Assembly: GCA_007376295.1 (NCBI GenBank)
Contig: VMGB01000001.1
Location: forward strand, 80,424-144,423
Length of the DNA: 64,000 bases
Reading direction: 5' to 3'
Source of the DNA: Parcubacteria group bacterium Gr01-1014_13
GTDB lineage: Bacteria > Patescibacteriota > Patescibacteriia > Magasanikbacterales > GWA2-37-8
Part shown: piece by piece, positions 1 through 64,000 of the stretch
Position numbering within the stretch: the first letter of the stretch is position 1
Layout: every line of letters starts with the position of its first letter
Made by a program: the position numbers and the translations under genes
The notes under the pieces: generated by a model
Database searches by the model: none
What the model was told of the DNA's origin: nothing
What the model saw: the letters and a program-made list of their open reading frames with translations, nothing else

Positions 1-1536
1 CAACTTAGAAATAAAGTAGGTGCGTTAGAAGCCCAGCTTAATGCCGATTCTGAAAAAGGCGCTCCTAGAGATCCGCTTCGGGAAACTGCTTTGCGTGATA
101 TTGAACAGTTGCGTGATGATCTTACCCAAGGTACAGAGCATTTTTTTCAATTTTCTTTTTATGTCACACTTTACGCTAAAACCAAAGAAGAGTTAGATCA
201 AACATCAGAGGATGTAGAAAATATATTTGGCTCCAAACTCATCAACAGCCGTAAAGTTTTGTATCAATCTGAACAAGGCTTTAATTCCACTTTGCCTTTG
301 GCCAATGACGAGCTAATGATAGCTTTCAATCTTAATTCGTCTCCGATTGCCGCATCGTTTCCCTTTATTTCCGCTGAACTCACATCGGATGATGGCATTT
401 TGTATGGTGTTAATCGCCACAACAACAGCTTGATTCTTTTTGATCGATTTTCTTTACAGAACGCCAACATGGCAGTGTTTGCTACCTCCGGTGCTGGTAA
501 GAGTTATGCAATCAAATTAGAGATTTTACGCACCATGATGATGGGCGTAGATGTGATTGTTATTGACCCAGAAATGGAATATAAACATTTGGCTGATGCT
601 GTGGGCGGAACGTATATAAATATCTCGCTTTCTTCTGAAAGCAAGGTGAATCCATTTGATTTGCCACGCCCTACCGGCGGCGAGGAGTTTTCTACCGAGG
701 ATATTATTCGTGGCGCGGTGATAACCGTAAAAGGATTGCTGCGAATCATGTTGGGTACTATGACCACTGAACAGGACTCGATCATAGACAGAGCTTTAAT
801 AGAAACTTATGCTAAAAAAGATATTACACCAGAAGCTGATCTAAATGTAGTACAACCGCCTATAATTCAGGACTTGCAAGAAATTTTGGAAGGCATGGAA
901 GGTTCTGGGGATTTAGTTTTGAGATTGCAGAAATATACCAATGGTACATTTAGCGGTTTGTTCAATTCACCAACCAATGTAGACATGAAAAATCAGTTAG
1001 TAGTGTTTAGTGTCCGCGATTTGGAAGATGAGCTGCGTCCAATGGCTATTTATGCCATTATCAACTATATTTGGAATGTGGTGCGATCCGAACGCAAAAG
1101 ACGTATTCTGGTAATCGATGAAGCTTGGTGGCTGATGCAACACGAAGACAGTGCCAGATTTATCTTTGCTTTAGTAAAACGTGCTCGTAAATATTATTTA
1201 GGAGTTACCACCATTACCCAAGACGTAAATGACTTCTTGCATTCACAATATGGCCAAGCTATTGTGACCAACTCGGCTTTGCAATTATTGCTTCGACAAT
1301 CTCCAGCAGCGATAGATTTGGTGCAAAAGGTCTTTATTTTAACAGAAGGTGAAAAATACTTGTTGCTTGGCAGTGGGGTAGGAGAAGGTATTTTCTTTGC
1401 GGGAAATAAGCACGCGGCTATAAAAGTGGTTGCTTCCTATACCGAGGATCAATTGGTAACCACTAATCCAGAACAACTTTTGGAAATCGAAAGGTCAAAA
1501 AAAGATTTTGAGAAACAGACTAGTGGACCTGCTTAA
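1..1536 (+). CDS. VirB4/TrbE-like type IV secretion/conjugation-family ATPase (5' end outside window)
   Basis: Frame is open from base 1, so the TTG at 91 is not the real start. Walker A 'ATSGAGKSYAIK' and Walker B 'ILVIDEAWWL' are present. The overall C-terminal half has VirB4/TraC-like architecture. Confidence 0.7.
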   Translation, partial: QLRNKVGALEAQLNADSEKGAPRDPLRETALRDIEQLRDDLTQGTEHFFQFSFYVTLYAKTKEELDQTSEDVENIFGSKLINSRKVLYQSEQGFNSTLPLANDELMIAFNLNSSPIAASFPFISAELTSDDGILYGVNRHNNSLILFDRFSLQNANMAVFATSGAGKSYAIKLEILRTMMMGVDVIVIDPEMEYKHLADAVGGTYINISLSSESKVNPFDLPRPTGGEEFSTEDIIRGAVITVKGLLRIMLGTMTTEQDSIIDRALIETYAKKDITPEADLNVVQPPIIQDLQEILEGMEGSGDLVLRLQKYTNGTFSGLFNSPTNVDMKNQLVVFSVRDLEDELRPMAIYAIINYIWNVVRSERKRRILVIDEAWWLMQHEDSARFIFALVKRARKYYLGVTTITQDVNDFLHSQYGQAIVTNSALQLLLRQSPAAIDLVQKVFILTEGEKYLLLGSGVGEGIFFAGNKHAAIKVVASYTEDQLVTTNPEQLLEIERSKKDFEKQTSGPA

Positions 1537-1551
1537 TTTTAAAATTTAAAA

Positions 1552-2148
1552 TTGAAATTTAATTTTATGTCCCTGCGCGCTCGCATTTTTATCATCATAA
1601 GTATAGTGGTATTTCTAATTTTAGGAATAAGCATATTTTTGATTGTTAGAAACAAAAATAAAAATGCCCAACCCCAGACTGGCGAGCCAAATACCACAGT
1701 CAACAGTAATGGCCAGCCTAATGACGGAACAACAGTTGGCGCTCAGGCTCCGGCCGGTCTCCCAGCCAAGACAGCCACTCCTTTGGAGGCTGAAAAAAAT
1801 AGCGTATCTCAACTGGCCAAGTTTTTTCTGGAACGTTACGGCACCTATTCATCGGACAATGATTTTCAGAATATAAAAGAAGTTGAAGTTTTTGTTACCG
1901 CAGCTCTATGGTCAAAGATTAGCGCGCCAATGAATTCTAAAACGACAACAAATGGCTTTGTGGGCATGACTACAAAAGTGATTAGCATGGAATTAACGGA
2001 TTGGTCTGATACCGCGGCCACAGTAGAGTTAAAAACAACCAGAACCGAAGAAAAAAATGGCGTAGTTTCTACGCGCTACCAAAATGCTACCGTGGAAATG
2101 GTAAAAGAAAATGGCGTTTGGTTGGCAGACAAATTGGTATGGAATTAG
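1552..2148 (+). CDS. hypothetical membrane-anchored protein (N-terminal TM helix, low-complexity linker, globular C-domain)
   Basis: Hydrophobic N-terminus 'IFIIISIVVFLILGISIFLIV', then a Pro/Thr/Gly-rich linker. It is coupled downstream of the ATPase gene. Confidence 0.4.
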   Translation: MKFNFMSLRARIFIIISIVVFLILGISIFLIVRNKNKNAQPQTGEPNTTVNSNGQPNDGTTVGAQAPAGLPAKTATPLEAEKNSVSQLAKFFLERYGTYSSDNDFQNIKEVEVFVTAALWSKISAPMNSKTTTNGFVGMTTKVISMELTDWSDTAATVELKTTRTEEKNGVVSTRYQNATVEMVKENGVWLADKLVWN

Positions 2149-2149
2149 T

Positions 2150-2776
2150 ATGATTCATCGGTTGATAAATAAAGTAAAAGATTTATTATTTCCAAAATTT
2201 TGCGTAAATTGTGAAAAAGAAGGAGTCTGGTTGTGTGAGGCGTGTCTTTCCTTAGAAAATTTAGCTCAAGAAGATAGAGCCGTGGCCAATTTAGATGGCA
2301 TAACGGCTTTATTTAATTACGGAGATAATACAATATCAAAATTAATTCAGATGTTTAAATATAATTATTTATTGGAGATTGCCGATATTTTTGAAAAAAT
2401 TATTACTGAAACTAAATTTAATAATACCTGGACTGATTTTGTCATTATTCCCGTACCGCTTCACGCCCGACGAGAGCGTGAAAGGGGATTGAACCAAGCC
2501 GAAGTTTTAGCCATGATGTTCGCCAAAAAATTTGGTTTAAGTATAAATAAAAATTTAAACCGCGTAGTTTATACCGTTCAGCAGGCAAAGTTATCTGGAG
2601 AAGAGAGGCGACAAAATTTAAAAGACGCCTTTGTTTTTAAAGGCGGTGCAGTACCAGAAAAAGTTTTATTAGTAGACGATGTATATACGACTGGCGCCAC
2701 TATGCAGGAATGTGCCAGAGTTTTAAAAAATAACGGGGTGAAAGTTGTTTGGGGTTTGGTGTTAGCAAAGGGTTAG
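2150..2776 (+). CDS. comF: ComF family protein (Zn-ribbon + phosphoribosyltransferase domain, ComFC-like)
   Basis: N-terminal Cys pairs 'CVNCEKEGVWLCEACL'. PRTase motif 'VLLVDDVYTTGATM'. First ATG at 2150; the ORF-track start at 2111 is an in-frame extension. Confidence 0.7.
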   Translation: MIHRLINKVKDLLFPKFCVNCEKEGVWLCEACLSLENLAQEDRAVANLDGITALFNYGDNTISKLIQMFKYNYLLEIADIFEKIITETKFNNTWTDFVIIPVPLHARRERERGLNQAEVLAMMFAKKFGLSINKNLNRVVYTVQQAKLSGEERRQNLKDAFVFKGGAVPEKVLLVDDVYTTGATMQECARVLKNNGVKVVWGLVLAKG

Positions 2777-3105
2777 ATAGCCAACATAGCCCGTACATCC
2801 GGGTTCATTCTGTCTGCAGTCCAGGCCGGTTCCCAAACGAGGTTTATGGATACTTTTTCTACATCAGGAATTTCTTCGGCAACTTCTTCTACCTGAGCGA
2901 TTATGCTAGGCCCGACTGGGCAGCCCATGCTAGTAAACGTCATAGTAATTTCGACGCAGCCGTCTTTAATATCTACATCATAAATTAATCCTAAATCCAC
3001 AATACCAACCCCTAATTCCGGGTCAATTACATTGTTAAGCAGCGCCCAATATGGTTGGGTGCGTTGTTCGGGAGGAACAGGAAATTGTTTAGCTTTTTTT
3101 GTCAT
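2773..3105 (-). CDS. DUF59/SufT-like Fe-S cluster assembly protein
   Basis: 'DPELGVGIVDLGLIYDV' is the DUF59 (MIP18/SufT) signature. It is the last gene of the suf operon. Confidence 0.6.
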   Translation of the reverse strand: MTKKAKQFPVPPEQRTQPYWALLNNVIDPELGVGIVDLGLIYDVDIKDGCVEITMTFTSMGCPVGPSIIAQVEEVAEEIPDVEKVSINLVWEPAWTADRMNPDVRAMLAI

Positions 3106-3463
3106 ACAAATTTAATGCTTTTTTTAAGGTAGATAATCCAAGTAATGCGCATTTTACCCGTCCTGGGCTGATAGGCACATGCAAAAGATCATATACTTTG
3201 GCCGCTTTTAATTTTTTTAGGCTAGAAATTTTTTTACCACCAATTTCGTCAGCCAGCAAAGACATAGCTGCTTGGCTAATAGCACAACCAGTGCCCACAA
3301 ATCCAAGATCTTCCACAACTCCATTTTTGATTGTTAGTTCAAGTGAAATTTTATCACCACAAAGAGGATTATCTTCGGTAACTTTTATTGTGGGATTGGA
3401 AATACTTCCGGCATGATGCGGATGTTGGTAATGGTCCAGAATTGTTTCGGAATAAATATCCAT
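3089..3463 (-). CDS. sufU: SufU/IscU-type Fe-S cluster scaffold protein
   Basis: 'NPLCGDKISLEL' and 'GTGCAISQA' are conserved scaffold Cys motifs. It sits immediately downstream of sufS. Confidence 0.75.
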   Translation of the reverse strand: MDIYSETILDHYQHPHHAGSISNPTIKVTEDNPLCGDKISLELTIKNGVVEDLGFVGTGCAISQAAMSLLADEIGGKKISSLKKLKAAKVYDLLHVPISPGRVKCALLGLSTLKKALNLYDKKS

Positions 3464-4684
3464 TTATTTAATTTTAAAAATTTTTAAGACTTTTTGCAGT
3501 GCTTTTTCAGCCATATCTATGTCTTTGGTTGTGTTGTATAAATAAAAACTCATTCGGGCAGTAGAGTTTACTCCTAAGCGGCCAACCAGTGGTTCGGCGC
3601 AGTGCAGACCTGAACGAATAGTCACACCTTCTTGGTTGAAAATTGTGGCAATATCATGCGGATGCACACCGGTAACGGTAAAAGAAAGAACGCCGCCGCA
3701 ATCAGTAATGTGAGAAGGGGAGAATAGTTTTACTGCAGGGTAGCGAGAAAATCTTTTTTTGGCATAGGCCAAAAGTTTTCGGTCGTGGGCGGCAATAGCA
3801 GCCAGACCGATATTTTCTAAATAGTCGATGGCAGCGCCAAAGGCAATTACATCGGCAATATTGGGTGTGCCAGCTTCGAATTTCCAGGGGCCAGTGCGAT
3901 AGGTGGCTGTTTGTTGTTGTACGCTCTCCACCATATCGCCTCCATACATATATGGAGTCATTTCAGCCATTATATTTTGTTTGACATATAAAACACCAAC
4001 TCCGGTTGGGCCTAGCATTTTATGGGCGGAGAAAGCAAAGAAATCACAATCAATATCGCGTACATTTATTTTGGCATGTCCGACCATCTGCGCGCCATCC
4101 ACTAGTACTTTAGCGCCAACAGCATGGGCCATGGCCGTTATTTTTTTAACCGGTACAATTGTTCCGGTAACATTTGACTGAGCGGTAACACATACCAGTT
4201 TTGTTTTTTCTGATAATAGTTTTTCATAGGCTTCTAGATCTAATAAATAATCAGAAGTTATCGGGATAATTTTTAAAATAGCACCTTTTTCTTTGGCTAG
4301 TTCTTGCCAGGGGACCAGATTGGCGTGGTGTTCTAGAGCGCTGACAATTATTTCATCACCTTTGGTAATATGTGTTTTTGCCCAAGAAAAAGAAACGCAG
4401 TTTATAGCTTCTGTGCAATTTTTGGTAAAAATTACCTCTTCTTCATTTTTTGCACCAATAAATTTGGCTACTTTTTTTCTTACATCCTCGTATTGAGCGG
4501 TAGCTTCTTCGGAAAGAGTGTGGATGCCGCGGTGGATATTGGCGTTGCTGGTTGTGTAATATTTTTGTAATGCCAAAAGTACAGCTGTAGGCTTTTGGCT
4601 GGTGGAAGCGCTGTCTAAATAAACCAACGGTTTGCCATTGATTTTACGTTTTAATATGGGAAATTGTTTTTGGATATTTTTCAT
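3464..4684 (-). CDS. sufS: cysteine desulfurase SufS (PLP-dependent)
   Basis: 'NIHRGIHTLSEEAT' and PLP-Lys motif 'SAHKMLGPTGVGVLY'. Class V aminotransferase fold length. Confidence 0.85.
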   Translation of the reverse strand: MKNIQKQFPILKRKINGKPLVYLDSASTSQKPTAVLLALQKYYTTSNANIHRGIHTLSEEATAQYEDVRKKVAKFIGAKNEEEVIFTKNCTEAINCVSFSWAKTHITKGDEIIVSALEHHANLVPWQELAKEKGAILKIIPITSDYLLDLEAYEKLLSEKTKLVCVTAQSNVTGTIVPVKKITAMAHAVGAKVLVDGAQMVGHAKINVRDIDCDFFAFSAHKMLGPTGVGVLYVKQNIMAEMTPYMYGGDMVESVQQQTATYRTGPWKFEAGTPNIADVIAFGAAIDYLENIGLAAIAAHDRKLLAYAKKRFSRYPAVKLFSPSHITDCGGVLSFTVTGVHPHDIATIFNQEGVTIRSGLHCAEPLVGRLGVNSTARMSFYLYNTTKDIDMAEKALQKVLKIFKIK

Positions 4685-4688
4685 GTAC

Positions 4689-5309
4689 TTAGCTTTTTGT
4701 TTGTGATAGAAATGTAGTAACAGCTTCGCGAATTTTATTTTTTATCTCTTCATCATCAATCGCTCCCAATTCAGTTTCAAAAAATCCCTGTACTAACAAA
4801 GCGCGAGCCTGCTGCTCAGAAAGACCTCGGGAGAGTAGGTAAAATAGCGCGTCTGCGTCTACTTTACCCACACTAGCTGCGTGGCCAGCTTTGACATCGT
4901 CAGTTTTAATTTCTAAAAATGGTGCAGTTTTGGCCGAGGCGTTCGCAGATAAAAGTAAGGTGTGGTGAGCAAAATATGTATCTGCTCCATGACCTTCTTT
5001 TTCAATACTCCAAGCGCCTTCAATGCTGCAAGTTGATTTATCAGTCAAAGCGCTACGAATACGAGCTTTGATTTGAGTTTTTGGGGCTGCGTGGATAGCC
5101 TGTATTTTGGCATCAAAGGAAGAGTTGTCTGTTCCGAGAATAAAAAATATACACATACAGCTGGCTCCACGCCCTTGAGCGTTGATAGTTAAATGTCGTA
5201 CACCAGGCCAGCCTGTGGTTATTAGGCCGACAATAACAATCTCCTCATCACTTTTTAAGGTAATTGTTTTGTCTGGAATAGTATCAATAAACAAAATCTT
5301 ATTTGGCAT
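4689..5309 (-). CDS. sufD: SufD-like Fe-S assembly protein (short form)
   Basis: C-terminal motif 'DALFYLLSRGLSEQQARALLVQGF' is shared with the SufB C-terminus. It lies between sufB and sufS. Confidence 0.6.
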   Translation of the reverse strand: MPNKILFIDTIPDKTITLKSDEEIVIVGLITTGWPGVRHLTINAQGRGASCMCIFFILGTDNSSFDAKIQAIHAAPKTQIKARIRSALTDKSTCSIEGAWSIEKEGHGADTYFAHHTLLLSANASAKTAPFLEIKTDDVKAGHAASVGKVDADALFYLLSRGLSEQQARALLVQGFFETELGAIDDEEIKNKIREAVTTFLSQTKS

Positions 5310-5313
5310 AAAT

Positions 5314-6732
5314 TTATCCTACTGATCCCGTCATCTCTAAAGCAAGTAGGCGATTGAGTTCCACCGCATATTCCATCGGCAATTTTCGGATAATTGGGTT
5401 GGCAAAACCATTTACAATTAAGGTGGCGGCTTGTTCTTCGCTAAGTCCGCGGCTCATTAAGTAGAAAAGTTCATCTTCACCAATACTGGCTACAGTCGCT
5501 TCATGGGCAATAGCGACATCTTCTTCCTTTATATCCATAGTTGGATAGGTATCGGAGCGAGAAGCTGGATCAAGCATTAGGGCATCACAAACTACACGCG
5601 TCTTTACGTTTTTTGCGCCTTTTATTACCTTTACTAATCCGCGATAGGTGGAGCGTCCACCATTTTTACTGATTGATTTGGAGATAATAGTAGAGCTGGT
5701 ATCTGGAGCTAGGTGCATTACTTTTCCGCCCGCATCTTGGTGCTGGCCTTTAGAAGCAAAAGCCAGGGATTGAATTTCTCCTTTGGCACCGCGTTCACGC
5801 AGAATAATGCTAGGATATTTCATGGTAACCTTTGATCCCAAATTGCAGTCTAGCCAAAACATTTCAGCGTTTTCGTAGGCCATAGCTCGTTTGGTCACGA
5901 GATTGTAAACATTCCCAGACCAGTTTTGAATAGTAGTGTATTGAACACGCGCGCCTTTTTTGACAATAATTTCTACTACAGCTGAGTGCAGAGAATCGCT
6001 GGAATAGGTAGGGGCGGTACAACCTTCTACATAGTGCACAGAGCTGCCTTCATCGGCAATAATTAGGGTGCGTTCAAATTGACCCATGTTTTCTATATTT
6101 ATACGGAAATATGCTTGGAGCGGTAACTCTATGTGCACACCTTTGGGCACATAAATAAACGATCCGCCAGACCAAACTGCAGAGTTTAAGGCGGAGAATT
6201 TGTTATCTCCAGGCGGCACAACAGTGCCAAAATGTTTTTTAAAAAGTTCGGGATGGTTTTTTAGAGCGTCGTCAGTGGATTCAAAAATAACACCTTGTTT
6301 GGCCAGATTTTCGGCTAGTGAATGATAAACCATTTCGGATTCAAATTGAGCGCCCGTTCCAGCCAAAAACTTTTTTTCCGCTTCGGGAATTCCTAATTTA
6401 TCAAAAGTGTCTTTAATTTCTTTGGGCACATCATCCCAGTTTCGTTTAGATTTATCTTGAGGGCGAACGTAGTAATGAATATTTTCAAAATCAATACCAG
6501 TAAGATCGGCTCCCCATTTTGGCATTTCTTTTCCTAAAAATACTTCGTAGGCATGCAAACGAAAATCAAGCATCCATTGCGGTTCGCCTTTTTGACGGGA
6601 AATTTCACGGATAATATCAGCATTCAATCCCTTTTTGGAAGCAAAAAAACTTTTAGTTTTGGTACGAAAACTAAAAGCGGAATTATCGCCGGTTTGAGTC
6701 AGCATCTTTTTTGTTTTGAGTGGAACCGGCAT
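5314..6732 (-). CDS. sufB: Fe-S cluster assembly protein SufB
   Basis: 472 aa with the conserved SufB C-terminal region '...[24 protein letters not shown]'. Confidence 0.85.
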
Positions 6733-6735
6733 AAA

Positions 6736-7497
6736 TTACTTTTTGATAAAAGAATCAAAACCGTCCTTCTCTATTTTCTTTACAATCTCTTTACCGCCTT
6801 GGGCAACAATTTTACCTTTGGACATGATATGAATTTTGTCTGGTTTGATAAAATCTAAAATTCTGGGATTGTGGCTGACAATTATTAATCCCATGCCTTG
6901 TTTTTTTTGCACAGCGCCAAGTTGTTTGGCGACAATTTTTAGAGCATCAATGTCTAAACCAGAATCTATTTCGTCCAAAAAAGCAAACGATGGTTCAAGC
7001 ACAGCCATCTGCAAAACTTCCGACTTTTTCTTTTCCCCGCCGGAAAACCCTTCGTTTATCGATCGGGACATAAAAGCCGGGTCTATCTTTAATTTTTCCA
7101 TCTCAGTACGCAAAATGGCAGCAAAAGGAGCTGGTCCAATTGCCGGGGTTTTGGATTTTTGGGCAGTGGCTATGGTATTTTTGGCTAAGCGTAAGAAGTT
7201 ACCCAAAGCCACGCCAGCTACTACCTGAGGGTGCTGGAAGCCCAAAAATAGGCCGTTTTGGGCCCGTTGGGTAGGGGAAAGCTCAAGTATGCCTTTCTTG
7301 TCTAGTATTACGGATCCAGCAGTTACGGTATATTTTGGGTTGCCCATTAAGACAGAGAGCAGGGTGCTTTTTCCAGAGCCATTTTGACCCATAATAATAT
7401 GGACTTCTCCCTGCGAAATATCCAAAGAAACACCGTTTAAAATCTTGGTGCTGCCAATAGCGGCATGTAAGTTTTTTATCTTTAAAGTTTTAAGCAT
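6736..7497 (-). CDS. sufC: Fe-S cluster assembly ATPase SufC
   Basis: Walker A 'GQNGSGKST', ABC signature 'FSGGEKKK', Walker B 'AFLDEIDSGLD'. Start moved to 'MLKTLKIKNL' by alignment logic with SufC N-termini; the ORF-track start is 7515. Confidence 0.85.
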   Translation of the reverse strand: MLKTLKIKNLHAAIGSTKILNGVSLDISQGEVHIIMGQNGSGKSTLLSVLMGNPKYTVTAGSVILDKKGILELSPTQRAQNGLFLGFQHPQVVAGVALGNFLRLAKNTIATAQKSKTPAIGPAPFAAILRTEMEKLKIDPAFMSRSINEGFSGGEKKKSEVLQMAVLEPSFAFLDEIDSGLDIDALKIVAKQLGAVQKKQGMGLIIVSHNPRILDFIKPDKIHIMSKGKIVAQGGKEIVKKIEKDGFDSFIKK

Positions 7498-7623
7498 AAA
7501 AGTGGTAATTTTCAAGCAATCTTTTCTCTCACTATATACGAAAATAACTCAGACGTCAATGGTATGAGTTAAAACAAAAAAGAACGGACAAGACCGCTCT
7601 TCTTTGTATTTTTACACTAAAAA

Positions 7624-7905
7624 TTACATTTTGTGCTCTGTTCCACAATTGCATCCGCCAGGACCGCAATTGCAACCGCTGCCGCTGCCATCTTTGGAGC
7701 ACATCTTGCATTTGCCCATGCATAGCATCATAAGGGCTGATAAGCCTACCAAAATGTAGACTACTCTCTCTACCATTGGCCAGTTGCCCAATAGAGCATT
7801 TACCAGATTCCAGTTAAAAGCGCCTACTAAACCCCAGTTTAATGCTCCAACGAGCACCAATAGCCAGGACACTTTGTGTCCGTGACACATTTTTTTCATC
7901 ATCAT
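7624..7905 (-). CDS. DUF378-family small membrane protein with Cys-rich (metallothionein-like) C-terminal tail
   Basis: 'LLVLVGALNWGLVGAFNWNLVNALLG' is the DUF378 core. The tail 'CMGKCKMCSKDGSGSGCNCGPGGCNCGTEHKM' has 8 Cys in 30 residues. Confidence 0.55.
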   Translation of the reverse strand: MMMKKMCHGHKVSWLLVLVGALNWGLVGAFNWNLVNALLGNWPMVERVVYILVGLSALMMLCMGKCKMCSKDGSGSGCNCGPGGCNCGTEHKM

Positions 7906-7960
7906 AAATGATGGTTAAGAATAAAAAGGTATTATACCACGTTTTTGGGTAGATAGGTAC

Positions 7961-8329
7961 TTAAGCCTTTTTTTCGGGGATGAATTTGAGAGAGACAGAA
8001 TTTACACAGTGGCGGGTATTTTTTGGAGTATAGCCCTCGCCAGTAAAGACATGCCCCAGATGAGCGTCACAAGTATTACAAGTAATTTCGGTGCGCGAGC
8101 CATCAGCATCGGGCGTCTTTTTTACAGCGCCGGGAATTTCTTGATCAAAGCTGGGCCAGCCGCAACCAGAATGAAATTTACTCGTAGAAGTATAGAGCGG
8201 AGTATTACAACGGCGGCAAACATAAGTTCCGGGTACAAAAAAATCATCGTATTCACCGGTAAAAGGTCGTTCAGTACCTTTGTGAACAATTACTTTTTCT
8301 TCTTCGGGGGTTAGGGGATTAAGTTGCAT
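7961..8329 (-). CDS. msrB: peptide-methionine (R)-S-oxide reductase MsrB
   Basis: Two CxxC pairs ('CRRCNTPL', '[12 protein letters not shown]') and 'CGWPSF'. Start taken at internal Met (8329), abutting the upstream gene stop. Confidence 0.85.
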
Positions 8330-8334
8330 ATAAA

Positions 8335-9234
8335 TTATCTGGCTGTAACCAGTAATCGTAGTTTGTGTTTGAGCGCGCATTTCCAAGAGCAGAATGGTTC
8401 TCCTTTTTTGTTTAGACAATTTTCGCAACAGATAAAATGATCATGGCAGGTAGGGAGCAAACAATTTACAAAATTTTCATTTGCAGTGTGGCATTTACGG
8501 CAGCGGCCAACAATTTCATGTTCTCTTTCTGGGCTGCTAAAGGCCATAGTAACGCGGCCGTCAAATACATATAGCTTACCGGCAAAATCTTCATCCGGAT
8601 ATTTTTCCATATACGAAACAATGCCATTATGTAATTGGTAGACATCATTGAAACCATTTGTGACCAAAAATCCAGACGCTTTTTCACAGCGCACACCGCC
8701 GGTGCAAACGGTAACTACAGTTTTGTTTTTTAGATGTTCAAGTTTAGGTAAAATTTTTGGCAGATCACGGAAGTTTTTTAGCGGCGGTAAAATTGAATTT
8801 TTAAAAAATCCGACCGAGTGTTCGTAGTCATTGCGCATGTCGACAATATAAAATTCTTTGCCGCTATGAATCCAATCATGGAGATTTTCCGGAGATAAAT
8901 ATTTTCCCGTGGTAACGGCCGGATTTACATCCGCGTCCCCCAAATGCGCGCTCACAATTTCTGATCGCGCTTTTACGGATAATTTAGGGAAAGCATCGCC
9001 TGTACCAACGCTACGTTTGAAGTTCATATCGTTAAAACGCGGGTCGCTGGCAGTTTCGTCTATATATTTTTGGGTATTTCCCACTAAGCCCTCTACAGTT
9101 CCGTTTATGCCTTCGGGAGCGATAATAATACGGCCTTTCAAGCCTAATTTTTCACAAAGCAATCTTTGAGTACGACAAAATTCGCTGGGGTCAGCGATGT
9201 GGGTATATTTGTAATATAAAAGTATTTCGTGCAT
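8335..9234 (-). CDS. trhO: tRNA uridine(34) hydroxylase TrhO (rhodanese-domain protein YceA family)
   Basis: '[13 protein letters not shown]' N-motif, rhodanese active-site loop '[14 protein letters not shown]', C-terminal Cys cluster. Start set at '[10 protein letters not shown]' (9234). Confidence 0.8.
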
Positions 9235-9287
9235 ATATTTTTCTTCTGCACAAAGTCTACCACTTAAATCAAAAAATTTCAATACTT

Positions 9288-10076
9288 CTACGCTAACCTC
9301 CCAAACATTACGCCAACAACATAGGCGGCCGCGGCGGCAAAACCTCCAAGCAGGAGCATTTCCATGCCAGCGCGATACCATGGCTGGCGAGTAAAATATA
9401 TTTTTAGAGTACCTAGGATAAATAGGGTAATGCCGGTAAGTGAGCAGGCGAGAACAAATGTGTGGGCGGCAAAAAATGGAATAAATTTGGCAATCACATA
9501 AATTAAAACCGGAATAGCGCCAAAGAAAACAAACGAACCAAAAGTAACCAAGGCATTTTTTAATGGTGATTCAGGATTTTCTACCAATCCTAATTCTTCG
9601 ACCATCATAATATCTACCCACGGTTTTTCTATCTTCGACAAGGCATCAACAGCAATTTTTGCATCTTCCGGGGCGATGCCTTTTTCTATATAAAGTTCTA
9701 TCATCTCTTTTTTTTCTCCTTCGGGATAGTTTTGTACTTCCCAGGTTTCGCGCACTCTTTCGGCGGCAGCATATTCATTTTCTGCTTTGGTACTTAAATA
9801 ATCTCCAAAGGCCATAGAAATGCCGTCGGCGATAAGATTGGCAACACCCAAAATTAAAACTATGCTGGCCGATAAATTAGCGCCAGCCACACCGGCGACC
9901 ACAGCAAAGGTGGTGACAATACCATCCAGCCCGCCATAGACAAAACTTTTTAGGTATTGGCCGTGGCCGGTTTGGTGTTCTTCGGGCGCGCCGCCATTGT
10001 CGTGCGCTCTTCGGCTTGCCTCTGGGTCGTTGCGACGAAAGGCGCTGCGGGCTTTTTCTAAATTACGACTTATCAT
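9288..10076 (-). CDS. VIT1/CCC1-family Fe/Mn transporter
   Basis: 'GGLDGIVTTFAVVAGVAG' signature. Cytoplasmic N-domain followed by 5 TM helices. Confidence 0.7.
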   Translation of the reverse strand: MISRNLEKARSAFRRNDPEASRRAHDNGGAPEEHQTGHGQYLKSFVYGGLDGIVTTFAVVAGVAGANLSASIVLILGVANLIADGISMAFGDYLSTKAENEYAAAERVRETWEVQNYPEGEKKEMIELYIEKGIAPEDAKIAVDALSKIEKPWVDIMMVEELGLVENPESPLKNALVTFGSFVFFGAIPVLIYVIAKFIPFFAAHTFVLACSLTGITLFILGTLKIYFTRQPWYRAGMEMLLLGGFAAAAAYVVGVMFGRLA

Positions 10077-10087
10077 AACGTATAATT

Positions 10088-11221
10088 TTATTCAGTAACC
10101 TTGAGCGTGCCCCACTGGCCATTTATTTTGTGGCCTGGTTTGGAACAGTAATAGACAAAATCTCCCGTTTTGTCTGCGGTAAATTCAACTATCACTTCCT
10201 GATTCAGAGGCAGCTCTTCAGTAACCCTAAATTCATTAATTAAAAAATCGTGTATACCCAGGGTGTTGGTGATCTTAATTCTAACCCTATCTCCTTTTTT
10301 TACAACCATTTCCGGCAGGGAAAAAGCTGGTTTTTTGAGCGTCGGATCATAGTAAGCGGTCATGGTAAATTCTTTTACCGATTCGTTTGGGGAATTTTTT
10401 TTGGAAGTTTGGCTATCGCCCTTTAAATTTTTATTTAAGAAATCAACGGTTTTTTTCCAAGCATCTTTTGTTTCATCTGCCGCGTAGTTCATTCCTGAAG
10501 GATTGGCAAAAGCGTGTCCTACGCCTGGGTAGATATGAATTTCATTTGGCGTGCCAAGTTTGTCCAGGGCGGCATCAAATTGGTTTACACTTTCCATGCT
10601 TATAGACGTGTCTTTATCTCCAAATATGCCAAGCACCGGCCATTTGATGGCTTTAAGTTTTTCGGTGGTAGTGGCCAAGCGTCCATAGTAAATAATGGTG
10701 GCATCCATCTTTTCACCGGAAAGCGCTAGCAACAAAGATTGTCCGCCGCCGAAACACCAACCAATAGAAGCGATTTTAGTAACCCCCTGATCTTTTAGAT
10801 ATTTTACTGCCGCCTTCATATTTTTAGTGCCCACTTCTTGGCTAAAATTTGCTGTAAGCGCGCGGGCTTCTTCTTGAGTTTCTACGGATTTACCCAAAAG
10901 GTCTACAGCCAAAACCATGTATCCTTCTCGAGCAAGTTGTTTGGCCATATTGCGAATATTGTCGTTAAGTCCGCGATTCTCATGGATCATAACAATACCC
11001 GGATATTCTCCAGCTTTTTCCGGTCTGGCCAAAAATCCTTTGGCTTGTTCAAAGTAATTTACATCGCTTGTAACTACAGCGTAGCTTCCTTCGCCAGATA
11101 GCATTTCTGAATTTTTTATATTTTTATCTGCGGGAGTAGCGGCTTGTTTTGATTTTGACATAAACAAACCGGCTCCGATAACTAGTATGACGGCCAAAAG
11201 AGGGAATAATAATTTACGCAT
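10088..11221 (-). CDS. secreted dienelactone-hydrolase-family esterase fused to a C-terminal cupredoxin-like domain
   Basis: Signal peptide 'LLAVILVIGAGLF'. DLH motifs 'GIVMIHENRGL' and nucleophile elbow 'IGWCFGG'. C-terminal ~95 aa has a cupredoxin ligand pattern 'GIHDF...YYCSKPGHKINGQWG'. Confidence 0.6.
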   Translation of the reverse strand: MRKLLFPLLAVILVIGAGLFMSKSKQAATPADKNIKNSEMLSGEGSYAVVTSDVNYFEQAKGFLARPEKAGEYPGIVMIHENRGLNDNIRNMAKQLAREGYMVLAVDLLGKSVETQEEARALTANFSQEVGTKNMKAAVKYLKDQGVTKIASIGWCFGGGQSLLLALSGEKMDATIIYYGRLATTTEKLKAIKWPVLGIFGDKDTSISMESVNQFDAALDKLGTPNEIHIYPGVGHAFANPSGMNYAADETKDAWKKTVDFLNKNLKGDSQTSKKNSPNESVKEFTMTAYYDPTLKKPAFSLPEMVVKKGDRVRIKITNTLGIHDFLINEFRVTEELPLNQEVIVEFTADKTGDFVYYCSKPGHKINGQWGTLKVTE

Positions 11222-11259
11222 ATAATTTAAAACTATTTAATAGGGTTAAGTATGATTAA

Positions 11260-11580
11260 TTATACCACAGCTTTTTCTATTTTTAATATCCTTCTTTTCA
11301 TCTCAGCACCTCGGTTGTATTCACCCAATTTTCCATCGGAACGGATTACGCGGTGGCAGGGGATGTCTGGCGCATAATTTTTCTTTAGAGCAGAGCCTAC
11401 GGCCCGATAAGCGTGTGGACGTCCCATTTTTTGCGCCACTTGTTTGTAGGTGAGGGTTTGGCCTTTGGGAATTTTTTTCACCACGGCGTAAACTTTTTCT
11501 TGGAATGGGGTCATAGGATAGCGGTGTGTGATTGATGTTGTCGGAATTACAACCAAGTTAGAAGCAAGAACGCGCCGCAA
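11260..11580 (-). CDS. ogt: methylated-DNA--protein-cysteine methyltransferase (Ogt/MGMT), C-terminal catalytic domain only
   Basis: Active-site 'IPCHRVIRSDGKLGEY'. Only ~106 aa; it lacks the usual N-terminal domain. Confidence 0.75.
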   Translation of the reverse strand: MRRVLASNLVVIPTTSITHRYPMTPFQEKVYAVVKKIPKGQTLTYKQVAQKMGRPHAYRAVGSALKKNYAPDIPCHRVIRSDGKLGEYNRGAEMKRRILKIEKAVV

Positions 11581-11926
11581 AATAGTCCGCTGCTGTTGGT
11601 TGGGCGCCAGCTTTAATTTCGTTGGCGCGTTTGTCTCCTAATTTAGCATAAAAACACTGTTTCATAGCTGGAGTAATGGTAGTTGGCAAGGTTGCAGGGT
11701 CAATACCAATTTTTTCTAGCGCTTTTTCTTGAGTAGGTGATAAAAGAGGATTTTTATCAGTAGTATTACCACTTTCTTTGGTTGTGGATGCGGGTTGGCC
11801 GGTTAAACTTTTGATAATAGGTTTTATTCCGTACGGATCAGTTATGTATAGGTACGCGCCAACAACTAAAAGTATAAAAAATATTACCCCGAGAGTAGTA
11901 AAAAATATTTGTAAAAATTTTTTCAT
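11558..11926 (-). CDS. hypothetical single-pass membrane protein
   Basis: Start set at 'MKKFLQIFFTTLGVIFFILLVVGAY' to avoid overlap with the upstream lipoprotein gene. Low-complexity extracellular region. Confidence 0.35.
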   Translation of the reverse strand: MKKFLQIFFTTLGVIFFILLVVGAYLYITDPYGIKPIIKSLTGQPASTTKESGNTTDKNPLLSPTQEKALEKIGIDPATLPTTITPAMKQCFYAKLGDKRANEIKAGAQPTAADYFAARSCF

Positions 11927-11963
11927 ATTTTTAATATCACAATGGATGAGAGAATAAGTTGAT

Positions 11964-12161
11964 TTAAGGACATTTTGCAAATTCGCATTTTGGGCCACTG
12001 CGGCCGACATAAGAACCGTCTGGGCATTGCTTAGCGTCCATAGTACACATTACTGGTTCGGTGGGCGAGGTGTTTTCTTCACTCCTATCATTTTTAGCAA
12101 CAACACATCCACCGCCGGTTAAAATTAACAAAGCCACTAGGCCTAGAAATACTTTTTTCAT
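11964..12161 (-). CDS. small secreted/lipoprotein-like Cys-rich protein (65 aa)
   Basis: Signal peptide plus lipobox-like 'LTGGGC'. 6 Cys in the mature region. Confidence 0.4.
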   Translation of the reverse strand: MKKVFLGLVALLILTGGGCVVAKNDRSEENTSPTEPVMCTMDAKQCPDGSYVGRSGPKCEFAKCP

Positions 12162-12221
12162 AAATTTTTGTATTTTATTATAATTCTTAATGTTACTATA
12201 TAACTTTTATATTATATGGGC

Positions 12222-12258
12222 AATAGGGTATTGACTATGCCATTAAATTGTGCTGTAA
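12222..12258 (+). promoter_or_regulatory. putative sigma70-type promoter for ridA (TTGACT ... TGTAATAAT)
   Basis: -35-like TTGACT followed ~17 nt later by a TG-extended AT-rich -10-like element. Confidence 0.3.
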
Positions 12259-12307
12259 TAATTGGAGATCTTTGAATATAGACTATAAAACAGAGAGGGG
12301 GGGTGCC

Positions 12308-12781
12308 ATGAGAACATATCTGTTTACGAAGAGAGCGCCAACGCCTGGCCCCTACAGTCAGGCAATTTGTGTCGAAGATGCTGGCAAAATGATTTTTTTG
12401 TCAGGTCAAACTGGAAATATTCCGGGAATCAAAGGTGAACCAGTTATTGCCGGTGGCCTTGGTCCTCAAACCACTCAGGCATTAAAGAATATTTTGGCTA
12501 TCGTTGAAACTGTTGGTGGTAAGATTCAGCATATTGTGGAATTAAAGATTTTTCTCAAGGATAGCGAGGCGTCCAAGGAAGAGAGGCCGCTGGCAAGAGC
12601 TGCTGCGAGAAAAACTCTTAATGAAGCCTATGAGGAGTTCTTTTTTCAGTATGGTCATTCCAGAGAAAGAAAAAATCTTCCTGCCAGAACCATGGTTTGG
12701 GTGTCGGAAGTGCCATTGGAATTTCCGGCCGAAGATACTTTGGTAGAGATAACCGCCATAGCGGTTATTCCAAAGCGTTGA
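12308..12781 (+). CDS. ridA: RidA/YjgF-family reactive-intermediate deaminase
   Basis: 'RTYLFTKRAPTPGPYSQAICVEDAGKMIFLSGQTG'. Start set at ATG 12308. Confidence 0.75.
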   Translation: MRTYLFTKRAPTPGPYSQAICVEDAGKMIFLSGQTGNIPGIKGEPVIAGGLGPQTTQALKNILAIVETVGGKIQHIVELKIFLKDSEASKEERPLARAAARKTLNEAYEEFFFQYGHSRERKNLPARTMVWVSEVPLEFPAEDTLVEITAIAVIPKR

Positions 12782-12832
12782 TTTTTTAAAAAGCAACGCA
12801 CAAATTTATAGGTCGCTTACTAGCGGCCTTTT

Positions 12833-13009
12833 TCATTTCTTAGGAGGAACTTTGGCGCCGCTTTTTCTAGCTTCGGACAAGCCGATAGCAATAGCCTGTT
12901 TCCTGCTAGTAACTTTTTTTCTACTTTTTCCGGATTTTAAAGTTCCGGTTTTGTATTCATGCATTACTTTTTTCATTTTTTTCTTTGTCTTTGGTCCATA
13001 TTTTGGCAT
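12833..13009 (-). CDS. small basic (Lys-rich) protein, unknown function
   Basis: 'MPKYGPKTKKKMKK...KQAIAIGLSEARKSGAKVPPKK'; start set at the internal Met. Confidence 0.4.
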   Translation of the reverse strand: MPKYGPKTKKKMKKVMHEYKTGTLKSGKSRKKVTSRKQAIAIGLSEARKSGAKVPPKK

Positions 13010-13138
13010 ATTTATTATTAAATGAATAAAAATAACCACTCAGGGTAAATTATCCCATATTATCTATGAAATAAGTATGAAGTATTTTTAAAGTAAAAGA
13101 TATTTAAAACCACTCTAATACATAGAGTGGTTGCTATT

Positions 13139-13648
13139 TTATAGCATTTCGGTTTTGATTTTTTCAATCAGTGGGCCGTGGGTGCAGCGGAAAATGAAAC
13201 CGTCGTCAAGTTTAATATCATGAGTCGTGTGATGCGGCCGTTCTACTTTTATCACACTCTCCGACCATTCTAGAATTGCGATCATTGCATGATACGTTAA
13301 AGAGGTAGGGAAAACTTCGACATGATCAAATCCATTTTTTTGAGAATTATCCGGTTTTTGATCGGAAAGTTCGAGGAAATTGATTTCTCCCAACGCTGTG
13401 TTGATGCCACGCTTTAATTTTATGTAAGCAATTCGGCGCCCAGAAATAATGCTTTGGTAGATATATTCACTTGTAGATTCTAGCAGAGTTCGTATAAAAT
13501 CAAATGATTCTTTTGATTCGCATTTATAACAAATATGATCTGCTCTAGTTTTTCCTTGAAGGTCGTATTTGTTTGCAAAATCGTTAAAAGAGCGCATTGA
13601 TTTTTCTGCTTCAATGTAAAATTCGTCGAGTGTTTTAATGATATCCAT
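13139..13648 (-). CDS. YecM-like VOC (glyoxalase-fold) family protein
   Basis: 'RADHICYKCES' and 'NGFDHVEVFP' resemble E. coli YecM motifs 'ADHISLRCH' and 'EGWEHIEIV' (from memory). Confidence 0.45.
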   Translation of the reverse strand: MDIIKTLDEFYIEAEKSMRSFNDFANKYDLQGKTRADHICYKCESKESFDFIRTLLESTSEYIYQSIISGRRIAYIKLKRGINTALGEINFLELSDQKPDNSQKNGFDHVEVFPTSLTYHAMIAILEWSESVIKVERPHHTTHDIKLDDGFIFRCTHGPLIEKIKTEML

Positions 13649-13692
13649 GAAATTATTATATATTAAAAATAACCCTATTGTATAGGGTTATC

Positions 13693-13783
13693 TGGCGGAG
13701 AGGGAGAGATTCGAACTCTCGAGGGATTTTACTCCCTGCCACGTTAGCAGTGTGGTGCCTTCAACCATCTCGGCCACCTCTCC
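13693..13783 (-). tRNA. tRNA-Ser (anticodon GCU), class II with long variable arm, CCA encoded
   Basis: Reverse complement folds as a cloverleaf. Perfect 7-bp acceptor stem GGAGAGG/CCTCTCC, discriminator G, encoded CCA. Anticodon loop CU-GCU-AA, long variable arm, T-loop GTTCGAATC. Confidence 0.85.
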
Positions 13784-13889
13784 ATATTGTTCCGATATTC
13801 TATCAGAAAATCGTATTTAGTCAATGGCTCTCGACAAATTATTAATATCAAGTTAAACTAAAAATAATCTAAAGATTAACTTTAATATT

Positions 13890-13997
13890 ATGCAAAATCA
13901 GGAAGAAGATATTGACGTATGGGACGAAGTGGTTGATTTTACAAAAATAAAAAAAGGAGGGATAAAGGTAGAAGAGATTCTATCTCGTTTGTAGAAT
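13890..13997 (+). CDS. possible small acidic ORF (35 aa, MQNQEEDIDVWDEVVDFTKIKKGGIKVEEILSRL)
   Basis: Short ATG-initiated ORF in the 350-bp gap between tRNA-Ser and the island genes. No homology recognised. Confidence 0.15.
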
Positions 13998-14131
13998 AAT
14001 TTATAGAGTAGAGTATAGCCAAGTTTATTTGTTGGCCATAGAGAAAAGGAGCGAAAATACATATAAAGATATTTAAAAAAATAGCGTGGCCAATGTGTTA
14101 GCCACGCTGAAAGGACAAATTTATTCTTTTT

Positions 14132-14617
14132 CTAGAAACGATGTTTGATGTAATACCAAACGTCACCATTGTCAATCCACTTGCATACCTCTTGAAGAAT
14201 TATGGTTTCGACAGATTCTGCCAGGTTTTCGGCAGAATACACGCGTTGGTTGGAGCAGCGCAGGCCACTATACCTCCAAAATAGGCCGCTTACAGAAATT
14301 CCGAGTGAAACTTTCTCCGTTCCCATTACCTGTCCGTTAAAGAAGCATAGGTCTGATCCATGCGACGCCTTCATCAATTCCTTACCATCGTCGCTTTCTC
14401 TTAGCTCTGTGGCCCAGAGAAAAATCTTGGTTGCGTACTCCAAGCCATTTTTTAGTCTGGCGATACGAAGATTTTTTTGTTTTGCTTCTCTTTTTTGTTT
14501 GATCAGCTTCTCCGATTTTTCTTTTTTCAATCTTTTCTTGTATAATCTTTGAGCAAGCTCGTGGATGTCTTTAGGAATGTTGAAGGCGGTTTTGTCTGTC
14601 GGGACCTTCTTGTTCAT
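14132..14617 (-). CDS. hypothetical protein with basic N-terminus; possibly a third diverged paralog of the two upstream genes
   Basis: K/R-rich N-terminus ('KKRLKKEKSEKLIKQKREAKQKN'). Shares weak 'LW..E', 'NGQ' and 'LGIS' spacing with the paralogs at 14617 and 15250. Start overlaps the stop of the upstream gene. Confidence 0.4.
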   Translation of the reverse strand: MNKKVPTDKTAFNIPKDIHELAQRLYKKRLKKEKSEKLIKQKREAKQKNLRIARLKNGLEYATKIFLWATELRESDDGKELMKASHGSDLCFFNGQVMGTEKVSLGISVSGLFWRYSGLRCSNQRVYSAENLAESVETIILQEVCKWIDNGDVWYYIKHRF

Positions 14618-15225
14618 TAGCTATTTCCTTTTGAGGAGGTGGTAACTTTGTTGATTTTCATCAACTCTTCCAGAGCTTTTTTGTCTCTGGCTTTGTCCAA
14701 ATCATTGGTGCGTTCCACCGGAATACCAATAACTTTAAAATCTTCGCGGCCGTGTTTGAGCACGGGGATATTGCATTTTTTGGCCGTCTCTATGGCCAAA
14801 TCTTTGGCCCATTTATACAAAAGATCTTCCGACAACCTAATCTGGCGGTATCTGCCTTGTTTGGCATTTTTGTCTTGCCAGTTTAGGTCTATGTGCCAGT
14901 TACGACTGCGGTGAGGATGATGTCTCGAAGACGGACCAGACTCCCAAAGAGCAAGATGTGGCATTACCAGCAAAGCATCTCGGATAGCTTCGTGTTCCGG
15001 ATATTTATCCATTTGCGTCGGTTTGCATTTTTCGCAAGGCCGGTAGCCGCATTTGATAGCGTCTTTCCAGCTGGCAAAGAAAACACGGTTTTCTTTGAGC
15101 ATACGTTTACCAGACTTACAATCCAGCCGGCCAAATATTTTGTGTGTGGTATTACCGGCGTAGACACCAGGGATAAGAGTGATTATTTGCTCACCCTGTT
15201 TGTTTAGCAACTTGTACTGCTTCAT
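14617..15225 (-). CDS. Ada-type Zn-binding (methylphosphotriester-DNA binding) domain fused to an unrecognised conserved domain
   Basis: 'NTTHKIFGRLDCKSGKRMLKENRVFFASWKDAIKCGYRPCEKCKP' matches E. coli N-Ada as I recall it, except the first (methyl-acceptor) Cys is Gly. C-terminal half is paralogous to gene 15250..15633. SD 'AAGGAG' lies 6 nt upstream of the ATG. Confidence 0.55.
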   Translation of the reverse strand: MKQYKLLNKQGEQIITLIPGVYAGNTTHKIFGRLDCKSGKRMLKENRVFFASWKDAIKCGYRPCEKCKPTQMDKYPEHEAIRDALLVMPHLALWESGPSSRHHPHRSRNWHIDLNWQDKNAKQGRYRQIRLSEDLLYKWAKDLAIETAKKCNIPVLKHGREDFKVIGIPVERTNDLDKARDKKALEELMKINKVTTSSKGNS

Positions 15226-15249
15226 CGCTAACTCCTTGTGTAGTTTTTT

Positions 15250-15633
15250 CTAAAACGCAGAAGTGAACCTGATAGCTTTTTTGCTAGTCTGTAACTCTGC
15301 GACAGATTTTTTCTTTTTCGCGCTGGATTTTTTTGTCGGTACCCACAACACAGTGAATCCCACAACATCGTGCTCTATCACCGGCAGGTTATATGAAATG
15401 CCAAGAGCGATCGCAACCGGTTTTGCTTTATCGTATACAAAGTGATTTGTCAAACTAAGACAGCAGTCTATTGTTTGGCCGTTATTTTTTTCTTGCCAGT
15501 TCAGAGCCATATACCAGGTGCAGTCTGGTTTGTTGCGATCTGGCGGCGGACCTGATTTCCACATAGCAATGTGTGGCTTCGCTTCCAACTTTAAATTCTT
15601 CAAAAACTTTTTTTGTTTTTCTTGTTGACCCAC
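15250..15633 (-). CDS. stand-alone paralog of the unrecognised domain ('PH[IL]A[ML]W[KE]SGP...LNWQ[ED]KN')
   Basis: Motif-for-motif match to the C-half of the gene at 14617. Start set at GTG 15633, preceded by AGGAGG and clear of the ABC-F stop. ORF-track start is 15711. Confidence 0.45.
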   Translation of the reverse strand: MGQQEKQKKFLKNLKLEAKPHIAMWKSGPPPDRNKPDCTWYMALNWQEKNNGQTIDCCLSLTNHFVYDKAKPVAIALGISYNLPVIEHDVVGFTVLWVPTKKSSAKKKKSVAELQTSKKAIRFTSAF

Positions 15634-15673
15634 GAGGCCTCCTGTTGATAAATAGCTGATGTTAATATACAGC

Positions 15674-17146
15674 TTAAAGTGTTTCCAAATCAAGAGTCTG
15701 GGTAATACCAATTTGATCCACGAATTCTGGTACGTGGCTAACGAGGATTATTGCGCCTTCAAATTCATCTAGGGCTTTGGCGATGATAGGTAAGTGGCGG
15801 AAGTTTATATGATTAGTCGGTTCGTCCATGATAAGAAGCCCAGGTTTTTGTAAAACAAATCTGGCATAGCAAAGCAAACCTTTTTGTCCTTCAGAAAGCG
15901 AACCGACTTTGTTTTTTAAAATTTCCGAAGACAGCAAAAACATGGCAGCAGTAGCGTAAATTTCTTGATTAAATGGATTTGGCATCATTTCTTCCAGCGC
16001 TTGATAAGCGGTTTTATCAAAATCTAATCCAGAAAAATCTTGGCGGTAGTAGCCAACACGCACATCGGGAGTAATTACCGCACCTTCATTGGTACCATCG
16101 GCGAGAGCTTGGAGAAGTGTGCTTTTGCCGATGCCGTTTGGGCCTTTGATAAGCAGACGTTGTCTTTTGCGCACAGTAATGGCTGGAGAAATATTTTTTT
16201 GCACCGGTTCATGATCTATCATTACACCCACGGAATTTATTTCCACCATCGGTCCGATAATTTCTGGTTGTGAAGGAATAGTAAATTCATTTATAGTTTT
16301 ATCTTCTCGGCGTTCATCTACCATATCTTCTTCGGCTTCTTCTACTTGGTCGCGTAGTTTGCTGGCCAAGGCGCGCATCTTACCGCCTTTGTTGGCGAAA
16401 AAGTTTATTTTATCTTTTCTATCCTGAATACTTTTGCGTAATTGGGCGTTTTTGGCGCGTTCGCGTTCAATGCGGGCTTCGATTTCTCCCAGTACGCTAT
16501 AGTAGTCGCCAACGTATTGTTCGATTTTATGTGTAAAGGAATCCAAATACAGCACGCCGTCGGTAAAAGAATTTAAAAAATTGGCGTCGTGGGAAATAAC
16601 CAGACAAGTTTTAGGGTAGGACATTAGAAAAGCAGTAAGGTGCTCTATTCCTTGAGTGTCCAAATTGTTGGTTGGTTCATCAAGAAGTAAAATATCCGGT
16701 TTTTGAATTAACGCATAAGCCAAAAGAAGTCTGGCCTGCTGTCCACCGGAAAACTGTTTAATTTTTTTATCCAGTGGTGCTTTGAGGTGCACGATATTTA
16801 AAACTTCGTTTATGCGTTTTGGTAAATCAAATATTTTTTTATCAAAGGTTTGGCCAAAAAATTCTTCCACAGTTTTTTCTAGGTTTTCTGGCTTCATGAC
16901 TTGGGTAGCAATGGCAATACTAGCTCCAAGACTGGTGTTGGCTTGGCCGTTTTCTGGTTTTAAATCTTTGGTGATTAATTTAAAAATGGTGCTTTTGCCA
17001 GCGCCGTTTTGGCCCATGATGGTGAATTTGGAATTTTCACGCACAGAAAAACTGGCCTCATCCAAAATGGGTTTATTCTCGTCGTAAGCAAATGATACTT
17101 CGTCGAAAGAGATAATTACGTTACCGTGACTAGACATAGTGGGCAT
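15674..17146 (-). CDS. ABC-F family ATPase (two tandem ABC domains, no TMD; EttA/Uup-like translation factor)
   Basis: Two Walker A motifs ('GQNGAGKST', 'GPNGIGKST'), two ABC signatures ('FSGGQQAR', 'LSEGQKG') and a linker between them. Confidence 0.85.
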   Translation of the reverse strand: MPTMSSHGNVIISFDEVSFAYDENKPILDEASFSVRENSKFTIMGQNGAGKSTIFKLITKDLKPENGQANTSLGASIAIATQVMKPENLEKTVEEFFGQTFDKKIFDLPKRINEVLNIVHLKAPLDKKIKQFSGGQQARLLLAYALIQKPDILLLDEPTNNLDTQGIEHLTAFLMSYPKTCLVISHDANFLNSFTDGVLYLDSFTHKIEQYVGDYYSVLGEIEARIERERAKNAQLRKSIQDRKDKINFFANKGGKMRALASKLRDQVEEAEEDMVDERREDKTINEFTIPSQPEIIGPMVEINSVGVMIDHEPVQKNISPAITVRKRQRLLIKGPNGIGKSTLLQALADGTNEGAVITPDVRVGYYRQDFSGLDFDKTAYQALEEMMPNPFNQEIYATAAMFLLSSEILKNKVGSLSEGQKGLLCYARFVLQKPGLLIMDEPTNHINFRHLPIIAKALDEFEGAIILVSHVPEFVDQIGITQTLDLETL

Positions 17147-17236
17147 ATACTAACAGAAAAAAAGGCCGCGGTCAACCAGTATGCTTGTATTTGTCTATGA
17201 TTTTATGGTAACCTAAGCCCACAGGAGGAAACAAAC

Positions 17237-17443
17237 ATGGTTGGACCAGTAGGACAAGCAGGGCCTTGGGGGCCGAACGGATTTTTCACCAGAGTAAAGC
17301 GCGGAACAAATTTTGCGCTTGTCGGTGTAGGCGTTGCTGCTATCGCAAGTTTTTTCATACCAATTGTTCCGCTCGTGGCAGTATTAAGCGCCGGCGGCGT
17401 TGGCGGCGCAGCAATCGCAAAGGCGACCGGAAAGAAAAAATAA
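17237..17443 (+). CDS. small hydrophobic Gly/Ala-rich membrane peptide (68 aa)
   Basis: Stand-alone unit: SD 'AGGAGG' upstream of the ATG and an intrinsic terminator immediately downstream. Two hydrophobic segments; ends KKK. Confidence 0.4.
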   Translation: MVGPVGQAGPWGPNGFFTRVKRGTNFALVGVGVAAIASFFIPIVPLVAVLSAGGVGGAAIAKATGKKK

Positions 17444-17461
17444 AGTAGGAGAAGTATTTAT

Positions 17462-17490
17462 GCCTCGCAAATGCGAGGCTTTATTTTTAA
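17462..17490 (+). terminator. rho-independent terminator (GCCTCGC-AAAT-GCGAGGC + T-tract)
   Basis: 7-bp GC-rich perfect stem followed by TTTATTTTT. Confidence 0.6.
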
Positions 17491-17605
17491 GTGAAATGAG
17501 AGTTGCCGTATTTATCCACAGCTGAAAATAAAAAAATGTGGTATAATTAATTTATCAAAGAGGGGAAAGCAATCTCGAAAAATTCGGGATTGTTTTTTTA
17601 TACAA

Positions 17606-19345
17606 TTATTTAACCTTTGATCCAAATTTTTGTCCGGAATCATCGGACCGAAGTGCGTTGTTTAAAGGCGCGTGAGAGAGATTGAATTTTTTACCGATAA
17701 ATTCATCGGTTGCCGAAAATTGCAACGAATTTGTCAGTAGAATGTTTTGTCCTATTTGCGCAACTGAAGGAGTAACAGAAACTTCAAAGTATAAACCCGT
17801 CTGGCTATTGGCTGGCAAAGTATTGTATCTCCAAGAAATGGTTCGGTCGGCATTGTTGTAATCTAATTGCGGACCTATAGAGGTGCTTTGTTTGCCGGTG
17901 AATTCTACACCCACTGGCAAGGAGGTGCTAAAAGTAGCTTCGTTAATCGCATTGGTAGTGTTGGTAATTTTTACAAGAATCCAGTATTTAGTCGTCTTTC
18001 CAACTCGCGGAGGCAATGGCCCGCGGCCCAGCTGGTCGCCTTCGGCAGTGTAATAGCGGGTTTCAATATCAAAATCAACTTCGGTAGCCAGTGGTATACG
18101 GGCACGTGAGCCGTCCTGGCTAAACTGTTGACCCGGAGCTTCGCTGACATGGCCTTTTACTGCAGGATATATTTCTAAATTGATTTTTTCTGCCTCGGAT
18201 AAATTAAAACTTGGTAATAAATAAATTTTTACAGTAAATGTATCGGCGCTTCCTGGGTTGCCGTTGCTAAGCTGGGTTCTGGAACTGCTATCAAAAAATA
18301 TCCCAGTTGTTTCTACCTTTGCGCCATTTTCTCTGGCTGTCTTTTTCCAATCGACTACGCTTTGTAAATTTGAAGACAAGTGAAGGGTGATGTTTTGTAA
18401 TTTAAAATCGCTTTTGTTCTGCCATTTTATTTCTATAGGTAAAGCTTGGCCCGGTTCGGCATATCCAGAATTCTCTAACGATCTGGCGTTAGAAATTACT
18501 TGCGGAGCAAAGACGCGCAATTCTTTGGTGGCCGGGGCCTGCGGCACAACATGATTATTGATTATAACTTGTGGGGTGACGCTAAAGGTAAAACTTCCGG
18601 ATTTATTTGGCGTTACAAATTGTCCTTCAATAACCTTGCTGCTGCCAGCCGAAAGCAAGATATTTTTGGTTTCTTTCTCACTCATTACATCCGCATTCCA
18701 ATTATTGATAACGGATATATTATTTACTTCACGGTTGCTGGAATTGGTAAGAGTGTAAGTAAATTTAATATTGGCATTAGGCAAAGTGGATGTAGTCATG
18801 GTTAATTTGCCGGCCAAAACACTGTCAGGCATGCGCGAAACAAAAGAAGACAACTTTTGTTCCCGGCCGGGATTGTTTTCCGGTTCATACGATAAGTTGG
18901 CAATTAACAACTCTTCTTTATTTGGTTCGCTCCAAAACCAGCCGTAAATTTCCGCTTGGCCAGTAGCACCAGCCTTTATTTCTTTGATAGCCGGGAAGAT
19001 AAAGTCATCAGAGAAAGTGTCTTTTGAAGTTTTGCTTCGGTCGATTATGAAGCCCTCTGGCAAATGTAGGGCCAAAGATACGTTGTTTAATTTAAATTTA
19101 CTTTTATTTTTATATTTTATTGTCAGATAAACTTCTTGTCCGCTTTTTATCCGTTCATTGCCCAGAGACATTGATACATCAATCGAGGTTGTGAGGCTTG
19201 GTTTCCAAAGCCACAAAAACATTGTGCTGCCAAGCAGGATTAGGGAAAAAGCAAACAGAGCCAAATCAAAAATGAATAGTTTTTTGGCGTGTTGGTAGTT
19301 ATTATGGTACCGTTTGCGGTAGTGACCTTTTAAAAATTTGAGCAT
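17606..19345 (-). CDS. large membrane-anchored extracellular protein with repeated beta-rich (DUF11/CARDB-like) domains
   Basis: N-terminal TM anchor 'LFIFDLALFAFSLILLGSTMFLWLW'. Long Ser/Thr/Asn-rich extracellular region with internal repetition. Confidence 0.45.
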   Translation of the reverse strand: MLKFLKGHYRKRYHNNYQHAKKLFIFDLALFAFSLILLGSTMFLWLWKPSLTTSIDVSMSLGNERIKSGQEVYLTIKYKNKSKFKLNNVSLALHLPEGFIIDRSKTSKDTFSDDFIFPAIKEIKAGATGQAEIYGWFWSEPNKEELLIANLSYEPENNPGREQKLSSFVSRMPDSVLAGKLTMTTSTLPNANIKFTYTLTNSSNREVNNISVINNWNADVMSEKETKNILLSAGSSKVIEGQFVTPNKSGSFTFSVTPQVIINNHVVPQAPATKELRVFAPQVISNARSLENSGYAEPGQALPIEIKWQNKSDFKLQNITLHLSSNLQSVVDWKKTARENGAKVETTGIFFDSSSRTQLSNGNPGSADTFTVKIYLLPSFNLSEAEKINLEIYPAVKGHVSEAPGQQFSQDGSRARIPLATEVDFDIETRYYTAEGDQLGRGPLPPRVGKTTKYWILVKITNTTNAINEATFSTSLPVGVEFTGKQSTSIGPQLDYNNADRTISWRYNTLPANSQTGLYFEVSVTPSVAQIGQNILLTNSLQFSATDEFIGKKFNLSHAPLNNALRSDDSGQKFGSKVK

Positions 19346-19384
19346 AATTCTAGACCGTATTATATAACTTTTGTTTGTTTTTTA

Positions 19385-19422
19385 CAAACCAAAACCCTCC
19401 GTTGAGGAGGAGGGTTTAAAAA
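19385..19422 (-). terminator. rho-independent terminator for the HTH gene (minus strand)
   Basis: Hairpin AACCCTCC...GGAGGGTT; the T-run is on the minus strand. Confidence 0.5.
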
Positions 19423-19423
19423 A

Positions 19424-19771
19424 TTATTTTTCAGGGTTTTCTTCATCCTCTGGTTCCTTTTCAGTTTCTTTAGTAACAACAATTTTTGGGTTAGGGGAGT
19501 AGAGAGGATTTTTTATTTTCCAGTTTCCTACAAATTGGCCAATACCTTTGTTTTCTAATTTGTTTTTTAAAGTTGTATGTCTTTGCGACCACTTCACCAA
19601 ACTCTCAAAGTTTAATTTGTATCTACCTGCAACAATTATATATGTAACTTCTTGAGCGGTAATGGCGCGTCTTATGGTTTGAGCATTAACACCAAAAAGC
19701 TTAGCCGCTTCTGATATAGATACACGTATTACTTCTTTTGGCTTTTCATTTGTGTCAGCTTGATCGATCAT
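19424..19771 (-). CDS. excisionase/MerR-superfamily helix-turn-helix DNA-binding protein
   Basis: 'ISEAAKLFGVNAQTIRRAITAQEVTYIIVAGRYKLNFESLVKW' fits the excisionase-family HTH. Start set at ATG 19771 ('MIDQ...'). ORF-track start 19801 and ATG 19789 lie inside operator copy 1. Confidence 0.55.
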   Translation of the reverse strand: MIDQADTNEKPKEVIRVSISEAAKLFGVNAQTIRRAITAQEVTYIIVAGRYKLNFESLVKWSQRHTTLKNKLENKGIGQFVGNWKIKNPLYSPNPKIVVTKETEKEPEDEENPEK

Positions 19772-19778
19772 AACGTTG

Positions 19779-19803
19779 TTTGTATACATTAGTGTATACA
19801 AAT
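19779..19803. promoter_or_regulatory. operator-like palindrome copy 1 (TTTGTATACAtTAGTGTATACAAAT, one central mismatch)
   Basis: First of three near-identical 25-26 bp inverted repeats. Abuts the HTH gene start. Confidence 0.55.
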
Positions 19804-19863
19804 ATTAACAAGCGCTAGTTTTTATGTCAAGAGTGAAGGTTATTTACCTGATAAATTATAGTT

Positions 19864-19889
19864 ATTTGTATACACTAGTGTATACAAAT
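19864..19889. promoter_or_regulatory. operator-like perfect palindrome copy 2 (ATTTGTATACACTAGTGTATACAAAT)
   Basis: Perfect 26-bp palindrome, 85 bp from copy 1. Confidence 0.55.
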
Positions 19890-19945
19890 ATACAGAAAAA
19901 AGCTGATAAACACTAGGGTTAGGCAAAATTGATCTACACTCAATC

Positions 19946-19971
19946 ATTTGTATACACTAGTGTATACAAAT
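19946..19971. promoter_or_regulatory. operator-like perfect palindrome copy 3 (ATTTGTATACACTAGTGTATACAAAT)
   Basis: Perfect 26-bp palindrome, 82 bp from copy 2. Confidence 0.55.
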
Positions 19972-20253
19972 TAAGTCGTATTTTAGTTTAAAAATGTTCG
20001 ACAAGTTAACAGGTTAAACCCTGCTTAAGTATCGGGGATCATTGTAGCTTAATCGGAAGTTCAAACACCCTCACTTTTGATAGGTATATTTAGGTACATA
20101 TATAATGTAATAAATTTGACCTAAATATGGGTTTCTGATAAACTGCTTATCACCCCGCTATGTACTGACTTATCGCTAGAAAAGGGCGAATTATGTGTAA
20201 TTAGGGTATATATAGGTAGGTGTAACATTATTGCTCACTTTACGTCTACTATA

Positions 20254-20835
20254 ATGTCCAGAAGCAACTTCAACGAAAAACTCCTACTTTTAAAGCTTCG
20301 TACGACAGAAGATCCTGAAGCTTTCGCTAAGTTATATGATATCTATGCAAAACGTATCTATAGCTTTGTTTTTTTTAAAGTTTCAAATCGTGAGGAAGCA
20401 GAGGATATAACATCGGAAGTTTTTCTAAAAGCTTGGCGGTATATAAATGAGAAAAAGAAAATAGAAAGTTTTAGCGGTCTGCTTTATAGATTAGCGCGCA
20501 ATTGCGTGATCGATCTATACCGATCAAGATCAAAACAAAAAGAAACCTTGTCGATTGATACGGAAATAACGATAGAAATTGGCGATGCTGGAAAATGGAA
20601 AGAAGATTTGGGAGAAGAGATAGTGAATAAGCTGGAGATGCAAAAAATAGTGGGAGCCTTACAAAAAATGAAACAAGAATACAGAGAAGTGGTAACCCTG
20701 AGATATGTAGATGAATTGGAAGTAAGCGAGATTGCCGAAATTACCGGCAAAGGACATATAGCAGTCAGAGTAACTTTGCACCGGGGTTTAAAAAAACTTA
20801 AAGAACTATTAAAAGAACAGCCAGCGGTTGAATAA
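20254..20835 (+). CDS. ECF-type RNA polymerase sigma factor (sigma-70 regions 2 and 4)
   Basis: Region 2 'LYRLARNCVIDLYRSR'. Region 4 HTH 'EYREVVTLRYVDELEVSEIAEITGKGHIAVRVTLHRGLKKLKE'. Confidence 0.8.
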   Translation: MSRSNFNEKLLLLKLRTTEDPEAFAKLYDIYAKRIYSFVFFKVSNREEAEDITSEVFLKAWRYINEKKKIESFSGLLYRLARNCVIDLYRSRSKQKETLSIDTEITIEIGDAGKWKEDLGEEIVNKLEMQKIVGALQKMKQEYREVVTLRYVDELEVSEIAEITGKGHIAVRVTLHRGLKKLKELLKEQPAVE

Positions 20836-20840
20836 AAATT

Positions 20841-22181
20841 ATGTCCCGTGACTTAATTAAACAACTTAAATCTCTGAAACAGGCAGAGGTAAGACCAAGC
20901 GAGAAGTGGTTGAAAAACAACCGCGAGCTTTTGTTGTCCCAAATTAAAAACACGGTTACTCCAAAAGAAAAAACTAAATTTAATTTTGAAACTGTCTGGC
21001 AAGCAATGTCCATATTTTTGCCATATTCATTTGTACACAAAGTTGTACGCCCAATAGTTGTGCTTTTGCTTGTAGTTGGTATGGGTATCAGCAGCTGGGT
21101 AGTAGCAGCTAGCGCCTCTTCCGAATCTTTGCCTGGCGAATGGCTTTATTCCGCCAAGAGAGTAGCAGAAAAAACTCAGGTCATAATGGCCGATGTGGTA
21201 GGGGATACAAATGGCTCCACAATGTTGCATGTTGAATTTGCTAAACGAAGAGCGGAAGAAACCAGAGACATTGTTTCTCAAAATGACCCGTCTAAAATTG
21301 AAATAGCCGCTCAAACAGTTAGTGATCTAAAAGAAGAGATGCGAACTGTCAGTACTAAATTGGAAGAAATAAAGACAACTCAGGATTCAAAAGCGGAAAT
21401 GGCTCAAAACATAAATCAAAATGCTCAAGAAATAAAGGATGTTTTAAAAGAAGTAAAAGTAAATCTTTTGACTAACTCTGACACTACTAGCAGCAGTGAT
21501 GATTTGTCTGCTCAAGTTTCTGAAGTAAAAAATTTAGCCAAAGATACTGCGGTAAGAGCTGTAGAAATTATGGTTGAAAAACATTTACAAGGAGATACAA
21601 CTGTTTCTAAAGACGATGTTAAACAAGCTATAAACGTTCAATTGCAATCTGCTATTAAAGATGCGAATGACTCCAAACAAAGCGTTGATGAAGTAAATAA
21701 AGTATTGGGTGTAGTAAAAACAGAAGTAGATGGTTTAGCCCATGATGCTAAGGGAACGGATTTAGTAAGCACTACCCAAGCATTGTCCGATAAAATTGAC
21801 GCTACTTCCAAACAGACTCAGGCCGCAGTTAGTAGTACCAAACAATTTAATGTTGTAGCCGGTAAAACAGTTGATGAAGGACAGATGTTGTTGTCTCAAG
21901 ATAATTTAACTTCGGCTGTGGATAAAATTAAAGAAGCAAACACTGCCACTACTCAATCCGAAAAAATTACCGATGATACTTTGAAAGCAGTGCAAAATGT
22001 TCTGCCAGTTGTAGCTGTGGCTACAGATGCGCCGATTGTTTCCACCACCGTTGTTCTTGCTACCACGACAAGCAGCAGTTTGAATATCATATTAAGCGTA
22101 TCTACAACTATAAAAATCACTACATCCACTCCGGCGATGGTGATTTCTAGTAGCACCGGTTTAACCACTACAAAAAAATAA
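20841..22181 (+). CDS. anti-sigma-factor-like single-pass membrane protein (DUF5667-like extracytoplasmic domain) with long coiled-coil C-terminal region
   Basis: Starts 5 nt after the sigma-gene stop. Short cytoplasmic N-domain, TM 'IVVLLLVVGMGISSWVVAA', then 'LPGEWLYSAKRVAEK' (resembles the DUF5667 N-motif, from memory). T/S-rich C-terminal tail. Confidence 0.5.
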   Translation: MSRDLIKQLKSLKQAEVRPSEKWLKNNRELLLSQIKNTVTPKEKTKFNFETVWQAMSIFLPYSFVHKVVRPIVVLLLVVGMGISSWVVAASASSESLPGEWLYSAKRVAEKTQVIMADVVGDTNGSTMLHVEFAKRRAEETRDIVSQNDPSKIEIAAQTVSDLKEEMRTVSTKLEEIKTTQDSKAEMAQNINQNAQEIKDVLKEVKVNLLTNSDTTSSSDDLSAQVSEVKNLAKDTAVRAVEIMVEKHLQGDTTVSKDDVKQAINVQLQSAIKDANDSKQSVDEVNKVLGVVKTEVDGLAHDAKGTDLVSTTQALSDKIDATSKQTQAAVSSTKQFNVVAGKTVDEGQMLLSQDNLTSAVDKIKEANTATTQSEKITDDTLKAVQNVLPVVAVATDAPIVSTTVVLATTTSSSLNIILSVSTTIKITTSTPAMVISSSTGLTTTKK

Positions 22182-22395
22182 AAAATAATTTTCTTTTTCT
22201 TTGGTATGGAATCCGGACTCAGTCGGGATTGCACACGAGAGAGAAAGGAAAAAAGTTAATCACGGTTTTTGCATCAGGTCGAGGGCTCATAAAGAGCTCG
22301 CAAAACCATTGTATCCCCACACGGGGAAAAACTTTGGTCTTAGTGACGTCATATTAAGTGATGCGCATAAGATCAAGGAATAAATAATTTAAATT

Positions 22396-25300
22396 ATGAG
22401 CGATGTATTAAAATTCGGGAAGAAAGTCTTCACGTCCAGTGTCGTCGGCGCCACTATGTTGTGGTCTGTCGGCGTTTCTGCATTGTTGCCAGCTGTTGCT
22501 AACGCTGCAGTTTGCCCAGCAATGAGTTCAGGAGACATGGTAAAGGTATCTGGAAAACCAGCTATCTATTCTGTGAACAACTCAATGAAGATTCTATATT
22601 TCCCTTCAGGTGATGAATTCAAGAGTTGGACTAGCCTTTCAGCAACTGCCCCTAATCAGTATGCTTCCCAAGGTTATCTAACAATCACTCAAGATTGTTT
22701 CGATTCTTTATCAGTTCCTAGCACATACCCAGGTGGCGTAAACTTCCGCCCAGGTTCATACGTTGTCAAGAGACCTTCTTCTGATCAATTGTATGTTGTA
22801 TTGCCAGGCAACAGTCTAGCTAAAATTAGCTCAACTGATGCTAAAGCTTTATACGGAACTAACTACAAAGTAATGACTGTTGCCGATGCTTTCTGGCCTC
22901 ACTATGTAAATAGAGGAGCCGATGTTGCTGGTACAGTTCATGAAGGTATGTTGGTAAGTAATGACGGCAAAACTTGGTATGTAGATGCTGGTATGAAATT
23001 ACGAGAAGTAACAGCTGCAGGCATGACCGCAAACAGATTCAAAGCTGGTTGGGTTCACGCTGTTCCAGCTTCTTACTTAGCAGGCACTTCAGTTGGTGCT
23101 ATGCTTGATTCAATGGAATCTACTTTAACTAACAGAACTCAGGACGGAGCTGTGACTCCAGGTCCAGCCCCAGTTGGCGGAAACCTAACTGTTTCTTTGG
23201 CCGCTGATAATCCAGCTGCTGCCAATTTAGCAGATGGTTCTGCTTACAACAGTGTCTTAAAATTAAACTTAAGAGCTGGTTCAGCAGCCACTAATGTTAC
23301 AGGAATTACTTTGACTAAGACTGGTTTAATTGCTAATACCAATATAACCGGCGTTAGTGTTTGGGATGCTCAAGGCAATCGCCATGGCGATGTTATGAGT
23401 TCTTTAACTTCTGACAACAAGGTAACTGTAAGTTTCGGCTCTTACCCAATCATGGTAGCCGCAGGTGGTTCTGAATCATTACTAGTTGCAGTAAATATCG
23501 CCACCACTGCTAACTCCGGTTTAGTTGGCTTCAATGTGAATGCTGCTACCGATATTATGAGTAATGGCACTGCTGGCGGATCATTCCCAATCGTTGGTAA
23601 CCAGATGTCTATCATTGACGGCAATGCCTCTTTGGGCGCTTTCACCGTTACTGGTCAGTCCGTTGGTGGTTCTGCCAACCAACCAGCTAGCACTGCTGCT
23701 GGAAACTTAAATATTGGTGACTTACAAAAAGAAGTTGCTAAATTTAGATTTACCGAAACTAGCGGCAATGAAGATCTGACAGTTTCCCGGTTGACTTTCT
23801 ATGCAGCTGGTACTATCCAAGACAGCGACTTAGCTAACATCAGCGTATACGGACCGGATGGCGCTTTGCTTGGCAATGGCGGTAGTTTGAGTAACCGTTA
23901 TGTAACGGTTAAATTCGCTACTTCATACGTTGTGCCAAAGAGCACCAACCGAGATCTCTCTGTAAAAGTTGACGTTATAAACGGTTCAACCCGCAATTTC
24001 AATATCCACTTACAGAGCGACTACGACATGCTAGTAAAAGGCAATACTACCGGATTCTTCATCTTACCTACCAGCTTTACCGATACAACCAGCACTAGCG
24101 CTTGGTTTAATATGGGTTCTGGTACCTTGACTGTAAACAAGACCCCAAGTTCTCCAGCTGGAAACATTTCCTCTGGCGCATCAAATGTTGTTTTGGCTAG
24201 ATTCGATGTTAAAGCCACTGGCGAAAACATGGAATTACGCAAGATGGGTCTTGGTATCAACAGAGGTAATGGATCTGTGTTAGCCTTAACAGGTAATGTT
24301 ACTGTTCGTGACGCTTCAGACGGAACTGTATATTTGACAGTTGCTGCGTCAACTGCGGATCTATACACTCCAGCCGCAGCTCAGCGTAACTTATCAAGCT
24401 ACATTAACCTTACTGCTAATCAGACAAAGACATTGGAAGTAATTGGTAGTGTTAACACAACCGCAACTTCTGGAAACAGCTATATAGTAGGAGTTGGTAA
24501 TTTCTATGCGAAGAGAGCTTCGACATTAGACTTTGCTGATAACCTGCCAAACAGCACTAACACCAGCACAGCTGCCAACCAATTAACAGTTAGCGCAACT
24601 TCGCTAACCTGCAACAGAGACACAGCTATGGGTAGCGTTACCCGCGCTGCTGGTACTACTTCAGTTATCGCTCAGTACATTTGTACAGCCGGTACCTCCG
24701 AAGATGTTCGCTTGAGCAATACCAATATTAACTTTGGTCCAGTTTCAGGCGGAACTGCTGCTAGCACATTCCAAAACATGTCGCTTTGGAACGGATCTAC
24801 TCAATTGGGTACAACTATAAGCACCGTTGCTTCCTCTTCTAACTCTTATAGTTTTGATCTTACTGTTCCAAAGAACGGAACTGTAATGTTACAGGTAAAG
24901 GCGTTGATTGTTTCCGGAGCAACCGCAGTAGTAACCACTTCCTTTGGAAGTTATAACTTTAACGGTAAAGATAGTGGAACTGCCGGAACTGGTAACCCAG
25001 TAGCCGGTCAGCAAGTCACTGTTGGATCCGGTAACTTATATATTACTGCTGTATCCGATGCTACAACCATTGGAAAGATTTACGGTCCTTCTCAAGCAAG
25101 TGTACAGTTAGGCAAGTGGAAATTCACCGCTACTAACGATGACATTACTTTGAAAAAGTTGACCTTAACCTCTCGCAATGCGCACGTTACCGGCGGAGAC
25201 CAGACTGCGTTGGGTACATTTGGCACACTATCCTTATACGATGGTTCAACCAAATTAGCTGATGCTAGTTATGTCACCGGTGACGTAGTATTTACTGGCT

Positions 25301-26157
25301 TTAGCGCTTCCATCCCAATGGATAGTTATAAAGTCTTTACACTAAAAGGCGGTACAACTGCTTCTGGTGTAATCTCCAGTAACACCACTACGGTCTTCGT
25401 TGTGAAGAGCGACAGCAATACAGATATGGAAGCCATGTCTTCCGCTGGTTCATTGTTGGGAACTGCAGATATTTCTGCAACTTCCTCTACAAGCAACAGT
25501 CTTGCTGAAACCAGATTTGCCACATCCACCCAGTACTTCTTCCATGATGCTTACCCAACTATGGTAGCCACATCACTTGGAAGCTCGCTAGGTTTGGATA
25601 CTACAGCTCAAATCCTTAAATTCACCATTACCAATTCCGGTACTCGTGACTTAAGATTTGGTTCAAGTACAATCGCAGTCAGCGTATCTGGCTTGCAAGG
25701 CAATTCAGGTCCTACCGCATCTAGTGGTACGATCAGAGGCTTCAGATTGTATGAAGAGGGCGCCCCTGGTACATTGGGAACACGTCTCGCCGGTGGTACT
25801 GCTAACGATTCCGCTGATGTGGTAATCGCTTCAAGCACTGCCAGCCCTTCAAACGTAACCTTTGACCCGACCAATGATGTAAACAGCCTGTTGGATAACT
25901 TTGTTATCTCTCCAGGTTCTAGCAGAACATTGATCGTTACTGCCGACACCTCCAATATGGGTACTACAAAGACAGCGGGAACTTCTGTGACCGTGTCTGC
26001 GAAGATCTCCGGTTCAACCGGTTGGAGCGGCACAGCTTGGAACACAGGTAACTTGTTCTACTACTACACTGCAGTAGGTGGTACTGAGAACACAGTTCCT
26101 TTCACTCACTCAGATTCTTACGATGTACAAGGTTCAACAATGAGCCGGTCCTTCTAA
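22396..26157 (+). CDS. giant (1253 aa) secreted cell-surface protein, Cys-free, Thr/Ser/Gly/Ala/Asn-rich with repeated Ig-like segments (S-layer/adhesin-like)
   Basis: Signal peptide 'VVGATMLWSVGVSALLPAVANA'. Extreme compositional bias, no Cys, recurring 'LT..T..GT' beta-strand-like repeats. Strong terminator follows. Confidence 0.6.
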   Translation: MSDVLKFGKKVFTSSVVGATMLWSVGVSALLPAVANAAVCPAMSSGDMVKVSGKPAIYSVNNSMKILYFPSGDEFKSWTSLSATAPNQYASQGYLTITQDCFDSLSVPSTYPGGVNFRPGSYVVKRPSSDQLYVVLPGNSLAKISSTDAKALYGTNYKVMTVADAFWPHYVNRGADVAGTVHEGMLVSNDGKTWYVDAGMKLREVTAAGMTANRFKAGWVHAVPASYLAGTSVGAMLDSMESTLTNRTQDGAVTPGPAPVGGNLTVSLAADNPAAANLADGSAYNSVLKLNLRAGSAATNVTGITLTKTGLIANTNITGVSVWDAQGNRHGDVMSSLTSDNKVTVSFGSYPIMVAAGGSESLLVAVNIATTANSGLVGFNVNAATDIMSNGTAGGSFPIVGNQMSIIDGNASLGAFTVTGQSVGGSANQPASTAAGNLNIGDLQKEVAKFRFTETSGNEDLTVSRLTFYAAGTIQDSDLANISVYGPDGALLGNGGSLSNRYVTVKFATSYVVPKSTNRDLSVKVDVINGSTRNFNIHLQSDYDMLVKGNTTGFFILPTSFTDTTSTSAWFNMGSGTLTVNKTPSSPAGNISSGASNVVLARFDVKATGENMELRKMGLGINRGNGSVLALTGNVTVRDASDGTVYLTVAASTADLYTPAAAQRNLSSYINLTANQTKTLEVIGSVNTTATSGNSYIVGVGNFYAKRASTLDFADNLPNSTNTSTAANQLTVSATSLTCNRDTAMGSVTRAAGTTSVIAQYICTAGTSEDVRLSNTNINFGPVSGGTAASTFQNMSLWNGSTQLGTTISTVASSSNSYSFDLTVPKNGTVMLQVKALIVSGATAVVTTSFGSYNFNGKDSGTAGTGNPVAGQQVTVGSGNLYITAVSDATTIGKIYGPSQASVQLGKWKFTATNDDITLKKLTLTSRNAHVTGGDQTALGTFGTLSLYDGSTKLADASYVTGDVVFTGFSASIPMDSYKVFTLKGGTTASGVISSNTTTVFVVKSDSNTDMEAMSSAGSLLGTADISATSSTSNSLAETRFATSTQYFFHDAYPTMVATSLGSSLGLDTTAQILKFTITNSGTRDLRFGSSTIAVSVSGLQGNSGPTASSGTIRGFRLYEEGAPGTLGTRLAGGTANDSADVVIASSTASPSNVTFDPTNDVNSLLDNFVISPGSSRTLIVTADTSNMGTTKTAGTSVTVSAKISGSTGWSGTAWNTGNLFYYYTAVGGTENTVPFTHSDSYDVQGSTMSRSF

Positions 26158-26205
26158 TGAGTTTGTTAGAGAAGAAAGAGTGCTAATGAGCAATTGTTAG
26201 TACGA

Positions 26206-26247
26206 CCAAACAACCCCTCGCCAATTTGGCGGGGGGTTTTGGTTTGG
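26206..26247 (+). terminator. rho-independent terminator (CCCCTCGCC-AATTT-GGCGGGGGG + TTTTGGTTTGG)
   Basis: 9-bp G/C stem plus T-tract. The upstream A-tract 'CCAAACAA' mirrors it (bidirectional potential). Confidence 0.7.
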
Positions 26248-26338
26248 CTGGTTGGCTATGAAACTTGACAATTTAGCTAATTTATAGTATAGTTTCAACA
26301 CTTTCTGCCCCAGTTAGGCAGATTTTTAAATTATATTT

Positions 26339-28144
26339 ATGCAAATCAGAAACGTCGCAATTATCGCCCACGTAGACCACGGCAAAACCACGCTCGTGGA
26401 TGCTTTGTTGCGTCAATCCAAAACTAAATTGGGTAAAGAACTGGTTGATCAAGAGACTATCATGGATAGCAATGATTTAGAACGTGAACGCGGTATCACT
26501 ATTTTTTCTAAAAACGCTTCTATAGAATGGCAGGATACCAAGATAAATATTATTGATACTCCTGGCCACGCCGATTTTGGCGGTGAAGTAGAAAGAGTTC
26601 TCAAGTTAGCCGATGGTTGTTTGCTTTTGGTTGATGCCAAAGAAGGCCCGATGCCGCAGACTAGATTTGTGCTTAAAAAAGCTTTGCAGATGGGGCACAA
26701 AATTATTGTGGTGATAAATAAGATAGATAAACCAGGTGCTAGACCAGCTTGGGTTTTGGATAAAACCTTTGATTTATTCGTCGATTTGGGCGCTAGTGAT
26801 GAGGTGGCTGATTTTCCAGTTATCTATGCTTCAGCCAAACAAGGCAAAGCTGGGCTTACTCCGGATTTAGAAGCGATGACCGACATCACTCCGATTTTTG
26901 ATACTGTTTTGAAATTTATTCCGGAACCAAAAGTAGATCCAAATGCGCCGCTACAAATTTTGATTACCACTATTACCGGTGATGATTTTAAAGGCAGAAT
27001 TGCTACTGGCAGAATATATAACGGTGTAATAAAAACCGGCCAAGATATAATGCATATCAATCGCGAAGGCAAAATGACAAAATGCCGCGTGATGGCGCTC
27101 ATGACTTTTTTTGGCTTGGAAAGAATAGAAGTTAAAGAAGCGGTAGCCGGAGATGTGGTGGCGATTGCCGGAATTCCGGAAATAAATATTGGTGAAACAA
27201 TTGCGGATTTAAATAACCCGATTGCTTTGCCATTGTTAAATGTGGAAGAACCGACTGTAAAAATGACTTTTTCCGTGAATGATTCTCCGTTTGCCGGCAA
27301 GGAAGGTCAGTTCACAACTTCCAGACAAATTAGAGAAAGATTATATAAGGAATTGGAAACAGACATGGCGCTGAAAGTAGAAGATGGTCTTGATGGTGGC
27401 TGGATAGTTTCTGGCCGCGGTGAATTGCATTTGGCCATTCTTATTGAACGTCTGCGCCGCGAAGGTTATGAATTACAGGTTTCTCGTCCGCAAGTAATTG
27501 TGAAAGAAATTGATGGCAAGAAAATGACTCCTTATGAACAGGTATTTATTGAAGTACCAGAAGCAAGTTCTGGATCTGTAATTCAAAAATTGGGCAGCCG
27601 ACATGGCGAGATGCGGGAAATGCGAACGGAAAATGGAATTGTTTTCTTGGAATTTATTATCCCTACCCGTGGATTGTTTGGTTATCGTACTGAATTTCTT
27701 ACTGACACACGCGGTTTGGGACTTATTAACACTATTTTCTATCAGTACATGCCAGATCCGGGCAGTTGGCGCGAACGCGAACAAGGTTCGCTAGTGGCGC
27801 ATGAAACCGGTACAAGTAATTTGTACGGTTTGCTTAACATTCAAGATAGGGGACAGTTATTTATTGGTCCGGGCTCAGCGGTATACAAAGGCCAAGTTGT
27901 TGGTCAAAACGCGCGCAGTGAAGATATTCGCGTAAATGTTTGTAAAGAAAAACAACTTTCCAATATGCGTTCCAAAGGTGATGGTGTTTCTGAACACTTT
28001 AATGCTCCAAAAACTATGGGGCTAGAGGACGCGTTGGAATATATCGGTGATGATGAACTAGTTGAAATAACTCCAAAAAATGTTAGAATTAGAAAGGTGA
28101 TCTTGGACGAAAATGAAGCCAAAAGAAAAGCGAGAGGAATGTAA
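26339..28144 (+). CDS. typA: translational GTPase TypA/BipA
   Basis: G1 'AIIAHVDHGKTTL', G3 'DTPGHADF', G4 'NKID'. ~600 aa with EF-G-like domains but short. Confidence 0.9.
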   Translation: MQIRNVAIIAHVDHGKTTLVDALLRQSKTKLGKELVDQETIMDSNDLERERGITIFSKNASIEWQDTKINIIDTPGHADFGGEVERVLKLADGCLLLVDAKEGPMPQTRFVLKKALQMGHKIIVVINKIDKPGARPAWVLDKTFDLFVDLGASDEVADFPVIYASAKQGKAGLTPDLEAMTDITPIFDTVLKFIPEPKVDPNAPLQILITTITGDDFKGRIATGRIYNGVIKTGQDIMHINREGKMTKCRVMALMTFFGLERIEVKEAVAGDVVAIAGIPEINIGETIADLNNPIALPLLNVEEPTVKMTFSVNDSPFAGKEGQFTTSRQIRERLYKELETDMALKVEDGLDGGWIVSGRGELHLAILIERLRREGYELQVSRPQVIVKEIDGKKMTPYEQVFIEVPEASSGSVIQKLGSRHGEMREMRTENGIVFLEFIIPTRGLFGYRTEFLTDTRGLGLINTIFYQYMPDPGSWREREQGSLVAHETGTSNLYGLLNIQDRGQLFIGPGSAVYKGQVVGQNARSEDIRVNVCKEKQLSNMRSKGDGVSEHFNAPKTMGLEDALEYIGDDELVEITPKNVRIRKVILDENEAKRKARGM

Positions 28145-28149
28145 TTGGC

Positions 28150-28221
28150 GGCCCCATCGTCTATCAGTTAGGACACGACCTTCTCAAGGTTGAGAGACGG
28201 GTGCGATTCCCGTTGGGGCTA
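28150..28221 (+). tRNA. tRNA-Glu-like (anticodon CUC), atypical T-loop
   Basis: Cloverleaf: acceptor GGCCCCA/TGGGGCT (G-U at 1:72), D-stem GTCT/GGAC, anticodon stem CGACC/GGTTG with loop UU-CUC-AA, T-stem ACGGG/CCCGT. T-loop is TGCGATT, with G where the universal U55 is expected. CCA not encoded. Confidence 0.5.
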
Positions 28222-28235
28222 CTAAGACTGCTGAT

Positions 28236-28544
28236 ATGGAAAAAATGTTAGAAAATTTAAAGTTTTTTGGCACCTACATAGGCATGCCAGATACTGATCC
28301 GAGACTTATACTCGCCAGACTCATTCATATGGCGCTAGGTTTTGTCGGTATTGTCTTGTTGCTCATGATTCTATCCAGCGGTTTTTCATTTATGGTTTCA
28401 GGCGGAGATGAAGAAAAAACTGCCAGCGCTAAAAGAACTTTAATCAATGCCATTATTGGCGTAATAATTATCCTCTCTGCTTATAGCATCGTAAACTTTG
28501 TGATGAATGGTCTGACTGCGGCCACTACCACTTCCGGGGTTTAA
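28236..28544 (+). CDS. small two-TM membrane protein, possibly pilin-like (VirB2/TrbC-like topology)
   Basis: Two hydrophobic helices separated by a short charged loop 'SGGDEEKTASAKRT'. Thr-rich C-terminal tail. Weak topology-only call. Confidence 0.35.
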   Translation: MEKMLENLKFFGTYIGMPDTDPRLILARLIHMALGFVGIVLLLMILSSGFSFMVSGGDEEKTASAKRTLINAIIGVIIILSAYSIVNFVMNGLTAATTTSGV

Positions 28545-28644
28545 ACTTTAAATCAGCTTCGGCTGATTTTTTGTTTGTTTTAAATTTTGACAACTAATGA
28601 AAAAATTGTTACGTTAAGTTTGGCAAATTTACAAAAACAAGGAG

Positions 28645-29526
28645 TTGCCAATGCGGTTCACTGTCGGCAGGGTGGGAAGCCTGATCAGTGGTCGTTATGA
28701 ACTCAAGGAACATATTTATACAAGCAACATGAGTAGCGTGCTCAAAGCTTGGGATTATAAAGAAGATCGCTTCGTGGTTGTCAAGATTTCTACAGATACT
28801 GTCCAATACTCCAATTTGGTAGAGTGTCTAAAGCGTGAAGCCGGGGCGCTTAGCAGGATTGATCATCCACGCGTTGTACGTGTATTCGATTCTGGAAATA
28901 TTGGACCGTCACATTTTATAGTGTTGGAATATATACACGGCACAAATCTCGCTAATTATATTCACAGACACGGTCGTTTGTTTCTGGATGCTGCCATTTC
29001 GGTAGGCATAGACCTGCTTGAAGGTTTAGAAGCTATACATAAAGAGGGGATCGTTCACCGCGATCTCAAACCAGAGAATTTGATTACTACTCGTATCGGA
29101 GTCAAAATTATCGATCTCGGTTTGGCTGTATCTACGCCCGCAGCAGAGCAAAAGATGGATCCATTAGATAGTCCTGGAATGGTAAGTGGCACACCCCCAT
29201 ATCTTTCGCCTGAGCAAGCTCAGGGATCCGAAGATTTGGACGCTCGGTCCGATCTGTATGCTTGCGGCGTTATATTATATGAACTGTTAACTGGAGCTCT
29301 TCCTTTTTATAACTTTAAAAAGGACGGGCAGATATTTAAATATTGGCAAGGACGATTGCGTCCGTTTTGGGAAGTATCGCCTGCTGTAGACGTTCCAGAC
29401 AAAGTCCAAGCCGTTGTTTGGAAGGCGCTGGCAGTTGACCCCAAGGATCGTTATCAAACTGCCGAAGAAATGCGGATGGCTTTGCTAGAGGTAATGGAAA
29501 AATATGTCACAATTCCGTTGCCGTGA
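28645..29526 (+). CDS. Ser/Thr protein kinase (catalytic domain only)
   Basis: Catalytic loop 'HRDLKPENL', 'DLGLA' (DFG-equivalent), 'GTPPYLSPE' (APE motif). No TM or PASTA domain. Confidence 0.8.
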   Translation: MPMRFTVGRVGSLISGRYELKEHIYTSNMSSVLKAWDYKEDRFVVVKISTDTVQYSNLVECLKREAGALSRIDHPRVVRVFDSGNIGPSHFIVLEYIHGTNLANYIHRHGRLFLDAAISVGIDLLEGLEAIHKEGIVHRDLKPENLITTRIGVKIIDLGLAVSTPAAEQKMDPLDSPGMVSGTPPYLSPEQAQGSEDLDARSDLYACGVILYELLTGALPFYNFKKDGQIFKYWQGRLRPFWEVSPAVDVPDKVQAVVWKALAVDPKDRYQTAEEMRMALLEVMEKYVTIPLP

Positions 29527-29571
29527 AAAAGTGCACCGTCCCGCAATTGCGTGGGCGGTTTTTATTTTAGT

Positions 29572-29601
29572 TTGACAGTATTTAAAAATACGTGCTATAG
29601 T
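29572..29601 (+). promoter_or_regulatory. putative sigma70-type promoter (TTGACA-18-TATAGT) for the MntR/DtxR operon
   Basis: Consensus -35 and near-consensus -10, directly upstream of the operator palindrome. Confidence 0.45.
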
Positions 29602-29604
29602 TAT

Positions 29605-29620
29605 GTTCGTATATACGAAC
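29605..29620. promoter_or_regulatory. perfect 16-bp palindrome GTTCGTATATACGAAC; candidate MntR/DtxR operator
   Basis: Sits between the -10 and the ATG (29629) of the metalloregulator gene, the classic autoregulatory operator position. Confidence 0.5.
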
Positions 29621-29628
29621 AAATTAGT

Positions 29629-30039
29629 ATGTCACGAATTACTCCTACTCGAGAAGATTATCTCCGGGCCATATACCGTTTTTCCCAAAAAGATACCCGC
29701 GTTCGTATTATTGACATCGCGCGTAATTTGAATTTGGCTCGTTCCACAGTTTCCGAAAGAGTTCAAGATTTAAAGAATGCAAATTTTATAAAATCCGGCC
29801 AAAATGAAGAGGGGATTGTCCTGAGCAAAAAAGGATTGCTATTGGCCCGGCAACTCACCTACAAACACCGTTTGATTGAAGTTTTTCTCCACAAAGTTTT
29901 GCATATGGATGCCAAAAAAGTCCATGCGGAAGCGCATAAACTAGAACATGCGTTTTCCGATGAAGTGATTGCTCGTTTGGCCAAGTTTCTAGGCAACCCT
30001 AAAAAAGATCCGCACGGAGAAAAAATTACTAAAGTTTAA
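29629..30039 (+). CDS. DtxR/MntR-family metal-dependent transcriptional repressor
   Basis: 'TREDYLRAIYRF' N-terminal helix and 'ARNLNLARSTVSERVQDL' HTH, a classic DtxR-family N-domain. Start set at ATG 29629. Confidence 0.8.
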   Translation: MSRITPTREDYLRAIYRFSQKDTRVRIIDIARNLNLARSTVSERVQDLKNANFIKSGQNEEGIVLSKKGLLLARQLTYKHRLIEVFLHKVLHMDAKKVHAEAHKLEHAFSDEVIARLAKFLGNPKKDPHGEKITKV

Positions 30040-30053
30040 ATTTTTTAAAAAAT

Positions 30054-31088
30054 ATGTCTCAGAAAAAATTTATCACACTTATTACTGTAATATTGGTTGC
30101 CGTGGCAGCAGTAGTTTTTGGCGGCTATAAATTTAACAAGAAAAATAGCGGTCACGACTATGTTAAATTACATCAGGAGGCCCAAAAAAATATAGGTCCT
30201 ACCGGACAGTATCAGACCGATGATTTTGATCCTACGGAATTTTTGACAACCTGGAATTTCAACAATCTTCCTGAAAAAGAGCGCGCCAAATTTTATAAAG
30301 AAACAGCTCTTGCCGACGGGACTTTATTGCGTGAGTATAATTTTTTTATAGAAGACAAAGAAATTGAAGTTGCTCCCGGAGTCTTTTTTCCGGCCTGGGC
30401 ATATAATGGCCAGGTACCTGGCCCAACTATCCGCGCCACCGAAGGTGATACGGTTAAAATAACCCTTATAAATGGCGGTTCAAAACCTCATTCGGCTCAT
30501 TTTCACGGTTTTCATTCCGCAGAAATGGATGGTTCGGCTCCCGAGGACATGGTTTTACCGGGAGAAAATTTTACCTATGAATTCAAAGCGGGTCCATTTG
30601 GCACTCATGTTTATCATTGTCACAGTTATCCAGTTTCCCAACATATAACGAAGGGGTTATATGGTGCTTATATTGTGGATCCAAAAAATGATACTAGACC
30701 AAAAGCGGACAAGGAATTAGTAATGGTGATGAATGGTTTTGATACTGATTTTGATGGCGCTAACGATATTTATGCTGTCAATACTATGGCCTTTGCTTAT
30801 AACTATAAACCAATAATGGTTAAGAAAGGCGAGTTAGTGCGTATTCATTTGAGTAATATGCTTCAGTTTGATCTGGTTAACTCATTTCATTTGCACGCCA
30901 ATTTTTTTAACGAATATAAGACCGGTACAAGTTTAAAACCCGATAATTTTACGGACACAATTACTTTGGGGCCGGCGGAAAGATCGGTTTTAGATGTCAG
31001 ATTTAGAGAACCGGGCATGTTTATGTTCCACGCTCATGTGCAGGAATTTGCTGAGTTGGGTTGGACCGGTATGTTTATGGTGGAATAA
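30054..31088 (+). CDS. two-domain cupredoxin-fold multicopper-oxidase/NirK-like protein, membrane-anchored
   Basis: N-terminal TM. Cu-ligand motifs 'HSAHFHGFH' (HxH), 'HVYHCHSYPVSQH' (HCH + distal His) and 'FHAHV'. Confidence 0.6.
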   Translation: MSQKKFITLITVILVAVAAVVFGGYKFNKKNSGHDYVKLHQEAQKNIGPTGQYQTDDFDPTEFLTTWNFNNLPEKERAKFYKETALADGTLLREYNFFIEDKEIEVAPGVFFPAWAYNGQVPGPTIRATEGDTVKITLINGGSKPHSAHFHGFHSAEMDGSAPEDMVLPGENFTYEFKAGPFGTHVYHCHSYPVSQHITKGLYGAYIVDPKNDTRPKADKELVMVMNGFDTDFDGANDIYAVNTMAFAYNYKPIMVKKGELVRIHLSNMLQFDLVNSFHLHANFFNEYKTGTSLKPDNFTDTITLGPAERSVLDVRFREPGMFMFHAHVQEFAELGWTGMFMVE

Positions 31089-31107
31089 ATATTTTAAAAC
31101 TATTATT

Positions 31108-32316
31108 ATGTCTCAAATATCAGAAACAAATAGGGGGTTAAAAACATGGATTAGTTTTTTGTTGCCGCTCATTTTGTTAGCGGGGCTTCTCTGGGGTTTT
31201 ATAAAATACGGTCCTCTGGGAGTATTTAAAGCAGAATTTCCTCCTGTCGAAAAACTTGTTATCCAGAGAGTGAATTTCATGCCCGAACGTATTGATCTTG
31301 AAGTTTTTAATGATGGGCCGGAATCTGTGACTGTTGCCCAGTTGGTAGTCAATGAAGTTATCTGGCAATTCAAAATGCAGCCTGATAATAATACCTTGAA
31401 GCCTTTGGAAGGCGGAGTAGTATCATTGGCTTATCCTTGGACTGAAGGCGATCCGATTGCTTTTACATTAATATCCAGCGATGGTGTTACTTTTGGAAAA
31501 GAAGTTGATGTAGCTTTTTTGACCCCAACCATTGATGCAACATACTTACGAACCTTTATTCTGCTTGGTTTGTATGTCGGTGTTGTTCCGGTGCTACTCG
31601 GTCTGCTTTGGTTTCCGTTTTTACGCAGGCTTAAAGGCAAAGGATATCTGTTTTTGCTATCTTTGACCATCGGTCTTCTGTTATTTTTAGGATTTTCTAC
31701 TTTGGCTGAATCTATAGAACTAATTGGCGAGTTGCCAAGCGCCTTTAATGGCGTCGGACTGCTTGTTATTGGATTTGTTTCAGCAATTTTAATTCTTGGC
31801 GCAGTGACTTATAAAACAGAATTTAGTTTGGCTAATAAGAGTGATCATTCCAAAGCTTTAATATGGTCATACTTAATAGCTTTGGGTATTGGATTGCATA
31901 ATCTGGGCGAGGGTCTGGCTATAGGTAGCGCTTATACTTTAGGTGAGATTGCTTTAGGATCTACTCTGGTTATTGGTTTTATGGTGCATAATGTTACCGA
32001 AGGGGTGGCGATTATTTCTCCGCTGACTCATGGTGAAGTTAAAATAAAAAGATTTTTTAAACATCTTTTGTTAATGGGACTACTAGCTGGCGCGCCGACT
32101 ATTCTAGGAAGTTTAATTGGTGGGTTCGCTTACTCTCCTGTTTATGGCGTCCTCTTTTTGGCTATTGGCGCCGGAGCTATCTTTGATGTTACTTTTGATA
32201 TTCTTCATCATATGGCCAAAGGACGTTGGAATTCTTTGTTTACCACCACCAATGTCTTTGGGTTTTTAGCAGGCTTATTTCTTATGTACGTAACTGGATT
32301 TCTGGTTTTGGGCTAA
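31108..32316 (+). CDS. ZIP-family (ZupT-like) divalent metal permease with N-terminal extracytoplasmic domain
   Basis: 'LGIGLHNLGEGLAIGSAY' and 'FMVHNVTEGVAII' are ZIP signature His/Glu helices. Start set at ATG 31108. Confidence 0.7.
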   Translation: MSQISETNRGLKTWISFLLPLILLAGLLWGFIKYGPLGVFKAEFPPVEKLVIQRVNFMPERIDLEVFNDGPESVTVAQLVVNEVIWQFKMQPDNNTLKPLEGGVVSLAYPWTEGDPIAFTLISSDGVTFGKEVDVAFLTPTIDATYLRTFILLGLYVGVVPVLLGLLWFPFLRRLKGKGYLFLLSLTIGLLLFLGFSTLAESIELIGELPSAFNGVGLLVIGFVSAILILGAVTYKTEFSLANKSDHSKALIWSYLIALGIGLHNLGEGLAIGSAYTLGEIALGSTLVIGFMVHNVTEGVAIISPLTHGEVKIKRFFKHLLLMGLLAGAPTILGSLIGGFAYSPVYGVLFLAIGAGAIFDVTFDILHHMAKGRWNSLFTTTNVFGFLAGLFLMYVTGFLVLG

Positions 32317-32401
32317 TTGACAAGCAGCTTCTTCTATAGTACTATCTTCATGCCAAGACAAAAATTGGAGTAGAGCCTTTTGGTTCTAAAGAAAGGAAAC
32401 G

Positions 32402-33352
32402 ATGACCAGATCTTTCAAACAGCAGTGTGAGAAGCCGTGGGCAATGGGTAAGTATGTCTGTGTCGGGCTCGACCCGGACTTCAACAGGCTTCCCACCCAT
32501 CTAAAAGACCTCCGTAGTCCAGAGAAATGGATCTTTGATTTTTTGAAAGCGATTGTTGATTCGACGGTAAAAGTCGCCGCGGCTTTCAAACCAAACTATG
32601 CTTTTTTCGAGAAGTATGGTGATCTGGGTGTTAAAGTCTACGTGATGATTTGTCAATATATCAAGGCATTTCATAAGGATGTTGTCCTTATCTGTGATTC
32701 CAAGCGCGGGGATATCGGTGATACGAACGTCGGTTCGGCAGACTTCTTTTTCGAGCGGTGCAATGCTGATGCGGTTACGGTCAATGGTTATCTCGGGCCA
32801 GAAGCTCTGGAGCCGTTCCTCAATCGTGAGGATAAAGGTGTGTTCATTTTGTGTCGTACTTCTAACTCCGGATCTGGAGAGCTCCAAAATCTACAGGTTC
32901 AGGTTTCTGCAGAAGAAGCCGAGATGTTTCGTCTGCCTTCCGCACTACCTTCCCAAGAGATGACCTGGGAAGAATCTCAGAGGTACCATAAGGAGAAAAA
33001 GCTTACTTATCATATGCCACTTTACCAGTACGTGGCCGCTCGGGTCAGCCATTCTTGGAACAAGAAAAACAACAATTGCGGTTTGGTAACTGGCGCTACC
33101 TACGCAGAAGACATCTACAATGTTCGTCATGTTGCGCCCGATTTACCTCTTCTTATCCCAGGTATCGGCAAGCAGGGTGGCGATCTCGAAAAGTCGGTGA
33201 GGGCGGCGAGCAGTCGATTTTTCGTCAATTCATCGAGCGCTATTCTGTATGCGTCACAGGGCGAAGATTTTGCCGAAGCAGCTTTGGCCAAGACCTTTGA
33301 ACTGGATAGCCAAATCCGCGCTCTGGTAGAGCAACAGCGCTGGGAGTTTTAA
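32402..33352 (+). CDS. pyrF: orotidine-5'-phosphate decarboxylase, type 2
   Basis: 'KYVCVGLDPD' and 'FKPNYAFFEKYG', then 'DSKRGDIGDT' (Lys-Asp active-site region). Length fits type-2 enzymes. Confidence 0.6.
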   Translation: MTRSFKQQCEKPWAMGKYVCVGLDPDFNRLPTHLKDLRSPEKWIFDFLKAIVDSTVKVAAAFKPNYAFFEKYGDLGVKVYVMICQYIKAFHKDVVLICDSKRGDIGDTNVGSADFFFERCNADAVTVNGYLGPEALEPFLNREDKGVFILCRTSNSGSGELQNLQVQVSAEEAEMFRLPSALPSQEMTWEESQRYHKEKKLTYHMPLYQYVAARVSHSWNKKNNNCGLVTGATYAEDIYNVRHVAPDLPLLIPGIGKQGGDLEKSVRAASSRFFVNSSSAILYASQGEDFAEAALAKTFELDSQIRALVEQQRWEF

Positions 33353-33369
33353 CCAAAATTATTTCCGCC

Positions 33370-33400
33370 AGCACTCCAAATGGAGTGCTTTTATATTTTT
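33370..33400 (+). terminator. rho-independent terminator (AGCACTCCA..TGGAGTGCT + T-rich)
   Basis: 9-bp inverted repeat followed by TTTTATATTTTT. Confidence 0.5.
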
Positions 33401-33486
33401 ATTATCACGGTTTTATGATTTTGACACAACCGTAATTTAATGATTAGATGTTTAGTAGAACACATTCTTAACAATGGGGGAATGTA

Positions 33487-33969
33487 ATGTATTCTTGGAG
33501 TACGAAGAGGAAAATAGCGATTGAAATGGGTGTTCTTTTTTTGCTTTATACCGCTTTGGGAATTTCTGTCGAAGCAATTTTTACCGGGATTGGCGACATA
33601 ATTCGGAATGAGTTGGCTGGAAATTCTTTCGATCCCATCCTTCCTTGCCGGGTTAGCTTGTGGATCATCCCGGTCTATGGTTTGTCAGCTACAATTGCCT
33701 TCGCAATTATCGATGCATATTTACCAAGACTTTTTTCTTGGCCATGGTGGATTCGCGGCCTTATCTATATGGTCGTAATTTACAGCTTTGAGTTTGTGTG
33801 GGCATTGGCGCTTGAAAGTCTGCTTGGTATTCAGGTATGGAACTATGAAGATTCAGAATACCGCATCTGGCGGTATATAAATCCGTATTTCTGCGTTGTT
33901 TGGTTCGTGTTTGGTTTTGCTTTGGAAAAAGTAAAAGTTTATATTCTCCCGCGTCTTCTCAAGTCTTGA
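33487..33969 (+). CDS. hypothetical polytopic membrane protein (4 TM)
   Basis: Four hydrophobic helices, Trp-rich ('WPWWIRGLIYMVVIYSFEFVWALAL'). Family not recognised. Confidence 0.4.
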   Translation: MYSWSTKRKIAIEMGVLFLLYTALGISVEAIFTGIGDIIRNELAGNSFDPILPCRVSLWIIPVYGLSATIAFAIIDAYLPRLFSWPWWIRGLIYMVVIYSFEFVWALALESLLGIQVWNYEDSEYRIWRYINPYFCVVWFVFGFALEKVKVYILPRLLKS

Positions 33970-34069
33970 GGCGCGGGTTTGTTATTTTCAAGGTCATTAC
34001 ATTGACAAAACCGCGATTTAATGTTTAAATGGCGGAGCGAAATAGGTTCGTAAACAACAGGAGAGAGCA

Positions 34070-34852
34070 ATGAAGCAAGATTTGACGCAGTGCAGCCTTC
34101 AGGGAGTTTTTGATTTTGTTTATGCGCAAAATCAAGAGCCGCACAATAGTTTGCTCATTCTGAGTGAAAAAGAAGTTAAGCATATCATTGGTCTTGCTGG
34201 GGGATTTTGGCATCACAACGGTGATCCAAAAGCCCCGCATGCAGTGATGCGGTCAGGCAAACATACCGATGGTTTTGTGTCTTTGCCTGAAGCGCTAAAA
34301 TATGTTGCGATTAACAATTTGTTTGCCGCAACATTGGCAAAGAAAATTCACCGAAGCTCATATCATAATCAGCGGATTGATTGGGTGATTGGATCAGATC
34401 ATGCTGCCGGCACGTTTTCCTACGCTGTCGCAGACGAGCTAAGAAAGTGTAATTTTCTTTGGCGCGGAATCAAACAAGATTTCACTGAAAAAGCCATGGT
34501 AAATGGCGAGGAGATCCAAAAATGGTCTCGTCATGTCATTAAGAAGGAAGAATTCGTTTTGCAGGTTGAAGAACTTTGTTCCACCAACCTGACGATTGGG
34601 CGCGTGTATGAAGGCGTTAATAACGCCCATCCAGATTACACGATTTCTTATGTGCCGATTGTTGGTATGGCAGTAAACAGGACTGGAAGGGATTTGTTCC
34701 ATGGAAGGAAGGTCGTCTCGCTCCTTAACATCAAGTTCAAGGAATGGGATGTCCGGAAGCGTGAAGAGTGCAGTCTTTGCAAAGGCGGCTCCGAACCGCT
34801 CGAAGACGTCAAGAAGTCCGCGGCTACGTGGGCCAAGCTAAATTGTCATTAG
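34070..34852 (+). CDS. type-I phosphoribosyltransferase-like protein (possibly divergent orotate PRTase)
   Basis: PRPP-binding-like motif 'FVLQVEELCSTNLTIG' (compare VLLVDDVxTTGxT). Located between pyrF and dus. Confidence 0.3.
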   Translation: MKQDLTQCSLQGVFDFVYAQNQEPHNSLLILSEKEVKHIIGLAGGFWHHNGDPKAPHAVMRSGKHTDGFVSLPEALKYVAINNLFAATLAKKIHRSSYHNQRIDWVIGSDHAAGTFSYAVADELRKCNFLWRGIKQDFTEKAMVNGEEIQKWSRHVIKKEEFVLQVEELCSTNLTIGRVYEGVNNAHPDYTISYVPIVGMAVNRTGRDLFHGRKVVSLLNIKFKEWDVRKREECSLCKGGSEPLEDVKKSAATWAKLNCH

Positions 34853-34929
34853 CAACCAAAAGAGAAATAATCTGTAAAATTCGCCTCTCCAATTGACTGG
34901 AGAGGCTTTTTCATATATAATGATTTACT

Positions 34930-35901
34930 ATGATTACCGGATTTTGGAAAAAATTAAAAAAACCAATAATGGTTCTGGCGCCGATGGCTAATGTCACCGA
35001 CGCTGCTTTTCGGCAGGTTATTGCCAAATATGGCAAGCCAGACGTGATGTTTACTGAATTTGTTTCTTGCGACGGACTGGTGTCTGCCGGGCAGAAAAAG
35101 TTATTGGTAGATTTTATGTACACCGAATCCGAACGTCCGATTGTGGCGCAGATTTTTGGTTCCAAGCCGGAAAATTTTTATAAAACCGCCCTGCTTATTC
35201 AAGAACTGGGATTTGATGGTATTGATATAAATATGGGTTGTCCGGATAGAAATATAGAAAAACAAGGCGCCGGAGCTTGCTTGATGAAAAATCCAAAATT
35301 AGCCCAAGAAATTATTCGCGAAACTAAACGCGGCGCTGGCAAATTACCGGTGTCAGTAAAAACTCGTATTGGCTACAACAAAAATGAACTTAGCCAGTGG
35401 CTGCCAGCCTTGCTTGAAGCCGAACCAGCTGCCATTACTATTCATGCCCGTACGCGCAAAGAAATGTCTTTGGTGCCAGCGCGTTGGGATACAATTGCCG
35501 AGGCCGTGCGTATCCGCGATCAGTATGGTAGTAAAACTTTAATTTTGGGTAATGGAGATGTAAAAGATCTTGCTGATGCTGAGCAAAAAATAAAAGCGAC
35601 TGGTGCCGACGGAGTAATGATTGGACGCGGAATTTTTGGTAATCCGTGGTTATTTGATAAAAAAATTGATTATGCCAAAATGCCGGTCGCGGAAAAATTA
35701 CGGGTAATGGTGGAGCATACATACTTGTTTGAGAAAGTTCTGGGTGAACACAAAAATTTTGCTATTATGAAAAAACATTACAAAGCCTATGTTAATGGCT
35801 TTGATGGTGCCAAAGAACTTCGAATCAAGCTGATGGAAGGAGCGGAAACGGCAGCGGATGTAGAAAGAATAGTGGCTGATTTTTTACGGACCTTAAATTG
35901 A
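34930..35901 (+). CDS. dus: tRNA-dihydrouridine synthase (Dus family)
   Basis: 'MVLAPMANVTDAAFRQ' FMN-binding N-motif, catalytic 'GCPDRNIEKQGAGACLM', 'IGRGIFGNPWLF'. Confidence 0.85.
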   Translation: MITGFWKKLKKPIMVLAPMANVTDAAFRQVIAKYGKPDVMFTEFVSCDGLVSAGQKKLLVDFMYTESERPIVAQIFGSKPENFYKTALLIQELGFDGIDINMGCPDRNIEKQGAGACLMKNPKLAQEIIRETKRGAGKLPVSVKTRIGYNKNELSQWLPALLEAEPAAITIHARTRKEMSLVPARWDTIAEAVRIRDQYGSKTLILGNGDVKDLADAEQKIKATGADGVMIGRGIFGNPWLFDKKIDYAKMPVAEKLRVMVEHTYLFEKVLGEHKNFAIMKKHYKAYVNGFDGAKELRIKLMEGAETAADVERIVADFLRTLN

Positions 35902-35932
35902 TTTTTTAGCCTAGAAAGGCTATTATTAAAGC

Positions 35933-37036
35933 ATGGAATTCACATATAAATTCTACAATACTACTGCTTTAGCCTGGGAGGGGATGCGCCAGGCAATTTT
36001 GGCTGCAAAAACCTCCATTTATTGGGAAATTTTTACGCTAAGAGATGATTCGGTCGGTAAGCCATTTATAGATCTATTGTGTGAAAAATCCCGAGGCGGC
36101 CTAGACGTTAAATTAATCGCCGATGCTATCGGTAGCTTTTATTTATCCAAAGAGGCTATTTCCCGTTTGAAAAATTCCGGTGTTAAGTTTTTAATGTTCA
36201 ATCATCTGCGACCCGAGTTCGTTTTGCAGAATTGGTGGCGCCGGGCTTGGCACCGCACCCATCGCAAGGTTTTGGTTATAGACAGAGAAGCGGCATTTAT
36301 TGGTGGTGTAAACGTGGCTGAGCATGCCGCTAATTGGCAGGATCTGCATTTGCGGCTCACTGGTAAAATAGTATTACCAATTTTGTTTAATTTTGCCAAA
36401 TCATATGTTATGGCTGGTGGAGACAAAAAAGATGTCGTTGATTTATTGCGGCCGAAATTACTTCCAGATATTAATGAAATTAAAGAAAAAATAAATTTTA
36501 TTTTTCATTCGCCGTTGCGCGGTACTGTTCGGTCACCGTTTAAAAATTTTTATAAACAGGCTTTAGGTAATGCCAAAGACAAATTTAATTTGCTGACTCC
36601 ATATTATGTGCCCGACAAACATTTTTTGGAGCTGGTATCTCGGGCCAAAAATCGGGGAGTAGATATTAATATTATTTTACCTTGGCGGACAGATGAGCGT
36701 GTCATGCAATATTTTGCCCGGATGTTGTACGGAATTTCTTCCAAAGCTGGGGCAGCCTTTCATTTCTTGAAAAAAATGAACCACGGCAAAGCCGTGAGTG
36801 TGGATAATAAATTGGGTATGGTCGGCAGCGCCAACCTAACTCCCCGCAGTTTCTACATCAACCACGAAGCGGGGGTAACTTTTTCCGATCAGCAAATGGT
36901 AGCTGACCTAAATCAAATTTTAGATGACTGGAAAACAGAAGCCATACCTTTGGCTGATTTTGGGTTTGGCAACAAAGTTGGTTGGTATAGAAAATTCAAA
37001 GATTGGTGGATGAATAAATTGCGTGATTACGTTTAA
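35933..37036 (+). CDS. phospholipase D-family protein (two HKD motifs; cardiolipin synthase-like, no TM)
   Basis: HKD1 'HRKVLVIDREAAFIGGVNV'. HKD2 'HGKAVSVDNKLGMVGSANL'. Confidence 0.75.
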   Translation: MEFTYKFYNTTALAWEGMRQAILAAKTSIYWEIFTLRDDSVGKPFIDLLCEKSRGGLDVKLIADAIGSFYLSKEAISRLKNSGVKFLMFNHLRPEFVLQNWWRRAWHRTHRKVLVIDREAAFIGGVNVAEHAANWQDLHLRLTGKIVLPILFNFAKSYVMAGGDKKDVVDLLRPKLLPDINEIKEKINFIFHSPLRGTVRSPFKNFYKQALGNAKDKFNLLTPYYVPDKHFLELVSRAKNRGVDINIILPWRTDERVMQYFARMLYGISSKAGAAFHFLKKMNHGKAVSVDNKLGMVGSANLTPRSFYINHEAGVTFSDQQMVADLNQILDDWKTEAIPLADFGFGNKVGWYRKFKDWWMNKLRDYV

Positions 37037-37047
37037 TTTTATATAGT

Positions 37048-37788
37048 ATGAAGTTGACATTTTTAGGTACAAACGGTTGGTTTGATTCTGCCACCGGCAA
37101 TACGCCTTCGGCCGTGTTAGAAACAGAGAATTACAATATTATTTTCGATGCTGGATTTGGTTTGGCCAAAGCTGATACCTGTCTAAATCCGGACAAACCC
37201 ACCTTTTTATTTATCAGCCATTTTCATATCGATCATATTTGCGGGCTGCACGCTTTGCCAAAACTTAATTTTAAACAGCCTCTCACTATTTTTGGACGCA
37301 AAGACTTAAAAAAACTTTTTAAAACAGTAATTAATTATCCCTACGGAGCCCCTGTATCTTTTTTGAATTATAAAGTAAATCTGGTGCCTCTAAAAGAGGG
37401 GAGTTACAACAAACCTTTTAGTTTTGTCTGTAAACAATTAAAACACACCAATGGTGCCATGGGTTACCGCATCCAGGTAAACAACAAAGTTGTGGTGTAT
37501 TGTTCCGATACGGCTATTTGTGAAAATGATGCGCTTTTAGCCCAGGATGCTGATTTACTTATCCACGAGTGTGCTTTTGTGCCCGGTGAAGTTTCCGATT
37601 GGGGTCATTCCAATCCGGAACAAGTGGCGACTATGGCTAAACAGGTAAATGTAAAAAAACTAGCACTCACTCATTTTGGCGCGGCCAGGTACCATAATTT
37701 GGAAATTAGAAAGAATGCTGAAAACGTGGCCAAAGCCATTTTCCCAAACACTATCGCCGCTACCGACGGGCTCGTTCTTATGGTATAA
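37048..37788 (+). CDS. MBL-fold metallo-hydrolase (RNase Z/BN-like)
   Basis: 'FISHFHIDHICGL' (HxHxDH), 'HECAF' and 'THFG' downstream metal ligands. Confidence 0.65.
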   Translation: MKLTFLGTNGWFDSATGNTPSAVLETENYNIIFDAGFGLAKADTCLNPDKPTFLFISHFHIDHICGLHALPKLNFKQPLTIFGRKDLKKLFKTVINYPYGAPVSFLNYKVNLVPLKEGSYNKPFSFVCKQLKHTNGAMGYRIQVNNKVVVYCSDTAICENDALLAQDADLLIHECAFVPGEVSDWGHSNPEQVATMAKQVNVKKLALTHFGAARYHNLEIRKNAENVAKAIFPNTIAATDGLVLMV

Positions 37789-37798
37789 TAGATCTCGT

Positions 37799-38533
37799 AT
37801 GTTAAGTTATTTTTGGTATACATTTCTCTACCAGCCCCTTTTCAACGCTCTAATCTGGATATATCTAAATATTGCTGACAGAAATTTGGGCTGGGCCGTA
37901 ATTTGGCTCACTATTTTTTTGCGTATTATTCTTTTACCCCTTACCATCATTTCCGAACGCGATGCAGCTAAACAAAAAAATGTTGAAGAAGAAGCCAGGC
38001 ATGCGGCTAAAGCTTTCAAAAATGATGCCGTAGCCCAAAAAGAAGAAATCAGAAAAATTATGAGGAAAAACAGGGTTTCTCCTTGGGCCAAAGTGATGAC
38101 CCTGGGATTCCAGTTGTTGGTATTGATACTTTTGTATCAGGTTTTTTTACGCGGTATTACCGGCGAGCGGGTTATAAAACTTCTTTATCCTTGGATTGAT
38201 TTCCCTGGCAAGATTAATACAATTTTTTATGGGTTTGATATCGGTCAACCTCACAGCACTTTTTGGGCTGGTTTAACCGCGTTATATCTTTTTATTTCGA
38301 TATTTTTGAGCGAAAGATCAGGCGGCAGAAAAAAACGTTCCAAAACCACTTTTTTGTTTCTCTTCCCACTATTTACTTTTGCCGCTCTTTGGTTTTTGCC
38401 GATGGTAAAAGCACTTTTCATTTTGACAACCATGATTTTCTCTGATATCATTACCATGATCAGAAAGACTCTCATGCCTGAAAAGACAGAAAAGAAAGAA
38501 GAAGGAAAACCAAAGACAGCTACAAAAAAATAA
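37799..38533 (+). CDS. yidC: YidC/Oxa1-family membrane protein insertase (short form)
   Basis: 'GWAVIWLTIFLRIILLPLTIIS' conserved TM2 region and a C-terminal basic tail. Start set at ATG 37799 to clear the upstream gene. Confidence 0.8.
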   Translation: MLSYFWYTFLYQPLFNALIWIYLNIADRNLGWAVIWLTIFLRIILLPLTIISERDAAKQKNVEEEARHAAKAFKNDAVAQKEEIRKIMRKNRVSPWAKVMTLGFQLLVLILLYQVFLRGITGERVIKLLYPWIDFPGKINTIFYGFDIGQPHSTFWAGLTALYLFISIFLSERSGGRKKRSKTTFLFLFPLFTFAALWFLPMVKALFILTTMIFSDIITMIRKTLMPEKTEKKEEGKPKTATKK

Positions 38534-38568
38534 TCTCTTAATTTTTAATTCGTAATTCACAAGTTAAT

Positions 38569-39135
38569 ATGTCCGACGATTCATTGGATAAATTAATGTA
38601 TTCCTTCGTGATGGACGATGTCTTAAAAGGCGTTTTTATCAGCGTCCCACCAGGATACGTAGCCTGTGTTTACGATTTGGGCAGGGGAGTATTAAAAAAA
38701 GTTCTCACACCCGGTTTACATTTGAAAATTCCTTTTTGGCAAAAGGCCAAGCTGTTTAATACTCAAACTTTGGAATATAGTATTTCCCGACAGTTTAATC
38801 CTGAACATGAAAAGTCATTGGGCGACATCCCGATCGCTGCCGGCACCAAAGATGGCCAACGAGTTGGGGTAGAAGGTACAATCTTATTACGCCTCGATGT
38901 TCATCAGGTACCATCTATCTGGCAAACTATCGGCGAGGACTTTGTGGCCAAGATTGTCCGTCCTACTATCCGTAGCCGCATACGCATGGTATTTAGCAAA
39001 TTTGATTACCAAGATATAGTTGGGGCTAAGCGAGATTCGGTAGAGATGGAGTTGAAAAATGAATTGGAACGAATCTTCTATGCTCGCGGAATATATGTAG
39101 AAAATGTGTTGCTTAGCGAAATAGCCAAGATCTAG
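38569..39135 (+). CDS. SPFH/band-7 (prohibitin-like) domain protein
   Basis: 'SVPPGYVACVYDLGRG...LTPGLHLKIPFWQK' and the downstream SPFH core pattern. Confidence 0.7.
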   Translation: MSDDSLDKLMYSFVMDDVLKGVFISVPPGYVACVYDLGRGVLKKVLTPGLHLKIPFWQKAKLFNTQTLEYSISRQFNPEHEKSLGDIPIAAGTKDGQRVGVEGTILLRLDVHQVPSIWQTIGEDFVAKIVRPTIRSRIRMVFSKFDYQDIVGAKRDSVEMELKNELERIFYARGIYVENVLLSEIAKI

Positions 39136-39159
39136 GCTAAAAATACGAAATATATTAAA

Positions 39160-39196
39160 AAACCGACCCTGTGGATAACTCGGTCGGTTTTTGTAT
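39160..39196 (+). terminator. rho-independent terminator (AACCGACC ... GGTCGGTT + TTTTG)
   Basis: 8-bp stem, T-tract. Confidence 0.6.
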
Positions 39197-39240
39197 TGGG
39201 TATATTTTGGCTAACCTATCACATTATTTGCCCAAAGCCC

Positions 39241-39268
39241 TTGACAAAACAATCAAAATGTGATAAAC
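39241..39268 (+). promoter_or_regulatory. putative promoter (TTGACA-16-TGTG-ATAAAC) for the high-GC gene
   Basis: Consensus -35 and a TG-extended -10-like element about 60 nt upstream of the GTG start. Confidence 0.35.
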
Positions 39269-39329
39269 TGCGACCTCAAGCTAGGGATTTACCCAAAGGC
39301 TTGAGATAACCCCGTTTCGGAGGATAACT

Positions 39330-39752
39330 GTGAAGAATTTGCTCATTTCTCTACTCATCTTGACCGTCACGATCTCGTTCCAACCGGCTTACGCCGACGG
39401 GTATGGGCTCGGGCGGGCCGAACTAAACAAGGTTCTCGAGCCTCTCCGGTCCAGCATCAACCGTTGCTACCTCGCCAATGCAGGTGAGCGCGGCGGTCGT
39501 CTGGATCTCACGCTCGAAATCAGCCGCTACGGCTCGGTGTACACTACTGATGTTTCTACACCAGATCTGCGCAACAAGTTCGTCGCGCGCAAGATCAGCG
39601 CCTGCGTTCGAGGTATCGTCAAGGACTTGGCGTTCCCGACACGCAAAGCAGCGACTACATCCAAGTTCTCGTACATCTTTCATAAGGCACGCTCCCCAGG
39701 CGATGGCCCGCAGCTAAGCTGCTGGAATCCCCGCGGTTGTCCGGGTAAGTAG
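39330..39752 (+). CDS. high-GC secreted protein with AgmX/PglI-C (TonB-C-like) domain; probable horizontally acquired gene
   Basis: G+C is conspicuously higher than flanks (by eye, not computed). GTG start with SD GGAGG. Signal peptide 'LLISLLILTVTISFQPAYA'. Pattern 'INRCY..G.LDLTLEIS..GSV...VS....FV..ISACV..V.DLAFP' recalls the Myxococcota-type AgmX/PglI C-terminal domain (from memory). Own promoter and terminator. Confidence 0.55.
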   Translation: MKNLLISLLILTVTISFQPAYADGYGLGRAELNKVLEPLRSSINRCYLANAGERGGRLDLTLEISRYGSVYTTDVSTPDLRNKFVARKISACVRGIVKDLAFPTRKAATTSKFSYIFHKARSPGDGPQLSCWNPRGCPGK

Positions 39753-39779
39753 CCAATATAACAAGTTGGCCACGACCCA

Positions 39780-39807
39780 AGGCTCCTTAACCAGGAGCCT
39801 ATTTTTT
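39780..39807 (+). terminator. rho-independent terminator (GGCTCCT-TAACC-AGGAGCC + T7)
   Basis: Perfect 7-bp stem followed by TATTTTTTT. Confidence 0.7.
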
Positions 39808-39849
39808 TGTCTAATACACTTCTTGACGCGTCTTTTGGGTTATGATATA

Positions 39850-39876
39850 TTATCACTCGTAAGGTTTGAGTGATAA
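39850..39876. promoter_or_regulatory. CIRCE-like HrcA operator (TTATCACTC-N9-GAGTGATAA)
   Basis: 9-bp inverted repeat with 9-nt spacer, one position off the canonical TTAGCACTC-N9-GAGTGCTAA in each arm. Ends 6 nt before the hrcA ATG. Confidence 0.75.
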
Positions 39877-39881
39877 TTTGT

Positions 39882-40562
39882 ATGGATAGCCGTAAAGAAA
39901 AAATTTTAAATTTAGTTATAGAAAATTATATCGCCAATGCTGAGCCGGTTGGCTCCAAATTTTTGGTATCAATCGGAGATTTAGATCTTAGCGAAGCTAC
40001 TGTGCGCAATGAACTGCGCGCTTTAGAAGAAGAAGGCTATCTTACTCATCCGCATACTTCAGCTGGCCGTATCCCGACAGAAAAGGGCTATAGATATTAT
40101 ATTAAAAACCTCAATTTGGCTAAAAGCCAGATTTCCAAAAATGATAGCAAAGTTTTAGAAAATTCTTTGGACAAAGCTACTGATCAAGAATTGGCTTTTA
40201 AAAATATGGCTAGGACAATGGTAGAGTTGTCTAATGAAACAGTAGTCATTGCTTTTTCTCCGGAAAATATATACTATACTGGCTTGTCTAATCTTTTTAA
40301 CAAACCAGAATTTGATCGGTTAAGTCTGATAGCGGACATTTCCGAAGTTTTCGACAACTTTGAAGATTCTTTGGAAGGTTTTTTTGAAAAAGTAGATAGT
40401 AATCCACAGTATTTTATCGGTGATGAACATCCGTTTGGAGAAATGCTTAGTGTTTTATCTATGCGGTTTGGTAAGGATGGTTTGGTAGCGATTTTGGGAC
40501 CTAAGAGAATGGATTACAGATACAATTTTGGTTTGATGAAAAAATTATTGGAATTAATTTAA
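39882..40562 (+). CDS. hrcA: heat-inducible transcription repressor HrcA (short form)
   Basis: 'REKILNLVIENYIANAEPVGSKFL' winged-helix N-terminus and 'GYLTHPHTSAGRIPTEKGYRYY'. Start set at ATG 39882; the GTG at 39870 lies inside CIRCE. Confidence 0.8.
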   Translation: MDSRKEKILNLVIENYIANAEPVGSKFLVSIGDLDLSEATVRNELRALEEEGYLTHPHTSAGRIPTEKGYRYYIKNLNLAKSQISKNDSKVLENSLDKATDQELAFKNMARTMVELSNETVVIAFSPENIYYTGLSNLFNKPEFDRLSLIADISEVFDNFEDSLEGFFEKVDSNPQYFIGDEHPFGEMLSVLSMRFGKDGLVAILGPKRMDYRYNFGLMKKLLELI

Positions 40563-40566
40563 AATT

Positions 40567-41058
40567 ATGTCTGACGAACAAGAAAAAATTAACGAAGAGT
40601 TGCCAGGCGAACTTGATATCGCCAAGGCACAAGCTGAGGAATACAAAGCTAATTGGCAACGGGCTTTGGCTGATTACCGAAATTTACAAAAAGAAACAGC
40701 AGCCATGCGATCCCAGTGGGCGCAGATGAGTGAAGAGCAGATTTTACAGAATTTTATTCCGGTTTACGAAAATTTTAAAAAAGCGTTTAGCGCTAATCTG
40801 CCAACAGGCGATAACGAAAAGCAGTGGCAAAGCTGGAAACAGGGAATAGAATATATAATGAAGCAATTTCGTGATGTGCTGAAAGGTTATAATGTACAGG
40901 AGATAAAAACAGTGGGAGAAAAATTTGACCCACGTCTACATGAAGCGATTAGTGAAGAGGATGGCGCTGACGCGGGGGTTATTATAAAAGAAGTAGAGGG
41001 TGGATATAAAATGGGGGACAAGGTTATTAAACCGGCACGGGTGGTTATTAGTAAATAG
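40567..41058 (+). CDS. grpE: nucleotide exchange factor GrpE
   Basis: Coiled-coil N-half 'YRNLQKETAAMR...' and beta-domain C-half. Position is between hrcA and dnaK. Confidence 0.85.
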   Translation: MSDEQEKINEELPGELDIAKAQAEEYKANWQRALADYRNLQKETAAMRSQWAQMSEEQILQNFIPVYENFKKAFSANLPTGDNEKQWQSWKQGIEYIMKQFRDVLKGYNVQEIKTVGEKFDPRLHEAISEEDGADAGVIIKEVEGGYKMGDKVIKPARVVISK

Positions 41059-41076
41059 TCTAATTAAAAATTAAAT

Positions 41077-41553
41077 ATGGAAAAATATCAAAAATATAAT
41101 TTAAGTTTACAGCTAGTAGTTTGGATTAGCGCTATAGTAATTGGTGCTTTTCAAATTAGTATAAATAACCGATTAAAAAATTTGCAAGATGTTGTAGCTA
41201 TTTTTGCTGTACCAGATGATGGGGCAATCCAAATTCACAATGTCGGTAAGGTTAATTTATATTTACACAAATTTGAGTTACCGGGTAAGGTGCATAATTT
41301 TGAAAGACCGAGGCTGTTGCCAGCCGGGACAGGTAATAGCGCATATAATTGGGTTCCTTTGCCCACAGGTTTAAAGGATGGCGAGGAGTTTGATTTTAAA
41401 CTTTATCTGACTGACAATTTTAATAATAAATGGATTGCAGAAATGGGTGGAAAAATGGGGATGAAAACGTCTGTTATTAATGGAAAGGAACAAAAATTAC
41501 CTATATTTATCGTATGGTCTTATCAAACTTATAAAAAAGACTGGAATTTCTAA
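41077..41553 (+). CDS. hypothetical membrane-anchored protein inserted between grpE and dnaK
   Basis: N-terminal TM 'LQLVVWISAIVIGAF'. No recognisable family. Confidence 0.4.
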   Translation: MEKYQKYNLSLQLVVWISAIVIGAFQISINNRLKNLQDVVAIFAVPDDGAIQIHNVGKVNLYLHKFELPGKVHNFERPRLLPAGTGNSAYNWVPLPTGLKDGEEFDFKLYLTDNFNNKWIAEMGGKMGMKTSVINGKEQKLPIFIVWSYQTYKKDWNF

Positions 41554-41576
41554 GTAATTAATAAATAAATATTCAT

Positions 41577-43472
41577 ATGGCAAAAGTTCTAGGAATCGAT
41601 CTAGGTACAACCAACTCCTGCATGGCCGTTATCGAAAGCGGACAGCCAAGAGTAATAGAAAATAAAGAAGGCGCTCGCACTACCCCCTCCATTGTCGCTA
41701 TTTCCAAAACTGGCGAACGTTTGGTTGGTCAGTTGGCTAAGCGTCAATCTATAACTAACCCGCAAAATACTTTATATTCCATCAAACGTTTAATCGGCCG
41801 ACGTTTTGAAGACCAAGAAGTCCAGCGCGACTTGGCGCTTTTGCCATATAAAATAGTAAAGAGCGGCGACGGAGTAAAAATAGAAATGCAAGGCAAGGAA
41901 TATACACCCCAAGAAATTTCGGCCATGATTTTAGGGAAAATGAAAGCTGATGCCGAAGAAAAATTGGGTGAAACTATTACCGAAGCAGTTATTACCGTAC
42001 CGGCTTATTTTGATGACGCGCAACGTCAGGCTACCAAAGATGCTGGCGCTATTGCGGGATTAAATGTACTTCGTATTATCAACGAACCAACTGCTGCCGC
42101 CCTGGCTTATGGTTTCGATAAAAAGAAAGATCAAAAAATTGCTGTCTACGATTTGGGCGGCGGAACTTTTGATATCTCTATTTTAGAAGTAAGCGCCGAC
42201 ACCGTGCAGGTTTTGTCTACTAATGGTGATACTCACTTGGGCGGAGATGACTTTGATAATATTATTATCAATTGGATTAATGATGAATTTAAGAAAGATA
42301 GCGGTATTGATTTAAGTAAAGATCTTTTATCAAAACAACGCATAAAAGAAGCGGCTGAAAAAGCTAAGATAGAGTTGTCCACAGCCCAAGAAACCGAAAT
42401 TAACCAGCCGTTTATAACTTCCGACTCTACCGGACCAAAACATTTGGTAATGAAATTAACTAGAGCTAAATTGGAAGAATTGGTAGGGGATTTGGTAGAT
42501 AAAACTATGGCTCCAGTACGCAAAGCTTTGGAAGATGCCAAGCTTTCGGCTGGTGATTTAAATGAAGTGGTAATGGTTGGTGGTATGACCCGCATGCCTT
42601 TAGTACTGCAAACTGTAGAAAAATTCTTCAACAAAAAACCAAATATCAGTGTGAATCCGGATGAAGTGGTAGCTGTAGGCGCAGCTGTACAAGCCGGTGT
42701 ATTAAAAGGTGAAGTGCATGATGTTTTGCTTCTTGATGTTATTCCTTTGTCATTTGGTTTAGAGACCATGGGTGGAGTAATGACCAAACTTATTGAACGC
42801 AACACTACTATACCTACTTCCAAAACCCAGGTATTTTCTACTGCGGCCGATAATCAGCCAGCTGTAGAAATTAATGTTTTGCAAGGTGAACGCCCTATGG
42901 CTGCAGACAACAAAAATCTAGGCAGATTTATTTTAGACGGTATTCCACCAGCTCCGCGCGGAGTTCCTCAAGTTGAAGTTACTTTTGATATCGATGCCAA
43001 TGGTATCTTGAATGTTAAAGCCAAAGATAAAGCCACTAACAAAGAGCAATCAATTCGCATTGAAGCCTCTACCGGTTTATCTAAAGAAGAGGTAGAGAAA
43101 ATGAAAAAAGATGCTGAGACTCATGCTGAAGAAGACAAGAAAAAACAAGAATTGATTGAAACAAAAAATATTGCCGATACGATGGTATATACTACCGAAA
43201 AAATGATGAAAGAAGTGGAAGAAAAGAAAGTTGATGTTAGCGAGGATGAGAAAAGTAAAGTAAATGAAGCCGTAAAGGCCTTGAAAGAAGTAAAGGACAA
43301 AGATAATGTAGAAGCAATTAAAAAAGCTTCGGAAGAATTATCTAAAGTTGCCCAGGCTGTGGGTACAAAAATGTACCAGGCCCAGCAAGCTGCTCAGCCT
43401 TCTGCAGAAAAGAAAGATGAAAAAGGTAACGAAGGCCCAATAGAAGGCGAAGTTGTTGATGAGAATAAATAA
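41577..43472 (+). CDS. dnaK: chaperone DnaK (Hsp70)
   Basis: '[10 protein letters not shown]', 'DLGGGTFD', '[10 protein letters not shown]', C-terminal lid with acidic tail. Confidence 0.95.
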
Positions 43473-43478
43473 AATTTA

Positions 43479-44567
43479 ATGTCCAAAGACTATTACAAAA
43501 TTCTTGGCGTAGACAAGAACGCTTCGGCCGATGATATCAAAAAGGCTTTTAAGAAGTCTGCTATGCAGCATCATCCGGATAGGCCAGGCGGAGACGAAGC
43601 CAAGTTCAAAGAGGTAAATGAAGCCTACCAGGTCTTAAGCGATGCGGAAAAACGCAAACGCTATGATCAGTTTGGCTCTGATTTTGAACAACAGGGTGGA
43701 TTTGGCGGGGGAATGAATTGGGAAGATTTTATGAGCCAAGCCAGAAGTGGTGGCGCATCTAGTTTTGGTGGAGATTTTGGTGATCTTGGGGATATCTTTG
43801 GTAGTTTTTTTGGTGGGGGCCGAAGTCAAAGCAGAGGACCGGCCAGAGGCAGGGATATTCAAGTAGATGTAGAGATTGATTTTAAAGAAGCTGCTTTTGG
43901 AGTAGAAAGAGAAATGTCTTTACGCAAGCAAGATAAATGTGATGTTTGTAACGGTACGGGTGGCGAGCCAGATAGCAAGATGGAAAAATGTTCTACTTGC
44001 AAAGGCCAAGGCCAAGTAGTGCAAACTCAAAGAACTATTTTGGGGGCTATGCAAACAGTGGCAACTTGTCCGGATTGCCATGGGCGAGGCGAAAGAGCGG
44101 CTAAAAAATGTAAACATTGTGGCGGCGATGGTATTTTGGCAAAAACTTCTAATGTTAAAATTAAAATTCCTGGTGGCATAGACAATGGCCAGTCTATTCG
44201 TTTGGAGGGTTATGGCGAAACTGCTCCGCACGGCGGCGGAAGCGGCGATCTTTATGTGCGCGTACACGTCAAACCATCAAAAGTTTTCCAGCGTGAAGGC
44301 TATGATGTTTATACGCAGGCCGAGATCAGTTATCCGCAGGCAGTTTTGGGTGACCATATTGAAGTAGAAACTTTAGATGGTATAATAAAAATAGCTGTGC
44401 CCGAAGGCACAGAGTCTGGTCAGCTGATACGAATCAAAGGAAAGGGGATTCAACACCTGCAAAGAAACAACCGAGGCGATCACTATGTGAAAGTTAAAAT
44501 TAAAGTCCCTAAAAAATTAAGCAAAGAAGCAAGAAAGAAATTAGAAGAATTGAAAACAGAATTGTAA
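43479..44567 (+). CDS. dnaJ: chaperone DnaJ (J-domain, G/F region, four CxxCxGxG zinc-finger repeats)
   Basis: '[19 protein letters not shown]' HPD motif. 'CDVCNGTG', 'CSTCKGQG', 'CPDCHGRG', 'CKHCGGDG'. Confidence 0.9.
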
Positions 44568-44583
44568 ATAATGTTTCTGCCGT

Positions 44584-45081
44584 ATGAATAAGAAAGCAGA
44601 ATTTGAAAAATTTTATAGTACACATGTAGACAAGGTTTATCGCTTTGTCTATTTTCGTATCGGCGCAGACAAAATGTTAGCTCAGGATTTAGTATCGGAA
44701 ATCTTTATTAAAGCACTGGAACATTTTGTGGATTATGATGAGAAAAAAAGTCATTCGGCTTGGATCTTCACTATTGCCAGGAACCACTTGGCAAACCATT
44801 GGCGGGATAAAAAACCTACCAGCCCCTTGCCCGAAGACGAAAACAACTCAAATGAGGATTTTTGGCTAAAATCAGCCATTAATTCGGGTAAAAAAGATAT
44901 GGCAAAGCATCAAATTAGGGAGTTGCTCGAAAAACTCGATGAGAATAGCCGAGAAATTGTAACTTTTCACTATCTTTTGGGGTATAGTTATGCAGAGATA
45001 GCAGATATGAAGGATATGTCTGAAACTGCTATAAAAGTAGCCGCGCACAGGGCTCTTAAAAAATTATCCGAAATTGTATGA
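44584..45081 (+). CDS. ECF-type RNA polymerase sigma factor (second copy)
   Basis: Region 2 'IFTIARNHLANHWRDKK'. Region 4 'REIVTFHYLLGYSYAEIADMKDMSETAIKVAAHRALKKL'. Confidence 0.75.
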   Translation: MNKKAEFEKFYSTHVDKVYRFVYFRIGADKMLAQDLVSEIFIKALEHFVDYDEKKSHSAWIFTIARNHLANHWRDKKPTSPLPEDENNSNEDFWLKSAINSGKKDMAKHQIRELLEKLDENSREIVTFHYLLGYSYAEIADMKDMSETAIKVAAHRALKKLSEIV

Positions 45082-45890
45082 ATTTAAGAACTAGAATTAA
45101 TTTGTGGAAATTGAAGAAAAGCATGAGTCCGAGCAGGGATTTCAAAGCGAATTTGCGTAAAAATTTGGCCATATCTTGGGACGCCAAGCATGGTAAGGCA
45201 CCGTGGTATCAGTTAGGCATGCGCCACGCAGCTGCAAGTTTTTCCGTAATAACTTTGCTTTTGTCAGGCGGAGGCGCAGTCTATGCTTATAACAGCCCCG
45301 AAGTCACAGAGGGCACAACGTTTTATCCCATCAAACAAGTTATTGAGACAGTTGAGGAAGTTGTCCAAATAACTCCGGAAGCAAAAGCTAAATTCTATCT
45401 TAAAAAGATAGAACGCCGCGAGGCCGAACGAAAAGTATTGGAGAAAAATAATCCTCTAATAGTAGAGTTAAAATTAGAAGTAGAAGGCGAAGACGCTGAT
45501 GAAAACGTGGAAGAGGATAAAAAAGAAGTGAAAGAAAAAAATAAAGACGAAGAAAAAGATGAGGTTGTTCTGCGCAAAATAAAAAGAACGCAGCAGTCTA
45601 TAGAGAAAGCCGAAGAAGAATTGGAGAAAACCCGACAACTTATCGAGAAGGATGGCTTCCAAGATATTAAATTGCGTGAGGAGTTAAGAAAGAGAATGGA
45701 ACGGAGGCTAGAGAAAAGAAAAAAACAATTGGAAATTAAAATTGAAAATCGCCAAGAAATAAAGGTGAATTTACAGGGAAAAATAGAAAATGGAAACAGT
45801 GGTCAAAGTAATGACGAAAATAGAAGTGAAAATCAAACCGAAGAAAAGTCACGAATAAGAGTTGAAGAATTAATTAAGTTAAATAATTAA
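45078..45890 (+). CDS. anti-sigma-factor-like single-pass membrane protein (DUF5667-like start, K/E-rich coiled-coil tail)
   Basis: Overlaps the sigma stop by 4 nt. TM 'ASFSVITLLLSGGGAVYAY' followed by 'TTFYPIKQVIETVEEV', then highly charged KE-repeat region. Confidence 0.45.
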   Translation: MNLRTRINLWKLKKSMSPSRDFKANLRKNLAISWDAKHGKAPWYQLGMRHAAASFSVITLLLSGGGAVYAYNSPEVTEGTTFYPIKQVIETVEEVVQITPEAKAKFYLKKIERREAERKVLEKNNPLIVELKLEVEGEDADENVEEDKKEVKEKNKDEEKDEVVLRKIKRTQQSIEKAEEELEKTRQLIEKDGFQDIKLREELRKRMERRLEKRKKQLEIKIENRQEIKVNLQGKIENGNSGQSNDENRSENQTEEKSRIRVEELIKLNN

Positions 45891-45894
45891 TCGT

Positions 45895-46680
45895 ATGAAA
45901 AAATATCTTATACTATCTTTAGTCGCGGTTATGTCATTGGCTTCTTTTGCGCCGGCTTTAGCTCATGAAAATAGAGGTAATGGGGATAATGAAGGTAACC
46001 ATGGCAAAGGTAAAAAGAATGAAATCAGACTAAGTGTTGAAGCTAAGAAAGAGCTTAAATTAGAACTAAGGGAAGAAAGAAAAGAAATTAAGGATCGTAT
46101 AAAAGAGTTGACAGAGTCACTACGTTTTGCTCCACGAGCCTTAAATTTCGCAGGTAAATTAGTAAGCGTAAATAGCACTAGCACATCTTCTACTGAAATC
46201 ACTGTTAATGTGACCAGAGTTTCACCAAACAAACCAAAAAGATTATCAACTTCCACAGTATCCTATCCGGAAGTAGGAACAAATATAAAACTTAAAATTA
46301 CCGACAAAACTTTATTGATTAGAGCCTTTGGCGGTAAAATGAAAGTTTCGGAAATGAGTGTTGGCGACAATCTTCGAATTACGGCTAAGTTTAATCGGGA
46401 CGGCTCATTGGATGTTCGGGTTGTTAAAGATAATTCCTTGCACGTCTTGCGTCATAAAAAAGGTGTTGTAGAAAGTATTAACGCCAGCCTAAAGTCCTTT
46501 GTTCTAAAGCAGGAAAATAGAAACTTGACTGTGAATACTAATTCCAGCACAAAGTTCCATGCCAGAGGCAATACCACAACTTCTTTTGCCGATCTAAAAG
46601 TTGGCGGCAAAGTAATGGTAACAGGAATCGTAAATACTAATATCGGTATCGTTAATGCCGCTTCTGTAATTATCAAATAA
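45895..46680 (+). CDS. secreted protein (signal peptide; possibly DUF5666-type partner of the anti-sigma-like protein)
   Basis: Signal peptide 'LSLVAVMSLASFAPALAHE'. Coupled 5 nt after the upstream gene. Charged N-region then beta-rich domain. Confidence 0.4.
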   Translation: MKKYLILSLVAVMSLASFAPALAHENRGNGDNEGNHGKGKKNEIRLSVEAKKELKLELREERKEIKDRIKELTESLRFAPRALNFAGKLVSVNSTSTSSTEITVNVTRVSPNKPKRLSTSTVSYPEVGTNIKLKITDKTLLIRAFGGKMKVSEMSVGDNLRITAKFNRDGSLDVRVVKDNSLHVLRHKKGVVESINASLKSFVLKQENRNLTVNTNSSTKFHARGNTTTSFADLKVGGKVMVTGIVNTNIGIVNAASVIIK

Positions 46681-46687
46681 ATTTAAA

Positions 46688-46730
46688 AAACAAAAAACCA
46701 CTTACTTTAAATGAGTGGTTTTTTGTTTGT
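46688..46730. terminator. bidirectional rho-independent terminator between convergent genes
   Basis: AACCACT...AGTGGTT hairpin flanked by an A-tract upstream and T-tract downstream. Confidence 0.6.
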
Positions 46731-46736
46731 TTATTT

Positions 46737-47138
46737 TTAACGCTGATTATCTAGAGTTTTGTTTACCCAGGCATCTGCTTCTTTATTTTTTTCACGTAGT
46801 ACGTGCCGGTAAGAAACCTTTTTAAAACCACTTGCGAGATTAAATACTTGAATAAATAATTTTTGCAGACTAGGTTCTTTTACTTTGTATTCTCGCTTCA
46901 TTTGTTTTGTCACTAGTTCGCTATCCAAAATACATTCTACTTCAGTAGCCCCTAATTCTTGGGCTTTTTTTAAAGCCGAAATTAATGCGGCATATTCGGC
47001 ATAGTTGTTGGTTTGCCGGCCCAAATATTCTCCATATCCGGCAATTGTTTTGCCAGTTACGTCCTTTATAACAATACCGGCAGCTGCTGGGCCCGGGTTG
47101 CCGCGTGCGCCACCATCAGTGTAAGTAATGAGTTTCAT
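46737..47138 (-). CDS. rnhA: ribonuclease HI
   Basis: 'ITYTDGGARGNPGPAAAGIVI' (catalytic Asp), 'NNYAEYAALISAL' (catalytic Glu), C-terminal 'HVLREKNKEAD'. Confidence 0.85.
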   Translation of the reverse strand: MKLITYTDGGARGNPGPAAAGIVIKDVTGKTIAGYGEYLGRQTNNYAEYAALISALKKAQELGATEVECILDSELVTKQMKREYKVKEPSLQKLFIQVFNLASGFKKVSYRHVLREKNKEADAWVNKTLDNQR

Positions 47139-47148
47139 GTGATTAAAT

Positions 47149-48513
47149 TTAATAATTTAATTTCCAAATTCCTTCTTTGTTTTTGGTTTGATTAATATAA
47201 TACAGAATTTTATTATCGGTATCTGCAATGGCATTTATATTTTTTTCTTCAAGCAAATCGTGAGTGGCCAGATAGTAGGGGAAAAGCACCGTAGTTTTAT
47301 TGGCCCAAACCAGTCCCAAGGTATTATATTGGTCAAGAGGCATTACTTTTTGTAAGTATTCTCCCGATCGGTTTAAAAGATATGGCTCTTGGCCTTCGCT
47401 GTATGTCCATAGCTCCCACTGTGACCAAAGTAGCCACCAATTATTATATTTTGAAATTAGAAATTTGTCTGCTGATATTTTATAGGTATTGGAATTTGTT
47501 AGCAAAATCATCTGTAAACTTTTTTTATTTTGCAGTAATACTGTATTTTGTCGGGCTGCCAGAATTTGCAAATTTTCTTTTTCGGTTTGGCCGGTAGCCA
47601 AATTTATATCAGTGGAATCCAGACGGTTGAAGACAGAATTAAACCCAAGAGTATCTCGAGTAATATCGTATTGTTTGGTGGTGGTGTTTATCTGCATTGT
47701 CCACAACTGCCCATCTTCCATATACCAATCAAGGTAGTTATTTTTAGTTATAACCTGGAATTTTGCAGTGATTGGAGAATATAAAAATATACTGTCTTTA
47801 GTGCTGTAGTACAATTGCGGTTCAGTTGAGTTTCCCCACTGAAACTTTCTTATTGGTGAATTGGTTTTAGCCACGTCTATTTGTTTAAGCGGATTTTCGG
47901 CGTTTATTACCAGTAAGCGCGAGTAGGGGACGTTAGCATCAGCGATTAAGGCGTAATTATTTTTTTCCGCCCAAAGTATAGTTGCTGGTTCCGTGTCTAG
48001 GCTGGATAAAAGTGTAGATTGTTTAGCGGTATTATCCCAGAGGAAAACTTCAGTGGCGTTATTTTTTTTGATGCTATAAATTATAAATCTGCCATCATAT
48101 GAGATAGCCACATTGTCAATTTTTCCATTTACCAAAATTTCCGGTTTATTTTTTTTGATCAGACTAATCTCTTTTGTATAGTTGGTTTGTTTGTTTTTTA
48201 CTTCAATTTCTTTTTGCCAATCAAAGTATTCCGGCGCGGTAATGCGTAAATTATACTTGGCCGGAGCAATATTGTTTAGCCGAATCGGCATCCTGTCCTG
48301 TAGTTTAATGCCGTTTAAATAGACAGTGGCATTTCTTGGTTCAACATCCACGCTAATGGCGCCGGTTTCTTTGAGCAAGCCATTTTCCCAATCATAGTGG
48401 TAGCCGGCAGTATACATTATAATAACCGGTGAAATTACAAAAAAAGCAATGATAAATATGATTAGCATTGATAGGCGTACGCCGCGTGAAAATTTTGTAT
48501 TTGGATATTCCAT
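47149..48513 (-). CDS. membrane-anchored PEGA-domain protein with beta-propeller-like C-terminal region
   Basis: N-terminal TM. 'ISVDVEPRNATVYLNGIKL...YNLRITAPEYFDWQKEIEV' PEGA-like beta-sandwich. Confidence 0.45.
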   Translation of the reverse strand: MEYPNTKFSRGVRLSMLIIFIIAFFVISPVIIMYTAGYHYDWENGLLKETGAISVDVEPRNATVYLNGIKLQDRMPIRLNNIAPAKYNLRITAPEYFDWQKEIEVKNKQTNYTKEISLIKKNKPEILVNGKIDNVAISYDGRFIIYSIKKNNATEVFLWDNTAKQSTLLSSLDTEPATILWAEKNNYALIADANVPYSRLLVINAENPLKQIDVAKTNSPIRKFQWGNSTEPQLYYSTKDSIFLYSPITAKFQVITKNNYLDWYMEDGQLWTMQINTTTKQYDITRDTLGFNSVFNRLDSTDINLATGQTEKENLQILAARQNTVLLQNKKSLQMILLTNSNTYKISADKFLISKYNNWWLLWSQWELWTYSEGQEPYLLNRSGEYLQKVMPLDQYNTLGLVWANKTTVLFPYYLATHDLLEEKNINAIADTDNKILYYINQTKNKEGIWKLNY

Positions 48514-48584
48514 GACAGCTTTGACTAAATGATTATTTTATAATATACTTAATACTAACCAAAAAGCAGTTAATAGTCAAAGAT

Positions 48585-49880
48585 ATGACCTATTTAGTGG
48601 TCAATGGAGGCAAAAAATTACATGGAGAAATAATGAACCAACCGGCCAAAAATTCGGCCGTGTCAATTTTATGTGCCTCAATAATGATACCGGGTAAGAC
48701 TATTTTGTCGGACGTGCCGCAAATTGAAGAAGTAAATCGGATTTTGGAATTGCTGACCAGTCTGGGTGTAAAAGTAGAAAAACTGGGACCAGGCAAATTA
48801 AGTTTGGAATCTGGCAAAAATTTAAATTTGGGTAATATCGACAAACACGCTTCGGAAGTTACTAGATCATCCCTTCTTTTATTGGGTGCGCTTTCATCTC
48901 GTCCGGTTAGTTACAAGATTTATAAATCAGGTGGATGCCGATTGGGAGAAAGGACTGTTCGCCCCCATTTATACGCGCTCCAAAGTTTTGGGGTTAGTGT
49001 AATTTCCAAGCAAAAATTTTATGAAGTTAAAAACAGTCCGCTTCGTGCGGCGCAGATAGTAATGTATGAATCCGGTGACACTCCTACCGAAAATGCTATT
49101 ATGGCAGCAGTGCTGGCGCCGGGTAAAAGTATTATTCGTATGGCATCGGCAAATTATATGGTGCAGGACCTTTGTTATTTTTTGCGCCAAGCCGGAGCTA
49201 AAATAGAAGGTATCGGTACAACTACTCTCACCATAGAAGGTGTTAAAGAACTAAAAACTTCCGTAAGTTACTCCATAATGCCGGATCCAATCGCAGCCAT
49301 GACATTTTTGTCCGCCGCCATAGTTACTGGATCTCATCTTACTATAAAAAATTGCCCGATGGATTTTTTGGATTTGGAACTATGTAAGTTAGAAAAAATG
49401 GGGCAGAAATTACAAGTAAAAAATGAACGAGACGGAAAATTTCGCATGGCCGATATAGAAGTTTGGCCTTCTGCTTTAAAGGCTTTGCCGGATAAAATTT
49501 ACGGCCGGCCATTTCCCGGTTTAAATATCGACAATTTGCCGTTATTTATTCCTGTTTTGGCCAAAGCTAAAGGCAGAACGTTAGTTCATGACTGGGCTTA
49601 TGAAAATAGATCTGTATACTCTATGGAATTACAAAAACTAGGAGCAAAAATTAATTTACTTGATCTGCATAGAGCTTGGGTAGAAGGACCTACTCAGTTT
49701 AAAGCCAATGAAGTAGTTTGTCCGCCAGCCCTGCGACCGGCTGTAAATGTGCTTATCTGTATGTTGGCCGCCAAAGGCAAATCAATTTTGCGTAATACCT
49801 ATGTGATTGATCGCGGCTACGAAAACTTGTATGATATATTGAATAGTGCCGGCGCCGATATTAAAATAGTAAAAGAATAG
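48585..49880 (+). CDS. murA: UDP-N-acetylglucosamine 1-carboxyvinyltransferase MurA
   Basis: 'LVVNGGKKLHGEI...AKNSAVSILCASIM' N-terminus parallels MurA. Catalytic Cys loop region 'YKSGGCRLGERTVRPH'. Confidence 0.85.
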   Translation: MTYLVVNGGKKLHGEIMNQPAKNSAVSILCASIMIPGKTILSDVPQIEEVNRILELLTSLGVKVEKLGPGKLSLESGKNLNLGNIDKHASEVTRSSLLLLGALSSRPVSYKIYKSGGCRLGERTVRPHLYALQSFGVSVISKQKFYEVKNSPLRAAQIVMYESGDTPTENAIMAAVLAPGKSIIRMASANYMVQDLCYFLRQAGAKIEGIGTTTLTIEGVKELKTSVSYSIMPDPIAAMTFLSAAIVTGSHLTIKNCPMDFLDLELCKLEKMGQKLQVKNERDGKFRMADIEVWPSALKALPDKIYGRPFPGLNIDNLPLFIPVLAKAKGRTLVHDWAYENRSVYSMELQKLGAKINLLDLHRAWVEGPTQFKANEVVCPPALRPAVNVLICMLAAKGKSILRNTYVIDRGYENLYDILNSAGADIKIVKE

Positions 49881-49881
49881 T

Positions 49882-51144
49882 ATGATGATGCAAACATCGC
49901 CTATAAAACTTAGAGCCAAAAAATACGCAGGAGTTTATTTGTCGGTAATACTATTTATCATATCCTTTGGTATGGGTATTATTGTTGGCAAAACTTGGTA
50001 TGTAAAAAAGCAGATTACCGGTGATGATGGCAGTATCCAGCTAGACAAAGTGCTGAATCTAAACCGTTCATTAAATCGTTCAAGTTTAGATTTTAGTCAG
50101 TTTTGGGATGTTTGGGATAAAGTAAAGGCCAAATATGTAAAAAATGAAATTGCTGAGGAAGATATGTTCTACGGAGCGATTCAGGGGATGGTAGCATCTT
50201 TAGGAGATCCGTATTCTTTATATTTTGCTCCCAAGGCAGCCGAAGAATTTGCTAAAGATTTATCCGGAGAACTAGAGGGTATTGGCGCTGAAATTGGTGT
50301 AAAAAATAATCAGTTAGTGGTAGTATCGCCGTTGCCGGATTCACCTGCTGAAAAAGCCGGGTTACGGCCAGGTGATAAAATTTTGGATATAGATAAGGAG
50401 AGTACGTTCGGTATGGATGTAAACACAGCTGTCGGTAAAATACGTGGTAAAGCCAATACGAAAGTAGTTCTTACTATTACTAGAAATGGTCTGGATAAAG
50501 CCAATGAAATTACGATTACTCGAGCAAAGATAAATGTTCCTTCAATATTATTCTCGGTCAAGCCCGGCAATATTGCCTATCTTCGGGTAATGCAATTTAA
50601 CGCCGATACCAACGCGCAGCTGGATAAAGCTATAAAACAGATTAAGTCGCGCGGCAGCAAAGGAATAATTTTGGATCTAAGAAACAATCCTGGAGGTTAT
50701 TTGACCTCCGCAATTTATATGGCCAGTGAGTGGGTTACCGATGGGGTGGTAGTAAGTGAAAAAGGTAAAGACGGAGAAGGCAATGATCACAATACTGAAG
50801 GTCAGCATCGTTTGGCTGGAATTAAGACGGTAGTACTGATAAACAAAGGTTCGGCTTCAGCTTCGGAAATTGTGGCCGGCGCTTTGCAGGATACTAAAAA
50901 TGCGACTTTAATCGGTGAACAAACTTTTGGTAAAGGTTCAGTGCAGGATTTTGAGACTTTCCCGGATGGTTCCGCTCTTAAAATTACTGTGGCCGAATGG
51001 TTTACCCCTAGTGGCAGAAATATAAATAAAGAAGGAGTTAAACCAGATATAGAAATAAAACAAGATTGGCAGAATGAAAAAATAGGCGAAGACATAGTTT
51101 TAAGTAAAGCTCTGGAATTTATCGCTTCATCTACCAAAAAATAA
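49882..51144 (+). CDS. ctpA: carboxy-terminal processing protease (S41 family, PDZ domain)
   Basis: PDZ 'VVSPLPDSPAEKAGLRPGDKILDID'. S41 motifs 'GIILDLRNNPGGYL' and 'VLINKGSASASEIVAGALQD'. Confidence 0.85.
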   Translation: MMMQTSPIKLRAKKYAGVYLSVILFIISFGMGIIVGKTWYVKKQITGDDGSIQLDKVLNLNRSLNRSSLDFSQFWDVWDKVKAKYVKNEIAEEDMFYGAIQGMVASLGDPYSLYFAPKAAEEFAKDLSGELEGIGAEIGVKNNQLVVVSPLPDSPAEKAGLRPGDKILDIDKESTFGMDVNTAVGKIRGKANTKVVLTITRNGLDKANEITITRAKINVPSILFSVKPGNIAYLRVMQFNADTNAQLDKAIKQIKSRGSKGIILDLRNNPGGYLTSAIYMASEWVTDGVVVSEKGKDGEGNDHNTEGQHRLAGIKTVVLINKGSASASEIVAGALQDTKNATLIGEQTFGKGSVQDFETFPDGSALKITVAEWFTPSGRNINKEGVKPDIEIKQDWQNEKIGEDIVLSKALEFIASSTKK

Positions 51145-51150
51145 CTTCCT

Positions 51151-51190
51151 AAATCAAAAAAACACCAGAGATGGTGTTTTTTTGATTTAG
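51151..51190. terminator. bidirectional rho-independent terminator (AAATCAAAAAA-ACACCA-GAGA-TGGTGT-TTTTTTGATTT)
   Basis: Near-perfect extended palindrome with A-tract/T-tract arms. Confidence 0.65.
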
Positions 51191-51215
51191 CCCCAGGTTT
51201 ATCTGAGGCATAAGT

Positions 51216-51515
51216 TTATATTTTGGCGCTATAGCTTTGTTTTAACAAAATAAGCGTTATGAGTGGGTGTTGCTTGTGGTCTTCAGAATCCCAATACATT
51301 TTTAGAAGCTTATCTTGTTCCTCTGGATGTATATAGCGAAGAATTTCATCTGCTGCCAGGTCCTTTACAGACCATACTTCCAGCGGAAGCTGAAAGAGAA
51401 GCGATAAAAAAGCGTCATGGTGAAGTGTTTTACGGTATCTTTGCACCATCTTGCATATTTCTAAAGTGTCTGCATTTTCAAGGAGCTCTGCTGTCGGTTT
51501 ACTGACTTCGTGCAC
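51216..51515 (-). CDS. hypothetical protein (99 aa), weak call
   Basis: Only ORF filling the gap between ctpA and era. No homology recognised. Confidence 0.25.
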   Translation of the reverse strand: MHEVSKPTAELLENADTLEICKMVQRYRKTLHHDAFLSLLFQLPLEVWSVKDLAADEILRYIHPEEQDKLLKMYWDSEDHKQHPLITLILLKQSYSAKI

Positions 51516-51604
51516 GTATTCTCCCCCCGAAGAACGTGTTTAGAAACAACCACTTACCCTTAAGTTCTATCATAGATAACGAGAAGCGTCAATCCTACTG
51601 TCGG

Positions 51605-52486
51605 TTAAATTCGCTCTTCCCAGCGGCGGTCGGTTTCTACTTCAAGTTGTAGGAATATTTTTTTATTCAGCGCCGCTTCCAGTTCTTTACGTGCGGCAAT
51701 GCCGATTTCCTTTATGGATCGTCCGCCTTTACCGATAATCATTTTTTTGTAGCGGCTGTCGTATGTATAAACAATAGCGTTGATTACAAAAAGATCTGGT
51801 TTTTCTTCAATATTTTCTACCTCAACATGAGTAGTGTATGGTACTTCTTGGCGCAAAGCTTTAAAAATTTTTTCTCTGATAAGTTCTGATATCCAGAATT
51901 TTTCATCCATGTTTGTCAGTTGGGTGGGCGGGTAGTTTGGCTCGCCTTCAGGCAGAAGTTCAAACACTTTATCTCGTAGTGGCTGCACATCTCTATTTTG
52001 TTCCGCGGATAATTCAAAAACAGCAGTAAACTGATCGGCCAGTGCCAGGTAGTCATCCAAAAAAACTTTTTCTTTCATCGGCAGATCTGATTTATTTATT
52101 ACCAACAATTTTGGTATTTCCAAATTTCTGACCATGGCCAGAGTGGCGCGTTCTTCAGCACCCAAAGATTTGGTTGGGTCAGCAACATAAAGAATTATAT
52201 CAATCCCTTGTAGGGCGTCTTGCGCGCGCTGAGTTAATTTACCTGAAAGTGGATTGCCCTTATCTTTAAAAATTCCCGGGGTATCTATAAATACCACCTG
52301 CCCTTGCGCGGTGTTTAGTACTCCATGTATAATGTTTCTGGTAGTTTGAGGTTTATCAGTGACGGCCGCAATTTTGGTGCCGATAAGGGTGTTGAGCAGC
52401 GCAGACTTTCCTACGTTGGAACGTCCGATCAAAGTCACAAAACCGCTTTTAAATTCACCTTTTAATTCCTCTTTAGGCTTAACCAT
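51605..52486 (-). CDS. era: GTPase Era
   Basis: G1 'GRSNVGKSALLN', G3 'DTPG', G4 'NKSD', C-terminal KH domain 'VEVETDRRW'. Confidence 0.9.
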   Translation of the reverse strand: MVKPKEELKGEFKSGFVTLIGRSNVGKSALLNTLIGTKIAAVTDKPQTTRNIIHGVLNTAQGQVVFIDTPGIFKDKGNPLSGKLTQRAQDALQGIDIILYVADPTKSLGAEERATLAMVRNLEIPKLLVINKSDLPMKEKVFLDDYLALADQFTAVFELSAEQNRDVQPLRDKVFELLPEGEPNYPPTQLTNMDEKFWISELIREKIFKALRQEVPYTTHVEVENIEEKPDLFVINAIVYTYDSRYKKMIIGKGGRSIKEIGIAARKELEAALNKKIFLQLEVETDRRWEERI

Positions 52487-52557
52487 ACAATTTGCCTTAG
52501 GCGTTAAATTGATAGTATAATATACATGCTTTTACCAATAAAAGCAAGACTGAGCGT

Positions 52558-52998
52558 ATGAAAGTGATTTTAATCCAAAATGTAGCTGGAATTGGTAAAA
52601 TTGATGATATAAAAGAAGTTAGCGAAGGCTATGCCCGCAACTTTTTATTTGCCAAAAATTTGGCCCAGCCAGCCACCAAACAGGTGCTGGAAGACTTAAA
52701 AGCGCGTAAAAATAAACAAGTCAAAGACAGAGATGCCCAATTGCGCTATGAGCAGAGTCTGGCCGACAAGTTGTATGGGTATGAGTTAGTTTTAAAAGAA
52801 AAAGTCAGTGGCGGCGGAGCGCTTTATGCAGCTGTTGGTCCGCAAAAAGTATCCGAAGCGTTGGCGAATAAGGGTTTTAAAATAAATAAAGACCAGGTTA
52901 TATTTAAACCAATAAAAGAAATAGGGGAGTACAAAGCAAAAATTAAATTCCAACATGGGTTGGAAACGGAAATATCAATAACTGTTTCAAAAATTTAA
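52558..52998 (+). CDS. rplI: 50S ribosomal protein L9
   Basis: 'MKVILIQNVAGIGKIDDIKEVSEGYARNFL' canonical L9 N-domain. Confidence 0.85.
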   Translation: MKVILIQNVAGIGKIDDIKEVSEGYARNFLFAKNLAQPATKQVLEDLKARKNKQVKDRDAQLRYEQSLADKLYGYELVLKEKVSGGGALYAAVGPQKVSEALANKGFKINKDQVIFKPIKEIGEYKAKIKFQHGLETEISITVSKI

Positions 52999-53000
52999 TT

Positions 53001-54632
53001 ATGTCTAAAACCAAATATATTTTCGTCATTGGCGGCGTGCTTAGTGGAGTGGGTAAAGGCGTCACCGCGGCTTCCATCGGCAGGATTTTAAAAAACCGAG
53101 GCTTTAATGTCTCGGTTATTAAAATAGATCCATATATAAATATCGATGCTGGTACCATGAATCCGCTCGAACATGGCGAAGTTTTTGTAACCGAAGATGG
53201 CGACGAAACGGATCAGGATTTGGGAAACTATGAAAGATTTTTGGAAACAAATATTTATTCTTACAATTACATGACTACCGGCCGGGTGTATATGAATGTT
53301 ATTGAAAAAGAACGCAGCATGTTCTATAAGGGACGTTGTGTGCAGGTGGTGCCACATATCCCTATGGAAGTTATTTCACGCATAAAAACTGCCGCGCAAA
53401 AAACTAAAGCAGAAATAATGATAATAGAAATTGGCGGTACAGTGGGTGAGTACGAAAACATTTTATTTTTGGAAGCGGCGCGCATGATGAAATTGGATGC
53501 TCCAGACGATGTAGCTTTCGTTTTGGTAAGTTATATGCCTGTGCCAAGCCATTTGGGAGAAATGAAGACTAAGCCAACCCAGCATGCTGCCCGTACATTA
53601 AACAATAGCGGTATTCAAGCTGATTTTATTGTCGCCAGAGGCAAAGATGAACTAGACAAGCCTAGACGAGAAAAATTAGCCTTTTTTTGCTGGTTACGAT
53701 CACAAGACGATGTAATCGCCGCGCCAGACGTGCCTAGTATTTATGAGATTCCTCTTGTTTTGGAAAAACAAAAATTTGCCGGTTTGTTGATGAAGCGATT
53801 AAAGATTCGACCACGACAGTTGATAGACAAGCGTTGGGATAATTTTGTGGCCAAGATGAAAAAGGTTAAGAAATCCGTAAAGATTGCTGTGGTCGGTAAA
53901 TATTTTGCTACTGGTGAGTATACTTTGTCTGATTCATATATATCTGTAATTAACGCCGTCAAACATGCAGCCTGGCATAATGGTGTAAATGCAGAAATGA
54001 CTTGGCTGGATTCTGAAGATTATGAAAAAAATCCAGAAAAAGTGAAAGAGCTTGGTGGCTATGATGCCCTGATTGTTCCAGGCGGTTTTGGTACCAGAGG
54101 AATTGAGGGTATAATCGCAGCCATTAAATATGTACGCGAGAATGATTTGCCGTATCTGGGATTATGCTATGGAATGCAACTAGCCACCATAGAATTCGCG
54201 CGTCATGTTTTAAAACTCAAAGACGCACATACCGTGGAGTGCGATCCAAAAAGTAAAAATTTAATAATCAATATTAACAATACTCAGGCAGATAATATAA
54301 AAAACGAACGCTATGGCGGTACTATGCGTCTGGGGGCGTATGATTGCGACCTTACTCCGGGTAGCATAGCCCACCAACTTTATGGTGCAGATAAAATTAG
54401 TGAACGCCACCGCCATCGTTATGAATTTGATAATAAATATAAAGCCGAGATGGAAAAGAAAGACATGGTATTTTCTGGTATAAATCCTCAATCCGATTTG
54501 GTGGAAATTATAGAATTAAAAAAACATCCGTATTTTGTCGGTGTACAATTTCATCCAGAATTTAAATCCAGATTTTTAGAACCACATCCATTGTTTGTCG
54601 GGTTGGTAAAAGCCGCGATTAAAAATAAATAA
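53001..54632 (+). CDS. pyrG: CTP synthase
   Basis: 'KYIFVIGGVLSGVGKGVTAAS' N-terminus. Glutaminase domain 'GLCYGMQ' and 'HRYEF'. Confidence 0.95.
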   Translation: MSKTKYIFVIGGVLSGVGKGVTAASIGRILKNRGFNVSVIKIDPYINIDAGTMNPLEHGEVFVTEDGDETDQDLGNYERFLETNIYSYNYMTTGRVYMNVIEKERSMFYKGRCVQVVPHIPMEVISRIKTAAQKTKAEIMIIEIGGTVGEYENILFLEAARMMKLDAPDDVAFVLVSYMPVPSHLGEMKTKPTQHAARTLNNSGIQADFIVARGKDELDKPRREKLAFFCWLRSQDDVIAAPDVPSIYEIPLVLEKQKFAGLLMKRLKIRPRQLIDKRWDNFVAKMKKVKKSVKIAVVGKYFATGEYTLSDSYISVINAVKHAAWHNGVNAEMTWLDSEDYEKNPEKVKELGGYDALIVPGGFGTRGIEGIIAAIKYVRENDLPYLGLCYGMQLATIEFARHVLKLKDAHTVECDPKSKNLIININNTQADNIKNERYGGTMRLGAYDCDLTPGSIAHQLYGADKISERHRHRYEFDNKYKAEMEKKDMVFSGINPQSDLVEIIELKKHPYFVGVQFHPEFKSRFLEPHPLFVGLVKAAIKNK

Positions 54633-54695
54633 TAAGGTCCCGGGTATAATTGACTACCATCTATATAGATGGTAGTCTTTTGTTTAGGAGGAAGT

Positions 54696-55817
54696 ATGAA
54701 GGACCAAAAAGAATTGATCGTCGATCTGGAGCCTTATCTAGACGGTAGTGTTGAAGGAACCAGACATGCTTGTCGTCGTTTGGTAAACATTTTGCACAAA
54801 CAGTCATTTGTCATTGTGTATGATCCGCGCGTTTCTAATGTTGATAATGACCGGTATCTAGACATGATGGAGCGATACTTTTCCCAGTCGGAAAAACAGC
54901 TACGGAAAGACGAGCGCCCCAAATTGCATTATCAAGTTGGCGTTTCCAAGGGTCAGGAAAAGCCTCGTGATCATCGCGCGTATATTTCAACTATGCGGCC
55001 TGAGCACTGGCCGCATATTACGCCGCCTAATTACAAAGGTGATCCGCGTTGGCGATTCTTCCGAAATTTAGGCAAGCCGCCATCGAAGACCAAATTTCCC
55101 AAGCTTAACGCTCAGCGCACACCTGTAATTCCGAAGGGGTTTGAAGGTGAATGGGCAAAGACCATGGACACTTGGGGCGAGAAGATGTTGGCAAGCGTTT
55201 TCACGATTGCTGAGATGATGGCGGAAGCGTTCGGACTGCCAAAGAGTACTTTTACCAAAAAGTTCGCTCATGCTCCACATCTAATTGCTCCCAACGGAGT
55301 GAATTTGCTGGACTATCCCGAAGGGACTGTTTTCAATGGTTTTCACTATGATCTGAATTGGGGCACCATTCATGGCCGTTCTCGTTTTCCTGGTCTTAGG
55401 GTCTGGCCGCGTGATGGGGCACCGTTTACGGTGCGTGTTCCAAAAGGGGCTTTGCTTTTCCAAGTAGCCAAACAGTTGGAATGGCAAACTGGCGGATATT
55501 TCCGCGCTGGGTTCCATGAAGTAGTGAATTTGCCCGACACTGTGAAGGCTGCGCAAGAAGCTGCGCGTACCGGACGTCCGCCAATCAGAGTTTCTTCAAC
55601 TGTTTTTGCTCACGTGGCGAGCGATCTGACTTTGCGGGTAGAAAAAAAAGTTTTGGAAAATGATCTTGGTAGCATAGATCATGCCTCTGAAGTTTTGGAT
55701 CTGCCGGCGGGTGAATCTGCCAAGCATCTTGCCAAGATTTTGCAGATGTATCCGCCCACCAAAGCGGGAGATCAGGTGCTTGGCGAACTAAAGGCGCTTG
55801 GTCTTAAGAAAGACTAA
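54696..55817 (+). CDS. 2OG-Fe(II)-oxygenase-superfamily-like protein (HxD...H), compositionally foreign
   Basis: 'FHYDLN' (HxD) and distal 'FHEV' about 55 aa later. Higher G+C than neighbours by eye. Strong SD 'AGGAGG' 4 nt before ATG 54696. Confidence 0.45.
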   Translation: MKDQKELIVDLEPYLDGSVEGTRHACRRLVNILHKQSFVIVYDPRVSNVDNDRYLDMMERYFSQSEKQLRKDERPKLHYQVGVSKGQEKPRDHRAYISTMRPEHWPHITPPNYKGDPRWRFFRNLGKPPSKTKFPKLNAQRTPVIPKGFEGEWAKTMDTWGEKMLASVFTIAEMMAEAFGLPKSTFTKKFAHAPHLIAPNGVNLLDYPEGTVFNGFHYDLNWGTIHGRSRFPGLRVWPRDGAPFTVRVPKGALLFQVAKQLEWQTGGYFRAGFHEVVNLPDTVKAAQEAARTGRPPIRVSSTVFAHVASDLTLRVEKKVLENDLGSIDHASEVLDLPAGESAKHLAKILQMYPPTKAGDQVLGELKALGLKKD

Positions 55818-55819
55818 TC

Positions 55820-56065
55820 ATGCCCAAGGAGGAAACCATGGTTATTACTGATCGCGACCCTGGAGATGAGGATATGAATACTGAAGATTCGGAATTGCTT
55901 CGGGCTATAGCCCGGTTCGAGAATGGCGATTTTACTCCCGAGGAAGAAGCTGAGATGAAAAAGTGGGAGGCCGAGGTTAATGCAAAATTAAGAGAAGGTG
56001 CCAGAGAACACGATTTGATCCTGGCTTGGTCAAAAGTGCACGGAGCAAACAAAGTTTATAAATAG
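55820..56065 (+). CDS. small acidic protein (81 aa) translationally coupled to the oxygenase-like gene
   Basis: Starts 3 nt after the upstream stop. Same elevated G+C. Followed by a GC-rich terminator. Confidence 0.35.
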   Translation: MPKEETMVITDRDPGDEDMNTEDSELLRAIARFENGDFTPEEEAEMKKWEAEVNAKLREGAREHDLILAWSKVHGANKVYK

Positions 56066-56078
56066 AGAGATTGGTTTA

Positions 56079-56108
56079 GGCGCGCTGGTGTGAGGCGCGC
56101 TTTTTTTA
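56079..56108 (+). terminator. rho-independent terminator (GCGCGC-loop-GCGCGC + T7)
   Basis: GC-only stem, TTTTTTTA tail. Confidence 0.65.
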
Positions 56109-57467
56109 TCTTCCTGCCAATCGAAGAATAGTATTGATGGTTCTAAGGATGATGGAAATATCTAAAGTGAAGTTGCGGTTTTTAATATAGTATAAATCGT
56201 ATTCCAGTTTTTGCAGGTTTTCCTCAATTGTACCGTAATAAGCGTTATTGATTTGCGCCCAGCCAGTAAGTCCTGGTTTTATTAGGTGTCGTAAAGAATA
56301 GTAGGGCATTTTTTCTGTAAGTTGTTGGACAAATTCTGGACGTTCGGGTCGAGGACCAATTACAGACATCTGGCCTTTTAGAATATTTATAAATTGCGGT
56401 ATTTCGTCCAGTCTGGTGCGGCGTAAAATTTTTCCAACCGTTGTAATGCGGACATCTTTGTCAGCCGCATACTGCGGCCCGCCGGTTTCGGCGCTTCCGT
56501 CAGCAGCTAAAGTCTTCATGGTCCGATATTTGTAAACTTTAAAAATTAATCCTTGTCTGCCAACGCGATTTTGGGAGAAAAATATTTTGCCTTTGGAGTT
56601 TAATTTTATAATCAAGGCGATAATCGGGAAAGTGACAATAAAAAATATACCAATTATTACGGCTAAAATATAATCCGTTAAAATACGGAAACGATCATAG
56701 ATTTTTTTCTGTTGTTCGTGCAGGTTGGCCACGAACCAGTTTTCAGAAAAAGTAAACGGGGGAATACGGTGCATTACTGTTTCATAAAAATCAGAAAGAT
56801 TTACGATGCTCACCTGCTGAAATAAACTTTGGTATAATTCTTTGAGCAGATTTGAATCGGCAGTCATCTGTGGTGAGAGAACGATAATATTCGCGTAATT
56901 TTTTGTTTGATTATTTATCTCGGCAATAGTTTTGCCATACGCTATATTCGGTAAAGAAGATTCTTGTTCACCGATTACACCAAGAACTAAGTAACCCAAA
57001 CGCGGATTGTTTTGAATATTATTTATCAGCTCTTTAACTTCAGCTGTAACTCCGGCAAAAATTATATTATATTTTAAAGTTGTAGAAATAAATTTGTTAT
57101 AAAAAAATCTCCACAAAGAGACGAGTCCAAAACCGATTATGGCTGTAAGTAATAAAATTGTTTTTGGGGTGATGGCGGTTTTTGGATTTATATAAAAATA
57201 GATTATCCCAAGAACTGTCCAAGCCAAAGCGCTAAGAATAATTTTTTGATAAAAAGCCCAAGAATTTTTGGTTTTGCTGATGTCGTAAAGACCGGCGATA
57301 AATAAAATAACCGCGGCTAGGAAGAATAGCTGGGTCATGGGTGACAACAGATCTTGTAAGTTTTGGCCGGGAATTTTTAGATAGCGAAAATAGAGAGCAA
57401 AATATAGGCCTATATATAAGGTCATTATGTCTCCAGTCAGAAGGGTGAGTTGTTTTAAACGAAGCAT
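56106..57467 (-). CDS. polyprenyl-phosphate hexose-1-phosphate transferase (WbaP/CpsE-type bacterial sugar transferase)
   Basis: Multi-TM N-half. C-terminal 'bacterial sugar transferase' domain '...DEIPQFINILKGQMSVIGPRPERPEF...KPGLTGWAQ'. Confidence 0.8.
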   Translation of the reverse strand: MLRLKQLTLLTGDIMTLYIGLYFALYFRYLKIPGQNLQDLLSPMTQLFFLAAVILFIAGLYDISKTKNSWAFYQKIILSALAWTVLGIIYFYINPKTAITPKTILLLTAIIGFGLVSLWRFFYNKFISTTLKYNIIFAGVTAEVKELINNIQNNPRLGYLVLGVIGEQESSLPNIAYGKTIAEINNQTKNYANIIVLSPQMTADSNLLKELYQSLFQQVSIVNLSDFYETVMHRIPPFTFSENWFVANLHEQQKKIYDRFRILTDYILAVIIGIFFIVTFPIIALIIKLNSKGKIFFSQNRVGRQGLIFKVYKYRTMKTLAADGSAETGGPQYAADKDVRITTVGKILRRTRLDEIPQFINILKGQMSVIGPRPERPEFVQQLTEKMPYYSLRHLIKPGLTGWAQINNAYYGTIEENLQKLEYDLYYIKNRNFTLDISIILRTINTILRLAGR

Positions 57468-57491
57468 ATGCTACAATAGCAAGCAAATAAT

Positions 57492-59015
57492 ATGCCTCAA
57501 TCCTACCTTAAAATTAAGCAAAAAGCAAGCATTGCAGCGGTTTTTTTGGCTGCTATGGTTTTGGTCTATCCAAATGCCTTGGTTTTAGCAAAAGTACCCA
57601 ATGATCCAAAATATACGCTTCAGGAGGCCGTTTATAAGCAAATTGGGGCACCGGCGGCCTGGGATTATACTACCGGTACCAACAGTGTGGTGGTAGCGGT
57701 GATAGATGTGGGTGTAGACATTAATAATACAGATTTAAAAGAAAATATTTGGCAAAACTCAAAAGAATTGCCGGATAATGGCATTGACGATGATCGCAAT
57801 GGCTTTATAGATGATATACATGGGTGGAATTTTGTAGAGAACAATAATGATATGGCAATTTCGGTAATACAAGACTCTGATGATTCCGGCGCTGTGAGCC
57901 ACGGTACTATTTTGGCGGGGCTTATCGGTGCCAGAGGCGACAATAACTTGTCTGGTACAGGATTAAATTGGCAGATAAAAATTATGCCTCTGCGCGCCAT
58001 AAATAGCAATGGAGACGGATCTTTAAAAGAAGTAGCCAAAGCGATTAATTACGCGGTAAGTAATGGAGCCGATATAATAAGCACAAGTTTTGTTGGCGAC
58101 AGGAACAGTTTTGCCTTACAAGAAAGCTTATTTAATGCCCGGAAATATGGAATAATAGTAGTAGCGGCAGCGGGAAATAACAGAAACGACGGAACCGGAT
58201 ATTATAATTTGTCTAAAAACAAACAATATCCTATTTGCGTGGATTTTGAAAATTCGGAAAATTGGATTTTGGGCGTAACTTCGGTAGATAAAAATGATAA
58301 GTTGAGCGATTTTGCCAATTTTGGGGCATGCGTAGATATTTCCGCTCCTGGTGAAAATATTTACAGCACGCAAAAATATGCTCCGCAGTATGGAAGTAGT
58401 TATAACCAAAATTTTGGCGGCCCTTGGTTCGGGTCTTCCTTTGCGGTTCCGTTAGTGGCAGGCAGTGCGGCGTTGGTAAAATCAGTTCGTCCGGATTGGG
58501 GAGCGCAAGAAATAATTTTGGATTTACTGGCTACTGCCGATGATATAGACGGTTTAAATCCTGGTTTTGCCGGACAGAGCGGTTATGGCCGTTTAAATGT
58601 TGGCCGGGCTGTGGCTAGGGCGATAGAATTCAAGTCGGTAGCATTAGTTTTTGAATCAAAATTAATCAAGAAAAACAAGCAGTATTTTGTTCGTATTACC
58701 TCGGACGGCAAAGTTTTGCATGATTTGTCTTTGCCTGGATACATAGATAAAAATACCAAATGGGCAGTAGTAGAAAATTTGTTGGTCTCTGCTAATTCGA
58801 GTAAAGGAAAAATAACAGTAAATGCTTGGGATTGGGACGGTAATAAAAAATTAACAAATTTTGTTTTGCCAGGAATGACAAAATTGTCTGATTTAAAAAT
58901 TGATAAAGTATGGGGGGATAGTCCCAATGCTATTTTATTTGTGAAGCAAGCAGGGGATAGTCGGCGAGTAATTATAGATTTACCCAGCCAGAGCTGGAAG
59001 ACAGAAGGTGTTTAG
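57492..59015 (+). CDS. secreted S8-family subtilisin-like serine peptidase with C-terminal extension
   Basis: Catalytic triad contexts 'VAVIDVGVD' (Asp), 'HGTILAGLIG' (His), 'GSSFAVPLVAG' (Ser). Signal peptide. Confidence 0.85.
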   Translation: MPQSYLKIKQKASIAAVFLAAMVLVYPNALVLAKVPNDPKYTLQEAVYKQIGAPAAWDYTTGTNSVVVAVIDVGVDINNTDLKENIWQNSKELPDNGIDDDRNGFIDDIHGWNFVENNNDMAISVIQDSDDSGAVSHGTILAGLIGARGDNNLSGTGLNWQIKIMPLRAINSNGDGSLKEVAKAINYAVSNGADIISTSFVGDRNSFALQESLFNARKYGIIVVAAAGNNRNDGTGYYNLSKNKQYPICVDFENSENWILGVTSVDKNDKLSDFANFGACVDISAPGENIYSTQKYAPQYGSSYNQNFGGPWFGSSFAVPLVAGSAALVKSVRPDWGAQEIILDLLATADDIDGLNPGFAGQSGYGRLNVGRAVARAIEFKSVALVFESKLIKKNKQYFVRITSDGKVLHDLSLPGYIDKNTKWAVVENLLVSANSSKGKITVNAWDWDGNKKLTNFVLPGMTKLSDLKIDKVWGDSPNAILFVKQAGDSRRVIIDLPSQSWKTEGV

Positions 59016-59091
59016 AATTATATTGTCAACAGTAGTGGTTAATGGTACAATTTAGACATTAATAGTTAGTAATTAGTGATTATCAAATTTT

Positions 59092-60102
59092 ATGGATACC
59101 CCTATTTTTGAGAAAAAAAACGTGTTGGTCACCGGCGGCGCCGGTTTTATCGGTTCGCATCTTTGTGAGCGTTTGCTAAAAGAAGCCAAAGTAATTTGTC
59201 TGGATGATTTCTCCAATTCTTCTCCGGCCAACATCCAGCATTTATTGCAGTATCCAGATTTTGAATTTATAAAATACGACGTTAATCAGCCAATTGATTT
59301 GGATAAATTTGAAGAATTAGATAAATTCAAAGTTAAATTCCAAGGTATTCAAGAGATTTATCATTTGGCTTGTCCTACCAGTCCGCATGATTTTGAAAAA
59401 TTAAAAATGAAATCATTGTGGGCTAATTCCTCTTCGATGATAAATACTTTGGATTTGGCTGTAAAATACAAAGCCAAATATATATTTACCTCCAGTTCGG
59501 TTGTTTATGGTAATTCCACCGAAGAAAAATCTGTTTTTAAAGAAAGCGATCATGGCATTGTCGACCATCTTTCTCCGCGTGCCTGCTATGACGAAGGCAA
59601 ACGTTTTGCAGAAACCTGCGTGGCTACTTACCGTCAAGTATATGGCATAGATGCCAAAGTTGCCCGTGTATTTACCACCTATGGTCCACACATGAAATTA
59701 TTTGAAGGTCAGATGATTCCGGATTTTATTATCAATGCTTTGGAAGGAAAAAATATTACTATAAATGGCGATGAAACATTTTCTACTTCGCTTTGTTATG
59801 TTACCGACTTGATAGATGGTTTGGTGCGGCTTATGGCCAGCTCACCGGAAGTAGAAATTGTTAACCTGGGTGATGATAAAATAGTAAAAATAGTTGATGT
59901 AGCAAACACAATAATCAAATTAACGAATTCTTCTTCTCAGGTTGTATTTGAGAAGCCATTATTGTTTTTGACCAAAAAAGGAGCTCCAGATTTGTCTTAT
60001 GTTAGAGATGTCTTGGGTTGGATGCCTTTAGTAAGATTGCAAGATGGCCTTGAAAAAACAATCGACTATACTATTGCCAACAAAGAGGCATTGATGTTTT
60101 GA
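59092..60102 (+). CDS. UDP-glucuronate decarboxylase (UDP-xylose synthase)-like SDR epimerase/dehydratase
   Basis: 'VLVTGGAGFIGSHLCERL' Rossmann motif, 'SPRACYDEGKRFAE' (YxxxK), overall collinearity with UXS. Confidence 0.8.
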   Translation: MDTPIFEKKNVLVTGGAGFIGSHLCERLLKEAKVICLDDFSNSSPANIQHLLQYPDFEFIKYDVNQPIDLDKFEELDKFKVKFQGIQEIYHLACPTSPHDFEKLKMKSLWANSSSMINTLDLAVKYKAKYIFTSSSVVYGNSTEEKSVFKESDHGIVDHLSPRACYDEGKRFAETCVATYRQVYGIDAKVARVFTTYGPHMKLFEGQMIPDFIINALEGKNITINGDETFSTSLCYVTDLIDGLVRLMASSPEVEIVNLGDDKIVKIVDVANTIIKLTNSSSQVVFEKPLLFLTKKGAPDLSYVRDVLGWMPLVRLQDGLEKTIDYTIANKEALMF

Positions 60103-60782
60103 TCATGGATATTAAAGGTATGTTGTTTGTAATTGTTCCCGCCTACAACGAAGCTAAAAACATCGGTCGCGTCATTAGCGGCCTTTTTAGTCAGGGACTG
60201 CAAAATATTATTGTGGTCGATGATGGTTCTACGGACGAAACAGCTCAAATAGCTGAAGCAGCCGGAACTAAAGTTTTACGTCATGAAGTAAATAGAGGGC
60301 AGGGAGCATCGCTCCAAACTGGCAATGATTATGCATTGGCCCATGATGCGGACACCGTAATTCATTTTGATGCCGATGGCCAGTTTAATCCGGCTGATAT
60401 TGCTAAAGCGTTAGTAGTAATGAAAGAGAAAAACGTAGATGTGCTACTTGGTTCACGTTTTTTAGACAATCGTTCCCAGATGCCTTGGACAAAAAAATAT
60501 TTAATTTTGCCAACTGCCAGACTGATAAATCATTTTTTGACCGGCTTAAAACTTACTGATGCGCACAATGGTTTCCGTATTTTGTCCCGCAGGGCTTTGG
60601 AGGCAATAAATATCTCCCAAGACCGCATGGCCCATAATTCCGAAATTATTAGTCAAATTAGGCAAAAAAACCTATCCTATCTTGAATATCCGGTAGAGGT
60701 TACATATAATGAATATGGCCAGGGAGTAGGGGGAGGCTTAAAGATAATTTGGGAAGTTTTACAAGGACGTTTAATTAAATAG
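60099..60782 (+). CDS. GT2-family glycosyltransferase (polyprenol-phosphate sugar synthase-like)
   Basis: 'VIVPAYNEAKNI' and 'VVDDGSTDET' (DxD-type) motifs. Confidence 0.75.
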   Translation: MIMDIKGMLFVIVPAYNEAKNIGRVISGLFSQGLQNIIVVDDGSTDETAQIAEAAGTKVLRHEVNRGQGASLQTGNDYALAHDADTVIHFDADGQFNPADIAKALVVMKEKNVDVLLGSRFLDNRSQMPWTKKYLILPTARLINHFLTGLKLTDAHNGFRILSRRALEAINISQDRMAHNSEIISQIRQKNLSYLEYPVEVTYNEYGQGVGGGLKIIWEVLQGRLIK

Positions 60783-60786
60783 TCTT

Positions 60787-61122
60787 ATGATGGTAATCCA
60801 AACTTTATTAATAGTTTTTTTCTTGTTTGCCTTGGTAAAGGTTATTGGCCGTTGGCGTGCCGGTGATTTGACTAAAATGGGCCTAATTTGGTGGTCACTA
60901 TTTTGGGTTGCGGCAGCCGTGGTGGTGCTACTACCAAATTCCACCGCTTACTTTGCAAAATTAGTAGGTATTGGCCGTGGCGCGGATTTGGTGGTGTATC
61001 TGTCTTTGGCCGCGATATTTTTTATAATATTTCGATTGATGATCAGGATAGAATCACTAAATAAAGATATTACCAAACTTACCAGAAAAGTTGCTTTGCA
61101 GGACGATAAAGATAGCGTATGA
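60787..61122 (+). CDS. DUF2304-like small membrane protein (GT2-associated)
   Basis: Three hydrophobic helices. Typical position immediately after a polyprenol-phosphate GT2 gene. Confidence 0.45.
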   Translation: MMVIQTLLIVFFLFALVKVIGRWRAGDLTKMGLIWWSLFWVAAAVVVLLPNSTAYFAKLVGIGRGADLVVYLSLAAIFFIIFRLMIRIESLNKDITKLTRKVALQDDKDSV

Positions 61123-62213
61123 AGATAGCTCATGTTGTTTCCACTTTTTTTCCTCATGTGGGCGGGATGGGGACTGTTTGCTATAACGAAGTAAAACGGT
61201 TGGCAGAAAATGGACATGACGTAACAGTTTTCACCTTAAAGTATCCAGACACAACATACGAGGATACAAAATTTCCTTTTAAAGTAGTGCGTTTAAAACC
61301 CCTGATAAAGCTAGGAGATGCTGGGCTGGTGCCACAGATATTAAATCAACTCACAGGTTTTGATCTAGTTCATTTGCATTATCCATTTTATGGCGGCGCG
61401 GAATGGCTCTGCTTTTCTAGTGTGCCAACAGTCATTACTTATCATATGGATGCGCAGGCCGAGGGAATAAAAGGCCTAATTTCGAAAATATATGATTTGC
61501 TTTGGCCAAGAATTTTGTTTTCCCAAGCCAAAAAGATTGTGGCGGTTAATGCGGAACATTTTAAGAATACAAAATTTGGCAAGGGTTTTGCCGATAAAAC
61601 TATTGAAATTCAAAATGGAGTGGATATGGAAATTTTTAATCCCCACGAGGTTAATTTGGAGGCTCTTGGTTTAGTTCATTTAAAAGACAAGAAAATTATT
61701 CTTTTTGTAGGTAATTTGATGCCGGTGAAGCGTCTGGATATGGTCTTAGATTCAATTAAACTATTAGGCGATGATAATTTGGCTTTGGTGGTGGTCGGAG
61801 GGGGGTACGAGTTAGATAAATACAAAGAGCTAGCCAAGGATTTAAATAATGTATATTTTGTGGGTCAGTGTGATGATCAGAAAAAATTATCTGATTATTA
61901 TAACGCAGCGGCGTGCGTGGTTGTACCATCTGATTATGAATCGTTTTCTTTAGTAGCAATAGAAGCGGGTGCGTGTGGTATTCCAGTAGTTGCCAGTAAT
62001 ATCCCAGCTATGGCTGAAAGAATTAATAATGGAGTAAATGGATTTTTGTTTGAGAAAGGTTCGGTGGAAAGTTTAACGGCTGCGTTTAGAAAAATTATGT
62101 CTATGAGCGCAGAAGAAAGAAAAGTTATTGGTCAGCAGGGGAGAGTGGGAGTAGAAAATAAATATTCTTGGAAAAAGCATATGGAAAAATTAATTAATTT
62201 ATATGGCGTTTGA
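61119..62213 (+). CDS. GT4-family glycosyltransferase
   Basis: N-terminal 'MKIAHVVSTFFPHVGGMG'. C-terminal 'E..FSLVAIEAGACGIPVVAS' EX7E-like motif. Confidence 0.75.
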   Translation: MKIAHVVSTFFPHVGGMGTVCYNEVKRLAENGHDVTVFTLKYPDTTYEDTKFPFKVVRLKPLIKLGDAGLVPQILNQLTGFDLVHLHYPFYGGAEWLCFSSVPTVITYHMDAQAEGIKGLISKIYDLLWPRILFSQAKKIVAVNAEHFKNTKFGKGFADKTIEIQNGVDMEIFNPHEVNLEALGLVHLKDKKIILFVGNLMPVKRLDMVLDSIKLLGDDNLALVVVGGGYELDKYKELAKDLNNVYFVGQCDDQKKLSDYYNAAACVVVPSDYESFSLVAIEAGACGIPVVASNIPAMAERINNGVNGFLFEKGSVESLTAAFRKIMSMSAEERKVIGQQGRVGVENKYSWKKHMEKLINLYGV

Positions 62214-63021
62214 TTACGAGAAATCAATTTGGGGACACGGTAATGCCAGTTTGAGTTTAAGCTCTCCGACTAGTTTTCGTTTGCGCCAAAGCCTACAATC
62301 TCTTTCTGAGTTAAAATCCGGAGCCAAAGTTTTGGAGTTAGGTTGCGGAGCCGGCCAATTTATTCGTGAAATCAAGAAAATCCGGCCAGAATTGGATTGT
62401 TACGGCTGTGATATTAGCCAGCACGCTATCGCCATAGCTAAACAAGCAAACGATGGGGTGAATTATGATTTGAGTACCGAAAATAGATCTGTGTACGGGG
62501 ATAATTTTTTTGACGCGGTACTTATTTTCGATGTACTCGAGCATGTAGAAAACCCAGATTTAATTTTGTCTGAAATACATCGAGTTCTAAAAAGTGGGGG
62601 AGTATTTTATTCTTTTGTACCATGTGAAGGCGATTCGTTATCTTTTTGGAATTTATTGCATAAGCTTGGCTTGAAACGAGAGCTTACCAAAATGTATGCC
62701 GGTCATATAAATAAATTTTCTCGCCCGAGTTTGATAAACCTAGTTCAATCGCATGGTTTTGTTACAAAACGTATTCGATACAGCGAGCAAGTTCTGGGTC
62801 AGCTTCTCGGCTTGGCCGCCTTTTTTTCTATGGATCATTTTGCCAAAAAGAGTAATTTGCATCAAGTAAATAATGAGCAGTATTTTTATAATTTAGATCA
62901 AAAAGGCGGGGGAGTATTAAAAATATTAAAAAATATTGTAAATAGTCTGGTTGCTATAGAATCAATTACTTTTTCCAGAGTTCCATCGCCAAATGTGCAT
63001 CTGACGGTGATTAAAAAGTAA
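62203..63021 (+). CDS. class I SAM-dependent methyltransferase
   Basis: Motif I 'VLELGCGAGQF', motif II-III 'FDAVLIFDVLEHV'. Confidence 0.75.
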   Translation: MAFDYEKSIWGHGNASLSLSSPTSFRLRQSLQSLSELKSGAKVLELGCGAGQFIREIKKIRPELDCYGCDISQHAIAIAKQANDGVNYDLSTENRSVYGDNFFDAVLIFDVLEHVENPDLILSEIHRVLKSGGVFYSFVPCEGDSLSFWNLLHKLGLKRELTKMYAGHINKFSRPSLINLVQSHGFVTKRIRYSEQVLGQLLGLAAFFSMDHFAKKSNLHQVNNEQYFYNLDQKGGGVLKILKNIVNSLVAIESITFSRVPSPNVHLTVIKK

Positions 63022-63022
63022 T

Positions 63023-63541
63023 ATGCGCGTCATCCACGTTATCCCATCTGCTTTTGAATATTTTGACGATATCAGATCGCGCGCTTTTAAGTTATTGGAC
63101 GGGCTACATAAATTAGGTGTAGAGACAGAGGCGTTTACCTTGCAATACGGAACGCCCAATAAAGCAGAGAAATCCAGTATCAAACAGGCTTCACCATCTA
63201 TCCATAATTTTATTGGTAGTTTTGATATTAACAGCGCTATAGAGAATTTTTCTGATTTTGATATCGTTCATTTACATTGTCCATTTTTTGGCGCAGCCGG
63301 CAAGATTCTGCGTTGGAAAAAACTTCATCCCGACACCCCTTTGGTACTTACGTATTATCGCGATGTTCGGATAGTCGATCTGATGAGCTTTTTTATCAAG
63401 CTTTATAACGGATATTATTTACCCAAATTTTTTAAGTTGGCTGATGCAGTTGACCAGTTTAAAGCGGATGATCGGTCTTTAGAGTCTATTGCGGCCGATA
63501 CCATCTTGGTGTATAATAGCTTTTGGTCACAAAAGACCTAA
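63023..63541 (+). CDS. hypothetical protein resembling a GT4 N-terminal (sugar-acceptor) half-domain
   Basis: 'MRVIHVIPSAF...' and 'DIVHLHCPFFGAAG' echo the N-half of the GT4 gene at 61119. No C-terminal catalytic half. Confidence 0.3.
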   Translation: MRVIHVIPSAFEYFDDIRSRAFKLLDGLHKLGVETEAFTLQYGTPNKAEKSSIKQASPSIHNFIGSFDINSAIENFSDFDIVHLHCPFFGAAGKILRWKKLHPDTPLVLTYYRDVRIVDLMSFFIKLYNGYYLPKFFKLADAVDQFKADDRSLESIAADTILVYNSFWSQKT

Positions 63542-63569
63542 TCTAAGCAATTTTAAAGATAATCATTAT

Positions 63570-63878
63570 ATGGGAATGTTTAAAAAAGGACTTTTTTTAG
63601 GCGGTTTAATAGGAGCGGCGGCAATGTGGCTCAACGCTACCCCAAAGGGTAAAGAAATGCGAGCCAAATTGATGGGCCAGGCCAATGATTTGTATGCGCA
63701 ACTTAAAGAAAGTATCAAACAGTTAGAGGGTCCTACCAAAGAAATGTATGACGCGTTGGTAGAAAGAGCGGTAGAAGAATATGCCGCCAAAGTAGAAATG
63801 GCTATGGATATGAAAAATCAGTTAGTGCGGGAATTAAAGAAGAGATGGAAAGATCTGGAGAAAGAAATTAAAAAATAA
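63570..63878 (+). CDS. YtxH-like (DUF948) protein
   Basis: 'KGLFLGGLIGAAAMWLNATPKGKEMRAKL' matches the YtxH N-motif; the rest is coiled-coil. Start set at ATG 63570. Confidence 0.5.
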   Translation: MGMFKKGLFLGGLIGAAAMWLNATPKGKEMRAKLMGQANDLYAQLKESIKQLEGPTKEMYDALVERAVEEYAAKVEMAMDMKNQLVRELKKRWKDLEKEIKK

Positions 63879-63889
63879 CCAGGTAAACG

Positions 63890-63916
63890 AAAATCACCCG
63901 TAAGGGTGATTTTTAG
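63890..63916 (+). terminator. rho-independent terminator (AAATCACCC-GTAA-GGGTGATTT + T)
   Basis: 9-bp stem, GNRA-like loop, T-run. Confidence 0.6.
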
Positions 63917-64000
63917 TATTTATGCTTGACCAAATTTATTTTTATGGTACAATTATTTTGCCAACTGAGTTTGGTAAGGAGAGTAGCGTGAAGAGAGTTC

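Follow-up and report, generated by a model that had tools for sequence, protein, structure and literature searches.

Coupling of an oxidase to a metal permease is textbook knowledge only for iron with permeases of the FTR1 type. In Fet3p-Ftr1p of yeast and the bacterial EfeUOB and FtrABCD systems, a multicopper or cupredoxin oxidase is joined to an obligate membrane permease, and the components are induced by metal shortage. A second relevant group is the manganese uptake operons (MntH, MntABC, SloABC) governed by MntR, SloR, ScaR, or TroR, of which SloR and ScaR are manganese sensors. We know of no MntR, SloR, ScaR, or TroR regulon in which a multicopper oxidase or an ectodomain-bearing ZIP permease takes part. 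For prokaryotic ZIP proteins in general, little is understood of either selectivity or partners. The pairing of an oxidase with a ZIP permease has previously been noted only in ammonia-oxidizing archaea, whose MCO1+ZIP gene pair was reportedly covered by Kerou et al. in 2016. This pair, with its “zinc/iron permease,” has been treated as a unit for which an oxidase-then-permease route of uptake was proposed (PMC7785015, Reyes et al. 2020), and it is also tabulated in PMC5817080. Under copper limitation, MCO1 and the permease beside it show a modest increase (PMC7785015, PMC7819960).

The locus considered here lies within a 64,000-nt stretch of DNA (“the window”) from Parcubacteria group bacterium Gr01-1014_13 (positions 80,424-144,423 of contig VMGB01000001.1, assembly GCA_007376295.1). 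It is best explained as an autoregulated, metal-repressed operon of three genes, one copy of a mobile cassette (Table 1). The initial annotation held that the arrangement is not a textbook one. It is indeed unusual, but it is not unique, since MCO1+ZIP has already been recorded in ammonia-oxidizing archaea (PMC7785015, PMC5817080). Like the archaeal pair, the locus has a two-domain oxidase with three types of copper center and an axial Leu beside a ZIP permease. The primer for the Nitrososphaera viennensis permease encodes IHNTTEG, sharing HNxTEG with the HNVTEG found here, a hint that the two proteins may be orthologous to NVIE_000600 and NVIE_000590. Unlike here, no regulator is reported for the archaeal pair, the substrate proposed for it is copper rather than manganese or iron, and the MCO1 lineage is said to be confined to Thaumarchaeota. 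A single homologue from Nitrososphaera was retrieved (locus L032); it shows 40% identity and has no ZIP neighbor.

Table 1. Features of the oxidase-permease locus of Gr01-1014_13 (positions within the window)
Feature	Position	Strand	Details
Terminator-like hairpin	29540..29555	+	5-pair stem, then T-run CGGTTTTTAT
Sigma-70-type promoter	29572..29601	+	-35 TTGACA 29572-29577; 18-nt spacer; TG 29593-94; -10 TATAGT 29596-29601
Operator (putative), perfect 18-bp palindrome TGTTCGTATATACGAACA	29604..29621	.	core GTTCG-N6-CGAAC
DtxR/MntR-family repressor gene	29629..30039	+	136 aa; PF01325 + PF02742
Two-domain multicopper oxidase gene	30054..31088	+	344 aa; PF07732 + PF07731
ZIP permease gene	31108..32316	+	402 aa
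ZIP N-terminal extension (extra TM helix + beta-sandwich ectodomain)	31108..31554	+	
ZIP core, 8 TM helices	31555..32316	+	BbZIP 5TSA alignment, Pfam, NCBIfam
Promoter-like site TTGACA-17-TACTAT	32317..32345	+	serves next gene, unrelated

The three genes are co-directional, with 14 nt between regulator and oxidase and 19 nt between oxidase and permease. The upstream hairpin closes a Ser/Thr-kinase gene and is the 5' boundary of the operon. The promoter-like site past the permease gene is the 3' boundary of the cassette, and the gene that follows it (OMP-decarboxylase-like, 32402-33352) is kept in none of the related loci compared. Is the permease transcribed separately? A sequence scan of the 19-nt gap revealed no site resembling a promoter or terminator, and in 28 of the 29 related genome loci with downstream sequence the oxidase gene is followed by an adjacent or overlapping ZIP gene, which bears out the single operon first proposed.

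The promoter named in the initial annotation can be read directly in the DNA and, with 11 of 12 sigma-70-like matches, is the top site within positions 28000-34000. The perfect palindrome described with it is real as a 16-bp core (29605-29620) and in fact extends to 18 bp. It begins 3 nt past the -10 element, stops 8 nt short of the regulator ATG, and covers the expected transcription start. Perfection alone is not rare enough to carry weight, since the window holds four perfect 18-bp palindromes against 0.28 expected; what makes the box meaningful is where it sits and that other genomes keep it. A search for more boxes, allowing up to 3 mismatches, found no second one elsewhere in the window's 64 kb, which leaves no regulon to define, but the same core is kept at the equivalent promoter position in four other genomes (L002, 4319-34; L003, 3857-72; L010, 4313-28; and the archaeal locus L039, as AAGTTCGCATATACGAACTT). 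In the first three, the TTGACA/-10 arrangement precedes the box as well. In a set of 32 loci, GTTCG-N6-CGAAC is present in only 4, each time adjoining or overlapping the -10 element before the regulator gene; L039 has it in addition, and other lineages carry a related box, AAGTTAGG-N4-CCTAACTT, at the equivalent position.

The regulator had been assigned to the DtxR/MntR family, and both of its domains score above the Pfam cut-offs (Fe_dep_repress, 38.1 bits versus 26; Fe_dep_repr_C, 89.1 bits versus 27). Judged by sequence, it is a short metal-dependent repressor of this family without the SH3-like third domain. Its alignment with SloR, ScaR, and IdeR covers the full length, and its best relatives in the PDB are SloR, ScaR, and 8PVT. 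The predicted metal ligands are D10, H80, E84, H99, H103, E106, H107, D127, and H129, with D7, H76, E80, H95, E99, E102, H103, C123, and H125, respectively, as their SloR counterparts. Which metal do these ligands suit? In iron-type DtxR and IdeR, Met10 and Cys102 belong to the primary site. Among 27 cassette regulators, the position of DtxR Met10 (MntR Asp8) is Asp in all 27, and that of DtxR Cys102 (MntR Glu99) is His or Glu. An iron-type DtxR/IdeR identity was rejected on this ground, the residues here being Asp and His and Met/Cys occurring there in none of the 27. The Fe/Mn-type sensor of the initial annotation therefore keeps its manganese half and loses its iron half: by its ligands, the cassette sensor appears to be of manganese type. 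Mn2+ would be the most probable co-repressor, a choice we make with modest confidence, since the cassette regulators all follow the Asp/His/Glu pattern of manganese sensors and none the Met/Cys pattern of iron sensors. Alphaproteobacterial cassette regulators are named MntR by the NCBI annotation pipeline. The present protein falls far below the cut-offs of the NCBIfam MntR equivalogs (NF003025, 68.6 versus 138 bits; NF008273, 57.8 versus 153; NF047407, 71 versus 350) and thus represents a distinct subfamily that is not orthologous to the MntR of B. subtilis or E. coli. Where MntR and SloR have Glu at the key selectivity position, the regulators of CPR and DPANN carry His. We know of no precedent for this His in a characterized regulator, which weighs against a firm assignment of the metal.

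The second gene encodes a protein with Cu-oxidase_3 (residues 104-212) and Cu-oxidase_2 (residues 231-343) domains, classed by its ligand layout as a four-copper, two-domain multicopper oxidase of type C with the type-1 (T1) site in domain 1. An alignment of 157 homologues, the check proposed for its copper ligand sets, found them complete, with 11 ligands (motifs HSAHFH, HCH, H197, HLH, and HAH). T1 ligands H146, C189, and H197 are invariant, and those of the trinuclear cluster (H149, H151, H188, H190, H279, H281, H326, and H328) show little or no variation. The axial residue is Leu, as had been noticed; in an alignment with PDB chain 9CCK, L202 takes the place of the axial Met, and Leu predominates at the position (142 of the 157 sequences), with Met in 8 and His in 7. 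Fold and ligand layout are shared with 3GDC (E 4e-95) and 7RAB (E 9e-92), the closest structures, and with 7RAC, the metagenomic laccase 2ZWN, and the Nitrosomonas blue copper oxidase 3G5W. For the 7RAB enzyme (MhMCO of Marinithermus hydrothermalis), laccase activity in vitro and a dodecamer of trimers have been reported; the searchable literature yielded no physiological role or partner for any of these enzymes. The present oxidase, modeled as a monomer only, is probably trimeric, in which case the cluster would lie at subunit interfaces.

Could this protein instead be a copper nitrite reductase (NirK) beside an unrelated transporter? The initial annotation called it NirK-like as well as a cupredoxin-fold multicopper oxidase. 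NirK combines three His with a catalytic Asp at its type-2 site and is devoid of a trinuclear cluster. The top-scoring named model is indeed NCBIfam Cu_nitrite_red (TIGR02376, E 3.5e-30), and many NirK structures share the fold, but the match is confined to domain 1 with 105.5 bits against a cut-off of 296.3, and the closest structures are oxidases. His149 occupies the position of the catalytic Asp, as placed by motif spacing rather than by alignment with NirK, and with H188, H190, H279, H281, H326, and H328 it belongs to the trinuclear cluster. The complete cluster ligands and the sub-cut-off score refute a NirK identity at the sequence level, and we give it virtually no credence. “Multicopper oxidase” stands, while “NirK-like” misleads: the protein is an oxidase with four coppers, no nitrite reductase.

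The oxidase had also been described as membrane anchored. Hydropathy gives a hydrophobic helix at residues 6-24, but anchoring is only predicted, and a cleaved Sec signal may be the alternative. Unlike in the type C enzymes of known structure, the N terminus is a plain hydrophobic stretch, and it contains no twin-arginine motif. Twin-arginine signals are likewise missing from the oxidases of CPR and DPANN; most non-CPR homologues have them, along with His/Met-rich linkers.

The third protein has the large extracytoplasmic N-domain that had been predicted. A hydrophobic helix (residues 14-32) is followed by about 110 extracytoplasmic residues and then by eight helices matching BbZIP (residues 150-394 align with 5TSA). 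The ectodomain is a beta-sandwich (about residues 33-145) in which sequence comparison found no conserved His, Met, or Cys or other metal ligands, features that suit it to a docking role. Helices 4 and 5 bear the metal-site motifs HNLGEG (residue 264) and HNVTEG (residue 294), which align with HNLPEG and QDVPEG of BbZIP and presumably also resemble those of ZupT-type divalent-cation carriers; Glu240 of the second BbZIP site is replaced by Ala. Profile scores fall below the cut-offs (Pfam Zip, 32.0 versus 35.1 bits; NCBIfam ZupT, 36.8 versus 252, E 2.5e-9).

The cassette is mobile, horizontally traded, and widespread. Its carriers are CPR bacteria, DPANN archaea, members of at least eight further bacterial phyla, and numerous plasmids, and CPR and DPANN copies are about 65% identical, which implies recent transfer between domains. 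Oxidase followed by ZIP was seen in six of six plasmid loci inspected. Gaps between the two genes are mostly -34 to +40 nt, the stop codon of the first frequently overlapping the start codon of the second, and the pairwise distances of the two proteins are correlated (r = 0.87). A DtxR-family regulator adjoins in 22 of 26 loci. Directly 3' of ZIP, 11 loci (L002, L003, L007, L011, L014-L017, L025, L039, and L043) encode an Nramp importer; in Deinococcus it sits in a divergent operon, and in the Gr01-1014_13 cassette it is absent. Apparent fusion proteins resemble frameshift artifacts. The idea of oxidase-coupled metal uptake, raised in the initial annotation, gains strong backing from this conserved linkage, although we still infer the coupling.

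Is the locus, then, a prokaryotic version of Fet3p-Ftr1p for high-affinity uptake of iron, in which the oxidase is a ferroxidase handing Fe3+ directly to ZIP and the repressor senses Fe2+? The fixed adjacency of oxidase and permease, with translational coupling likely, fits such a scheme, as do the wiring of the operon as a repressed uptake system, the likeness of DPANN boxes to the DtxR/IdeR iron box, and the three-coordinate T1 site with its axial Leu, the T1 site of Fet3p being likewise without an axial Met. The permease, however, belongs to the ZIP family and not to the FTR1/OFeT proteins with their REXXE motifs. Divalent cations are what ZIP proteins bring into the cytoplasm, the motifs here are BbZIP-like, and the sequence contains no REXXE-type Fe3+ motif. 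Fet3p has three domains, whereas the oxidase here has two and probably forms trimers; the sensor appears to be of manganese type, Met/Cys iron-sensor ligands occurring in no cassette regulator; and oxidation of Fe2+ would destroy the substrate of the Fe2+/Mn2+ importer Nramp, co-operonic in 11 loci. Iron uptake of this kind is therefore unlikely.

What about copper? The oxidase could convert Cu+ to Cu2+ for import by ZIP, or ZIP could feed copper to the oxidase. Copper acquisition was proposed for MCO1+ZIP of ammonia-oxidizing archaea (PMC7785015, PMC7819960), and the twin-arginine signals and His/Met-rich linkers of non-CPR oxidases make cytoplasmic loading conceivable. Several plasmids and DPANN loci have copper-gene neighbors (CopZ, CopD, SCO, cupredoxin, and DsbD). 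DPANN cassettes often include a small cupredoxin with a CuA motif, and plasmids of Rhodococcus and Peribacillus carry the pair without a regulator amid copper and heavy-metal resistance genes; both observations hint at a copper role. Against it, both the family and the ligands of the regulator are those of Mn/Fe sensors, and no copper sensor of the DtxR family is known to us. Oxidases of CPR and DPANN are without the twin-arginine signals, the ectodomain lacks conserved His, Met, and Cys, Nramp is co-operonic, and the sole other copper-linked protein among about 30 open reading frames scanned in the window is a hydrolase with a cupredoxin-like domain. Copper acquisition or self-metallation thus seems quite improbable.

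Plasmids also bring to mind resistance, with the oxidase as a CueO-like detoxifier of Cu+ and ZIP as a passenger or efflux route. The oxidase is on 131 plasmid records, and the pair occurs in heavy-metal islands on plasmids of Rhodococcus, Peribacillus, Deinococcus, and Rubrobacter, where P-type ATPases, CDF transporters, and CopD/CopZ adjoin. Nevertheless, a promoter-covering repressor released at metal shortage follows the logic of uptake, ZIP family members move metals inward, and CPR and DPANN cassettes have no resistance neighbors but often Nramp. We regard resistance as very unlikely.

Much more plausible is a starvation-induced uptake module for a divalent metal, which the cassette probably is, and on balance we expect oxidase and ZIP to act in it together. 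The likeness to manganese uptake operons extends to the Asp/His/Glu DtxR-family repressor, the promoter-overlapping palindrome, the uptake genes as targets, and the Nramp gene in many copies. At the archaeal locus L039, an Fe/Mn superoxide dismutase is encoded some 2 kb 5' of the regulator gene. With metal plentiful, a repressor dimer on the box would block RNA polymerase; with metal short, all three genes would be transcribed. ZIP would import a divalent cation, most likely Mn2+ and possibly Fe2+, in many genomes alongside the Nramp importer of the same operon. The oxidase would be located at the external membrane surface, probably bound to the ectodomain of ZIP, and would use O2 to oxidize a redox-active metal where the permease opens. 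To what end? Tentatively, it may remove the competitors Fe2+ and Cu+ by converting them to forms that ZIP does not carry, which would bias uptake to Mn2+ and limit Fenton damage; we favor such removal over a Fet3-like hand-off. More doubtful is the full picture of an “oxidative gatekeeper,” an oxidase docked on the ectodomain of a promiscuous ZIP, in many genomes beside an Nramp, that spends O2 to burn off Fe2+ and Cu+ and leaves redox-inert Mn2+ as the only metal to enter. Counted against the uptake module are the single box in the window, the resemblance of the DPANN box to an iron box, the His at the selectivity position, the missing Nramp in Gr01-1014_13, and the oxidase's demand for O2 and four copper atoms, which is costly for such an organism.

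The oxidase-ZIP pairing is conserved in both prokaryotic domains and on many plasmids, and the cassette is among the few recognizable metal-homeostasis systems of the tiny CPR and DPANN genomes. Its manganese-type sensors and Nramp partners offer a testable alternative to the copper-uptake idea for archaeal MCO1+ZIP. Were the gatekeeper to prove true, it would be a selectivity mechanism described for no transporter, and the archaeal pair would serve manganese rather than copper homeostasis. Culturable carriers (Sinorhizobium, Sulfitobacter, Deinococcus, Rhodococcus, and Peribacillus) put the question within reach of ordinary genetics.

The region, which comes from a CPR bacterium, is a genuine, well-bounded operon that encodes a DtxR/MntR-family regulator, a two-domain multicopper oxidase, and a ZIP permease, and the initial annotation, which had read a promoter, a palindrome, and these three genes in the sequence, described it correctly. 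Its promoter has 11 of 12 matches and is the top sigma-70-like site in its 6-kb neighbourhood. The operator begins 3 nt past the -10 element and reaches across the position where transcription is expected to start; its end is 8 nt ahead of the regulator ATG. Gaps of 14 nt (regulator-oxidase) and 19 nt (oxidase-ZIP) separate the three genes, and no promoter-like or terminator-like sites were found in either. The cassette is lower in GC (0.37-0.41 over window positions 29700-32400) than its flanks (0.42-0.50). It is preceded, in order, by tRNA-Glu(CTC) (28150-28222), a T4SS-pilin-like gene (28236-28544), and a Ser/Thr kinase gene, all within 28150-29526; the lower GC and this order are weakly compatible with insertion beside a tRNA gene.

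Features of the cassette in the window and of the small cupredoxins at three related loci (L011, L013, and L039)
Feature	Position	Strand	Description
Terminator-like hairpin	29540-29555	+	closes upstream Ser/Thr-kinase gene
Sigma-70-like promoter	29572-77 (-35), 29596-601 (-10)	+	TTGACA, 18-nt spacer with TG at its end, TATAGT
Operator	29604-29621		TGTTCGTATATACGAACA, perfect 18-bp palindrome
DtxR/MntR-family regulator	29629-30039	+	136 aa
Multicopper oxidase	30054-31088	+	344 aa
ZIP permease	31108-32316	+	402 aa
Promoter-like site	32317		precedes OMP-decarboxylase-like gene, unrelated to cassette
Lipoprotein-like cupredoxin	L011 5960-6334		CuA-type C-x3-C-x3-H-x2-M
Lipoprotein-like cupredoxin	L013 5960-6328		CuA-type C-x3-C-x3-H-x2-M
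Lipoprotein-like cupredoxin	L039 6198-6566		CuA-type C-x3-C-x3-H-x2-M

How widely is this arrangement found? In a scan of one genome per species, an oxidase relative was present at 31 loci. Where the locus reaches beyond the oxidase, the same long ZIP, including its N-terminal extension, is the next gene in 28 of 29 cases; the single exception is from Nitrososphaera, the most distant homologue (40% identity). Carriers include the CPR lineages Saccharibacteria, Taylorbacteria, Gracilibacteria, Peregrinibacteria, Peribacteria, and Paceibacterota, the archaeal Woesearchaeota and Nanoarchaeia, and Gemmatimonadales, Krumholzibacteriia, Actinomycetes, Anaerolineae, Spirochaetes, Bacteroidota, and Armatimonadota. 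The oxidase-ZIP linkage is near-obligate: the gap between the two genes in related loci is mostly -34 to +40 nt, the pairwise distances of the two proteins are correlated (r = 0.87, 528 pairs), and ZIP follows the oxidase in all six records inspected from the 131 plasmid records that carry the oxidase. Starting in reverse from ZIP, three metagenomic contigs with the oxidase upstream were recovered. Among the 26 loci that extend far enough upstream, 22 have a DtxR-family gene beside the oxidase, either co-directional or divergent. The genes flanking the cassette in the window (kinase and OMP-decarboxylase-like) are conserved at no related locus. The copies of bacteria and archaea share about 65% identity, which points to transfer of the cassette between the two domains. 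No account of the cassette in CPR, DPANN, or plasmids, or of its Mn-type regulator, Nramp partner, or ectodomain, was found in the literature, and searches on the relevant PDB codes, MntR regulons with multicopper oxidases, and CPR multicopper oxidases turned up no description of it. One ZIP homologue, P0199, is found both with the oxidase directly upstream (locus L041, 4281-6170) and with just 300 nt between regulator and ZIP (locus L042, 96-2272); the latter arrangement reflects either a deletion or faulty assembly.

Could the operator have arisen by chance? Four perfect 18-bp palindromes occur in the window, where 0.28 would be expected, and taken alone the operator palindrome is not strong evidence against chance. 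It is the comparison with other genomes that settles the question. The initial annotation had proposed a search for further boxes as a way to define a regulon. Run on the 64-kb window, this search revealed no second copy, either exact or with up to 3 mismatches, and a relaxed GTTCG-N6-CGAAC scan gave a single additional match, at 63365, which is at chance level; no regulon can be defined from 64 kb. The box does recur in other genomes, however. Its core is present in 4 of the 32 loci searched, namely L001, which is the same DNA as the window, and loci from Saccharibacteria (L002), Taylorbacteria (L003), and Patescibacteria (L010). In the latter three, the core is right next to, or overlaps, a TTGACA-17/18-(-10) promoter ahead of the orthologous regulator. 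L039, a Woesearchaeota contig outside that set of 32, has AAGTTCGCATATACGAACTT at the equivalent position. A related palindrome of 20 bp, AAGTTAGG-N4-CCTAACTT with minor variations, occurs in other copies from DPANN and bacteria and resembles the classical DtxR/IdeR box. Palindrome searches found no clear box in the intergenic regions of the alphaproteobacterial, Deinococcus, and Rubrobacter loci. The box is conserved, and covering as it does the -10 and the start region, it implies that the repressor acts by occlusion and regulates its own gene. Two loci, L010 (4329-4490) and L002 (4340-4470), have an additional ~130-150 nt, partly GC-rich, between the operator and the regulator start codon; this stretch is absent from the window and L003.

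The oxidase has two cupredoxin domains recognized by Pfam. Among solved structures it is closest to 3GDC (E 4e-95) and to 7RAB/7RAC (E 9e-92), the Marinithermus hydrothermalis oxidase, a dodecamer of four trimers with reported laccase activity. The two-domain oxidases 2ZWN and 3G5W match more distantly, as do the NirK enzymes. The alignment of copper ligands suggested in the initial annotation yielded the full set, invariant or nearly so in 157 homologues: H146, C189, and H197 at the type 1 site and H149, H151, H188, H190, H279, H281, H326, and H328 at the trinuclear cluster. The axial position is Leu in 142 of these proteins, Met in 8, and His in 7. By motif spacing, the catalytic Asp of NirK corresponds to His149, and the NirK model scores 105 bits on the oxidase against a cut-off of 296. 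A nitrite reductase identity was rejected on the copper ligands and this sub-threshold score; judged by its sequence, the protein is a four-copper oxidase. Two non-canonical histidines, H154 and H185 (window 30513-30515 and 30606-30608), are also invariant in the 157 homologues and are possible ligands of a substrate metal close to the type-1 copper. The N-terminus of the window oxidase is a hydrophobic helix (residues 6-24) with no twin-arginine motif, while the majority of non-CPR homologues have a twin-arginine signal followed by a His/Met-rich linker.

The ZIP permease aligns over residues 150-394 with all eight BbZIP helices and carries the metal-site motifs HNLGEG and HNVTEG. Its Pfam score falls slightly short of the threshold (32.0 versus 35.1 bits). 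Glu240 of the second BbZIP site is replaced by Ala. In known structures the ZIP N-terminus is extracellular, and with one extra helix the N-terminal beta-sandwich would therefore also lie outside. This ectodomain has no conserved His, Cys, or Met, and we infer that it is a docking or spacing module and not a metal site. A search of 1.84 billion proteins with its profile matched 744 representative clusters, in nearly all of which the domain occupies residues 30-160 of a ~400-aa protein; ten distant ectodomain-ZIP clusters that were sampled bore names only from Gemmatimonadota and Tectomicrobia. Five apparent fusion proteins in which the ectodomain follows oxidase sequence (P0310, P0259, P0258, P0382, and P0373) were discounted as evidence of a complex because they contain garbled high-GC stretches typical of frameshifts. 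Two giant proteins, P0249 (2998 aa) and P0343 (6901 aa), have 13-20 tandem domains matching the profile, and the ectodomain fold therefore also serves as a repeat in very large surface proteins.

Which metal does the repressor sense? Iron sensors such as DtxR and IdeR have Met10 and Cys102, where the manganese sensors MntR, SloR, and ScaR have Asp and Glu. The nearest solved relatives of the window regulator are the manganese sensors SloR (E 3e-25) and ScaR, as well as 6O5C and 8PVT. Mapped on SloR, its ligands are D10, H80, E84, H99, H103, E106, H107, D127, and H129. The Met10 equivalent is Asp in all 27 cassette regulators, and the Cys102 equivalent is His in the short CPR/DPANN proteins (131-139 aa) and Glu in the long ones of other phyla (about 225-240 aa). 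In the alphaproteobacterial regulators, named MntR by the NCBI annotation pipeline, the six positions of the MntR ligand set are occupied by Asp, Glu, His, Glu, Glu, and His. The window regulator falls below every NCBIfam MntR or DtxR equivalog cut-off. Since it is a separate subfamily and we know of no characterised regulator with His at the position of His103, Mn2+ can be put forward as the most likely co-repressor signal but not as a proven one.

Neighbouring genes offer further clues to the metal. In 11 CPR and DPANN loci, the gene after ZIP, on the same strand, encodes an Nramp importer, Nramp and the regulator have one divergent promoter region in common in Deinococcus, and an Fe/Mn superoxide dismutase gene lies ~2 kb upstream of the regulator gene in one Woesearchaeota locus. 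Two findings count against the Mn reading. First, several DPANN cassettes include a small lipoprotein with a CuA-type motif, located between oxidase and ZIP in Nanoarchaeia and after ZIP in Woesearchaeota, that may serve the oxidase as a partner for electrons or copper. Second, Rhodococcus and Peribacillus plasmids carry the pair without the DtxR regulator, amid copper and heavy-metal genes; a role in copper resistance is possible. The window cassette has no Nramp, superoxide dismutase, or cupredoxin partner.

In the proposed mechanism, the metal-loaded repressor would block the promoter, and metal shortage would turn on all three genes. ZIP would bring in a divalent cation, and the oxidase, acting beside it at the outer face, would convert the competitors Fe2+ and Cu+ to forms not carried by the permease. 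Mn2+ itself is not readily oxidised by multicopper oxidases of this type. A Fet3p-like hand-off of Fe3+ from oxidase to permease is possible, but removal of competitors is preferred because a co-operonic Nramp would lose its substrate if iron were wanted. Copper acquisition is also possible, as put forward for MCO1+ZIP, an oxidase/permease gene pair of ammonia-oxidising archaea that responds modestly to copper limitation and is read as a predicted copper uptake system (PMC7785015, PMC7819960). This pair is the nearest described case, and axial Leu is common to MCO1 and the window oxidase; the sole sequence-level likeness is that a published N. viennensis permease primer encodes IHNTTEG, the HNxTEG motif of the window ZIP. 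No oxidase-ZIP partnership is reported in the Drosophila Mco4 paper. The distribution of the cassette is striking, and its function is directly testable in culturable carriers such as Sinorhizobium meliloti HM006, Sulfitobacter mediterraneus SC1-11, and Deinococcus sp. D7000.

Elsewhere in the window, a ~24-bp palindrome, TTTGTATACA(C/T)TAGTGTATACAAAT, occurs in three copies (19779-19803, 19865-19888, and 19947-19970), two of which contain perfect 18-bp palindromes 82 nt apart. They occupy the long intergenic region downstream of the 17606-19345 gene (- strand), ahead of a gene for an ECF-type sigma factor (20254-20835), and they flank the start of a small HTH-like minus-strand ORF; the trio looks like a separate autoregulated operator array. 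Further downstream, after the sigma factor gene and a DUF5667 protein, is a 1253-aa ORF (22396-26157) that has no match in Pfam. The fourth perfect 18-bp palindrome, ACCATCTATATAGATGGT (54656-54673), is in the 36-nt gap between a CTP synthase gene and an ORF (54669-55817) that likewise has no Pfam match. A metal/redox cluster at 3464-11221 (- strand) encodes SufS, SufD, SufB, SufC, MsrB, and a rhodanese, as well as a VIT1-family Fe/Mn exporter (9288-10076). It also encodes a fusion of dienelactone hydrolase and a Cupredoxin_1 domain (10088-11221), and the latter shares 36-38% identity with the small cupredoxins found in DPANN cassettes.

Follow-up and report, generated by a model that had tools for sequence, protein, structure and literature searches.

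How did a 423-bp ORF that is far richer in GC than its surroundings come to lie in the genome of a CPR bacterium, and what may its product do there? The ORF occupies positions 39330–39752 of the window, by which we mean the whole 64-kb stretch of DNA that was analysed. The initial annotation had regarded it as a recent acquisition from a high-GC donor or, failing that, as the product of a contaminated or chimeric assembly, and the host that it called CPR-like is confirmed as CPR. Our results show that the gene was horizontally acquired from a high-GC, Kofleriaceae-like Myxococcota lineage. The explanation as a whole, that is, a transfer from a Kofleriaceae-like bacterium to a CPR bacterium of a gene for an exported TonB-CTD-like binding module, is in our judgement quite probable.

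The GC content of the ORF was 57.2% as compared with 40.4% for the window (z = 4.45), which made it the highest of any 423-bp segment in the entire 64 kb. GC content climbed at ~39340–39370 and dropped at ~39800, indicating that the GC-rich block consists of the CDS and its terminator. Among 68 ORFs it was the top outlier in both GC3 (0.68 vs 0.376 ± 0.067, z = 4.56) and codon-usage fit (z = −4.34), and its tetranucleotide distance (z = 4.1) exceeded that of all other 500-bp segments. The gene is thus the compositional outlier that it had appeared to be by eye. The spurious ORFs that its GC-richness was said to generate on both strands were also present (four on the minus strand, of 86, 58, 49, and 41 aa, and one of 79 aa on the plus strand). 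The features of the locus are as follows.

38569–39135, Band_7/SPFH gene, the upstream flank
39158–39192, plus strand, terminator hairpin of the Band_7/SPFH gene, AAAAACCGACC-N13-GGTCGGTTTTT, the left edge of the insertion site
39241–39269, plus strand, sigma-70-type promoter, TTGACA-17-TGTGATAAACT, with an extended -10 (upstream TG), 10/12 match
39277–39303, plus strand, island-specific leader element (inverted repeat or hairpin) located 3' of the -10 box and 5' of the Shine-Dalgarno sequence, CAAGC-N17-GCTTG, inner stem GGG/CCC
39319–39323, plus strand, Shine-Dalgarno sequence GGAGG, 6 nt 5' of the GTG, as read from the sequence
39330–39752, plus strand, AgmX/PglI-C-type CDS of 140 aa with a GTG start, the foreign high-GC gene
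39330–39395, plus strand, predicted Sec signal peptide, residues 1–22 (MKNLLISLLILTVTISFQPAYA, then DG after the putative cleavage site)
39705–39740, plus strand, invariant C-terminal tail GPQLSCWNPRGC, residues 126–137, with Cys131 and Cys137, outside the NF033768 model
39780–39808, plus strand, intrinsic terminator, AGGCTCCT-TAACC-AGGAGCCT followed by T7, with an 8-bp stem at 39780–39800
39823–39877, plus strand, resident hrcA promoter, TTGACG-17-TATATT, with an overlapping CIRCE-like repeat, the right flank of the insertion site

The ORF with its GTG start and GGAGG, the stem-loop terminator, and the position between the SPFH gene and CIRCE/hrcA were all found as the initial annotation had described them. 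Its claim of a near-consensus promoter of the gene's own also holds, the -10 box being TAAACT at a 17-nt spacing from TTGACA. The Shine-Dalgarno sequence has the same position in the orthologs, where it serves GTG or ATG. The promoter was kept in all copies of the island to which the gene belongs (described below) and occurred twice in the L004 locus. The promoter and leader are host-like in composition, as judged from their GC content of 38–45%. The leader hairpin folded at −19.8 kcal/mol (z = −2.1), and its inner stem alternated between GGG/CCC, GGA/TCC, and GGAA/TTCC among seven distinct copies. In 669 kb of related loci the leader motif was restricted to island genes, apart from regex coincidences elsewhere, and an Rfam search of 39100–39900 (E ≤ 1), leader hairpin included, gave no match. 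The terminator of the gene (fold z = −3.1) forms the right edge of the GC-rich block, and compensatory changes were detected in its stem in the relatives L001 and L013. On the left side of the site, the Band_7/SPFH terminator is a perfect 11-nt inverted repeat (fold z = −3.3) that is kept in island-bearing relatives. On the right side, the hrcA promoter (39823–39851) and the CIRCE-like repeat TTATCACTC-N9-GAGTGATAA (39849–39877) are nearly invariant in relatives, whether the island is present or absent. MAFFT had aligned the island promoter with this hrcA promoter/CIRCE region. An origin of the island promoter as a duplicate of that region was rejected, since the local-alignment scores were no better than those of dinucleotide shuffles, of which 90, 284, 611, and 687 out of 1000 reached the observed scores.

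The best curated match of the 140-aa protein was NCBIfam NF033768, the AgmX/PglI C-terminal domain (E = 1.4e-6), with an alignment that covered model positions 3–89 of 92. NF033768 was also the top NCBIfam family for 25 of 25 family members (best E = 1.7e-11). The score of the window protein was 28.3 bits, under the curated cutoff of 40 bits; its relatives scored 27.5–42.3 bits, and the cutoff was passed by P0045 and P0046 only. Pfam TonB_C and TolA models matched neither the window protein nor the 25 relatives even at E ≤ 1, and a profile search against PDB sequences returned no TonB or TolA, the sole match being a spurious DARPin. The score below the NF033768 cutoff and the lack of a Pfam TonB_C match indicate a divergent relative rather than a certified member. 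The AF2 model of the protein resembles TonB C-terminal domains and has the TonB-CTD fold. Thus, the proposed AgmX/PglI-C (TonB-C-like) identity is borne out by the best family match and the modelled fold, and not by the curated cutoff or Pfam.

Export is predicted from an N-terminus that combines K2 with a hydrophobic core and a putative A-Y-A cleavage site; the AF2 pLDDT of this segment was <50, and an N-terminal hydrophobic segment is present in all full-length homologs. Every family member has C46 and C92, which are located in helices 1 and 2, and the 'SS' in the name of the NF033768 model presumably denotes a conserved cysteine pair. The tail GPQLSCWNPRGC is invariant in 25 sequences spanning 35–84% identity, and variants of the form GPQxSCWxxxGC occur throughout the wider family. 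It was modelled as a sixth strand with a pLDDT of only ~58.

The family comprises 2704 representative clusters, and all of its non-CPR members have a high-GC-type amino-acid composition. The contigs that carry non-CPR homologs were all of 66–74% GC. All seven named genome matches were MAGs of Kofleriaceae, 'Deltaproteobacteria', or 'Proteobacteria', likewise of 66–74% GC. In a neighbour-joining tree, the CPR sequences formed a single clade in 300/300 bootstraps; this clade branched from within the high-GC homologs, with P0008/P0010 as the best sister (47% bootstrap). Identity to the window protein was 65–84% in CPR relatives and just 38–47% in the high-GC genomes, which, together with the 47% sister support, indicates that the actual donor is unsampled. 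The genes neighbouring the Kofleriaceae homologs encode Peptidase_S46, a UvrD-like helicase, PolB, and DUF455. No conserved operon was found around these homologs, and the neighbourhood thus gives no functional hint.

In most of the ~60 relatives having both flanking genes, the spacer between Band_7 and hrcA is 80–300 bp. These short-spacer relatives include L018, L019, and L020, whose Band_7 identity is 96%, and the near-empty loci L018 and L020 carry a similar terminator directly 5' of the hrcA promoter. Among the relatives compared, the gene was confined to the closest subclade. The proposal of a high-GC foreign origin is therefore upheld by the composition of the gene, the empty site in most relatives, the high-GC homologs, and the nested CPR clade. 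The donated gene was a stand-alone secreted AgmX/PglI-C-domain gene of a Kofleriaceae-like Myxococcota lineage. It was received by the common ancestor of a narrow CPR subclade that is Magasanikbacteria-like, and it came to lie downstream of the Band_7 terminator and upstream of the hrcA promoter, inside a small GC-rich island.

This island is variable and comprises three genes in its fullest version, of which the window organism has kept the present one alone. Hence 'self-contained', as the gene had been called, is correct for its present state but not for its history. Up to three products are encoded, secreted or lipoprotein; besides the AgmX-like gene there are a lipoprotein gene and a 126-aa gene, and the gene content is mosaic ({1,2,3}, {1,3}, {3}, {1,2}). 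A promoter-leader module is common to the AgmX-like gene and another island gene, and the promoter-leader of the window seems to have arisen by recombination between the two copies of the module in the three-gene version. A close relative, L096, keeps island genes 1 and 2 and lacks the AgmX-like gene, which refutes the idea that this is the universally retained gene of the island. Its loss in such a close relative indicates that the gene is dispensable. For the lipoprotein and 126-aa genes, no tblastn match was obtained in eight Kofleriaceae-type loci and no high-GC relatives were detectable. Among 5.8 billion proteins the lipoprotein had just 4 homologs, of which those examined sit in the same CPR island. 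An en-bloc transfer of the three genes from Kofleriaceae is thus not supported. In more distant relatives, unrelated GC-rich inserts occupy the same Band_7–hrcA junction; Pfam scans of these inserts and of all island proteins gave no matches. No integrase or mobility gene was found in any island version, and neither a tRNA near the site nor a convincing flanking direct repeat or target-site duplication was detected. The only candidate was an inverted repeat of 12 nt that encloses the island in L004; it had a chance expectation of ~0.1 and was not kept in L001.

The reading frame was intact in every carrier sampled (eight CPR cluster representatives). Lineage-specific third-position changes were 32 GC→AT against 10 AT→GC overall, and 9:1 in the window; this net flux indicates that the composition of the gene is not at equilibrium. 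The gene is intact, under purifying selection, and slowly losing GC at silent sites, and is partly ameliorated. The word 'recent' in the initial annotation needs qualification, since the gene predates the split of lineages whose flanking silent sites are nearly saturated.

This early date would not apply if the gene had entered one lineage after the CPR split and had then spread by homologous recombination through the Band_7/hrcA flanks. The silent divergence of the ORF was indeed ~0.4–0.55 that of the flanks: four-fold-site divergence was 0.25–0.47 in the ORF vs 0.40–0.57 in the flanks, and dS was 0.36–0.76 vs 0.8–1.8, although the flank dS is near saturation and the ORF/flank dS ratio is thus unreliable. 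The patchy presence of the gene among equally close relatives and the mosaic island content also point toward later spread. However, the rank order of pairwise distances is the same for the gene and the flanks, and the mosaic is explicable by differential deletion between the repeated 5' modules without any transfer. We consider later spread unlikely and retain a single entry into the common ancestor of the subclade.

Whether the acquired gene is still of use to its host is a separate matter. Constraint is much looser on the ORF (dN/dS of 0.25–0.45) than on the flanks (0.01–0.08), the island is shrinking in several lineages, and in L096 not only was the gene lost but a neighbouring island gene looks frameshifted, as might be expected if the gene were a passenger in decay that no longer serves the CPR host. 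On the other hand, dN/dS is clearly below 1 with the frame intact in all sampled carriers, neither the four Cys nor the tail of 12 residues varies, and the promoter, the Shine-Dalgarno sequence, and the terminator, the latter with its compensatory changes, are maintained. It is therefore rather improbable that the gene is a mere passenger, and a retained function is the reading we adopt.

An origin of the gene within CPR, by local selection or biased repair, or a transfer from CPR to Myxococcota, is very improbable. All three island genes and the unrelated junction inserts in other relatives are GC-rich, and the lower silent-site divergence of the ORF could mean synonymous constraint, both of which would suit a native gene. 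Yet the gene is absent from most relatives, including close ones with an intact short spacer, the CPR sequences form one narrow, long-branched clade inside a large high-GC family, and the flux from GC to AT shows a composition off equilibrium. Moreover, the Kofleriaceae homolog is compositionally native (GC3 of 0.98 in L005), whereas the gene is an extreme outlier in the CPR window. The mis-joining of a high-GC fragment into a CPR contig, which the sharp GC steps (~40% to ~60% and back within ~460 bp) and a domain typical of Gram-negative Myxococcota could suggest, has a negligible probability, because the Band_7–gene–hrcA order recurs in independent assemblies from different samples and projects (JGI 3300044511, SRR35358857, SRR22388166, ERZ27253378, ERZ978390, GCA_900206355.1, and Ga0233424) with the gene at identical junctions in no fewer than four diverged lineages, these loci can be aligned over both flank junctions, the divergence of the orthologs follows that of the flanks, and the 57% GC of the gene is far from the 66–74% of the high-GC carriers, so that chimerism and contamination are excluded.

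The product of the transferred gene is probably exported by Sec and cleaved after Ala22. The mature protein is predicted to fold as a ~13-kDa TonB-CTD-like alpha-beta-beta-alpha-beta module, which two disulfides, C46–C92 and C131–C137, would probably stabilise. Since it has no membrane anchor, proline-rich spacer, or cytoplasmic domains, energy transduction like that of TonB, GltG, and GltJ is not expected. By analogy with the TonB/TolA C-terminal domains, extracellular binding by beta-strand addition is the most likely function, and the protein would then be a small extracellular binding module for an extended peptide or protein partner. A bolder reading is that the Band_7–hrcA junction is a dedicated capture site for foreign GC-rich genes of exported proteins under the shared promoter/leader-hairpin module, and that the TonB-CTD-like protein came from the symbiont's own Kofleriaceae-type host and was repurposed for extracellular interaction with it. 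This seems doubtful to us; if true, the transfer would point to the host of this CPR lineage.

The locus presents a cleanly documented Myxococcota-to-CPR gene transfer, for which the site is empty in relatives, the donor group is plausible, amelioration is measurable, and selection is purifying. It may be used to illustrate how exported proteins are acquired by the reduced genomes of episymbionts. From what is established for CPR bacteria, the host should have neither an outer membrane nor TonB-dependent transporters. A fold regarded as Gram-negative and periplasmic is kept here as a module that is secreted and free, in a host for which no outer membrane is expected, which argues that the fold is a general-purpose binding module. 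The analysis also defines a sizeable uncharacterised subfamily with a signal peptide, an AgmX/PglI-C domain, and the invariant GPQxSCWxxxGC tail, which lies at the edge of the curated NF033768 model and is missed by Pfam. None of these findings overturns current understanding.

Among known families, the closest is NF033768, 'myxo_SS_tail' of Myxococcota, with which the window protein shares near-full model coverage, an equal domain size, and the alpha-beta-beta-alpha-beta topology; a conserved Cys in each helix may be a further common trait. It differs in its sub-cutoff score and in belonging to a subfamily of small stand-alone secreted proteins, here in a CPR bacterium, that adds the invariant GPQLSCWNPRGC tail with a second Cys pair outside the model. 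The Agl-Glt gliding machinery of Myxococcus xanthus includes GltG (PglI) and GltJ (AgmX), whose periplasmic C-terminal TonB-CTD-like domains span residues 544–640 and 584–674, respectively. In these proteins the N-terminal domains are cytoplasmic, and a transmembrane helix followed by a long linker in the periplasm connects them to the TonB-CTD-like domain (PMC11761067). The window protein is homologous to these C-terminal domains and aligns to GltG model positions 560–643. It scored 15.5 bits with the GltG equivalog NF033760 (cutoff 650) and 10.7 bits with the GltJ equivalog NF033761 (cutoff 450), in both cases over the C-terminal domain only. Unlike GltG and GltJ, it has no cytoplasmic FHA or ZnR/GYF domains, transmembrane helix, or long periplasmic linker, and its signal peptide leads directly into the domain. 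As a secreted protein of 140 aa, it is unable to couple to a motor. Compared with the C-terminal domains of TonB, HasB, and FusB and with TolA domain III, identity is 11–20%, and the N-terminal membrane anchor and Pro-rich spacer of TonB and TolA, which partner with ExbB/ExbD or TolQ/TolR and with TonB-box receptors, are absent from its sequence.

As to the mode of acquisition, the Lawrence and Ochman model holds that atypical genomic islets arise by horizontal transfer and ameliorate over time. The present locus differs from typical transfer islets in that the site showed neither an integrase nor a tRNA target nor direct repeats, and in that its junction receives unrelated GC-rich inserts in more distant relatives. 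It resembles the islets of the model in its atypical GC, GC3, codons, and tetranucleotides, its patchy distribution, its empty site, its nesting within the donor group, and the directional drift of its silent sites towards the composition of the host. As an instance of gene transfer across phyla, it is clean but not especially unusual.

The initial annotation placed a GC-rich gene between the SPFH gene and the CIRCE/hrcA operon. This position, the GTG start, ribosome-binding site, promoter and terminator, and the spurious ORFs on both strands, were all found in the window.

The AgmX-like gene and its neighbours in the window
38569-39135: upstream neighbour, Band_7/SPFH gene
39241-39269: promoter of the AgmX-like gene, TTGACA-17-TAAACT with TG extension
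6 nt 5' of the GTG start, + strand: Shine-Dalgarno GGAGG of the AgmX-like gene
39330-39752, + strand: AgmX-like CDS, GTG start, 140 aa
39780-39800: terminator of the AgmX-like gene, 8-bp hairpin, then T7
39823-39851: downstream neighbour, hrcA promoter, overlapped by a CIRCE-like repeat, TTATCACTC-N9-GAGTGATAA

The ORF has 57.2% GC versus 40.4% for the window and is the top 423-bp window of the 64 kb (z=4.45), and the gene is also the top 500-bp window in tetranucleotide distance (z=4.1), which confirms the suspected compositional outlier. It was the top outlier among 68 non-overlapping ORFs in GC3 (0.68 versus 0.376±0.067, z=4.56) and in codon-usage fit (z=-4.34). The GC-rich block (~39340-39800) takes in the CDS and terminator but not the promoter and leader, whose composition resembles the host's. 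The runner-up tetranucleotide outliers (z 3.4-4.0) were 19601-20300, which spans intergenic DNA next to the gene for an ECF-type sigma factor and a small HTH-like ORF, and 24201-25000, within a 1253-aa low-complexity secreted protein (22396-26157).

Homologs retrieved from 5.8 billion proteins comprised 7 cluster representatives with 65-84% identity and another 17 with 38-47%. The contigs bearing the close homologs (~40% GC) come from samples and projects independent of one another and share the gene order YidC, Band_7, island (a GC-rich insert of up to three genes), HrcA, GrpE, DnaK, DnaJ, and there too the AgmX-like gene has 57-58% GC and GC3 of 0.72-0.75. Since both island junctions can be aligned across these independently sampled, identically ordered loci and the terminator stem carries compensatory changes, the assembly chimera or contamination raised earlier as an alternative is excluded. 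Pairwise dN/dS among four CPR orthologs was 0.25-0.45, indicating that the 140-aa frame is a protein-coding gene under purifying selection, which is far more relaxed than in the flanks (Band_7 0.007-0.04, HrcA 0.045-0.08). The gene is shown to be intact, selected and equipped with expression signals. TSC84724.1 and TSC84727.1 of Parcubacteria group bacterium Gr01-1014_13 match the window Band_7 and GrpE proteins exactly, and the other labels in the Band_7 90% cluster are Candidatus Magasanikbacteria or Patescibacteria; the host is therefore a CPR bacterium, as proposed. In L001, a related locus otherwise near-identical to L002, hrcA (7981-8661) is split into 165-aa and 39-aa ORFs versus an intact 226 aa in L002 (6961-7641), probably owing to a frameshift or assembly error in L001.

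A Pfam search with the window protein found nothing. The best NCBIfam match was NF033768, the AgmX/PglI C-terminal domain (E=1.4e-6, positions 3-89 of 92), at 28.3 bits versus a cutoff of 40; the GltG and GltJ equivalogs were matched weakly at their C-terminal ends. All 25 family members matched NF033768 (27.5-42.3 bits), 2 of them above the cutoff. The AlphaFold2 model from the family alignment (mean pLDDT 77.9; ~90 over residues 31-110) contains helices 29-51 and 83-97 and strands 56-64, 69-76, 109-117 and 125-133. Its top PDB matches in Foldseek were the C-terminal domains of TonB, HasB and FusB (probability up to 0.99, E ~0.03), scores similar to those published for the GltG (544-640) and GltJ (584-674) reference domains (~1e-2; PMC11761067). 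A TonB-CTD-like domain of the AgmX/PglI type, as the initial annotation had recognised, is shown by the best profile match and the model, although the score stays below the curated cutoff. A hydrophobic signal-like N-terminal segment is visible in the family alignment, consistent with the claimed signal peptide; Sec export itself we infer. The alignment also has four invariant cysteines (C46, C92, C131, C137). The tail GPQLSCWNPRGC (residues 126-137; 39705-39740), which lies beyond the NF033768 model and includes a 7-residue Cys loop, is strictly invariant between proteins just 35-45% identical elsewhere in the family alignment A1, and variants of the form GPQxSCWxxxGC occur throughout the wider family, in hundreds of high-GC homologs; the motif is uncharacterised. 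Relatives such as P0073 (575 aa), P0101 (777 aa), P0116 and P0131 carry 3-6 tandem domain copies without this tail, a multi-repeat architecture of the AgmX/PglI-C domain.

When one genome per species (GTDB) was scanned with the family tail motif, 7 loci were found, all of 66-74% GC; 4 were labelled Kofleriaceae and the rest 'Deltaproteobacteria' or 'Proteobacteria' MAGs. At one high-GC locus (L005), the homolog matches its neighbours' composition (74% GC, GC3 0.98). An exhaustive profile search gave 2704 representative clusters at E<=1e-3, of which 253 reached E<=1e-10. Every non-CPR member among the top hits has a high-GC-type amino-acid composition, GARP/FYMINK being 1.5-5.3 in most of them versus 0.96-1.24 in the CPR clade. 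The bootstrapped NJ tree groups the CPR sequences into a single long-branched clade (300/300), which is nested within the high-GC diversity. Its best sister, P0008/P0010 (Kofleriaceae SMAG_U13378 type), has support of only 141/300 and shares with it the short architecture and the ...RGC(P/S/R)GQ ending. The homolog distribution, composition and nesting together make transfer from Myxococcota to CPR well supported, with the exact donor unsampled, and uphold the proposed horizontal acquisition from a high-GC donor. Two CPR carriers and one Kofleriaceae-type carrier (L003, L013, L097; ENA ERZ27250187, ERZ27253378, ERZ27248265) have neighbouring accession numbers, which suggests a common study or habitat but is too weak to infer an association.

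The acquisition had been supposed recent, which does not hold strictly. Between island-bearing lineages, dS was 0.8-1.8 for Band_7 and HrcA and 0.36-0.76 for the ORF, and four-fold-site differences were 0.40-0.57, near saturation, and 0.25-0.47, respectively; pairwise silent divergence of the ORF ranks in the same order as that of the flanks. Lineage-specific third-position changes were 32 GC->AT versus 10 AT->GC (9:1 in the window, 8:0 in L004), indicating net GC loss, that is, amelioration in progress, and among the four copies compared GC3 is lowest in that of the window. We read these data as one acquisition before the island-bearing lineages split, followed by slow decay. The lower silent divergence of the ORF than of its flanks leaves room for later spread of the island among lineages by recombination.

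Among 80 related loci gathered via the Band_7 gene, most have a Band_7-hrcA spacer of 80-300 bp and 22-43% GC. The ORF is restricted to the closest subclade (window, L001/L002/L016, L004, L013/14/15/22); it is missing from the about equally close L018 (Band_7 96%, HrcA 87%), L019 and L020, where a short spacer or a small AT-rich ORF takes its place. The small ORF, between Band_7 and hrcA in L018 (2756-3051) and L020 (1747-2138), both without the island, encodes ~40-56 aa (MW(K/N)L...) with SD AGGAGG and its own terminator. An insertion of ~90 nt in the hrcA leader of L019 (~3400-3490), between CIRCE and the hrcA start, carries internal palindromes GTCATTCTCGCCGCAGCGGGAATCCAG...CTGGATCCCGAAC...GGGATGAC and looks like a small MITE-like repeat. 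No integrase, tRNA or target duplication was found at the insertion site.

Island and junction features
L004, between Band_7 and hrcA: gene 1, lipoprotein, ~104 aa, GC-rich
L004, between Band_7 and hrcA: gene 2, secreted, 126 aa (~120 aa in relatives), GC3 0.87
L004, between Band_7 and hrcA: gene 3, AgmX-like, GC-rich
L004:4598-6364; L001:6787-7983; L096:666-1820; L017:2744-3175; window 39136-39884: island or junction regions
L004:5257-5286 versus L004:5812-5841; window 39330-39359: shared 5' ends of genes 2 and 3
Window 39277-39303; L004:4742-4767 and 5761-5786; L001:6916-6941: leader inverted repeat/hairpin CAAGC...GCTTG
L017:2885-2910; L096:~809-834; L013:~739-765: further copies of the leader hairpin
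L038:4568-5108; L040:4568-5533; L054:905-1543: junction inserts of distant relatives
L065:893-1494; L077:4568-6171; L090:3178-4567: junction inserts of distant relatives

The island holds genes 1, 2 and 3 in L004, 1 and 3 in L001, 3 in the window and L013, and 1 and 2 in L096. For genes 1 and 2, both GC-rich orphans, homologs are nearly lacking and a Pfam scan gave no match. A 94-nt promoter-leader module is doubled in L004, before genes 1 and 3. Of the two L004 copies, the window module is more like copy 1 in the part that precedes the -10 box (identity 85% and 77%, versus 61% for copy 2) and more like copy 2 in the hairpin and what follows it (85% and 90%, versus 75% and 65% for copy 1). The proteins of genes 2 and 3 are unrelated apart from a common start, MKNLLISL, encoded by ~8 codons at 83% nt identity, and the L001 ORF joins the gene-2 5' UTR and first ~8 codons to the gene-3 body. 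These patterns are the expected product of deletions between repeated 5' sequences; a three-gene island has thus probably been reduced to one gene in the window. In L096, a very near relative of the window (Band_7 98.9%, HrcA 90.2%), the module persists along with gene 1, which appears frameshifted, and a homolog of gene 2, but gene 3 is missing, indicating that the island is a mosaic accessory region and the AgmX-like gene dispensable. The leader hairpin is conserved solely at island genes, where it lies between -10 box and SD; it has an inner stem of GGG/CCC, GGA/TCC or GGAA/TTCC with one compensatory pair and no match in Rfam. Its position is that of CIRCE at hrcA, and it may act as an operator or as an RNA leader element.

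Unrelated GC-rich inserts (47-58% GC) lie at the Band_7-hrcA junction of more distant Magasanikbacteria-like contigs. They include a 226-aa ORF (L040), a 375-aa minus-strand ORF (L090) and a CGLCGR...PGD protein common to L038 and L054; a Pfam scan of these inserts gave no match. Foreign DNA seems to have landed at this junction repeatedly. Elsewhere in L004, a GC-enriched orphan gene (1957-2376, 139 aa, 51% GC) lies between PLD-like and metallo-beta-lactamase-fold genes and is lacking at the corresponding position of L001.

The window protein has no anchor, spacer or cytoplasmic domains. Judging from its sequence, Sec would export it with cleavage after A-Y-A22, and two disulfides may form, one linking the two helices and one closing the CWNPRGC loop. 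The C-terminal domains of TonB and TolA bind partners by beta-strand addition. By analogy, the exported protein may be a soluble extracellular binding module that captures an extended segment of a partner in this way, whereas energy transduction as by TonB, GltG or GltJ would be impossible. The tail is modelled as the sixth strand (pLDDT ~58), and that it fills the binding edge in cis is speculation. The Kofleriaceae gene neighbourhoods of homologs gave no functional hint.

No description of this feature was found in the searchable literature. It is an islet of the usual compositionally atypical kind, with an empty site, nesting within the donor group and amelioration but without a mobility signature. 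The unrelated GC-rich inserts, the leader hairpin and the orphan genes 1 and 2 together prompt another, unlikely reading, in which the junction captures genes for exported proteins, perhaps derived from the host of the symbiont. The window protein differs from GltG, GltJ and TonB in curated score and in every architectural criterion. It is homologous to the AgmX/PglI C-terminal domain family and would work alike, within an uncharacterised subfamily that is stand-alone, secreted and marked by a distinctive tail.

What the first reader, a model, noticed from the sequence alone, without database searches (positions are those of the whole stretch)
54660..56108. Second compositionally foreign cassette: 2OG-Fe(II)-oxygenase-like protein plus a coupled small acidic protein
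Genes 54696-55817 and 55820-56065 are translationally coupled and visibly GC-richer than the flanking pyrG and sugar-transferase genes. They are preceded by a perfect SD (AGGAGG-4-ATG) and closed by a GCGCGC-stem terminator. The large protein has HxD ('FHYDLN') and a distal His ('FHEV') with the spacing typical of non-haem Fe(II)/2-oxoglutarate oxygenases. The 81-aa partner is strongly acidic ('DRDPGDEDMNTEDSELL...EEEAEMKKWEAE'). An oxygenase with a dedicated acidic partner, imported next to a glycan-biosynthesis cluster, could be a modification enzyme with a substrate/peptide partner (for example a RiPP-like or protein-hydroxylation pair). Together with the island at 13784-15640 and the cassette at 39241-39807, this is the third SD-plus-high-GC insert in 64 kb.
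Basis: partly seen in the sequence, partly recalled or inferred. Interest (0 to 1): 0.55.

Follow-up and report, generated by a model that had tools for sequence, protein, structure and literature searches.

The report
Imported oxygenase beside a resident mini-protein
A Candidatus Magasanikbacteria (CPR) genome carries an imported, apparently active oxygen- and 2-oxoglutarate-dependent oxygenase of unknown substrate, sitting in a gene-swapping hotspot directly in front of a tiny lineage-specific helical protein; it is a moderately interesting accessory gene pair, and nothing supports a peptide-natural-product system.

Summary
Two tightly packed + strand ORFs (54696-55817, 55820/55838-56065), a strong SD and a GC-stem terminator form the GC-richest 1.37 kb of the window.

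ORF1 is a Fe(II)/2OG oxygenase of the IPNS/DOXC-like class. The AF2 model has pLDDT 87.7 and Foldseek matches 3oox, T7H and EFE. H217/D219/H274 and R298/S300 are invariant. It belongs to a small uncharacterised family found mostly in eukaryotes, with scattered Myxococcales and CPR members.

It sits in a variable slot between convergent pyrG and a Bac_transf gene:
- Relatives at 72-73% PyrG identity: empty in three of seven resolved junctions, with GH6 or NUDIX genes in others.
- Relatives at 81-84%: only the small gene.
- Closest relatives: oxygenase + small gene, or oxygenase alone.
- One lineage: a non-orthologous 3oox-like oxygenase + small gene, with the same stop-TC-ATG junction.

The small protein family has only 11 clusters, and every copy whose context I resolved lies in this slot. 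Its acidity is not conserved.

"Foreign 2OG oxygenase" is supported. "RiPP or protein-hydroxylation pair" and "linked to the glycan cluster" are not. A functional partnership remains open, at roughly even odds. Substrate unknown.

The parts
54652..54685 (+). Perfect 13+13 nt hairpin (GACTACCATCTAT/ATAGATGGTAGTC) followed by TTTTGTTT. It is probably the pyrG terminator and lies immediately upstream of the oxygenase SD.
   Evidence: Terminator scan. Folds at -23.2 kcal/mol, z = -3.7. The hairpin is kept, with compensated arms, in L001, L006 and L107, but not in L103 or L098.
54686..54691 (+). Shine-Dalgarno AGGAGG, 4 nt before the ATG at 54696.
   Evidence: Sequence. Conserved in L001, L006 and L107. 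SD-like motifs are rare before the other ORFs of the window: a 5-mer in 3 of 63, by a rough count.
54696..55817 (+). Fe(II)/2-oxoglutarate-dependent oxygenase, 373 aa, of the IPNS/DOXC-like class (DIOX_N-type N-terminal half plus a double-stranded beta-helix).
   Evidence: Pfam 2OG-FeII_Oxy E = 0.024, below the cut-off. PDB 3on7 3.7e-4 and 3oox 8.6e-4. AF2 pLDDT 87.7, pTM 0.90. Foldseek 3oox E = 3e-18, then T7H, EFE, HSL1 and GA2ox3. 340 homologues. dN/dS 0.07-0.16.
55344..55352 (+). Codons for H217-Y-D219, the HxD part of the iron-binding facial triad.
   Evidence: Invariant in the 21-sequence alignment of CPR and eukaryotic members. Aligns with HED/HGD of 3on7 and 3oox.
55515..55517 (+). Codon for H274, the distal His of the facial triad.
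   Evidence: Invariant. Aligns with the HRV His of 3on7 and 3oox.
55587..55595 (+). Codons for R298-V-S300, the RxS motif that binds the C5 carboxylate of 2OG in this enzyme class.
   Evidence: R298 and S300 are invariant. They align with the RYS of 3oox. They are lost, together with both His residues, in the P0128 paralogue.
55647..55730 (+). Clade-specific insertion (about residues 318-345) in the C-terminal region of the oxygenase. Residues 326-339 are low confidence in the model.
   Evidence: Alignment A1: the insertion is present (shorter in P0006) only in the >=79% identity clade, which also carries the small gene, and absent from P0009, P0011 and the rest. pLDDT is below 50 at 326-339.
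55820..56065 (+). Small helical protein, 81 aa, or 75 aa if translation starts at ATG 55838 with SD AAGGAGG at 55826-55832. It is a lineage-restricted orphan family.
   Evidence: Only 11 clusters in 5.8 billion proteins. Every copy whose context was resolved lies in the pyrG|Bac_transf slot. dN/dS 0.17-0.44. AF2: residues 1-22 disordered, helices at 23-35 and 40-73, flexible tail. No Pfam, NCBIfam, PDB, PADLOC or Foldseek match; the window copy also has no PHROGs match.
56078..56108 (+). Intrinsic terminator AGGCGCGC-loop-GCGCGCTT followed by T7. It closes the two-gene unit and abuts the stop of the convergent Bac_transf gene (56106).
   Evidence: Terminator scan and fold. The identical stem occurs in L103 downstream of its small gene.

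Best explanation
The region is a two-gene accessory unit in a variable slot between the convergent pyrG and Bac_transf (priming sugar transferase) genes of a Candidatus Magasanikbacteria (CPR, class ABY1) genome.

Gene 1 is a horizontally acquired, catalytically competent Fe(II)/2-oxoglutarate oxygenase. It is a soluble enzyme of the IPNS/DOXC-like structural class. It should bind Fe(II) through H217, D219 and H274 and bind 2OG through R298 and S300. It should then use O2 to decarboxylate 2OG and oxidise (most likely hydroxylate) a substrate that is still unknown. A small molecule is the most likely substrate, because that is what this fold class typically acts on. It belongs to a compact, uncharacterised family that is common in eukaryotes, compositionally native in Myxococcales, and GC-rich relative to its host in every CPR genome examined.

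Gene 2 is a tiny two-helix protein restricted to this lineage. It occupies the slot without any oxygenase in the more distant 81-84% relatives, so it probably predates the oxygenase there. It is now co-transcribed and probably translationally coupled with the oxygenase.

Shown: gene structure, fold, ligands, family distribution, the history of the slot, and purifying selection on both genes.

Inferred: 2OG/O2 chemistry, a small-molecule substrate, and transfer into CPR from a GC-rich donor. I put the idea that the small protein was co-opted as an accessory partner (adaptor or modulator) of the oxygenase at about even odds.
For: Oxygenase identity:
- Ligand motifs align with those of 3on7 and 3oox.
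- H217, D219, H274, R298 and S300 are invariant across CPR and eukaryotic members.
- AF2 gives pLDDT 87.7 and pTM 0.90.
- The best Foldseek hits are 3oox (E = 3e-18, TM 0.83), T7H, a Pseudomonas IPNS-like protein, EFE, HSL1 and GA2ox3.
- dN/dS is 0.07-0.16.

Family:
- 340 homologues were found. Those at 40-46% identity include plants, green algae, Acytostelium, Andalucia, a chytrid and stramenopiles.
- Only 152 clusters (50% identity) reach E <= 1e-30 among 1.84 billion representatives.
- Only 9 loci turned up among 185,579 prokaryotic species genomes: four Myxococcales, a Magasanikiibacteriota MAG and a few other MAGs.

Foreignness and the slot:
- The cassette is the GC-richest 1.37 kb of the window.
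- The oxygenase is GC-richer than its neighbours in every CPR locus checked. GC3 values: L001 0.375 vs 0.336; L006 0.569 vs 0.439; L003 0.743 vs 0.494; L004 0.917 vs 0.494; L108 0.616 vs 0.368.
- In Myxococcales its GC equals that of the locus.
- The slot is empty (45-64 bp) in L022, L023 and L029. It holds GH6, NUDIX, DUF559 or other genes in L024, L026, L031 and L020. It holds the small gene alone in L019/L098 and L097, the oxygenase alone in L006 and L107, and both genes in the window, L001, L017 and L018.

Small gene:
- 11 clusters in total, and every copy whose context was resolved lies in this slot.
- It is under purifying selection.

Partnership hints:
- A non-orthologous 3oox-like oxygenase (24% identity; Pfam DIOX_N 1.5e-24; PDB 3oox 1e-59) sits in the same position before the small gene in L033/L103, with the same GAC-TAR-TC-ATG junction.
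- Oxygenase-linked small proteins share the tail LA[WL]SKVxGANK[VI]Y[KR]. Stand-alone ones instead carry a Cys/His-rich tail.
- The oxygenase clade that has the partner gained a 25-30 residue insertion.
Against: - Pfam scores for this copy are below the gathering cut-offs (15.4 vs 23), so family assignment rests on structure and homologues.
- No member of the family appears to be characterised. Source names are 'hypothetical' or 'uncharacterized', so the substrate class is only an analogy.
- GC3 in the window copy is just +1.1 sd. Part of the GC excess is amino-acid composition (GC1 0.585, GC2 0.405). The small gene is also GC-richer than its neighbours where it stands alone.
- There are no mobility genes, flanking repeats, or plasmid or phage relatives.
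- The backbone of the family tree is unresolved (CPR clade bootstrap 67%, other groupings <= 56%), so donor and direction are not established.
- The partnership is weakened because the oxygenase works without the small gene in most lineages, the small gene exists without an oxygenase, and charge complementarity is not conserved.
- All the 'partnership' correlations trace to one or two evolutionary events.
Confidence: 0.6

Rival explanations
1. RiPP-like or protein-hydroxylation pair. The small protein would be the dedicated substrate: the oxygenase hydroxylates a residue in its conserved, flexible C-terminal tail (SKVHGANKVYK). The product would be a modified peptide or protein.
For: - The two genes are tightly coupled.
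- Two non-orthologous 2OG oxygenases are each placed directly before the small gene, with the same junction.
- The tail is conserved yet predicted to be disordered (pLDDT 43-58), as expected for a docking peptide.
- The tail type switches with the presence of an oxygenase.
Against: - The fold class (IPNS/DOXC-like; best matches 3oox, T7H, EFE, GA2ox) is known for small-molecule substrates (established knowledge).
- There is no protease, transporter, recognition element or immunity gene. The slot holds only these two genes.
- The small gene sits alone in the slot in relatives that have no oxygenase.
- The oxygenase lacks the partner in L006, L107, L003, L004 and the Myxococcales loci, and none of the retrieved homologue proteins carries a fused small domain.
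- The most obvious candidate target residue (His in SKVHGA) varies between H, Y, L and C.
Confidence: 0.12
2. Incidental neighbours. The slot between pyrG and Bac_transf is simply a hotspot for insertion. The oxygenase landed upstream of an unrelated resident small gene whose own function may be metal-binding or regulatory. The two share a transcript but have no functional link.
For: - Slot contents are diverse across relatives: empty, GH6, NUDIX, DUF559 or a membrane ORF.
- The small gene stands alone with its own SD, and what looks like its own promoter (read by eye, not scanned), in L098 and L097.
- The oxygenase stands alone in L006 and L107.
- Charge complementarity is not conserved.
- Stand-alone forms have a CxC...HCPxH tail, which suggests an independent metal-related role.
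Against: - Two of the roughly seven distinct slot contents are IPNS-like 2OG oxygenases. Both are the ones fused by a 2-nt junction to the short-tailed small gene.
- The short tail is found only next to an oxygenase.
- The oxygenase insertion at residues 318-345 co-occurs with the partner.
Confidence: 0.3
3. Glycan-tailoring enzyme. The oxygenase would modify a sugar, sugar nucleotide or lipid-linked glycan as part of the adjacent Bac_transf/epimerase/glycosyltransferase cluster.
For: The gene is adjacent to the Bac_transf, epimerase, GT2 and GT4 genes.
Against: - The oxygenase is convergent to Bac_transf and has its own terminator.
- The glycan cluster is intact in relatives whose slot is empty or filled with something else.
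- Other CPR and Myxococcales copies lie in unrelated contexts: PrmC, TsaD/DnaE, ECF sigma, MFS.
Confidence: 0.04
4. Not foreign. The gene would be an old vertical Magasanikbacteria gene whose higher GC reflects amino-acid composition or selection, not transfer.
For: - The gene family occurs in several Magasanikbacteria lineages.
- The CPR sequences form one clade, with bootstrap 67%.
- The excess in the window copy is mainly in GC1 and GC2.
- Synteny is kept among close relatives.
Against: - The slot is empty or lacks the gene in relatives at 72-84% PyrG identity.
- The copies occupy at least four different loci.
- GC3 reaches 0.74-0.92 in genomes whose GC3 is about 0.49, which amino-acid composition cannot explain.
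- The L006 copy is closer to the L003 copy, which sits in another context, than to the syntenic window copy (dN 0.154 vs 0.230).
- A member of the clade (P0013) lies on a high-GC contig.
Confidence: 0.08

Closest known systems
CC_0200-type / 'iron-ascorbate' 2OG-Fe(II) oxygenases (PDB 3oox from Caulobacter, 3on7), themselves of unknown substrate
   Same: - Best sequence and structure matches: phmmer 8.6e-4 and 3.7e-4; Foldseek E = 3e-18, TM 0.83.
- Same HxD...H...RxS ligand set.
- Same DIOX_N-like N-terminal half plus double-stranded beta-helix.
- The replacement oxygenase in the sister lineage (L033/L103) is a true member of this group (3oox 1e-59).
   Different: - Only 15-16% identity over the structural alignment.
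- The window protein is 60 residues longer, with insertions such as residues 318-345.
- It falls below the Pfam cut-offs.
- It belongs to a separate compact family, 100% bootstrap apart from the 3oox-like outgroup, with a mostly eukaryotic distribution.
Small-molecule IPNS/DOXC-class oxygenases: thymine-7-hydroxylase (5c3p), ethylene-forming enzyme (5lun, 6vp4), plant HSL1/GA2ox3, isopenicillin N synthase
   Same: Overall fold and active-site architecture match, with Foldseek E of about 1e-17 to 1e-15. 2OG-binding RxS is present, as in T7H, EFE and GA2ox.
   Different: Sequence identity is 12-18%. No substrate-binding residues could be transferred. No biosynthetic neighbours point to any of these pathways.
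RiPP or protein-modifying 2OG hydroxylases with a dedicated peptide or protein substrate (for example lantibiotic Asp hydroxylases such as CinX, or ribosomal JmjC oxygenases). Recalled from general knowledge, not tested against sequences here.
   Same: An oxygenase gene is immediately followed by a small ORF with a conserved tail.
   Different: Those enzymes belong to other 2OG subclasses (PhyH/AspH-like or JmjC). They sit with further maturation or export genes, or act on conserved housekeeping proteins. Here there are no accessory genes, and each partner can exist without the other.
Classical genomic islets at recombination hotspots between conserved convergent genes
   Same: The conserved flanks (pyrG, Bac_transf) carry alternative cargo in different strains and species. 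Composition is anomalous, and empty sites exist.
   Different: There is no integrase, tRNA, direct repeats or transposase, and no relatives in the plasmid or phage collections. The insertion mechanism is unknown.

Membership tests
2OG-Fe(II) oxygenase superfamily | Double-stranded beta-helix (jelly-roll) core fold | tested here: met
   The AF2 model (pLDDT 87.7, pTM 0.90) has strands at 195-305. Foldseek probability is 1.00 to many 2OG oxygenases.
2OG-Fe(II) oxygenase superfamily | HxD/E...H facial triad for Fe(II) | tested here: met
   H217, D219 and H274 align with the ligands of 3on7 and 3oox. They are invariant in 21 family members. They are lost only in the P0128 paralogue.
2OG-Fe(II) oxygenase superfamily | Basic residue (RxS) that binds the 2OG C5 carboxylate | tested here: met
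   R298-V-S300 is invariant and aligns with the RYS of 3oox.
2OG-Fe(II) oxygenase superfamily | Pfam PF03171 / PF14226 score above the gathering threshold | tested here: not met
   The scores are 15.4 bits (cut-off 23) and 13.0 bits (cut-off 27.3). Many homologues at 40-47% identity do carry precomputed PF03171 or PF14226 hits. This is a divergent subfamily rather than a non-member.
2OG-Fe(II) oxygenase superfamily | 2OG- and O2-dependent turnover | not testable with these tools
   Requires an enzyme assay.
IPNS/DOXC-like subclass (DIOX_N + 2OG-FeII_Oxy) | N-terminal alpha/beta DIOX_N-type domain packed on the DSBH, with nearest structures from this subclass | tested here: met
   All top 50 Foldseek hits are of this subclass: 3oox, T7H, IPNS-like, EFE, HSL1, GA2ox3 and His1. 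There is a weak DIOX_N hit at residues 8-94.
RiPP biosynthetic system | Precursor peptide with a leader and core, plus a dedicated recognition, protease or export function in the locus | tested here: not met
   The slot holds only the two genes, between a terminator and a convergent housekeeping-type gene. No Pfam, NCBIfam or PADLOC hits were found for the small protein.
RiPP biosynthetic system | Strict co-occurrence of precursor and modifying enzyme | tested here: not met
   The small gene stands alone in L019/L098 and L097. The oxygenase stands alone in L006, L107, L003 and L004. No fused or adjacent small homologue was found anywhere else.
RiPP biosynthetic system | Post-translational modification of the peptide | not testable with these tools
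   Requires mass spectrometry after co-expression.
Horizontally acquired genomic islet | Atypical composition relative to the host genome | tested here: met
   The cassette GC is 0.480 against 0.404 +/- 0.026, the maximum in the window. The same direction is seen in every CPR locus checked.
Horizontally acquired genomic islet | Presence/absence polymorphism at a conserved site in related genomes | tested here: met
   Empty junctions of 45-64 bp occur in L022, L023 and L029. Alternative cargo is present in L020, L024, L026, L031 and L033.
Horizontally acquired genomic islet | Mobility signatures (integrase or transposase, flanking direct repeats, tRNA target) | tested here: not met
   No meaningful flanking repeats. 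No tRNA nearby; the window's tRNAs are at 13696 and 28150. No mobility genes in the slot.
Horizontally acquired genomic islet | Gene tree incongruent with host relationships | tested here: inconclusive
   The L006 copy is closest to the L003 copy, which is in a different context. The CPR clade includes a member on a high-GC contig. However, the NJ backbone is unresolved, and no host phylogeny is available for L003 or L004.

The most novel reading that the evidence does not exclude
The small helical protein is a lineage-specific hub that recruits interchangeable 2OG oxygenases. Two non-orthologous enzymes were captured at the same 2-nt junction. Either its conserved flexible C-terminal tail is hydroxylated, or it steers the enzyme to a target. 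That would be a new, minimal protein-hydroxylation or peptide-maturation module unique to Magasanikbacteria, and it would use an IPNS-like oxygenase class not known to act on proteins.
Probability: 0.13. Interest if true: 0.65.

Novelty: new member of a known kind. Interest (0 to 1): 0.38.

Why it matters
CPR bacteria are usually described as small-genome fermenters that depend on hosts. An intact O2- and 2OG-requiring oxygenase, kept under purifying selection in a Magasanikbacteria lineage, adds to recent evidence that many groundwater CPR are adapted to oxic conditions and carry O2-using enzymes (PMC12577380).

The enzyme belongs to a compact, uncharacterised family that is conserved across plants, algae and protists. 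A bacterial member with a defined genomic history gives a tractable entry point for finding that family's substrate.

The pyrG|Bac_transf junction is a clear example of a cargo-swapping hotspot in CPR genomes that lacks recognisable mobility genes.

If the small protein proves to be a real partner of two unrelated oxygenases, that would be a new kind of oxygenase-accessory or substrate relationship.

Tried and rejected
- NCBIfam, PADLOC and PHROGs gave nothing useful for either protein.
- Pfam and PDB profile searches with the whole small-protein alignment returned only chance-level hits: SAICAR_synt, Skp1, RsdA_SigD_bd, zf-HC2.
- Foldseek with the small-protein model found no match.
- The afdb50 fold library was unavailable, so UniProt-annotated structural neighbours could not be listed.
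- tblastn of the oxygenase against the plasmid and phage collections found no match.
- No flanking direct repeats were found.
- Gene neighbourhoods of the Myxococcales and other bacterial homologues share no theme: ECF sigma/FecR, JmjC, Lon-N, PP2C, DnaE, MFS. Guilt by association therefore gave no substrate hint.
- Charge complementarity (oxygenase pI 9.5, partner pI 4.6) looked attractive but is not conserved in the orthologous pairs, so I rejected it as evidence.
- I searched for a small-protein domain fused to oxygenase homologues and found none.
- Rooting the family tree with the 3oox-like enzyme left the backbone unresolved. I make no claim about eukaryote-to-CPR or CPR-to-eukaryote direction.
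- Comparing host relatedness for L003 and L004 failed because the window has no orthologues of their flanking genes.
- Literature searches for a characterised member of the family found nothing. That includes a guess at Arabidopsis loci, which turned out to be ALKBH genes.
Full report
**1. What is in the sequence**

- Two + strand ORFs lie between pyrG (53001-54632, +; CTP_synth_N and GATase) and a convergent Bac_transf gene (56106-57467, -). They are 54696-55817 (373 aa) and 55820-56065 (81 aa).
- A perfect 13+13 nt hairpin with a T-run (54652-54685) follows pyrG. Then comes AGGAGG (54686-54691), 4 nt before the ATG at 54696.
- The upstream ATG at 54669 lies inside the hairpin, and the homologue alignment does not support it.
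- ORF1 stops at 55815-55817, 2 nt before ATG 55820.
- A second in-frame ATG at 55838 has AAGGAGG 5 nt upstream. It is the start called for the near-identical P0121 (75 aa).
- A GC-stem terminator (56078-56102 plus T7) closes the unit.
- The 1370-bp cassette has the highest GC of any equal-sized stretch in the 64 kb: 0.480 against 0.404 +/- 0.026.
- Per gene, GC is 0.485 and 0.455 against 0.408 +/- 0.038. GC3 is 0.46 against 0.38 +/- 0.07.
The excess sits partly in codon positions 1 and 2.

**2. ORF1 is a 2OG/Fe(II) oxygenase**

- Pfam hits are sub-threshold: 2OG-FeII_Oxy E = 0.024 and DIOX_N E = 0.16.
- phmmer against PDB sequences finds 3on7 (3.7e-4) and 3oox (8.6e-4). FHYDLN aligns with HEDIN/HGDIN, FHEV with HRV, and RVS with RYS.
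- An AF2 model built from 21 homologues is confident (pLDDT 87.7, pTM 0.90). The only poor stretch is 326-339.
- Foldseek against the PDB returns only IPNS/DOXC-class enzymes: 3oox (E = 3e-18, TM 0.83), thymine-7-hydroxylase, a Pseudomonas IPNS-like protein, ethylene-forming enzyme, HSL1 and GA2ox3.
- H217, D219, H274, R298 and S300 are invariant in an alignment spanning CPR and eukaryotic members.
- dN/dS between orthologues is 0.07-0.16.
- I conclude the protein is a catalytically competent 2OG-dependent oxygenase. The chemistry is inferred from conserved ligands, not measured.

**3. The family**

- The word-indexed search found 340 homologues.
- Hits at 55-82% identity are unnamed metagenomic proteins. 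One at 49% is from a Candidatus Magasanikbacteria MAG.
- From about 46% identity downwards the hits are dominated by eukaryotes: land plants, green algae, Acytostelium, Andalucia, a chytrid and stramenopiles. Many lie on chromosome-scale contigs.
- Their names are 'hypothetical', 'uncharacterized' or generic.
- The exhaustive representative search gives only 152 clusters at E <= 1e-30.
- A scan of one genome for each of 185,579 prokaryotic species found nine loci: four Myxococcales, the Magasanikiibacteriota MAG, a Verrucomicrobiaceae MAG and three unnamed MAGs.
- NJ trees put the CPR-type sequences in one clade (bootstrap 67%). The backbone between the CPR, Myxococcales-type and eukaryotic groups is unresolved.
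- I therefore make no claim about inter-domain direction.
- I found no characterised member.

**4. Genomic history of the slot**

I fetched contexts through exact-protein look-ups and through a metagenome scan with the Bac_transf protein.

| PyrG identity to window | Loci | Content between pyrG and Bac_transf |
|---|---|---|
| 72-73% | L022, L023, L029 | empty, 45-64 bp |
| 69% / 73% / 73% | L024 / L026 / L020 | high-GC GH6 hydrolase / NUDIX plus an unknown ORF / small membrane-like ORF |
| 81-84% | L019/L098 (P0279, named Candidatus Magasanikbacteria), L097 (P0280) | the small gene alone, with its own SD |
| 85% (48 aa only) | L031 | DUF559-type gene plus a 200-aa unknown |
| 88% (partial) | L033/L103 (L102: small gene and Bac_transf seen, upstream gene cut off) | a different oxygenase plus the small gene |
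| 92% | L006 | oxygenase alone |
| not measured | L107 | oxygenase alone |
| 94% | L001/L017 | oxygenase plus small gene |
| not measured (Bac_transf 93%) | L018 | oxygenase plus small gene |

Supporting calls for the cargo identities are 31, 39, 69 and 86.

- The window's gene pair is thus conserved in synteny only among close relatives. It is absent further out.
- The slot behaves as a cargo-swapping hotspot.
- No integrase, tRNA or flanking repeats are present.
- The oxygenase has no relatives in the plasmid or phage collections.

**5. Composition across hosts**

In every CPR locus checked, the oxygenase is GC-richer than its neighbours.

| Locus | Oxygenase GC3 | Neighbours GC3 |
|---|---|---|
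| L001 | 0.375 | 0.336 |
| L107 | 0.455 | 0.405 |
| L006 | 0.569 | 0.439 |
| L108 (P0128) | 0.616 | 0.368 |
| L003 | 0.743 | 0.494 |
| L004 | 0.917 | 0.494 |

- In the Myxococcales loci the gene's GC equals that of the locus.
- One member of the 'CPR' clade (P0013) lies on a contig with GC 0.58.
- The L006 copy is closer to the L003 copy, which sits in a different context, than to the syntenic window copy (dN 0.154 vs 0.230).
- Together with the at least four different insertion contexts, this fits repeated transfer into and among CPR genomes from GC-rich donors, with partial amelioration in the window lineage.
- This is an inference. A vertical explanation cannot account for GC3 of 0.74-0.92.

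**6. The small protein**

- Its family comprises 11 clusters among 5.8 billion proteins, even when searched with a profile.
- Every member whose context I could read is in this one slot.
- It is a real gene. dN/dS is 0.17-0.44 where dS is estimable, and the core is conserved (E25, E34, E41, E50, L57, A61, L68, S71, G75, Y80).
- AF2 predicts a disordered N-terminus, helices at 23-35 and 40-73, and a flexible tail (pLDDT 72.7).
- No family or fold match was found.
Family pI ranges from 4.7 to 8.1.
- Stand-alone members end in SRACRC[YF]xExGVRxTGxHCPMHTVYR, which is rich in Cys and His.
- Oxygenase-linked members end in LA[WL]SKVxGANK[VI]Y[KR], where x is H, Y, L or C.

**7. Are the two proteins partners?**

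For:
- In L033/L103/L104 the position before the small gene is occupied by a different oxygenase. It has 24% identity to ORF1 and is a canonical CC_0200-type enzyme (Pfam DIOX_N 1.5e-24, 2OG-FeII_Oxy 7e-19, 3oox 1e-59).
- The junction there is the same: window GAC TAA TC ATG, L103 GAC TAG TC ATG.
- A terminal Asp is native to ORF1-type enzymes, including copies outside the slot. This suggests an in-situ replacement of ORF1 by the other enzyme, with the breakpoint in the last codon.
- Two of roughly seven kinds of cargo are 2OG oxygenases, and both are the ones joined to the short-tailed small gene.
- The ORF1 clade that has the partner also gained a 25-30 residue insertion.

Against:
- The small gene sits in the slot without any oxygenase in the 81-84% relatives, so it probably predates it there.
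- The oxygenase does without the small gene in L006, L107, L003, L004 and the Myxococcales loci. None of the retrieved homologue proteins, eukaryotic ones included, carries a fused small domain.
- Charge complementarity is not conserved.
- All of these correlations rest on one or two evolutionary events.

I rate a functional partnership at about even odds. A substrate or RiPP relationship is much less likely (about 0.12). The fold class is a small-molecule one, and no maturation or export genes are present.

**8. Relation to the glycan cluster**

- The oxygenase unit is convergent to Bac_transf and separately terminated.
- The glycan genes are intact whether the slot is empty or filled with other cargo.
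- Other copies of the oxygenase lie next to PrmC, TsaD/DnaE, an ABC efflux system with ECF sigma genes, or an AI-2E transporter.
- Adjacency to the glycan cluster is therefore positional, not functional.

**9. Verdict**

- Its interpretation is partly supported. ORF1 is a compositionally foreign accessory 2OG oxygenase. Its 'dedicated acidic partner' is a resident orphan mini-protein of uncertain relation. A RiPP or protein-hydroxylation system is not supported.
- The oxygenase is a new member of a known kind: an uncharacterised subfamily of the 2OG oxygenase superfamily.
- Its context matters because CPR, including Magasanikbacteria, are now reported to grow under oxic conditions and to carry O2-using enzymes (PMC12577380).
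- Interest is moderate (0.38). The substrate and the role of the small protein remain open.

Noticed in passing
L108 6001-7077 (also L109, L110); protein P0128 and cluster members P0281, P0282: Other Candidatus Magasanikbacteria genomes (GW2011_GWE2_42_7 and others) carry a 50%-identical paralogue that has lost the metal and 2OG ligands (H217N, H274S, R298S). It is probably catalytically dead. It lies between a MacB-type ABC efflux system and ECF sigma genes and is still GC-rich (GC3 0.616 vs 0.368).
   Followed up: partly
L004 8001-9053 (Magasanikiibacteriota MAG JAUSEN010000007.1): The oxygenase homologue (49% identity) has GC 0.676 and GC3 0.917 in a contig whose other genes average GC3 0.494. 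It is flanked by PrmC and DUF3048 genes. This is an extreme compositional outlier and suggests a very recent transfer from a high-GC donor.
   Followed up: partly
L033 715-1668 (-) and 500-712 (-); same as L103 626-1794 and L104: A sister lineage (Bac_transf 92%, PyrG 88% identical) carries a non-orthologous CC_0200/3oox-type 2OG oxygenase in the same slot. It is followed after 2 nt by a small-protein homologue, with the same stop-TC-ATG junction and the same downstream terminator stem as the window.
   Followed up: yes
L098 5001-5258, L019 6204-6459 (-), L097 5001-5279: Stand-alone small-protein homologues (85-92 aa) occupy the pyrG|Bac_transf slot without any oxygenase. They have a Cys/His-rich C-terminal segment (CRC...HCPMH) that is absent from the oxygenase-linked forms. 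It may be a metal-binding motif. The weak zf-HC2 and RsdA hits are not significant.
   Followed up: partly
L024 2389-3426 (-); L026 8438-8950 and 9098-9511; L031 506-1108 and 1246-1692; L020 8413-8640: In other relatives the same slot holds unrelated cargo:
- a high-GC GH6 glycoside hydrolase (Pfam 5e-59; slot GC 0.574 vs 0.458);
- a NUDIX protein plus an unknown ORF;
- a DUF559 endonuclease-like gene plus a 200-aa unknown;
- a small membrane-like ORF.

In L022, L023 and L029 the slot is empty (45-64 bp).
   Followed up: partly
window 39330-39752 (+): This 140-aa ORF has the highest GC of any ORF in the window (GC 0.572, GC3 0.681) and no Pfam match.
   Followed up: no
It includes an ORF with an Ada Zn-binding domain (14617-15225, -). 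Its ORFs have GC3 of 0.47-0.49 against a mean of 0.38.
   Followed up: no
L014 316-1446 ('Verrucomicrobiaceae' MAG contig JAIYDP010000463.1): The tblastn match of the oxygenase homologue spans 365 residues, but the ORF breaks after 87 aa. It could be a pseudogene, a frameshift, or an intron-bearing eukaryotic contig that was mis-binned.
   Followed up: no
window, all ORF starts: SD-like motifs are rare upstream of the longest-ORF starts in this window: a 4-mer in 9 of 63, a 5-mer in 3 of 63, and AGGAGG in 0 of 63. This is a rough count and start sites were not curated. The strong SDs before the oxygenase and the small gene are therefore atypical for the genome.
   Followed up: partly
L011 5980-7038 and L016 324-1337 (MAGs titled 'uncultured Gammaproteobacteria'): Two further bacterial homologues (38-40% identity) are also GC-richer than their contigs (for example 0.624 vs 0.517). 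L011 has DnaE directly upstream, which echoes the DnaE-adjacent copy in L003.
   Followed up: no
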